Below are positions 1 through 35,113 of a stretch of DNA of 35,113 nt, one piece after another. This DNA is from Chrysochromulina tobinii. Taxonomy: Eukaryota. Position numbers and translations under genes: made by a program. The DNA lies in assembly GCA_001275005.1 (NCBI GenBank), contig JWZX01003250.1:1-35113 (forward strand), written 5' to 3'. The notes under the pieces are model-generated. The model did not search any database and had not been told where the DNA came from. It saw nothing but the letters and a program-made list of their open reading frames with translations. Every line of letters starts with the position of its first letter. Within the stretch, counting starts at the first letter, position 1.

Positions 1-147
1 TACCCAAACGACTCGACGCGCCAAGCACACCTGCGCCTTCCGACAGAGGTGAGGGCCCGCCATGTGCGTCTGACGGTACTCGCGTGGCATGCGCACATCT
101 CGCTTCGCGCGGGTCTTCTCATCGCGGAGGAGCACCAGTCGAGCCAG

Positions 148-2580
148 ATGCCAAGCCACCATCCAAGCCCCCCGATGGGGATCCCGGCGATGGGAGCGAT
201 GGGCCAGATGATCGGGCAGACGGCGCAGCAGGCGATGGCCGCTCACGAGAACCTTCCCCTTCGTAGCCTCAACAGAGACGAAGCGCTGCGCGCCGGCGTC
301 AAGCTAACCTTTTTCCTGCCCAACATTGCTCCAGTGGTTGTGCGTGCGCCCGTCGAGGTGTGCGCGCCGTCGCCAGCCGAAGCGGCGGTCGTGTACAATT
401 CGAAGGAGATGGCGACGACCACGGGCCCATTCGTGCATGTGTGCATGCTGGACCCTTCCAAGATCTCATTCTCGGAGGCATATCAACAATACTCGAGGGG
501 CGTGAAGCAGAATGCTACGGGGGGCAAGTCAGTTTCGATGCGTTATGATGGTCAGCATTTTAAAGTTCGCCTTCCGAAGATGAACTACCCTTCCGGCGCC
601 GTCGTTCGCAAGGACGACAAGACTGGTAAGATCGACTATAATCTGTACGGATCACTGGCTGGATGCGATCCTTATCTGCAGGAGCGTGCAGGCGAGGAGG
701 CCGGTGACCTCGGCAAGCTGTACAACTTCATGCGCGACCTCGAAGTGAAGATGATCGAGAAGGCGGTCGTCAACAGCCCACAGTGGTTCAGCGAGGCGCG
801 TACGGAGGCTGGTGTCAGGGCAAGCTTCAACCCAATCCTCTCGTGCTCTCGCGACAAGGTATCATTTGAGGCGAACGGCAAGTTCCCACCGAGCCTCGCT
901 GTCAAGATACAGTACGACGGTCAGTTTAAGATCCGTGTCTTCAACTCCCAGGGCCATCCCGTCCACTTGACTACCGACAACATCGCCGAGGTGTTCCCGA
1001 AACATGTGGAGGCCAGTTTGGTCGTCTCTCCGAGCATCTGGGTCTGGAAATCGAGCTTTGGCATCACGTGGCGCGTCGAGCAGGCTCAGGTCTTCCATAT
1101 TTGCAAGCGTCAGGTCTTCCAGGGTGAGCAGACGTCTGCACGAAACGCCCCCACCCCAGCACACACCCCAGCCCCGCCGCCGGACGACATGGACCCCGAG
1201 CTGGAACAGATGGCGTGGGCACTGCAGCAGTCGAAACTCGAGGCGGGCGCGGCCAAGCCCGAGGCGATCCAACTGGAGGCCGAGCGGCGGCGTGCGGAGG
1301 ATCTCGCGAACGAGCTCGAGGCGACTCGGAGGGAGCTCGACATCCAAATAAAAAAGGCGAGAGAGCTCGATGCCATGCGGAGAGAGCTCGACGCGACCCA
1401 GAAGGAGCGCGACGCGTACTCCAGTCAGCTCGAGAGCCTTCAGAAAGAGATTGAGGCGTGCTCCTCCGATTCTGGTGATGTCGACGGGCGGGTGCAACTG
1501 CCCGGCCACGACGAGCACGGCGATGAGCACGATGACGAACACGACGCAGTGATCGTGCGCAATTTGGCCAGTCTCGAAGTGCCGCTCGGTGCTCTTCGGA
1601 ACCACGAACTGTCCCAGCTCGACAGCCATCAGCGCATAGCGGACGAGCTTGCCAAAGAGCGTGCGCGGCGCGAGGCAGCGGAGCTAGCCGAGCGTGAGGC
1701 GTTCTGGAGCGAGATCAAGCGCGAGGCGGCGCAGCTGGCCCTCGCGGAGGAGGCGCGGGCCGAGGCAGAGAGGGTGGCGGCGGAGGCTGCATCTCTAGCC
1801 GAGGCAGGTAGGGTGGCGGCCGAGGCCGACGCTCGAGAGGATGCTGCCACGATGGCTGCCACAGTCGCGGAGGAGGAGGCGTCGGGAGCGGAGGCAGCGA
1901 CGTTGACTGGCCCGCCCGACTACAGCGGCGTCAACTTCACCCACAAGGCGTCTACTACAGCCTCTACCACAGCGTCTACTACAGCTGCGTCTGCTACATC
2001 GTCTACGGACGACTACAGCGGCGTCTACTACATCCGCACGACAGAGCACGGCCCAGGTAAACAACCCGCTGGCTGGGGACTTGCCTGCTTCCCAACTTAC
2101 GGGGGGGGCAGGCGAAATGAAGCCTCCTCATGGGTGCACGTTCATGAGGGGCAGGACCAATGGCCGTGCAAGTGGGAGATCAAGCCAGGCAGCGTGCCCG
2201 GCACATATCGAATCATCACCTTGGGTCACGAGCTGGGCGGCCAAGCCCCTGGCTGGGGCCTCTCCGCGTGGAACAGGCCTCTCCAAGACGGCTCAACGCG
2301 AGACGACAAGTCGTCTTGGGTGGCGGTGCATGCGGGAGACCATTGGCCGATGGACTGGCACATCGTGCCGGGCAAGCAAGAAGGCACCGTTCGCATCCTC
2401 ACGACGCACCACGAAGCGGGTGCCCAGCCGGCGTCATGGGGCTTATCGGCCTGGCACGGCCAGACTGATAGCAGGCGTAACGACCTTTCGAGTCGCGTCG
2501 CCGTCCATGCAGACGAGAGATGGCAGATGGATTGGGTGCTCGCCTCGGCGAAGCCTACCGGTACTGACCTCGATTACTGA
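148..2580 (+). CDS. Multidomain protein: NCLDV-type (T7 gp2.5-like OB-fold) ssDNA-binding-like domain, UIM-like motif, coiled coil, C-terminal 3x ~58-aa repeat (possible beta-trefoil)
   Basis: Stop-free frame 49-2580 with the first ATG at 148; the true start may lie upstream. Nt ~445-1095 encode LDPSKISF..GGKSVSMRYDGQHFKVRLPKM..NSPQWF..NGKFPPSLAVKI..SIWVWKSSFGITWRVEQAQVF, which I recognise as resembling giant-virus SSB proteins. DPELEQMAWALQQSKLE is at ~1192-1242. Three H-x2-G-x-Q-x3-WGL..R..SS.V.VH..W...W repeats lie at ~2020-2545. Confidence 0.75.
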   Translation: MPSHHPSPPMGIPAMGAMGQMIGQTAQQAMAAHENLPLRSLNRDEALRAGVKLTFFLPNIAPVVVRAPVEVCAPSPAEAAVVYNSKEMATTTGPFVHVCMLDPSKISFSEAYQQYSRGVKQNATGGKSVSMRYDGQHFKVRLPKMNYPSGAVVRKDDKTGKIDYNLYGSLAGCDPYLQERAGEEAGDLGKLYNFMRDLEVKMIEKAVVNSPQWFSEARTEAGVRASFNPILSCSRDKVSFEANGKFPPSLAVKIQYDGQFKIRVFNSQGHPVHLTTDNIAEVFPKHVEASLVVSPSIWVWKSSFGITWRVEQAQVFHICKRQVFQGEQTSARNAPTPAHTPAPPPDDMDPELEQMAWALQQSKLEAGAAKPEAIQLEAERRRAEDLANELEATRRELDIQIKKARELDAMRRELDATQKERDAYSSQLESLQKEIEACSSDSGDVDGRVQLPGHDEHGDEHDDEHDAVIVRNLASLEVPLGALRNHELSQLDSHQRIADELAKERARREAAELAEREAFWSEIKREAAQLALAEEARAEAERVAAEAASLAEAGRVAAEADAREDAATMAATVAEEEASGAEAATLTGPPDYSGVNFTHKASTTASTTASTTAASATSSTDDYSGVYYIRTTEHGPGKQPAGWGLACFPTYGGGRRNEASSWVHVHEGQDQWPCKWEIKPGSVPGTYRIITLGHELGGQAPGWGLSAWNRPLQDGSTRDDKSSWVAVHAGDHWPMDWHIVPGKQEGTVRILTTHHEAGAQPASWGLSAWHGQTDSRRNDLSSRVAVHADERWQMDWVLASAKPTGTDLDY

Positions 2581-2940
2581 CCTCGGGTATACTGACATCG
2601 GGTCAACTGACTAGATTGCCGACCACTCGACACCTCGAAGCCGATCCCTACGCATCTGTGATCTAGACAACCGAGGTGACGCTCTCTGTGAGAACATGCT
2701 GCGTGAGAACATGCTGTGTGAACATACCATGTGAGAATCGCCGGAGAGCGGAATGGCAAGGCACCTCTCCGCTGCCCTTCCACTGTCCTTCTGCGGCCCT
2801 TCCGCGCTGCCCTGCCGCTGCAGCCCTGCCCCTCCCCGCCGTCCGCGCGTCCCGCCGCTGTGGGCGAAGTTTGAAAAGGAGAGAGAAGATGAGTGACATA
2901 GTCATGAGAGGCAGCACACGCCACACCGTCGAATATGTAA

Positions 2941-3214
2941 AGTACCCCCGTCTGGACGAAACTAGTAACCCATACCGCAAAAAACCAAAGTACCAACCCA
3001 ACCCTACCGCCCAGATCGGACCGGACAAAAATACAGAGCTCAGGAGCTCGACGGCTATCGCAGCTGAACGTAAATACACAGTGTCTGGCCCTAAGATCGT
3101 TCAGTACCGGTACCATACGCCATGACCATACGCTCAGTAGCGACAGGGTCGGGTAGGGGTACGGTTAGGTTCGACGGTTAGGTGTGTACGAGTACGTGGC
3201 AAGACGCGAGTACT
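2941..3214. mobile_element. Possible degenerate MITE-like element with ~75-nt imperfect terminal inverted repeats
   Basis: Lower-GC segment between two convergent genes. The left arm agtacccccgtctggacg..gtaccaacccaaccctaccgc aligns loosely by eye to the reverse complement of the right arm (agtactcgcgtcttgccacg..gtacccctacccgaccctgtcgc). Confidence 0.3.
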
Positions 3215-3257
3215 ATCTACACTATCTACTGTAGTCGCTCGGCTACTTTAACGTCAT

Positions 3258-6200
3258 TCAACCGCCGGTTGAAAATTCTGTGCGATCTACTAAACCCGTA
3301 CGTATGGTCCATAAATTTACCTCGTCTGCGGACAGTTGCACGTCAGCCATTCCCATAGCGCCCGGGGGGGACCTAGCGGCCGTACCAGGGCCTTTCTTTG
3401 TCTGCTCGACTATGCCTTCCCGGGGTATTGACGGGTGGCTATTCTGGATGCGCCGAATGATCATGGTGAGCACGTGCTCCACGCACCGGTCGAGGGGCTG
3501 CCCCTGAGGCAGCTTGCCGAAGACGCCGCTCCGCTCACGTAGCAGGCTATTGAGCTTGGCGCCGTGTCGTGGATCGGCCGTGATCAGCGTCATGTATTGG
3601 CCTCCATCGAGCATTCCCGCGTCCGCAATCTCCGCGTCCGTCGGCGTCGCCTTGAGCATGGCCACTCTGCAGAGAGCCTCAATCCATCCCTCAAAGGGCA
3701 AGCAAGTCTCCTTGAGTCGACCTCCCCTTGTCTGGCCGTCAACTACGCACATGATCGACCATAGGAAGCAGAGAGTGCCGTCGGCTAGGCTCAGATCGGT
3801 GCCGCTGAGCCCGGCAGCGGCCAAGAAGCGCCGCCACGTGAGAAGTCCGCACAAGAGCTTATGGCCGCTCAGGAGGCACAATTGGGCGAAGAGGAGGCGG
3901 AGGGAGCTCTCGTGCTTGCACAACACTGCCGTCAGCTCGGGCGTATACGCAACCTCCCTCCGGAACTCATCAGGTGGGACGAGGACATGCCGCAGCGCGG
4001 GCCTGATGCAACTCTGAAAGAGCAACTGGACCGCCTCCGACAGGTCGTCGCAATCCCCTGGCATGATGTATTTGGCAATGGCCATACGCACCAAGCCCAC
4101 CATGAACTGAACTCGCGAAAGTGCCGGCCGCGCGTTGTGCGCCGAGTGTCCGTGGTTGCCCTTGATGTCCTCGACCGTTTGGACGCCCGCTCGGGGCGAG
4201 GAACGCGGCGCCACCACACCGGAATGACCTCTCCTGCGCTGTGCCTCAGCTTGCTGCTGTGCTTCCTCTTGAGCTCGGTTCGTTTCGGCATCAGCTCTAC
4301 GAGCCATCATACGACCCATCGCGTCGATCTCCTTGAAGATCATGCCCACGTGTTTGGGTTGGCAGTGCTTCGACTGGCGGTTGACGAGCTTGGCGTCCTC
4401 AGCAAACTGGTTCCATCCTTCAAATCCCATCTCATCCAGATTCTCGTCGCCCAGCCTTGTCGCCGAGCAGAAGAAGTTGAACGCCATCGTGCACCATTCA
4501 TGATTCATCAGCAGCACCGCGCCTACCTCATCGACCTCGTCGGGCACGCCATCGCCATCCTGATGAACGCCATCATCGCCATCCTGGCACATGATCATCT
4601 TCACGAGGCCGTGTGGCAGTGCACGCCTCCAGTCTGCACTGAACCGCTGGAATAGAATGTCCTCGTGATCGACAAAGTCCTTGGCATCACTCCACTCCTT
4701 CCGAGGGGCCCAAATGGTCTTTGTCAGATCAAAAGGCCCCTCCACCTTGGTCACCACTGGCGCATTGAGCTTGCCGGCGATTACGTACCACGGACGAATG
4801 AAGGTGCGTCTCTGCTCTTGGAACGCCTTCATCGCCGTGCTTGCGCTGGCAATGACTGCAGCCCTGGGGACAGGGTGGCAGTGGGCAACACCTGCTTCCT
4901 GCACCGTGCCCAAGCCTGCCTCGGACGAGGCCGCATGAATTGAGGGGCTGCTGGGCGAAACACGCAGTCGTCCAGGCAGTGGTTGTGGCGGGGGTGGCGC
5001 CGGCCGACGGGGAGGCGGCCTCCACGGCAGAGAAGCCTTCGACCGCTCAGCGGTCCAGATGGAAGCAGCGTGGTAGAGGTAATGGCGAACGTACTCGCCC
5101 TCAAGCTCATGCCCGACAGTCGGCACACATGGCAATGCCGCCGCAGCCGTTGCCACAGCAACCACAGGTCGCCACGTGCGTCGATCGTAATGGCTACCTG
5201 GACGCGGCGCGGGTCCCGTCTCGAGAGCCCTGGACACTGTCTCGTGCACTCGCTCGAGAGCCTCGTCCGCCGCGGCTGCTAGCTCTGGGCTCCTGGGCTC
5301 ATGGAGATGCTGTGTGTCGAGCTCGGATGGCTCATATGCAGAGGCATGAGGAGGAGGACTACGTTGGTGCCGACTGTACGCGGTTGCGTTCGCTATCCTC
5401 GTTGGCTTGCCGTCGAGGTCGGCTGCACTTATACGAGCACCATTGTGAGCGCCATCGAGGTCTGGTGCACTGCTTGCCGCCGTCGCTCTGCCTCGAAGGA
5501 GCAGCCGCCCATCGAGCAACCTGCCATCGTACAAGTGCGGCTCGATGTCCCTCATCTCCGGCCCAAAGTCGAGCTTCATGTCGGCCAGCTCGGCATGCTC
5601 CTCATAGAGCTGCTTGTACTCAAAGGTGCTCCCGAGCAGATACGCCATCGGGTCGAGCTCGTGCGGATTCGCCCTCACATGCTCCAGATAGCGCATCCTG
5701 TAATGCGGCGACTGTGGGGTCGTCGTGTAGGCGGAGCGAGGACGGTCGTGAGGCGAGGACGGCCCACTAGAGCTCGCTCCGTGGGTAATGTGCTGCGCTC
5801 GCATCGGAGCCGTACGGACCAATCCAGCCGCTTGCTCCTTGATGAGCCGCTCCTGCGAGTAACGCAGGGGGGCCTGGGCATCGTCCACGGGCACGAGCTG
5901 CGCTCGCGGCTGGTCGAGTGAACTCTGGATGCGAAACCGCCGAGTGGCTTCGATGAGCTGATCCACGTCGGGAGGGCCGGACGGGGGGGAGGCCGAGTGG
6001 GCGCCCGAGACGGCGCTCGAGTGGCGTGCGATCATCGAGTGCATGGGCTCCGAGCGCGCGAGGCGCTCGAGACGGCGCTCGGTGCTCGAGTCCACAGGAG
6101 TTGCCGGTAGTTGAGCCGCCACACGTGGGGCGCTCATGTTGCGACCCCAGTCTGATGGTGCGGCTGGGGCTGGTTGAGTAGCTCCATCTTCCATGTTGGT

Positions 6201-8819
6201 ACCGACCTCATGTGTGCTCCCGAGATGTGATCTGAGGTTGCCCACCGCACATCGTGACGACGTGGGCCTCTGCATCACTGGTGCGGACGCAGAGGGCCAC
6301 TGCTGCTCCTCCATCGCGGCTTGCATGAACACAAACTTGCCCTGCCTCAGTATCTGGCGCTCGTCCTTCTCCGACGCGGAAAATCCGCCGTCCATGTCCG
6401 CAGAGGCGTCGACTTCGGAGCGCCATTTGCGTGCAAGGGCTCTCCACTCAATCTTCGGAACGAGCTGATCCGCCTTGTTCGTGCGCCCGCTCTTGGACCA
6501 CGCTTCCGTGATGGCACGAATCCGAACGATGGATCGGCCGAAAATCTCCATCTGGAGCCTTGACCAGCCTCGAGTGCTCGACGCCTGCGTGCGGTGCAGC
6601 GCCGTGCCGAGCAGCTCCGCGTGCCCTACGGTCGATCCGGACCTCGATCCGGACCTCGATCCGGCGCTGTGGTCCTCGTTGAGGAGTGCATCATCCCCGC
6701 GCGCGAGCAGCCTGCCGCTGACAAGATAGTGAGTCGCACCCGCCGAAGCATTGCCTCCATGTCCCGTCCTCGACAGCGCCGATCCAAGCTGGGTGAGGAG
6801 GGCGCTCTCGCCGTGGAGCAGCCCGGCATTGACAGTGGCCGCCGCGCGTAGGTTGTACTGGAGTGGCTCGAGCTTGACCGTGGCGAGCGCGAGCACGGCG
6901 TCCATGTCGAAGAACCAGCGGTGCAAGGGGCGGCTAACGTCGAGGGGGTCCGACGAGAGCGAGCGCACACAGCTAAAGAAGAAGGCGCACCACACTCCCG
7001 AGGCACCGAGCAGCGCGTCGGGACGTTCACGACTCACTTGCGCGAAGGCGAGCCTGGCTACCTCGCCGACTGCGATCCGCAACGTCACGCAGCACGCTAC
7101 GAAGCGCTCGCAGCTGAGCGCCAGCTCACCGTTGAGCGCGGTGCCACTCGCGACGGCCGCGCGGTGCGCGCGCTCGTCTTGATCGCTAGCCTTGTGCAGG
7201 AGGGTGCGTGCTTGCTGGCCGTAGGTGCGAGATTGCGAGAGAACATTCGGTGCCCTCCTCGAGGGGCTTGCCCGGGACGGCGCCTCTGTGGGCTCGATGG
7301 ACTTGCCCGGGACGGCGCTCTGGCCGAAGGCGCGCTTCACTTGCACAGTGACGCCATGGTAGCGCACGATATGTGCCATGAGCGGCCGGAGAGAGTCGGG
7401 CAGCGGCGGGATACAGAGCGGAGGAGCGACGCGTACCTCGAGCGTGTACGTGGTCGTGCTCAGGTCCTCGGCAATCACCACCACACGGACCAGCAAGATC
7501 CTCTCGGGATGGGCTTGCTTCAGAGCGAGTTGCTCCTTAGCGGCGTTAGCGGCCGCGGCATCCGGTGCGCTTGCCGCGACGGCCCCTCCCTTGGACGAGC
7601 CGTTGGTGCCACCCTTGGAAGCTCCCTTGCCGCCTGCCTTGGGAGGGGAGGGTATTTGCTCCTCGAAGAGGGCCGGCTCGTACATGCTGATCCGCTGCAA
7701 GTCCGTCCGATGGAGCTCGGGCGAGGCTGCAAGCAGGTACTGGTGGAGCGACACCATCGGAAGATGACGGCCCCCCCCGAGGGCGCGGCACAGGGAGATG
7801 ATCATGGCATCCAAGTCGTCGGTCGGGTCATGAAGTGCCGATTGGAAGCCAAGGTCCCGCAAGCATGCCTTGAAGGCCTCCACCGACAGCGTGCCGTCCG
7901 CGTTCACACCCGCCGCCGCATCTCCTCCCCCAGTGCCGTCCGCTCCTCCTCCTGTTCCGCCTCGCGCACCACTCAAATGCATGTGAACCGTGAGCAAGTT
8001 GGCACGCAGGAAGTTGAGCAGCAAGGGCGGTAACGCCGCGAGCGGCCGCAACGTGGCGAACTGAACATCGCTTGGCAAGAGCACTGCCTTCGGCTCGGGT
8101 AGCGGCGCCGTCTCATCACTGAAACCTCCTTTGCCGCCTGCATTGCCCTTGGCGCGCTTGGCGGCCTTCGCAGCTGCCTTCTCCTTTCGTTTCTTGTGAG
8201 CAGCGAGCATCACCCGAGCCTCCTCCTCCCTCTGCGCCTGCTGCTGCTGATGCAGCCCGTCCACTGCCTTCCATCGAAGCTCCGCGGCGTGTCTCACTCG
8301 CTGCAGCAGCTCAGCACTATGCTTCACTGTCCACTCGGCGGCCGTCATTGTGATGTTCTCTGGAGAAGATAGATCGGCTGCAGGAGCTAAATCCGCTTCT
8401 GGTGACTTACGCACCGCAAGCCCTCGCGAGATTGCTTGGATGACAACAGCTGCCTGTTGCTCTGTCCTTGAATAGTGCTCGAGCGGCTTCTCGCACAGGG
8501 TCATGTGGAGCCGCTCGCATGCATCTCGCTCCTGGCGGCCCTCGTTGGACGTTGAAGGATCCCATCGGTAGATGCGCACTCGTGCCCTGGCGTTGCGAGC
8601 GGTCGCGCGCACGCTCACCCACAGCATGCCTGGTGGCAGGGCAGTTTTGATCGACGAGGATGGCGAGATAGGAAAGGATCCGTGCACCTGACGTGGTACG
8701 ATTGGCTCCTTGCCCCCATCGGATGCGAAGAGCTCTAGGCTTGCTAGCGCGCTGTCACACGGCACGTTTACTGGCGTGGGGCTCTTGCGCCCAGCATTGG
8801 GGCTCTTGCTTTTTCTCAT
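3258..8819 (-). CDS. Large uncharacterised protein (1853 aa) with an IQ-like motif, EF-hand-like segments and a C-terminal helical/EF-hand-like domain
   Basis: Uninterrupted 5.5 kb ORF. AAVVIQAISRGLAVRK is IQ-like (~8405-8455) and VNADGTLSVEAFKACLRDLG is EF-hand-like (~7855-7910). The C-terminal region TIWAPR..FSADW..LSRVQFMVGLVRMAIAKY..LPFEGWIEALCRVA looks globular. Confidence 0.8.
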   Translation of the reverse strand: MRKSKSPNAGRKSPTPVNVPCDSALASLELFASDGGKEPIVPRQVHGSFPISPSSSIKTALPPGMLWVSVRATARNARARVRIYRWDPSTSNEGRQERDACERLHMTLCEKPLEHYSRTEQQAAVVIQAISRGLAVRKSPEADLAPAADLSSPENITMTAAEWTVKHSAELLQRVRHAAELRWKAVDGLHQQQQAQREEEARVMLAAHKKRKEKAAAKAAKRAKGNAGGKGGFSDETAPLPEPKAVLLPSDVQFATLRPLAALPPLLLNFLRANLLTVHMHLSGARGGTGGGADGTGGGDAAAGVNADGTLSVEAFKACLRDLGFQSALHDPTDDLDAMIISLCRALGGGRHLPMVSLHQYLLAASPELHRTDLQRISMYEPALFEEQIPSPPKAGGKGASKGGTNGSSKGGAVAASAPDAAAANAAKEQLALKQAHPERILLVRVVVIAEDLSTTTYTLEVRVAPPLCIPPLPDSLRPLMAHIVRYHGVTVQVKRAFGQSAVPGKSIEPTEAPSRASPSRRAPNVLSQSRTYGQQARTLLHKASDQDERAHRAAVASGTALNGELALSCERFVACCVTLRIAVGEVARLAFAQVSRERPDALLGASGVWCAFFFSCVRSLSSDPLDVSRPLHRWFFDMDAVLALATVKLEPLQYNLRAAATVNAGLLHGESALLTQLGSALSRTGHGGNASAGATHYLVSGRLLARGDDALLNEDHSAGSRSGSRSGSTVGHAELLGTALHRTQASSTRGWSRLQMEIFGRSIVRIRAITEAWSKSGRTNKADQLVPKIEWRALARKWRSEVDASADMDGGFSASEKDERQILRQGKFVFMQAAMEEQQWPSASAPVMQRPTSSRCAVGNLRSHLGSTHEVGTNMEDGATQPAPAAPSDWGRNMSAPRVAAQLPATPVDSSTERRLERLARSEPMHSMIARHSSAVSGAHSASPPSGPPDVDQLIEATRRFRIQSSLDQPRAQLVPVDDAQAPLRYSQERLIKEQAAGLVRTAPMRAQHITHGASSSGPSSPHDRPRSAYTTTPQSPHYRMRYLEHVRANPHELDPMAYLLGSTFEYKQLYEEHAELADMKLDFGPEMRDIEPHLYDGRLLDGRLLLRGRATAASSAPDLDGAHNGARISAADLDGKPTRIANATAYSRHQRSPPPHASAYEPSELDTQHLHEPRSPELAAAADEALERVHETVSRALETGPAPRPGSHYDRRTWRPVVAVATAAAALPCVPTVGHELEGEYVRHYLYHAASIWTAERSKASLPWRPPPRRPAPPPPQPLPGRLRVSPSSPSIHAASSEAGLGTVQEAGVAHCHPVPRAAVIASASTAMKAFQEQRRTFIRPWYVIAGKLNAPVVTKVEGPFDLTKTIWAPRKEWSDAKDFVDHEDILFQRFSADWRRALPHGLVKMIMCQDGDDGVHQDGDGVPDEVDEVGAVLLMNHEWCTMAFNFFCSATRLGDENLDEMGFEGWNQFAEDAKLVNRQSKHCQPKHVGMIFKEIDAMGRMMARRADAETNRAQEEAQQQAEAQRRRGHSGVVAPRSSPRAGVQTVEDIKGNHGHSAHNARPALSRVQFMVGLVRMAIAKYIMPGDCDDLSEAVQLLFQSCIRPALRHVLVPPDEFRREVAYTPELTAVLCKHESSLRLLFAQLCLLSGHKLLCGLLTWRRFLAAAGLSGTDLSLADGTLCFLWSIMCVVDGQTRGGRLKETCLPFEGWIEALCRVAMLKATPTDAEIADAGMLDGGQYMTLITADPRHGAKLNSLLRERSGVFGKLPQGQPLDRCVEHVLTMIIRRIQNSHPSIPREGIVEQTKKGPGTAARSPPGAMGMADVQLSADEVNLWTIRTGLVDRTEFSTGG

Positions 8820-9751
8820 GCGGCCCAGACCGACGGGCTATGTCAGGGCAGCGGCTCGGCGAGGTGGGGCAGTGGCTTCGAGGCGACTTTCATGGAGCTT
8901 CGAAACGTCTGAAGCGCCGCGAGAGCGCGAGATCCGTGGGTGTTGCATGCACGTCTTTTTAATGCAAGGGTGGGTTCACGTCAATGAGTGTAACGGGCCG
9001 CCGCGCACAAAAGTTCTCGCGATGGGGTGGTTGTGCACGACGCGACGGCGGTTTCTAGGCGGTTTCGGCCATCTACAAGGGACCCAAGGACTACCGAGGC
9101 CCCTTTTCCTAGTACCTAGCTCCGCAGAGTATGCTCTCAGCGTCAGTCTCGCCTGCGGGAGAGCCTTTATACGGGGGCGCTCTATCCGCTGCCATGAGTC
9201 TCATGGATAAGGCCCGCGAGCGCCGCGTCGTTGAAGGAGGCATGTTTCTTCTTGGGGTCATACTTGGCGGCCAGGTCGATTGCCTTGACGCCGTGCTTCG
9301 CTACGTCCTTGGCTCCTTGCCGAACGAGAGCACGTCGTTGCAGAAGTCGCCACGCGACCTCCCCGCGCCACGCGTCCATCCCGCCCTCGGCATAGTCCGG
9401 TCGGAAAACTACAATAACATTCCAAGTGTGTGACTTGCATCTTTATGCGAAAAAGACACATGGTTCCGTCATGCTCATGGGGTTCGTGTAAATGGATGAA
9501 GGGCGGTTCGTACGAAGGGAAACATAGGGGGCGGACGGCCTATCCTCTATCGAGAGTCGAGACGACAGAAAAGGCTGCGCTCTTCCGAGTAGGATAAGGG
9601 GCCAAAACAGCCAAAAGGTGGCGGGAGAAAAAGTCTTCAGGCCTTCATGGTGTGGTCGCCTCGGTCTACGGTCAGTCAGTCAGTTACAATTGGATGTCGC
9701 GGCCACACCCGCGCCCACCACACCTCCGTCTCAAAGGACGGCTCACGTGAA

Positions 9752-10570
9752 TCAAATCAGCAAGGTGTATGTGCCTCGACGGGGTCGCACGCTTCCTTTT
9801 CCGTTGCTTTGCGCTCCCCGCTGCGGCAGTTCCCACATCCCAAGGCGGTAGAATGTACTGACACGTAGCACGTCGAGCAGCATCTCGACCGGCGTCCACC
9901 ACGTCACCTTGGAGCCAGGCACGTCCTCAAAGGGGACCTGCGCCGAGACGACGCCCAGCCCGAGACGCTGCGCAACGTACAGCATCTCGACGTCGTAAGC
10001 CCATCGCTCAATGTGCAGGTGCGGCAGGGTGAGAGCGGCAGCATCACGCGTCAGCAGCTTGAAGCCGCACTGAGTGTCGGTCACGCCACTCACGGCCATG
10101 GACGCGAGGGCACGGAAGGTGTAGCCCATGAGCTCCCGGTACCACGGCCGGGATGCGCAACGCTCTCCCACAACAATGCTGCAGCCGACACGGTCCATCA
10201 CGTCCTCTAGATCCTGAAGTGCTGTAAGCGGAGTGCTGCCGTCCGCGTCCATGAGGAGGATGCGCTCGCCCGCGGCGAAGCACGCACCCGCCGCGAGTGC
10301 TGCTCCCTTACCACAATTCCTCGGCGAGCGCACGACGCGTAGACGATGCGGCTCGTCTTCACGCAGGCTGCTCAATGCTGCTGCCGTCTCGTCGGTGCTG
10401 CCATCGTCCACCACAATCACCTCCCAGTCTCGCGCTTGCGTGCGCAAGTAGAGGAGCGACGCTGCGAGAGGCTTCGGCAGGCGCTCGCGCTCGTTAAACG
10501 CCGGAATCACTACCGACAGCGATGGCGTGCGAGCGATCGTGGCGCTGGCAAAATGGAGCACTTCGAGCAT
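9752..10570 (-). CDS. ALG5: Dolichyl-phosphate beta-glucosyltransferase-like GT2 glycosyltransferase
   Basis: Motifs SVVIPAFNE.ERL, VIVVDDGSTD, N.GKGAA, LLMDADG, DTQCGFKL and ERWAYDVEML match the DPG synthase subfamily of GT2. Confidence 0.85.
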   Translation of the reverse strand: MLEVLHFASATIARTPSLSVVIPAFNERERLPKPLAASLLYLRTQARDWEVIVVDDGSTDETAAALSSLREDEPHRLRVVRSPRNCGKGAALAAGACFAAGERILLMDADGSTPLTALQDLEDVMDRVGCSIVVGERCASRPWYRELMGYTFRALASMAVSGVTDTQCGFKLLTRDAAALTLPHLHIERWAYDVEMLYVAQRLGLGVVSAQVPFEDVPGSKVTWWTPVEMLLDVLRVSTFYRLGMWELPQRGAQSNGKGSVRPRRGTYTLLI

Positions 10571-11238
10571 GGATCTGTGTGAAAAGGTCAGCTCTGATGA
10601 CTATCTTCCCCGCTTGCCTTGATGGCTTTTGGACTATGTTGGAGAGGCGGACACACAGAACACATACATGTATATTGTCCGTGGTACCAAATGATGGCCT
10701 TGGGATATGCTGATGTTAAATCATGACTTGTGCTGATCTGATTCAAACTGGGGGACCTGGGGGCTGATCTGGGGCTGGTTAGTGTGTCAAGGCAGGGCCT
10801 GACGAATGCTTGGCTATGGAGCAGCTAGAAGCCGACCTCTTTCCAAATCATGCAACGTCACCACTACGTTAAAGGGTCCTCGCTCCCCGGTACATGAAAT
10901 TATGCCCGAAATTATGCTTGCGTGATTTCAGCGTCGTTCTTGTTAGACAATCGGGTTGCGGAGCACCCGACGATCACGTAGTCACCGGTGGCATTAGTCA
11001 CAACGAAGTCATGCTCGCGGATGAGGCATATGAATTCGGGTGGGGACGTAGACTGTAACAAGTGCACGTAACACGCGGGTTCAGGCCCGGGGTTGACGCC
11101 GGGACATGGCGACTCTGAACCTTGTCTGTGAGCGCGGTATGCGTTGCACCTCGTGATCATGAGAATGAACTTGAATGAAGCGAGTGTGAACGTCAACTTT
11201 TGTGTCAGAGAAAACTTCAGCGAGAAAAACCGGAGGAA

Positions 11239-11814
11239 ATGCTGTTGGCCATGTCGATCCTCTCTGCCAGCAGCGCCCTGCATGTGTTACCGAAAACCGG
11301 AGGTACTTTTGTGCGAGGCACGGACGCCCTGATGTGTCCGAAGGCGCACGGAACCACAGCGAACGCTGTCGCACCGCGAATTCGGTGGGGCTGTGATCGA
11401 GGGCTCGCCGACTGGTGCTGCTGCTTCAACCGCCACATGGCTGAGCCCGGAGGGTACTGGAAAACAGTGCAGTTCCTGAGCGATATCAGCAGCAGCTCAA
11501 CGCCAGTTATCTTCTACGATTCAGTCTCGCAACTTCCTCTGTTTGTGGCACCAGTGAACCGATCACTCACTGCGTTTCTCAAGGAGACCGAAGAGCACGG
11601 GTGGCCGTCCTTTCGGGACGATGAGGTTGTGTGGGAGAATGTGCGTATACTGCCCGATGGGGAGACCGTTTCAGTCGGTGGCACCCACCTCGGCCATCTC
11701 ATTCCCGACGAGACTGGCCGGCCGCGGTATTGTATCAACCTTGTTTGTGTTGCTGGCCTGCCACGCCCGGCGTTGAGCGAGGATGCCTTCCGCCACGCGT
11801 TGCGAGGGTTGTGA
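11239..11814 (+). CDS. Methionine sulfoxide reductase B (MsrB/SelR)-fold protein with N-terminal signal peptide
   Basis: HGWPSF, HLGH and RYCIN motifs of MsrB. Hydrophobic N-terminus MLLAMSILSASSA. No CxxC zinc pairs. Confidence 0.75.
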   Translation: MLLAMSILSASSALHVLPKTGGTFVRGTDALMCPKAHGTTANAVAPRIRWGCDRGLADWCCCFNRHMAEPGGYWKTVQFLSDISSSSTPVIFYDSVSQLPLFVAPVNRSLTAFLKETEEHGWPSFRDDEVVWENVRILPDGETVSVGGTHLGHLIPDETGRPRYCINLVCVAGLPRPALSEDAFRHALRGL

Positions 11815-12007
11815 GATCCTAGATGAAGCCGCAGTGAACCAGCCGTCAACAACATGTTTGACTAAGACCCTGAACACAATGTTGCCTATGACAAAGAACT
11901 CGCACATACCCACACTGCTTGTACCATGGCGACCGGACTGGGACTCGACTGGAAACACATTTTTCATCTTGTAACGAAGTGCAGCGGGCCGTGCGCGCTT
12001 GTGACGC

Positions 12008-12424
12008 TCATGCAGAGAATGGTACCTCCTCTTCATGCTCCTCTCCAGATGGTACCGCCGGCTCGAGCACGGGATTTGGTCGAACGAAACATTCGCCATT
12101 CCGCAAGTAGAATTTGCCACCCGGGGAAATGCTGGTGACCCAGCCGCCGGCGTGGCCCCTTGCAGGGTCGCCCAATGCCACAAGCGCACGCTGCCCACCA
12201 CCGTCTATAGGCTGCGTCTCAAGCACGAACACGACCGTGTTGGCTGGCACCTCCGCGACGTCAACAGAGGTGATCTCGAGAGCGGCTTGTAGCACCACAT
12301 CGCACACAGTCAATGCTGTGCAGCCCTCCTCGACGCTCGTGCCTACGTCTGATCCTGCTGATGTCTTTTTGCCTCGCTTGGGTGACCTGGGCTTCTTGGG
12401 TGACTTGGGCTTCTTGCTGGGCAT
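12008..12424 (-). CDS. Small hypothetical protein with a basic SPKK-repeat N-terminus and a possible SH3-like beta domain
   Basis: ATG-initiated ORF beginning MPSKKPKSPKKPRSPKRGKK, followed by VAEVPANTVVFVLE..RALV..GWVTS, an SH3b-like pattern. Confidence 0.6.
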   Translation of the reverse strand: MPSKKPKSPKKPRSPKRGKKTSAGSDVGTSVEEGCTALTVCDVVLQAALEITSVDVAEVPANTVVFVLETQPIDGGGQRALVALGDPARGHAGGWVTSISPGGKFYLRNGECFVRPNPVLEPAVPSGEEHEEEVPFSA

Positions 12425-12942
12425 CGCTGCGCGCGCCAGAGACCAGAGATGGGGCCCCCCCAGGAAGTACTTTTTTCGGTTTTCGGGTCACGTTTTTTTA
12501 GAAGTATGACGAAACTAATGTGCCGTTTGCACCAAACTGACTGTCTGAAGTGAGTCTGCCAGGATATGGATGGAGATCACCAGAACCATGCTGGGGGCAT
12601 TCTGGGATTTTCTGGTCTGGACACTCCACACCATGCGCTGCATCTTGCATGCGCGGCCACAATCGGAGCTTCAACGGTGCACTGGACGACGCCATCGTGA
12701 GCACCGAGCCGCAAGCGTTCCTCGCGTTCCTCAACAATCACCGGGTCCCGAAGCACGTGGGTAGTCAGCGCAAGGCCAGCGTTGACCGTTGAGAATCGTC
12801 GATCGACGTACATGTACACGTCAGCAACTCAAGGGCAGCAACTAGGGGCCAAGGCCCAAGCCAAGGCCGGAGTGACCCAGACTACCCACATGCCACGAAC
12901 GATGGACAGATAATGGACAGATGGAGCACAGACCTGACCTTA

Positions 12943-13603
12943 TCAGCCCCATTGCTGCGTTCCACGTCGTGCAAGTTTCGCGGCCCACCGTTCCGAGCTG
13001 CGCTGCCGAACGAGCGCATCCATCTTGTTGTAATCACGGATAGATCGCCAAGGCGGCACGACCATCAGCTCCGAGGGCGTTTCGTGACCACGCTCACTAC
13101 CGCGGAAGGCTTGCCAGCGGTACGTGATGTGAAACCCTGAGGTCGGGGGAGAAGCGACCTCAGTGGTCTTCGTGTCGCCGCTCAGCGTTGCCGACGGGGG
13201 TTCGATCATCATTGCGCCGATATTGTTGGTATTGAACCGCATGCCACTTGGCCATCCGTTGGGCGCGTCTTGCCGGCTTCTCGCGTGGCCAAAATGACCA
13301 GCGAAGGTGAGTGCGCCCTCATGCTTGACCACGTCCACGTCACGGTGCAGAAGTCTGCCGTGTTGGTGCTCGACAAAGATTTCGCGCGTCATTGACGCAT
13401 GCGGCCACTGCATTCGCTTCTGGTAATCGGGACGCATGCCACCGTCCACATCTGTCGCGTCGTGGTTGATCATCGTCGGGCTTGGGGTGAGTTTTGGGTT
13501 CAGGCTGAGGCTGACCATCGTGGTCCGCTATCCGGATAGCACGAAAAGGGCCTTGCCCTGGCAGCCTCTCCCCACAAAATTGTGAAACGCATTTTGAACG
13601 CAT
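12943..13603 (-). CDS. Hypothetical protein, probably 2 exons (13603-13516, 13451-12943)
   Basis: A GT..AG 64-nt intron at 13515-13452 joins the two annotated ORF frames in phase (..IADHD-D-VDGGMRPDY..). No recognised domain. Confidence 0.45.
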
Positions 13604-13972
13604 GCACGGAATGAAAGCAAAAGCGCAGTGTTTTTCACCCGATTCTCTGGACTCTGCCGAACTAAATCATCGGCCATGCACTCCGCGTCACTTTAAGTGG
13701 ACTTACTGAACCTCAAGTGTACCTCGAGCTATCTCGTCGTACCAGCGAGTACGATCTGCGCGTGCGGTGCGTCCGCCCGCCCTCGCACAACGAGGGACCT
13801 CTGGTGCGAGAGGCGAGGCGACAGCCGCACACATGCACATGCCGATGTTGCACACTCTTAACACATGGGCCGCACGGATCGCCGCAGTGCACGCTGCACT
13901 TGCTCCCCCGCTCGCCTGTCCGACTGCGTTTCCTGCGCGATGCCGATGACCAGCGTTGCACTTCGAACCTTG

Positions 13973-16900
13973 TTAGTACGGCGGAGGATAGTAGTCTGAT
14001 CGCCCCATCTGCCTCGCCAGGCGTCGTTCCTCCGCCCCCATGAACCTGGGATCCATCTGCATGGTCTGCATGGGCGCCCCCGGCATGTTACGCATGACGT
14101 AATTCCCACGCGCCGACGGGACGGGTGCTGTCGGAACAGCCGCGTTCCCGTAGAGGCGCGCCCCAGCCTGTCTCTGCATCATCAATGGGTTCTGCATGCC
14201 CGGCGCAACGCCCGGCGTGCCCATCGGCATGCCCGGCACGCCCGGCAGCACGTAATTGCGCATCATCGGACCCCTGGAATTGGGCATCATCGGGTCATAA
14301 TTCCCCTGCGAGCCGCGAAGATAGTTACCCATGGGCACGCCGTACATAGTGCGCGCCTCGCGACGCGCATCGGCACCTCGTAACTCAAGGGCAGCAGAGG
14401 CACGAGCAGGCGCCGCAGCCGTCGCAGTAGTTGCCTGGCGCAGCTCCTTGGAGATGGGCTGCGGCGGGAAGTTGTAGCGCAGTGGTCGACCGTCAGCCAT
14501 CCGCGCCGCGCGCCGAGCGTCTGCTCCCCTCAGATCTGCATTCGGCTCGGCGCCAACGGAACCCGCCGCGCCTGCCGCAGCCGCACTCCTGGCCTGCCTC
14601 TGCATCTGCGTCAGCGTGGTGTGAACGGACGTCGAGGGGGCGGACCTGGTGGGGGCAACAAAGCTTGACCTCCCGACGGGCGTCGGCATGCGCAGACCAC
14701 CGCCAGCAGCGGCCATGCGCGCCTCCCTCCTCGCGTCCGCACCCTTTGCCTCCTCCATCGGCTCCGCCGCCGCGGCGGCGACGCTTGCAGCCGGAGCCAC
14801 TTGCATGGGTGTGCGGGCGCCGCCGCCATTGCTCCGTAGTGCTCCCCGTAGGATCGCTCGCGCCCCCGTCAGCCGTGCTCGCTGCTGCTCGACTTCGAGG
14901 CGTGTCGAGACCGCGTCGGCTTCGGTCAAACCCACGGCCTCGGTCAATCCCTCGCTCGTCCAGTCCTTCACTCGCCCGAGGCGCTGGGCGCCTGTGAGCA
15001 TCGTCTGCATCACCTCCGCCACCGCGATGAGGCTCGAGGTGGTCAACTCGGCGCGCCCGTACCCAGCCGTCTCGGCAGCCGCCATGGCCACCTGCATCAC
15101 ATCGACAGTCGCAAAGGCCAACTCGGACGCCAGCTCAGCGCCCACGCGCGCGGCTTGGTTCTTCGACTTGGCCGCTCGTAGCAGCGCCGGCACGACCGAG
15201 TCCTGCATCATGGAGGACGTCGCCGACGCCGTCTCGAGCGCTTGGAGTGCCTCACTCACGGCAGAGGGCGAGGTTCCGCTTTGGCCCATGGCGCTTCTGC
15301 TCTGCATGTCGGCAGCAAGCTTGTGGGCGGCCTCGCCCACGCCCTTGCCCGCGGCGACGGTGGCCGCCTGCAGCAGAGGCACCGCCCAAGCCACCAGCTC
15401 CGCTGCTGAGCCCGAGCCACCTGCCGGCTCCGCAAGCGCCCCTCCGCTGGCAGCACCACCCGAGGGCGCCCCGTACGGCCGCCTGAAATCGGCGACTGGC
15501 ACGTCGTAAAAGTTCTTCTGCAGGCCGGGCGAGCGGCCACGCCGCTCCTCGTCAATCGGGGGCGCCGCCATACTGGGCACCACGACGCCCCGGTCGAGAG
15601 CCATTGGCTCCGGGGGCGTGAGACTCTCGGAGACGGACTCGGGCACGTTCTTGGCCATCTCGTCCACAAGCAGCTGCATTGCCCGGACTGACACGAGCGC
15701 TGTCTCGACTGCCACGACGACTTGCCGCTGGCGTGCCTGCGCCACGTCCGACACGGTCGACTCCGCAGGTGAGCCACCATCCGAGGGCATCGGCATCATG
15801 CCCGATTGCATCACCCCGGAGGGCATCATGCCCGGCGGCATCATGCCGTCAAACCCCGACTGCATCGACCCCTGTGACGCCGCCGCGCCCTGTGATGACA
15901 TGGCGCCCTGCATGGGATGCACGTCGGCGCCGCCTGCAGGGGGCCATGCAGATGCCGAGTCCTGCATGGACGGCCACGGGGGCCACACGGGCGGCGGTGC
16001 TGGCTGCCTTTCGGATGGGACGCCGGCCTGCATCGCCTGCTGCATCGCCTGCTGCATCGAGCCTTGCATGACGCCCTGGATGGCCCCCTGAGCCGCCCCC
16101 TGCATGGCCTCGGATCCGTGCATCGCCTCCTGCATGCCGAGGTACTGTACCGTCGCGACGGCCGCGTCCAGCTCCATGCACGCCGCATGCAGCTGCGCCT
16201 CCACATGGGCAGTGTAGTTGTTCTGCTCGTCGTGGATCTCGCGCAATCTCCGGTACTCGATCTGCATGCGCTCGAGCTCCGCGCGCAGTGTGGCCTCTTC
16301 GCGCTCCGACGCCGTCGCCAGCGCCAGCGCCGCTGCCTTTTCGCGCTCCGACGCCGCCGCCTCTGCCGCCGCGGCTGCGGCCGCCTGCGCCCAAGCTGCG
16401 TCGGCCGCGGCCGCCGCCCTCTCTGCTGTGGCCTTGTTTGCCGCGGCCTTCTCAGCGGCCGACCTCTCGGCCGACGCCTTCTCGGCCATCGCCCTCTCGG
16501 CTGCCGCCCTCTCGGCCGACGCCTTCTTCGCCGCCGCCCAGTCGACAGACGCCTTCTCGGCAGCTTGGTTGTTCTTCACGGCAGCCTTCTCCGCTGCAGC
16601 CTTGTTCACGGCCGCCTTCTCGGAGGCTGCCCACTCGGCCGCGAGCTTGTCGGCCGCCGCCCGAGTGTCGGCTGCCCACTTGGACGCCAGCTTGTCAGCT
16701 GCCGCCAGCTGGTCGGCCGCTTTCGCTGCAGCGGCAGCTGCCGCCTTCGAGGCTGCCGCCTTCGAGGCTGCCGCCTTCGCAACCGCGGCCTCCGCGGCAG
16801 CCGCCTTTTCGGCTTCCGCCTTCTCAGCCTTCTCGGCGGCGATCACCCTATCGGCCGCCGATATATTGGCTCCCTCCTCCATCACCTTCTCGGCTGCCGC

Positions 16901-17282
16901 CAAATCGACCACCTTCTTTTCAATCGCCTCGGCTTCAGCCGACTTGGGCCTCACCGCTGCCTGAGCGGTGGCATTGAGCGTCGGGCCCGCAGCGGATGCG
17001 GCGGCGGAGGAGGAGGATACCACAGCGGCAGAGGATGAGGTCATCACATCGAACTTCCGCTTTTTCGAGGCGCCTGACTCCTTCCTGGTGCGTTTCTGCT
17101 CTGAGGACGTCTCAGCGGGGGCCTTTCTCATCAGACGGCACCTCATCAGCCGCAGATACAATCAGCCTCCCGATCCGCGTCACAGCTGCATGGCGTGTGA
17201 CGAGTGCGGGACGAGATGCGCTCGGGAAGCATTGGAGGTAGGACACGCTCGCACCGAGGAGCAGTGCGACGAGGGGCAGCAT
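13973..17282 (-). CDS. Ala-rich coiled-coil/low-complexity protein with a likely signal+transit peptide; one frame break near 17125
   Basis: The 1062-aa frame has AEKAA repeats, a coiled coil and 4 GADARREAR-like motifs. An upstream ATG at 17282 encodes MLPLVALLLGASVSYLQCF.. but is one base out of frame at GAGAAAGGCC (~17122-17129). Confidence 0.7.
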
Positions 17283-17938
17283 GCCCCACCTCGACGAAGA
17301 GCCGGCGCGCTTCGGGATTGTTTGGGAGCCTTCGCTGGATCGACGCGAGATATATGAATGATGACGGTCGTCATCAAACGGCATGTTCCAGCATTTTTGA
17401 CGAAGCGGTGGTCGGCAAAAAAGGGATTCTTGTGGCGTCGACTTTCGACACGCACTTCAAATGGAAGATTTTTGACATTTTTGACTCATCCCTTCGGTTA
17501 GCATTGACTTTCGACATTGTTTCACACTCGGACTCGCCGCGTGCTGCTTGGATTTATGGATTAAGTGCGGATTTAGCGGATGCTCTGTCATGCTCGTTTG
17601 TCTTCGCCTGGCCGCAGGCAAGGCAGCAGCGCGCGTACGCAGGCTTGGCGTGCCCGAATCCCCGAAAAGCGAGATATGCATGCGGGCCCTGCATGGAATA
17701 AATCGTCGAAGTGGTCATTCCCGATGACTCGTTAAGACGTTACCGTTGTGAAAACGTCGCGATCTCTTCGACTTAATAATATGTGGCGTCTGCCAAGAGT
17801 CTGCCTCAGCAAAGAATGGCCTAACACACAGCGTACGCGTTGTCGTACCGAGATCAACATGTGTATTTCCATGTACTACGTAGTGCCAAAGGTGAAAGGA
17901 CCGAAACTTAGCGCACTATCAATTCTGAATTCAACCCT

Positions 17939-19078
17939 TCAAGCCGAGCGCACTGTGGTCCCCTCCGCCACAGTTTTGCACATCGGCAGCCTGACCGTGG
18001 GCATCTCGGGCCAGCTCATTATCCTGGCACCAGCATTTCCTCTCTCCCCGCCTGCGTAGTGATGCCCAATATTTGGCCATGGGCCCACCTGGTCCACACC
18101 AGTCAGCGCGCAGTTGACGAATGGCAGCGAGCCGTTGCACGAGCAAGGCAGCGATGCGCCCCAGCCAGTGCGCAGTTCAGGGACGCACGAACCATTGAGC
18201 TTGTGCTCGATGCACGTTCTTTGGCAGCTGACCAGCTCGTGCACCCCTAAGCCCTCACGATTGTCGAAGATCAGCGTATCGAAGCCGTGCGAGCGCACAT
18301 GCGGGCAGAGCGGCATCGAGTCCTCGAGCCTATTGATGAAGTTGAGGTCGTCGCGGCGATGGCGCTTGCCGCGATGCACGAGGCTGATGTTTAGGCGCTC
18401 GACGAGCTCGGAGCGGTCGGCGACGCGCAACACGCGCCCAGCGCGCACGAAAACACCACTGCCACGTTGCGTCAAGAACCAGCAGCCATTCGGCCCACCC
18501 TCCTTGTCCATGGCAGTCACCGATGCCCTCCCGCCGATCCCTGTGTAAATATCCCGGCCCCGCACATACGCCGCATAGTCGATGCGAATGACCTCCACAA
18601 ACGCTTCTTCGCCGGCGCGAACCACCGGAGCATCCCAGCGTGGTTGCGCTATGGGCAGCTCCGGTGTCGCAACGCTGCCAGCACGAGTGCATGGCGGTAA
18701 GGCGACGCCGAACTTTTCGAGACGAGTGAGCCCTAGGTTTGGACTGATCATCGAAATGCCGACAGCACCCGCGGGCAGTCTAGAATGTGCTGCGCACAAT
18801 GCGGTGACATTTCTCTCCCTCGTGTGCACGCACAGTTTTGCTCGAGGCAGTGGCGCAAAGTTCCAGAGCCACTGCATGGTGCTGGTGCTGGCATTCATCA
18901 AGGCGGCATGGTCGTTGGGAATAGGCTGGCGGTACACGTGAGATAGGTATGTTGCGAGCTCCGACGCGTCTGCGGTGGGGAGCGCCCCGTCGGCCATCAT
19001 GGGACCACGAAACGCGCGGCGAATAAGAGGCACAAATGGAGCCCGAGGCGGCGCGAGAAGTGCGCGTTTTGCGCGCAT
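17939..19078 (-). CDS. Uncharacterised Cys-containing protein of an apparent algal-expanded family
   Basis: ORF with a globular-looking motif series: YLSHVY, VEVIR, GCWF..GSGVFV..GR, GFDTL, ELV.C, LRTGWGASLPCSC..NC. The start is uncertain (19078 or ~19000). Confidence 0.7.
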   Translation of the reverse strand: MRAKRALLAPPRAPFVPLIRRAFRGPMMADGALPTADASELATYLSHVYRQPIPNDHAALMNASTSTMQWLWNFAPLPRAKLCVHTRERNVTALCAAHSRLPAGAVGISMISPNLGLTRLEKFGVALPPCTRAGSVATPELPIAQPRWDAPVVRAGEEAFVEVIRIDYAAYVRGRDIYTGIGGRASVTAMDKEGGPNGCWFLTQRGSGVFVRAGRVLRVADRSELVERLNISLVHRGKRHRRDDLNFINRLEDSMPLCPHVRSHGFDTLIFDNREGLGVHELVSCQRTCIEHKLNGSCVPELRTGWGASLPCSCNGSLPFVNCALTGVDQVGPWPNIGHHYAGGERGNAGARIMSWPEMPTVRLPMCKTVAEGTTVRSA

Positions 19079-19313
19079 AGGCTTCCCGCTTTTCGGATCC
19101 TTAGAGTGTGGTAGCGAGTCTTGCTTACGGGGATTCACACGGTTGTTTTTTTATGTCATAGACATATGTTGCTACATATTGTCCTCGCTCGATCGGCTCA
19201 GAGTCTGTATCCCTGATGCCTGTGGAGAGTGACACAGTCGAGGCACAGTCGCGGCCTCACGGGGCGGCGTTACGATTGGTCGAGCGCACAGCGCCGTCGC
19301 TTACGACGGCTTA

Positions 19314-19879
19314 TCAGTTGATCTTCAGCCTATCTGCGGACGGGGTGGCCCAGTGCGCGTCTATCGCATTGTTGACGAGCTGCTGTGCCGTCGAAAAGTG
19401 GAGTTGGTCGCCCGTGGCCCGCGGCCGGTTGATTCGCTCCCTCCTGCCATTCCGCATGACCATGCCCATCTCGCTCGGATTCTCGGGCACCACCATTTTC
19501 GTCGGGTCGACATACGCGCCCTTGCCCACGACATATCCGATGCCCGTGGTGGAACGCCAAGCCAGTGACTCTGACAGGAAGCCGGAGTATTTTTGATAGT
19601 CGCTCTTACCGTCCGGGGGGAAGAAGGCGCCGAGCGTTTCGCCGAGCTGATTATTAGTACGCACTTTGGGCGTCGGAGGCGGGAGGCAGCCGCCGCCACT
19701 GATCTGCGGACAAGAAAGGGTGGAGCAGCAGAGATGGCCGAGGTCACAGGCGCAGAGCACAAAAAGGGAGAATGCGCAGAAGCCTCGTATTGCGGTGGAT
19801 GCGTGCGGTGACGACGGCAAAGGCGCACCTGGGAGGCGAGAAGGGCGGCTTTTCCCAAACCACCTGGGGCCTCTGACAT
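19314..19879 (-). CDS. Hypothetical protein (146 aa), 2 exons (19879-19829, 19703-19314)
   Basis: CAG|gtgcgc..tgtccgcag|ATC phase-0 intron at 19828-19704 gives MSEAPGGLGKAALLASQ-ISGGGCLPPP..KIN*. Confidence 0.65.
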
Positions 19880-19955
19880 CGGGAACTGGATGCCCGCGGC
19901 AGCGCTTCGGAACCGCACGGCGTCGCGACGTACAGTTATGGACATACGTATGATC

Positions 19956-21188
19956 ATGCAAAACTTGTGCTTCGTGGTTAGCGCATCCTTTTGCGTCGTC
20001 GCATTTTCAAATCGCATGATCGCTCCGACGACGATGGTCGAGGGCAAGGGAGGCAGGGGCAAGACACCCCTCGCTGAGCTCGGCATCGGCCAAGCGAACC
20101 TCGACAGCGCGCCTCCGATGGACCTGCGCCTGCACCTTGCGATGAAGCGTGCGGTGGTGGCGGCACGCGCAGATGCAGAGCAGGTGGAGCGCGCAGATAG
20201 CACGGCCGTGGAGCCTAAGCGCAAGCGCAAAGGCAAGAAGAAGAAGGCTCCGCTTCCCAGCTTCCTTCCAGACTACGTCGAGCCTGAGACGGCTCCATCG
20301 GGCATCACCCACATGTCGCGCGAAATGCTCGATGACTTGGGCATGAGCGTGTCCGAGCGTGCCGTGCTGCCGCCCTACGTCAAACCCGTTGCAGAACCCG
20401 CCGTCGAAGACGCAGTTGAACCCGTCGTCAACGCTTCGAAGGTGGCCGCGAGCCCTATCGGCGAGGCACTCTTCCAGCGCAAAATGCGCTTCCCTGACCG
20501 CCGCGCCTCGTCCGCCGTCCTCATGATGCTGATGCCGGAGGTTGAGGAGGTCGCCATCGCTGTCTTAGCTGCGCCCATGCCAGTAGAGGCCCTTGACGTG
20601 GGCCTCGAGGCGGCGTCGCCCACGGAAGCCGAGGACGAGGGCGAGCCGGAGACACAGGCGGCAGCACTCGAGCAGGTCGTGAACGCGATCGACGCGGCTA
20701 TCGAGGCGATCGACTTGGCGATCGACGTGGCAGATGCGGCGGAGGGAGGCGATGAGCCGATCGACGTGGCAGATGCGGCGGAGGGAGGCGATGAGGCGAT
20801 CGACGAGGCGGCCGAGGCGGCCGAGGCGGGTGCTCTCGCACACGACATTACGGACCTGTCGAGGTGCGTCGGATGGGAGCAGACGGAGTGCATGGTCCGC
20901 CCGCTGATCGAGGCGCTGCCCGAGTCGTCACATGCAACGGTGGCGGCGCTCGCATCGGCGCCCACAACGGCGCCCGTAACGGCGCCCGTAACGGCACCCG
21001 TAACGGCGCCCGTAACGGCGCCCGTAACGGCGCTCATTCGCACGGGGTTCTGGCCACGTGGCATGCTCGTCGGACTCGCACGTTACGTCAAACGGCTCCT
21101 CTACGGCATGCATGCAATTTCGGAGCAAATGCGGGCGCCGCGCCTCACGCTCGCGCCTGCGGACAACTCCAAGATCAAGGACGCGTGA
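19956..21188 (+). CDS. Acidic Ala/Glu-rich hypothetical protein with a signal peptide (possible plastid bipartite leader)
   Basis: MQNLCFVVSASFCVVA-F signal-like start. Internal repeats IDVADAAEGGDE x2 and TAPV x5 (12-nt repeat at ~20968-21030). Confidence 0.7.
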   Translation: MQNLCFVVSASFCVVAFSNRMIAPTTMVEGKGGRGKTPLAELGIGQANLDSAPPMDLRLHLAMKRAVVAARADAEQVERADSTAVEPKRKRKGKKKKAPLPSFLPDYVEPETAPSGITHMSREMLDDLGMSVSERAVLPPYVKPVAEPAVEDAVEPVVNASKVAASPIGEALFQRKMRFPDRRASSAVLMMLMPEVEEVAIAVLAAPMPVEALDVGLEAASPTEAEDEGEPETQAAALEQVVNAIDAAIEAIDLAIDVADAAEGGDEPIDVADAAEGGDEAIDEAAEAAEAGALAHDITDLSRCVGWEQTECMVRPLIEALPESSHATVAALASAPTTAPVTAPVTAPVTAPVTAPVTALIRTGFWPRGMLVGLARYVKRLLYGMHAISEQMRAPRLTLAPADNSKIKDA

Positions 21189-21741
21189 GAGCGGGCTGCA
21201 GGGGAGCGTTGCGCCGTCGTGGGCGCGAGGATCCCTGATATGCCATGCGATGCGTGGGTACGGAGCACGCACGCTCGACACGGCGCTTGGCGGCTTTCGG
21301 CTCCGAGAGAGGGTGGCGCTCGCCACGGCGCTTTGAGGCTCTTCGAGAGAGGATGTGATGCAGTGGGACGCTTTCGAGTCTTGCGCAAGATGAAGGCGGC
21401 TCGGAGGTCAGGACTGCCACGGTGTCGATTCCGTCGGTGTGATGAGATGCGTTTGCGCGATTGCGGCTGGTGGCGGGCCGGTCACGGGTCACGTGCGCGG
21501 TCGGGTGCTGTGGGGACCGTGCGTCCTGTGCACGTCTGTGCGTGTGGTGTATCGTATGCCACGCCCACGACCATCCTCGAATCCGTCGTTTCTCGTTACA
21601 TAGCGCCATCCAGGCCGCCATGACGTTGAAACCCGAAATCCTGTACCTTTTCACAACACATTATTCCGGAGCTCCGACCTCCGTCACGATTCCGTTCCGA
21701 GTCGCAGAGGAGGAGCAAACGAATTACAAATAGCGGCTCAA

Positions 21742-24733
21742 TCACCTGGTCTGCATCCGATCTCCTATGGCTGCCGCATCACCTCCCGATATTCTGTGAT
21801 GGCTTTCAGGGGCTGGTGCGCTGGTCCTGTAGCCCGTGCAGCGGTTTCTCGAGGAGCACACGTCCCAGCCTTGAAGTGCACAGGCGGTCGTGGCGTCAGC
21901 CAGGGCCTGCTTTAGACCTAAAGCGGCGTCAATGCAAGCAGGGCAGGGCTCGATGATCAGGCCGTCAACGACCTTGGCGAAGAAAGCGAATGATCCACGT
22001 GAGATTCCACCCCCCGCGCTCCTCTCAGCCGACGACGCCACGCACCTGGAGCTTGGGCAACGGCTCGAGTCGATGGGCCGGCGCTCGCGACGGCGCTCGC
22101 GCCACGTCGTCTTCCACAGACGCTGCCACAGTGGGCGCGACTCGCCCCAAGGTGGACGGCGTATGGATGGCCGAGACGGGCGCCGAGACGGGCGCGTACC
22201 CATGCCCGAAGCCTAAACCGAAGCCCTTCGCGCCAAATCCCAGGCCCGTGCCCGGGACAGCGCCAAATCCCAGGCCCGTGCCCGGCGCTGTCGCCGCCAT
22301 CGCCGCCGACGCCGGCGTCGCCGCCAGCGTCGTCGCGGGCGGCGCCTTCGGATGGCAGTGGCCGTCCGCGTCAAGGTACGCGCAGTCCTTGGCTGGTAGC
22401 CGGTAGTGGTCGTGCGTATCGTTGACGACCTTCTCCAGCCAGGCCGCCTCGTACACAGGCGCCGTCTTGGTGCAGCCGCAGAGCAAGTCGGCGGGCTCTT
22501 CGGCGGCCGTGCTCCCATCTTGTAAGGTGACCATCAGCTTCATCCAGAGCGCCGTCCAGCGCGCCGTGGCCTCGGCGGTAGCCTCGACGGCGAGCGCGCT
22601 GAGCACCGCCGCAACGCCCGCCACGTCGCCGGAGGCCCACTTAGCCGTTGCGTTCGCCTCGGCCGCTGCCACTAGAGGGGCGAGGTGCGCCTCGAGCTGC
22701 TCGCGTGCGCGTGTCACGAGCGGCCCCGCGCGGTTGTAGTCCTGGTACACGAGGCGAGCTACCGCCGAGTTGACCCAGAACGCACTGTGTGGCACGAGAA
22801 AGGCCATCGGCCATTGCTCATCGAAGGCGATCGGTGCTCATCCATGGCAATCAGTCGCAATCAGTCGCAATCAGGTGCTCATCCATGGCAATCAGTGACA
22901 AGAACACACGCACCTGTCCCACGAGAACGCCATCATCGAACCAGGCAGGCCATTGGCCACACGGCACGCGAGGCGTGCCGAGCAGTTGGCATCGTCGTAC
23001 GAGCGATGGACGGCGGACGCGCCGCCGTACAGAGGCACCTATTCGGGGCATTCATGTCCTCATGTCAAAGGGACTGCCAATCAATCTCAACACATGCCAA
23101 TCCATATCATGCATACCAATCAACACCAATTGCCAGTCAGGTCCAATTAAATCCAATCAAGTCCTAATCCAGTCCAATCAAGTCCAATCAAATCCAATCA
23201 AATCCAATCCAGTCCTAATCCAGTCCAATTAGGTCCAATCAAGTCCTAATCCAGTCCAATCAAGTCCAATCAAATCCAATCCAGTCCAATCCAGTCCTAA
23301 TCTAGTCCAATTAGGTCCAATCAGGTCCTATTTGACGCACCTTGGGCGCCCACGCGTGGTCATCAGCGCCCCACCAAAGCAGCGCTCGCAACGGCGCGGG
23401 CGTCGCGCGCCCTCGCACGGAGGCCACAAAATGCCACGCCGTGAACTGCGTACCCACGATGCGCTCATTGACGAAGCTCTGGTTCTTGAGCTGCCACGAG
23501 AGGCCGTTGTACCGGTAGGGCGTGTGCTCCGGCCCGGCGGTCACGTCAAGCGCCGGATCGAGCCAGCTGCCCTCGTACTTGGATGAGAGGGCTGCATGCA
23601 CGTCCGCCCGCGTGAGCCCGCGTTTTGGGCGTACCTGTGGGGAACCGGCGCCGTGGTGGGCACTTGCATGCTGGGCGCTCTGCCGGTCGTACACGTACCC
23701 AGAGCGGCATCCGTCGCGTCAGATTGAAGCCCTGGGCGTACCTGTGGGGAGAGGGTGGGGAGAGGGCGCCGTGGTGGGCGCTTGCATGCTGGCATCCGTC
23801 GCGTCAGATTGAAGCCCTGGGCGGCTCACGGCAGGTAATACTCCGCATCGAAGTCGGTTGGCTCCGCCAGCTGCTGGAAGATGTACCAGACGCGAGCCTC
23901 GCAGAAGCGCGCGCCCGTGGGTGTGACCGGATCGTACCTGCAATCCATGGATCAGGGATGTCATCAGGGATGTCATCAGACCGTCAGAGATCTATTGTAG
24001 GTAAACCGCGGCAATCCGCGTACACGTCCGAGAAGGAGAAGGCGGGATCCGTCGGCGACCCCTTCCACAAGCCACGCGCGATCGCGAAGGTGGTCACGTC
24101 GGGCGCCATCATGCACGTGGACGCGTCATCGCAGGGCAGGAAGGCGGAGATGCGAGCCTGGTTCGCGTTGGCGGTGAAGTAGCCCTCGGGCACACGGAGG
24201 GCGACGTAGAGGATCCCCTTGCCGTAGTCACCCTTGCCCAGAAGCTCCATGTACCAGCACTCATCCCCGTCGGAGATCGAGAAGCCCTCCATAGTGGAGT
24301 GGTAGCCGTACGCCTCGCACAGCTCCGCCATGACCGTGATCGCCTCGCGCGCCGTGCGAGCGCGCTGGAGCGTCGTCATGATCAAGCTTCCGTAGTCGAG
24401 AATGGTGCCCTTGCCCGCCGCGAGGCTCCCGATGCCTCCGTGCGTCGTCTCGGCGATGACAACGCCATGTTCGTTGCCATGCGACATCACGTTGTACGTG
24501 TGGTTGGGCTGCGGGATGACGCCGTTCAGAGTCCCTCTTTCAAAGTCCCAGATCTCGCGGACGTCGCCGGGCGAGTGGTCTTGTGCGGGAAAGTGCGTGA
24601 CAAGGCCGTGGCGCTTGGCCGAGTCATCGTTGTCGCCGACGAGTGCCGTGCCGTCGGCGGACGCGCCTCGCGTTACGAGGATGTTCGAGCAGGCGCGAAG
24701 GCACACAGGAAGGAGGAGGAGACGAAGACGCAT
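21742..24733 (-). CDS. Peptidase family C69 (dipeptidase A/secernin-like Ntn hydrolase), secreted; 7 exons
   Basis: Signal peptide then CSNILV (N-terminal Cys nucleophile), ASADG, NEHGVVIAETT, LQRARTAREAI, ANQARI, FCEARVW, AFWV. Exons 24733-24024, 23937-23830, 23741-23699, 23634-23341, 23038-22914, 22784-22046 and 21972-21742 are all phase-consistent. The last exon is less certain; the alternative stop is at 22025. Confidence 0.85.
23060..23330. repeat. (CAATC/CCAAT)n degenerate microsatellite inside intron 4 (23039-23340) of the C69 gene
   Basis: Visible array ccagtccaatcaagtccaatcaaatccaat repeated several times. Confidence 0.9.
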
Positions 24734-24931
24734 TTCAGATCGAGTGTGCTGTGAACGATTCGTCTGTGAACATATGAAAGAATTAACTCGCGACACAAGT
24801 GCTCCCTCTCAATGGACGTGCGCGCGCGCGTCTGTCAAGCCGTTCTGGCGAGGCCGTGCCGTCTCTGGACGCACCACTGACGAACCACTGACGAGGCTGT
24901 CTGACCTACTGTCGTCCTGTCGTCCTGTCGA

Positions 24932-26624
24932 TCATGAGCCGAAGCGGCTCAAAGGATCATGGCTGGCCTCCTCCTCGTTGGCCGGCCCCGCGCGCTGCTT
25001 GATGCGCTTCTGGCGCTCCTCGAGCTCCTCCTGCCTCTTGAGCCGCTTCTCGTCCATGATGTTCGACTGCTTCTTCGCGAGCTTGCGCGAGATCTTCGAT
25101 CGGCCGCGCGTCTTCTTCTTCGACTTCTTCTGGCTCTGGATCTCGGCGAGTCGCTCCTCTCGCGCGGCCTGGAACTCCTTCTGGCGCTCCGTCTGCTGCC
25201 GATCGACCGTGTTCAGCCTCGTCGGGTCCATTTGAATCGTCGCCGGGGGCAGCTTGTCGAGCAGGCTATGCACTTCGCCCTCACGCCGCTGCTTGCGGTT
25301 CTCGTAAGGATTCGCCTCGAAGGAGTCAAAGTTAGGCTCGCCCGCGCCCGGGGCGAGCATCGAGCTGAAGCCCCTCGAGTGTCCTATGCCCAGTACATCT
25401 TCATACGGGCAGAAGCGCTCCGTCGCCGCCGCACAGCCGGGCAAAAGGTGGGTCAGATATGGCCCGTTCGTGCGCTTGGAGAGCCCATCCTTGAAAACCT
25501 GCACGAAAGGGCCGTGGTGATGAGGAAGGCAATCAGCATGCACTCAGAGGCCATCATCGTAATCAGCATGCACTCAGCATGCACTCAGCATGCAATCAGC
25601 ATGCAATCAGCATGCAATCAGCATGCACACTCACCTGCACGGAGGGGCCGTGGACGGCGGCGAGCATCCCGCGATCTGAAATGTCCAGATCGCTCACTGG
25701 GCGAGGCGTGTAGTACTCATGCAGCGGCCGGTACGTCCGAATATCCCACAGCTTGAGCGCGCCGTCGCGCCCCGCCGTCGCCATGTACCGGCCACTCCGG
25801 TCGATTGCGAGCGCACTCACGCCGCCCTTGTGGCAGAGCATCTTGACCGCCGGCTCGCTCAGATTGGGCGTCCACATGGTCACGACCCCGTTGCGGTGCC
25901 CGAGCGCCACGAGAGCGTTCCACGGGTTCAGCCGCATGCAGTCGCACACTCCCAGACGGGTCGGCAAGTCCGCAACGTGCGCGCCCGTCGACACATCCAT
26001 GTACCGTAACCGCCCGGCCGATCCGATCGTCGTGAGAAGCCAATGGTAGCGCAGGAAGCCGAGGCGATGGACCTCGGGTCCATGGTCGCGGAGGCAGTGC
26101 AGCTCGGTCCCCATCCCATCGTAGATGTACAAGTTCTTATGCTGCGCCGCAGCGAACATGGTGTGGTCTCTCAAGAAGCAGACGTCTCGCACCGTCTCCC
26201 TCACATGCAGCTCACGTGTGATCTTGCACCCCTCCCAGTCGACGAGCGCGATGTGGCCCTTGTGCCCGCCCAGCAGCAGGTGGCGCCCATTTGCGGTGTA
26301 CGTCGCACGGTACGGCCCAAAGCGATCGAGCTTCATGTCGTATGCCTTTCTCTGCGTTTGCTGATCCGCGGCTTGCGCAATGGCACGCTGCGAGATCCGC
26401 GCCGTGCGCTCCATCTCTCCTTCGGTCTCAAGCATGCCCGGCTCAGATGGAAGCAGCAGCTCCGATTGCGCCGCGCTTCGCGCAGCTTGTGCCATCTTCT
26501 TCTCGTCGCGCTTGATTGCCAACTTTAGCCGATGCTTCACCACGCCCTTGGACTTGTTGGCCTGCCCACGCTCATACTTCTTGACGGCAGAAGGTTCGGT
26601 GTTGCCGCGGTTGCGCTTTCCCAT
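24932..26624 (-). CDS. UTP7: U3 snoRNA-associated protein 7 / WDR46 (BING4), WD40 + BING4CT; 2 exons (26624-25635, 25498-24932)
   Basis: ELLLPSEPGMLETEGEMERT, GPYRATYTANGRHLLLGGHKGH, FLRYHWLL, LGHRNGVVTMWTP, FCPYEDVLGIGHS.GFSS...PGAGEPNFDSFEANPYEN.KQRREGEV..LLDKL. Phase-0 intron at 25634-25499. Confidence 0.93.
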
Positions 26625-26925
26625 TTCAAGAGTAGCACTATCGGAGTGCCTACGTTAGGACGCTCACCGGCTCGTCCGTCGCAAAACGCTGTGGCGACGT
26701 CTCCGTCCGAGCCCCGAAGCGCCGTCTCGGGCGTTCAGTTTCCGCAAAGTCTTTTTTTGAATTGACGTGCGACTCACCAGCGTCACAGGAAAGTACACAC
26801 CGAGCAGAGATAGTGCAGCCTCGCTCAGAGTTCCCCGGGGTGTAGCCCGGGGTCGGGTGTTTTGACAGCCTCGCCCGCGTCGCCCCGAGCCGTGCCCGAG
26901 CCGACGCGGACACGTGGCGAATCTC

Positions 26926-28985
26926 CTAATCGTCAGAATCAGATGCCAGAAAGTTCATGGGGTCCAAATCAGGCTCGTTCCAGCCTTCTCCCACAGGCCC
27001 TCGTGACGATGGGCGAGGCGTGGTTTGCTTCGAGGCCATACGAGCTGCCCGAAAGGATTCCCCATCAGCCCGGGACGACGCCCGAACCGATTCCCCATCA
27101 GCAGCCCGCGCCGTGGCGCGACCGCGGCCAGCCCCGCGACCTCGAGCGGGCGCCGTCCCGGGCGTCGTCCTCGTCGCGCCGCCGCGTCGAAGCGAGCGTC
27201 CGCCGGCGCTCGTGGAGCCGCCTCCATCCTTGGCACCGCCGCCGCCGCCGCGCCGCGCGCCCGTGGTGATCTCGGCGATCTCGCCGCCCTTCGATCATCA
27301 TCTGGTGCAACGGCACGCCCAACGCTTTAGCAAGTTTCGTCACGACGAATGCCTTATTCTGCGGCACGACCGAGAGCACGGTGCCCGGCGCGCCCGCGCG
27401 CCCGCACCGGCCGGCGCGGTGGACGTAGTGGCTCACGTCGGTCGGAAGTTCGAGGTTGACGACGTGGGTGAGTCCAGGCAGGTCGAGCCCTCGAGCCCCC
27501 ATCTCGGTCGTCACAGCCATCCGACACCGGCCGTCGAGGAGCTTCCGCATCACCTCCACTCGCTCCTCACGCTCTTGGTCGCCGTAGAGAGGCTCGGCGG
27601 GGATCCCATACGAATCCCACAGCTTCTCACACACGATCTTGACGCGGTGCGGCGAGTTGACGAATAGCAAGCACTTTGGGGCCGGCTGGCTGTGGTACAG
27701 CGACTTCATCGTCTCGAGCACCTGATGAGGGAGGCTCTCAGACTCAATCATTGGCACTCAGACTCAATCAGAGGCCATCAGAGGCAATCCTCGTCCGAAG
27801 CCTGATGAGGAAGGCAATCAGAGGCAATCAGAGGCAATCATTGGCACTCAGACTCAATCATAGGCAATCAGAGGCAATCATTGGCACCCGGACTCAATCA
27901 GAGGCCATCGGAGGCAATCCTCGTCCGAAACCTGATGAAGGAGGCAATCATCTGCACTCAGAGGCCATCATCGTCTCGAGCACACCTTGCGCTCCTCGAC
28001 GACGCACAGGCCGTGGGTGATGAGGAAGGCAATCAGCATGCACGCAGCATGTAATCAGCATGCACTCAGCACACACCTTGCGCTCCTCGACGACGCACAG
28101 GCCGTGGGTGATACCCTCGGGCAGCTGGGCCGCAGCGTCACTTGCGACGCCCGCGGCCGGGAGCAGACGTACGAGCATCGGCTTGCGCAGCAGCTGCGTG
28201 GCCGCGCGCCGCACCGCCGCCGTGTCCGCCGTCGCCGACGCAAAGATGAGTTGCAGAGGACGTCCGTCTTGCGCGGACTCGATCAGGCGAAGGGTAGGAT
28301 CCAGATGCGGAGGGCGGAGGGCGTCGTCGACCTCGTCGATCACGATGTGGCGCACGCGCTGAAGCTTGAGCTTCTGCCACTCGAAGGCGAGGTCATTCAC
28401 GCGGCCGGGCGTGCCCACGATCAGCTGGGGCCGATTCTTCTTGATCTTCTCGAGCTGGTTGTTGGGGTTGGCGCCTCCGACCACAGCCGCCACGCCCAGC
28501 CCGGTGCCCGCGAGCGCGAGCTCGGCCACGCGCGCAATCTGAAAGGCGAGCTCGCGCGACTGGCACAGCACAAGCGCCTGCGGCTCGCGGCTCGACGCGT
28601 CGAGCAACTCAAACAGCGGCAGCAAGAAGGCGAGCGTCTTGCCTGAGCCCGTCCACGCGTGGATGATGGCATCGCGGCCGGACGAGATCGGCCCAAAGGT
28701 GGCGCGCTGCAGCGCGTTGGGCGCCGTGATGTTGGCCGCGGCCAGATTGGCAGCCACGCCCGGCACCGACACGCCGAGCGCCTCGAAGCTCATCGCGCCC
28801 TCCGTTCGAGCCGCGTCTGTCCGCACCTCGAGCCGCTCCATGTCGCCAGAAGGCGCGTCCTCTGCGAGCGGTGCGACGGCCCGGGGAGAAGCGTGCCGTG
28901 CAGCCTGCGCGTGCGACGGCGTTTGTCCAAGGCGTAGGGCAGAGGCGGACGCGACAAGTAAGACCAGCGAGTGGACGAAGAGCAT
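26926..28985 (-). CDS. DEAD-box RNA helicase (DEVD variant) with signal/transit peptide, probably organellar; exons 28985-28077 and 27721-26926 with a 1-nt frame break near 27288
   Basis: Q motif PNALQ, AWTGSGKT, SRELAFQ, TPGR, DEVD, SAT, ARGLD, YVHRAGRCGRAG. Leader MLFVHSLVLLVASASAL. As assembled the frame ends at 27098; removing one G at 27287-27289 gives EGGEIAEIT.. open to a TAG at 26926. Confidence 0.88.
27722..28076 (-). other. Composite 355-nt intron containing copies of both flanking exon ends and three CCTCATCAG-type acceptor cassettes
   Basis: 27986-28021 is identical to exon 28077-28112 (36 nt). 27968-27983 is identical to exon 27706-27721 (16 nt). Cassettes sit at 27722, 27802 and 27932. 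Confidence 0.85.
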
Positions 28986-29327
28986 TGTCATCAACTCCAC
29001 GTTCGAGAGTCGTTCGAGCCATGTTTCCGAGCTCGCATCTCGAGAAATCCAACGAGACTCAATGCCGTTAAAGTTATCTCGGCGTTCACGTCCGTAACCA
29101 CGAGCGGACGATTCTTTCCTGCGCGGCCGACAGTGCCGCTGGCCGGGCCGCTTTGCAAAGCGAGAGTGCGTCCACGACCATCGATCGACTCGGAGAAGAC
29201 GGCGAGCCTCCACGCCGAGAGGAGCGAGTGCCGCCGCAGCGTCCAACTGCCAGCGACGCCGCACGCTCCAGCCACTGAACCCCAGCACGATGCAGCCGCG
29301 CGCCGCACTCTCCATGGCATAGGCACG

Positions 29328-31219
29328 ATGCTCAGCGACTCGCTCCGCGCTTCGTCGACGTGGCGCTGGCGGCCTGAGAACACAGGCGAAGCCAGCGCGA
29401 CCGTGCCTCTCGCGTGGCTCCAGTCCATCGAGGCGGGCGTGCGCCTGCTCCAGTCCGCCGCAGCACGTGAGAACGAGCTCCAAGTGCAGCTCGCCCAACT
29501 GCGCTTGCGCGCGAACGCGGCGGACGAGGAGCTTGCGCGACGGCAGGCCCAGCTGCACGCGCTCGAGGACGAGCTGGGCTTCGCGGAGGCGCGCGAGGCG
29601 TCCCTGTGTGAACGGCTGCTGCGGGAGGCCGAGGGCAGCGGCATGCGCGTGGGCGCCCATCGCGGCGCTCCCCCTCTCGAGGTGCTGATTCTTCACGAGG
29701 AGGCGGGCGCCGAGGCGGCGGCCGACGAGGACGACCGTGAGTACGACGAGGAGCGCGAGGTGGTACTGGAGGATCACGACGATGAGGAAGAGGCCGACAC
29801 GGACGAGGGAGCGGAGGCAGCGAGCAGCGGAGGCGTCGAGTAGGCGCCTTGCGAGCCTTGCGAGCCTGACGGCGCCTGATTGCCTCGGATGGTCCCTTGA
29901 TCGCGCCTCTGATTGCCTTCCTCATCAGGTACGAGCCCTACGAGCCTTTCTCTGCCGTCTCGCCCGTATCGGTCGGGGGGGATGAAGAGGCGACCATGGC
30001 TTACAAGGCAATCGAGCCGAGCGGGCACGCTGTTCATGGGGGCGGCGACGCGAGCGGCGGCGGCGGCCGCTGCGCCGGAGGAGGAGGAGGAGGAGGAGGC
30101 AGAGGAGGAGGCGGCGGCGCAGGAGGTGGCGGCGGCGACGGCGGCGGCGGAGGGGCCGCCGCAGCGGCGGCGCGATGGCAGCACGGTGGATGGCTGCACG
30201 GCCTAGCGCGCTTCACCGGCCTTGCTGAGGAGGCAAGCAGCGGCAGCGGACGAGGCCATCTGACGCAGGCGCAGCAGCCGACGACGTCGCAGCTCGCCTC
30301 ACCCGGCGCTGCGGGCACGCGCGGGCCAGGGCGCCATGGTGGGCGCATGCCGGAGGGTCCTCCCTGGACGCCCGGTACGACGCCTGGTACGCGGGTGACG
30401 GCGTACGTCCTCGTGCCCGACCTGAGCGCCGCCGAGGCTGGTTCGCTCTGCACGGAGCTGCGTCGCGCTGACCATTCCCTGAGCCTTCGACAACCAGAGG
30501 GAGCGTGGGAGGGCCGTCTGCTCGTCGAGGAGGTGCGATCTCTATTGATCTCCCTTGATTGCCTCTGATGGCGCTCCACCGCGAGGAGGAGCTCGTCGAG
30601 GAGGTGCGATCTCCCTGGACGATCTCGCTGAATGGTTTCTGATTTGCCTCTCTGACTGCCACTCTGGTTGCCTCCACACTCTGGTTGCCTCCCCCTCCTG
30701 ATTGCCTCCCCACTCTGGTTGCCTCCCACTCCGGATTGCCTCCCTCCGCAGGCGACTGAGGCGCAGCTGCGGCGGCTCGTTGAGCATGGGCGCGTCGCCG
30801 GGATCGAGACGCGCCGTCTTGAGCACCATGGGGTGAGCACGGCTACGCCCGTGCCAATGAGACGGCTCGACGCCGCCGCCCACGACGACGCTCATGACGA
30901 CGGGCTGTCCACCAGCCCAAGCCGACCAACAAGACGAAGCCCGCTCGAGGTAGTGTTGCGCAGCGCGTTTGGCTCGTCGGGCGCCGTTTCGGGCGCTGGC
31001 GTCGTGTCGGGCGAGCGCTCCTGCTCCCCGTTCACGGCCGTATTGGCGGCCGACGCACCCGTAGACGCGGCGCACGAGGAGGCGCAGGTGCAGCAGCTGA
31101 GCCAGCAGCGAGCGGTCGCTGCGGAGGCGGCGTACGCCTCTGGACAAGGTGCCGCGATGGCGCTCTTCGGCATGCTCAGAGGTGCGGGGGTGGGCGTACA
31201 AGTGGCGGGAAGCGAGTAG
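29328..31219 (+). CDS. Hypothetical coiled-coil/acidic/Gly-rich protein; 3 exons (29328-29839, 29929-30532, 30752-31219)
   Basis: Three annotated ORF frames are joined in phase by GT-AG introns at 29840-29928 (ending gattgccttcctcatcag) and 30533-30751. Confidence 0.65.
29911..29928 (+). repeat. Shared intron 3' cassette GATTGCCTTCCTCATCAG (introner-like acceptor module)
   Basis: Exact or near-exact copies on the coding strand of four genes: + 29911; - 27722, 27802, 27932, 33463, 33588, 34159, 34606; and lacking the last G at 25518 and 28018. Confidence 0.85.
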
Positions 31220-31572
31220 ACGAGGTAGAATGGACCAGATCCGGCGGGCTTACGGCTTAGAGATCAGCATTGGAGATCAGCTCAAACACATATTAATAGT
31301 TTTAAGCGAAATAAGCCATGACCCACGCAGGGCGATTTTCTACGTTTTCACTGAATACCGCTCGCTGGCTCGCGCAGAACCGCAGTCGCAGCGCGCGCCG
31401 AGCACATCACACATGAGATCCAAGAGCAAAAGGCTTGGAATTATTCGCGCATCATCACCGATCCCGGCAAAATACTGCGTCAAAAAGTGCGTGTAATTCC
31501 TAATTAGCGAGAGATGTGCATCTCACGCACCCGCGCCGTTGCCTACAGGGCATAACTCACCTCACTCGCACG

Positions 31573-32346
31573 ATGGTCAAGGTCACGATGGAGCAGAGGA
31601 AGGCGGCAATTGCAGAGAAGGCGAAGGCGGATAAGGCGGCAAAGTATAAGGCCTTTGCAGACGCAAGCAAGGAGTGCGAGGCAATTCTCAACCATCCAGC
31701 TACCATGGCGGACACTCAAGCGTACATTGAGATGCAGAAGAAAATAGAGAAGGAATCGGCAAGAGCCGAAGAGTTCGAGCTTTTCAAGCTGCGTCTGCAG
31801 AGTGGCGTCTACCCGTACGCCGAGTGGGAGACTGAAGAGGGAAATTATGTGGGTGCGTGCTGCGTAGAGAAGTGGCCATTCTCCGTTCTTCCGTTCTTCA
31901 GCGATCTGCAGTGCTGCAAGCCGGAGTACGTTTGCCACATGAAGCCCTGCTGCTCGTGCAAGTGCAACTGCTGCAAAGATTGCTGCAAGTGCGAGGGCCC
32001 CAGCTGCTACAAGCCCTACGGTTGTGAGCTCCTCGGCCTGCATGTCCACTGCGCAAAGTATCCAGCGTGCCTGTCGGTGAGTGCTGCATCGCAGCACTTT
32101 CGCTCTCCATGATCATGCACCGAGCCCATACGAGCCCAGCGCTGTCCCTGACAAGCACGCTCAGTCAGAGCGCCTTGCCCCTATCCGGATAGCTCAGTAC
32201 TCAGAAATTCCCCTGCTTACATGTACTGATTTGCACCTTGGTGTTGTTCACAGTGCTGCTGCACGGCCGAGGTGATGGTAGACAAGGTCATCTATAAGGC
32301 GACCAACATGAACGTACCAACATCTGCTAAAATTGATCGTGAGTAA
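31573..32346 (+). CDS. Cys-rich small protein with an N-terminal charged helix; 2 exons (31573-32076, 32254-32346)
   Basis: TCG|gtgagt..ttcacag|TGCTGCTGC phase-0 intron. Cys cluster CCKP..CHMKPCCSCKCNCCKDCCKC..C..C..C..C-S-CCC, ending KIDRE*. Confidence 0.7.
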
Positions 32347-32454
32347 AGGACCAAGTTCATGCCAGCCATTCACCGTGCTCGTTCTCGCGGCGAACTTGCT
32401 CTGGTTGGAAGGCTGCCCCCCTCCCCGGCGATGGTGTGTACCATACCGTAAAGC

Positions 32455-32950
32455 CTGGGGTGCGGGTGGGGGGTGTCCTGGGGTCGATGGGCGGGCCGCT
32501 GTCGAATAGCTGTCGAAGAGCATGTGAGGCCGACGGGCGGACCGCGGGGGATATCTGCCATGAAACCTGGTGCGTGCGGGTGGGGGGGATGTCCTGGGGT
32601 CGATGGGCGGGCCGCTGTCGAAGAGCCTGTGTATGCCGACGGGCGGACGTCGGGGATCTACCATACAACAGCTGGAATGATGACGGGTACATGAACATGT
32701 ATGCGTCAGAGAGGGGGCTGAGTGTGGCGCTTCCCAGCAGCCAGCACCGTGGGGCCTGCAACCTGGTGTTCGCCGATGGGGTGTGTTAGGGGTGTGTCCT
32801 CGGGTGATGCGATTGCGAAGAGCCTGTGAGGCCGACGGGCGAACGGCGGGGATCTACCATACACCAGCTGGAATGATGACGGGTACATGAACATGTATGC
32901 GTCAGAGAGCAGAGGCTGAGTGTGGCGCTTCCCAGCACCGTGGGGCCTGT
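32455..32950. repeat. Nested intergenic direct repeats (~130 nt pair plus ~35 nt pair)
   Basis: 32622-32758 closely matches 32819-32949 (core gatctaccataca.cagctggaatgatgacgggtacatgaacatgtatgcgtcagagag). tgtcctggggtcgatgggcgggccgctgtcgaa occurs at ~32474 and ~32590. Confidence 0.85.
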
Positions 32951-33284
32951 GAGCGGTGACGGTCCGTCGTCCGATGAGCGGCCAGGCGAGAGTGCCAGAG
33001 TCGAGCTTCCTGTTCCTCGGTTTACGGTTACTACACTTTCGCACACACCTTTCTCTCGCTCAGAATAACCACAGCGCGGCTGCGTATGCTGTCGCTACGG
33101 CTTTACCTTGACAGATGACACCCAGCTCCCAGCATTATTTGTGCGTCCGGCAAGTAAGCGCAAAGCGGTCGACCAGCCACGCAATGGCCGACAGATAGAT
33201 GGATGACTGGATGCACCATCGGAGCCCAGGCTGCAGGCTCAAAGTGCTCTCAAAGTGCACTCAAAGTGCTCTCAAAGTCGACTC

Positions 33285-34758
33285 TCAAAGCGCCCCGCCC
33301 GGCGCCGTCTTGACGGCCGCAATCACCTGGCGCTTGTACTCGCCCCAGTTGTGCTGCTTCTGGATGCTGCGCTGCACCTTGTCGTTGTCTAGGTAGAACT
33401 TCTCGGCGTACTGTCGCATCAGCTCTTGCGTCCTCTCGTCGAAATGATGGTAGAAGTCATACCTGACGAGTGAGGCCATCAGAGGCCATCAGAGGCCATC
33501 AGAGGCCATCAGAGGCAATCTGGCTTCTTCTCGTCGAAGTGAGGGTAGAAGTCAGACGCTCCAGTCCCTGGTCCTGGACGAGGAGCTCTGATGAGGGAGG
33601 CACTCAGTCGCAATCAGTACCTGGACAGGACGAGCAGCTCGACGCGCGAGGTGGTCACCACCGAAGCCGAGTGAGGTGCCTTTTTAGTGGCTCGCTTCAT
33701 GGCCTCGAGGAGCGCCAACTCTCCAAAATATTGGGGCGCGCGCAGCTGGGCGATCTCGAGCAGCGGCCGCTCGGGCAGCCGGAAGTGTCCTCCGCCAGGC
33801 GAGCCAGCAGCGCTCGACTCGGCGCTTGAGCCAGCCTTTGAAAGCCTTGGGGAACGAGACTGGGACAGGAACGCGTCTGACCTTGGCGTCGTCACGAACG
33901 GCGCTTCGGTGCCCGTCCTGCGACTCTCATCAAGGGCCGAGAAGGTATTGAACTCAGATACACATGAGTAGATCTCCGCTAGATCTCCGCGGCACTCCGA
34001 GGCACTCCAAGGCACTCCGAGGCGATCACCTGTGGCACTCAGCGAGGGCCGAGAAGCCAGATCGCATCTCGTAGGGCGTGTGCACGAGCTGGCTCGCGAG
34101 CTCCTCAGTGAGGCCCAGCCGCATGAGGATACGGCACGTGCCCGAGAGGATGAAGTACCTGATGAGGAAGGCCATCAGAGGTGCACTCAGAGGTGCACTC
34201 AGAGGTGCACTCAGAGGTCGCAGGTGCAACCAACGATCATCAGAGGTGCACTCAGAGATGCATGCAGTGAGAGCTCCACTCAGAGGCATCTGTGGGCACG
34301 CGTTACATATTCTCCGCAATCTCGCCCTGCCGGATGACCGTTGTGTACTTCTCGAAACTGAGGAGGAGCGCAGTCAGTCAGAGTGGCGCACTCAGATGGC
34401 ACTCAGATGGCACTCAGCATCCTCCTCGTGTATACCGCCGCTCGGTGAAGAGCTTGGCGAGGCTGAGCAGCTCGTCGTCGCTATGGTCTTCGAAGAGGAA
34501 CACCTGCTTGAGGAAGGCGACGCGCTGCAATCCCTTCTCATGGTGGTGCTTGGCGCACGCCTTGTCATATTGATCCTTCTCGATGAGGAGCAGCTGGGTG
34601 GGCACCTGATGAGGAAGGTCATCCGTGGTGTGATCATCATGCAATCAAGTGGGCACCTGATCAGGTAGGTCATCCGAGAGGGCCATCAGAACCTATTCAG
34701 GAAGGCCTCCAGCCGCTGCCCAGGAACTGCCCAGGCGCAGCAAGCTGATCCTTCTGGT

Positions 34759-34826
<68 letters not shown>

Positions 34827-35113
34827 TAAGGAGCAGGCGAGCTCAGTGCGTAGGCACGCCTTGGTCACGATCGTTGCCGCGCGAGTGCCTGTGCCGAGGA
34901 GAGCGAGCTCGCCAAACGCGTCGCCAACACTGAGCTTGACCACGCATTCTCCGATCCCCTCTTTGCCACTCTTGAAGTCGTTGACGTACACCTCCACGCA
35001 GCGGATACCCCCCGAGAAGATGATGTAGAAGGTAGAGCCCTCGTCGCCCTGCTTGAACACCTGCTGCCCGGCCCCAAAGTTCTTCAGCGTGAGCGTGCGG
35101 CAAAGCTCAAGGA
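33285..35113 (-). CDS. Cyclic-nucleotide-binding domain protein (tandem CNB domains), 5'-truncated; exons >35113-34860, 34605-34436, 34357-34307, 34158-34030, 33917-33621, 33462-33285
   Basis: VFKQGDEGSTFYIIFSG..GDAFGELALL..TRAATI (CNB-A). VIRQGEIAENMYFILSG..YFGELALL..HSASVV..VELLVLSRYDF (CNB-B). Five phase-consistent introns, the first with a GC donor. Confidence 0.85.
34759..34825. repeat. (CAG/CTG)~22 trinucleotide repeat inside an intron
   Basis: Perfect gca run within intron 34606-34859. Confidence 0.95.

Follow-up and report, generated by a model that had tools for sequence, protein, structure and literature searches.

Many spliced introns of the freshwater alga Chrysochromulina tobinii contain copies, 12-55 nt in length, of the exon that flanks them. 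These introns probably arose through an accident of copy-paste DNA repair, wherein a polymerase copies an existing intron and duplicates the target. New introns are thus likely made by DNA repair copying existing introns, and not by a jumping gene. Where most new spliceosomal introns come from, bursts of transposons aside, is still an open question. To our knowledge, the neointrons generated by break repair usually have no traceable template, and we know of little direct evidence for intron-to-intron copying. The window, that is, the whole stretch of 35,113 nt analysed here (contig JWZX01003250.1), has the following modelled introns:

22785..22913, minus strand: Peptidase C69 intron 5; degenerate upstream-exon copy (12/13) near the 3' end; RNA joint in X14.
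23039..23340, minus strand: Peptidase C69 intron 4, predicted; 10-nt minisatellite array, no exon copy; junction as in NCBI model P0130.
23635..23698, minus strand: Peptidase C69 intron 3; acceptor cassette B; junction repeat of 6 nt; RNA joints in X14 and X16.
23742..23829, minus strand: Peptidase C69 intron 2; GT, then a 33/33 copy of the downstream exon (23791-23823 = 23706-23738), then cassette B.
23938..24023, minus strand: Peptidase C69 intron 1; junction repeat of 5 nt; RNA joints in X13 and X14.
25499..25634, minus strand: UTP7 intron; donor, 11-nt repeats, cassette A minus its G, then a 17/19 copy (25499-25517) of the upstream exon end (25635-25653); RNA joints in 4/4 runs.
27722..28076, minus strand: DEAD-box helicase compound intron; a cassette, copies of the upstream exon (36/36, 27986-28021) and of the downstream exon (16/16, 27968-27983), then further cassettes; RNA joints in X13, X14 and X16.
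29840..29928, plus strand: intron 1 of the uncharacterised gene 29235-31219; downstream copy (14/16), cassette A; RNA joints in X14 and X17.
30533..30751, plus strand: intron 2 of the uncharacterised gene 29235-31219; 23/23 duplication over the donor (30520-30542 = 30591-30613); RNA joints in X13 and X17.
33463..33620, minus strand: predicted intron of the cNMP-binding gene; two cassettes enclose degenerate copies of the upstream (12/13) and downstream (33/39) exons, which follow the mRNA order.
33918..34029, minus strand: predicted intron of the cNMP-binding gene; ends in a 22/27 upstream-exon copy (exonic member of the pair putative); present in strain L073.
34159..34306, minus strand: predicted intron of the cNMP-binding gene; 12-nt repeats, cassette A, no long copy.
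34358..34435, minus strand: predicted intron of the cNMP-binding gene; 11-nt repeats, no long copy.
34606..34859, minus strand: predicted GC-AG intron of the cNMP-binding gene; degenerate copy of the downstream exon (19/24), a run of (CTG)22, cassette A.

The counts given in the first-pass annotation for C69 intron 2, UTP7, DEAD, intron 30533 and the cNMP introns 33918 and 33463 were the same on recount. All six copies are present; introns 29840 and 30533 belong to one gene. The upstream DEAD copy becomes 41/41 once the donor bases are counted, and the cassettes of this intron hold an internal duplication of 130 nt and a short foreign fragment that occurs twice (27790-27799 and 27920-27929). 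Instead of the single acceptor cassette assumed earlier, at least two, along with gene-specific variants, were found. The E. huxleyi genome paper reportedly mentions 10-11-bp intronic repeats.

RNA contigs support eight of the 14 modelled introns. Seven have GT..AG joints, and the eighth, C69 intron 2, is skipped together with its neighbour in one contig (X13). The five cNMP introns and C69 23039-23340 have no spliced joint in the RNA contigs (three joints are hidden, and the cNMP gene is thinly covered); the spliced cNMP reading frame is open. The junctions proposed earlier are thus confirmed in part. Read mappers and gene callers can misplace junctions at such copies, as was observed here with the RNA mapping. 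P0133 is open through four C69 introns but begins inside the first, and is either partly spliced RNA or intron-less DNA.

A second assembly agrees with the window at 99.96% identity over 15,315 nt, and strains that are about 98% identical carry the UTP7 copy (18/19 in strain L063), the cNMP introns and the DEAD copies that lie within the intron. On short-read evidence, the exon copies are not an assembly artefact. It is hardly conceivable that they are such artefacts, or leftovers of recombination between diverged coding alleles, even though all the assemblies are from short reads and DNA unitigs break at the longer repeats. The independent assembly and the wild strains carry copies with substitutions of their own, and RNA splices the copies out. 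Moreover, over 600 sites, the mismatches between copies are 14 silent vs 27 non-silent (frames were picked automatically, and four rows have one stop in the 360-nt context). The copies decay at non-silent sites, and the fossil-allele reading was rejected on this count. As judged from ORF breaks in relatives, the ORFs of these organisms read through the UTP7 and C69 intron positions, in agreement with lineage-specific positions.

The statistics set comprised 27 non-redundant metagenome loci (from 120) and the window, amounting to 271,893 nt; the remaining loci were duplicates, strain or transcript partners (for pairwise alignments only) or motif-poor chance matches. The loci were picked for containing a cassette, so their densities do not stand for genome averages. 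A match to the intron's own 60-nt flank, with a score of at least 12, was found in 15 of 25 transcript-defined introns, five of which rest on L120, a partly spliced contig inferred to be RNA; a 71-nt gap in L078 lacking GT/GC-AG was removed before this count. At the same score, 0 of 448 cross-gene intron/flank pairs and 0 of 25 introns, when compared with their own exon 61-120 nt away, gave a match. The resemblance of introns to their own flanks thus stands against controls. A scan of viral contigs gave 55 single matches at background motif density, which were taken as chance. The junction repeats of 3-6 nt that were noticed earlier exceed the AG|GT background modestly (mean 5.6 vs 3.9 nt; at least 5 nt in 13 of 25 introns vs 33% of controls) and are weak evidence.

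The first-pass annotation saw a candidate intron-birth system in these copies, but not every copy marks a birth. Six of the 15 copies lie at the far end, including those of UTP7, where the copy provides the spliced AG, and C69 intron 2, where it supplies the donor side; these two are of the birth type. The other nine, among them 30533 and DEAD, are mid-intron, and are duplications across an existing splice junction, which is intron growth and not birth. Could growth be the whole story, with old introns lengthened by slippage-type tandem duplication over their splice junctions and no new positions gained? Such a pattern is known in amphioxus (PMC3087553), identical stacked units are common here, and the units that cross a junction (33-70 nt) vary in number from strain to strain. 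Nevertheless, this explanation is very improbable, as it leaves the far-end copies unexplained, along with the positions missing in relatives and a whole-intron polymorphism absent from a sister lineage.

The polymorphism in question was found outside the window, in a PCIF1-like gene. Here, locus L067 carries an insert of 96 nt, bounded by GT..AG and accompanied by a perfect duplication of 19 nt. L117/L127 lack this insert; the two forms are 98.7% identical, and both are intron-bearing DNA. ORF genotyping located the insert in 15 of 24 informative ingroup alleles and in 0 of 17 sister-lineage alleles, so that presence/absence among sister strains is borne out for one intron. Frameshifts or stops occur in eight of the 15 insert-bearing ORFs, which should therefore need splicing, while the L067 allele is 3n and stop-free. 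In its body, the insert agrees at 70/76 positions with an intron that lies 1.2 kb upstream, with a score of 117 as compared with 53 for the best other locus. The resemblance covers these 76 nt only, and the two share TGCAG|GT at the switch point. The insert is likely a new intron, polarised and segregating, with splicing predicted from its sequence. In the roughly 33 kb over which strains were aligned, no other polymorphism of a whole intron was found; deletion between repeats could account for some empty alleles.

Microhomology at joins free of splice constraint is in excess, being 1.34 vs 0.36 nt in one set (n=18, p=0.002) and 1.88 vs 0.39 nt in a second (n=16, p=0.016), although it is short (mean 1-2 nt) and the numbers are small. 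This supports the microhomology-linked insertion suggested earlier. The inserted bodies, formerly described as a shared microsatellite/acceptor filler, are better explained as part of some other intron, in many cases a neighbouring one. The best template lies in the same locus for 20.5 of 46 spacers, against 4.0 expected, and in another locus for 25.5 of 46; this search covered <1% of the genome, and a better template may lie in the other >99%. Later gene conversion could also produce the same-locus bias.

The spread of the cassettes by a non-autonomous mobile element (Rep/HUH, Replitron-like, or target-primed reverse transcription of intron RNA), with the duplications as variable target-site duplications, is unlikely, although the likeliest of the alternatives. 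The 3' ends of cassettes are widely shared, foreign exon fragments trail some of them, and three unrelated genes share a unit of 56 nt; this unit and the other-locus templates are what a mobile element would likewise give. Replitron-1 leaves variable-length duplications, and its fuzzy right ends are carried over from the parental copy; C. tobinii itself yielded one Replitron protein (PMC10288648). Furthermore, Introners with 4-bp TSDs and no TIRs are described in marine Chrysochromulina MAGs (10.1101/2022.06.06.494994 and its PNAS supplement). On the other hand, no pair of fixed termini is seen. The 168 repeat pairs, which include nested and both-strand double counts, comprise 44 of the acceptor type and 30 of the donor type; donor-type inserts have a fixed 5' end and a ragged 3' end, and the acceptor-type inserts the opposite. 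Several unrelated cassette types act alike, and the same-gene template bias also speaks against an element. An element with a single polarity would not give both polarities, nor the products that are not introns, namely the antisense cassette with a 16-nt duplication retained in a poly(A) 3' UTR and the polymorphic fold-back insert with a 20-nt duplication. As stated in the first reading, the bodies are heterogeneous, the duplications vary in length and TIRs are lacking. None of 300 transcript-defined intron pairs reaches a global identity of 70% (best 66%), and the longest exact end complement averages 4.5 vs 4.3 nt in controls (at least 6 nt in 4 of 25 introns vs 10% of controls). The repeat pairs range from 12 to 106 nt, with a median of 26 and a flat distribution from 16 to 50 (the detector has a floor of 12).

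Another proposal is that a break in an intron is patched from the spliced mRNA, that is, RNA- or cDNA-templated repair as an aborted intron loss. In its favour, a copy of the intron's own spliced junction, 16 nt long, is present in five of 31 introns, and the DEAD and cNMP copies follow the order of the mRNA, with 2 additional bases in DEAD and 10 in cNMP. However, two successive DNA events at AG|G would give this order as well. Copies across a different splice junction number 0 of 68 intron/other-junction pairs, a comparison of limited power, since most exons exceed the copies in length. The antisense and fold-back inserts and the new intron position are left unexplained, and the proposal is therefore quite improbable.

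Repair from existing introns, the preferred reading, may proceed as follows. A staggered break or a stalled fork would act as the trigger. The polymerase would leave the exon at a few bases of microhomology, copy 30-150 nt from an intron already present, in many cases a neighbouring one, and rejoin 5-55 nt further back, thereby duplicating the target. The process would be blind to strand and gene structure, and selection would keep exonic insertions only if splicing restores the mRNA exactly. In the UTP7 type, the copied donor would pair with the AG ending the duplicated exon piece; in the C69 type, the GT starting this piece would pair with the copied acceptor. Were such an event to occur at an AG|GT junction already present, a longer intron would result, as may be the case for DEAD and 30533. 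Pol theta, an NHEJ polymerase and a replicative switch are the candidate enzymes. The Pol theta-like end joining proposed earlier agrees with the signatures (microhomology and in-cis templated inserts), as one candidate among these. In ES cells, paired-nick repair yields microhomology-linked tandem duplications with occasional in-cis templated inserts, and cNHEJ also generates tandem duplications (PMC5730883). The process would feed itself without a transposase because each product adds a further template, one with many 10-12-nt repeats that resemble branch points. The chances are about even that such a transposase-free factory, with introns as microhomology repair templates and mostly intragenic hops, built a large share of the introns of this alga.

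In this cultured alga, with its 59-Mb genome, the duplications are of sufficient length for dating, the neighbour template can be traced and alleles segregate in nature; the rate, template distance and enzyme dependence thus become directly measurable. If the proposal is true, such intron families escape Introner pipelines, and it may explain the 'sourceless' intron bursts in haptophytes and other protists. A literature search, outside subscription papers and bioRxiv supplements, returned no description of this intron pattern in haptophytes.

Among known systems, the break-repair neointrons of Daphnia pulex also segregate, repeat the adjacent exon end at the opposite intron end and acquire later internal duplications; their repeats are 4-12 bp (33/90 introns), their bodies AT-rich and convincing sources few (PMC4202315, PMC3443670). 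In C. tobinii, by contrast, repeats of up to 55 nt occur, and matches to the body are found in other introns, frequently neighbouring ones. The Daphnia-type far-end copy is found in six of the 15 cases, against 0/448 controls. The amphioxus 'mirages' likewise have tandem units over a donor or acceptor junction, variable in number, with splicing undisturbed, and were proposed as a route of intron gain; they are known from a few loci, where an existing junction is duplicated (PMC3087553, PMC3902484). They resemble the nine mid-intron copies only, and differ from the far-end copies around an inserted body, the non-local templates and the new intron position.

In the Rogers model of AGGT tandem genomic duplication, too, a duplicated exon piece gives a splice site and splicing restores the mRNA (PMC3443670). 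In C. tobinii, the duplicate gives one site, whereas the other site and the branch point come from the inserted intron piece, so that very short duplications suffice. No intron made wholly of duplicated exon, with both sites from AG|GT, was seen: a non-exon spacer of at least 20 nt was present in every case examined, a spacer being demanded by the repeat-pair detector.

Like the introns studied here, Introners share sequence among many introns, carry one splice site while co-opting the other from the duplication, and occupy lineage-specific positions (10.1101/2022.06.06.494994, PMC12130899). The C. tobinii introns differ in having no end-to-end similar bodies, TIRs or fixed duplication length. 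Recent, lineage-specific positions with presence/absence polymorphism, a further trait of Introners, were observed for one intron and, for others, through the ORF breaks of relatives. C. tobinii was among the genomes screened for Introners, its name appearing, in the text available, only in the genome list of the PNAS supplement of 10.1101/2022.06.06.494994. Lastly, Replitron-1 of Chlamydomonas is a copy-paste element with variable duplications and extra bases from beside the parental copy. The length of Replitron-N1 is about 910 bp; its left end is fixed, and short direct repeats mark its termini (PMC10288648), none of which is seen here. The variable duplication and the fuzzy parental-flank end are found in C. 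tobinii as well, the latter in a myosin intron (L074), where 17 nt from an exon 2.9 kb upstream have hitch-hiked behind the cassette.

Among the Pfam families in the window are peptidase C69, a WD40 protein (UTP7, from the names of its homologues), a DEAD helicase and cNMP-binding domains. With 14 introns modelled, UTP7, DEAD, cNMP and an unnamed gene have open frames, while the C69 product with its modelled introns removed is of 679 aa. RNA contigs and homologues indicate that UTP7 and C69 are two separate genes; the NCBI gene model P0130 (24733-26624) merges UTP7 and the downstream C69 into a single 1,026-aa protein. A 1-nt deletion at 27292, altering the C-terminal frame of DEAD, and a T>A change at 25419 were seen in all RNA runs covering these sites and are probably errors in the window sequence. 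The motifs of the cassette, the shared intron filler and acceptor, are almost absent from the first 22 kb, and cassette introns nearly so from 1-21200.

1-2580, 3258-8819, 13973-17146 and others within 1-21200: intron-poor long ORFs
9752-10570: glycosyltransferase 2, with the next the only Pfam matches among these ORFs
11239-11814: weak SelR match
27722-28076, minus strand: DEAD intron
29235-31219: unnamed gene, no Pfam family match
30533-30751, plus strand: its intron 2
32430-32940: non-coding repeat, 196-nt spacing, 79 nt at 96%, without RNA cover

The first-pass annotation had reported copies of the flanking exon inside introns, and all its counts were reproduced on recount. Its junctions were borne out in part: in four RNA runs, GT..AG joints were found for seven introns, but the cNMP introns and C69 intron 23039-23340 were without splice joints. 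C69 intron 23742-23829 and its neighbour are skipped in one RNA contig, which the aligner placed on the intronic copy. Some RNA-library contigs read through the DEAD and 30533 introns without splicing and may represent intron retention or DNA. A second assembly agrees with the window at 99.96% identity across 15,315 nt, and the sister-strain comparison proposed earlier found the same introns in strains about 98% identical. The UTP7 copy matches at 18/19 in those strains versus 17/19 in the window; it is therefore real and decaying, and that the copies are an artefact is barely conceivable.

A scan for the acceptor cassette retrieved 120 metagenome loci. The statistics set comprised 27 non-redundant motif-rich loci and the window (271,893 nt), and spliced contigs in the locus set defined 17 further introns, in two genes. 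Because loci were picked for the cassette, copy frequencies are not a genome average. Of 25 transcript-defined introns, 15 score at least 12 against their own 60-nt flanks, a score reached by none of 448 cross-gene pairs and in 0/25 comparisons with own exon 61-120 nt away. Around the cassette spacers, an automatic detector counted 168 repeat pairs, a figure that takes in nested pairs and double counts; their median length is 26 nt, and 63 match perfectly and 16 at below 90%. Mismatches between copy and exon (14 silent, 27 non-silent) are as expected for neutral decay. Short junction repeats, also claimed earlier, do exceed background, but only slightly. Among the 15 copies, nine are mid-intron and six lie at the far intron end, supplying a splice site. 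The core of the earlier interpretation, intron birth, holds up, although some 60% of the long copies reflect growth of existing introns instead. Growth as the sole process is quite improbable.

The intron positions in UTP7 and C69 are lineage-specific, as shown indirectly by the ORFs of relatives, assuming contiguous ORF calls on DNA. ORFs of UTP7 relatives are interrupted elsewhere, near residues 245, 250, 267, 274, 302, 313, 375 and 382; one relative, represented by two ORFs (longest contig 6,857 nt for both), breaks at 313 and reads through 330. For C69, all five intron positions are read through in 18 of 22 aligned non-self relatives, of which seven sit on contigs of 4.8-345 kb. Among the UTP7 homologues P0008, P0019 and P0021-P0026 of related haptophytes, the break differs in nearly every lineage, a hint that introns were gained independently and in large numbers throughout the group.

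Strains were aligned DNA to DNA in 16 comparisons totalling about 33 kb, and one whole-intron difference emerged. At locus L067, the final exon of a PCIF1-like gene carries a 96-nt GT..AG insert with a perfect 19-nt duplication at its flanks; L117 and L127 lack the insert. The closest match to its 77-nt body, well ahead of any other locus examined, is an intron 1.2 kb upstream (70/76); TGCAG precedes both donors, and the upstream intron has its own perfect 32-nt flanking duplication. Of 51 database ORFs across the site, 10 were uninformative; in the ingroup the insert is present in 15 and missing from 9, and in the sister lineage (91-94% protein identity) it is present in 0 and missing from 17. 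Two motifs served to assign ORFs to lineages, and two of the ORFs appear to be recombinants. Among the 15 insert alleles, eight have a frameshift or stop, and the insert is therefore presumably spliced. Intron gain is the favoured explanation, though part of the empty ingroup alleles could be losses mediated by repeats. In P0220 (624-nt contig), the ORF returns to an upstream exon of the same gene after the new intron body; either the contig is chimeric, or the same switching produced a longer duplication.

It is rather likely that these introns arise by break or fork repair that copies pieces of other introns and duplicates the target. A staggered break or stalled fork within an exon would prime on another intron through microhomology of 1-7 nt, most often AG|GT. 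A donor-side or acceptor-side intron piece, rich in branch-point-like repeats, would be copied before a return upstream. A duplicate with AG at its end or GT at its start would let splicing restore the mRNA, and an intron would be born; repetition at an existing junction would stack units and lengthen the intron, yielding the DEAD and 30533 structures and the strain differences in unit number. Such differences in stacked units are indeed seen. Exon copy and cassette overlap, at joins that splicing leaves unconstrained, by 1.34 versus 0.36 nt (n=18, p=0.002) and, in a second set, by 1.88 versus 0.39 nt (n=16, p=0.016). The best match of an insert lies in its own locus in 20.5 of 46 cases, with 4.0 expected. 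A myosin intron holds, behind the cassette, a 17-nt piece of an exon that lies 2.9 kb upstream, and a 56-nt unit is common to three unrelated genes; templates can therefore be near or far. A poly(A) 3' UTR retains a cassette in antisense, with a 16-nt duplication, and a polymorphic fold-back insert with a 20-nt duplication lies within an intron, so the mutation occurs without intron creation.

RNA-templated repair is improbable, though slightly less so than growth alone; no copy crosses a second junction (0/68 pairs), while 5 of 31 introns contain their own spliced junction. That a mobile element spreads the cassettes is unlikely, less so than either. Neither TIRs nor any intron pair above 70% identity occurred in the transcript-defined set. 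Replitron-1 likewise leaves duplications of variable length and has fuzzy ends, and the same paper reports one Replitron protein from C. tobinii (PMC10288648), which keeps the mobile element alive. That the copying from intron to intron is self-feeding and transposase-free is about an even call.

Three further structures were observed. A spliced intron of a myosin-like gene (L074, 6767-6907) has (CCCTAA)2 and a partial unit adjoining a 24/25 upstream-exon copy, which may be either a branch-point repeat or telomere-like sequence taken up where the DNA broke. GC donors occur where the duplicated exon piece begins GC (L074 about 7085, transcript-defined; window 34859). At L087, about 1125-1230, opposite-strand cassettes face each other, separated by a 33-nt piece and accompanied by duplications of 14 and 24 nt; antisense insertion or overlapping genes may account for this.

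The pattern was found described nowhere in the literature searched, though subscription papers may contain a description. In the accessible part of the C. tobinii genome paper, introns come up a single time and the pattern is absent, and the accessible parts of PMC8379373, PMC13746701 and PMC12130899 hold no description of it. The introns fail Introner tests; in the available text of a 2022 Introner survey, C. tobinii was screened and is not among the positives listed, which include marine Chrysochromulina MAGs (10.1101/2022.06.06.494994). Paired-nick repair is described as giving duplications and occasional in-cis inserts (PMC5730883). The C. tobinii pattern works like break-repair gain of the Daphnia type, whose repeats are of 4-12 bp (PMC4202315), combined with intron-to-intron copying and with the mirages of amphioxus (PMC3087553, PMC3902484).
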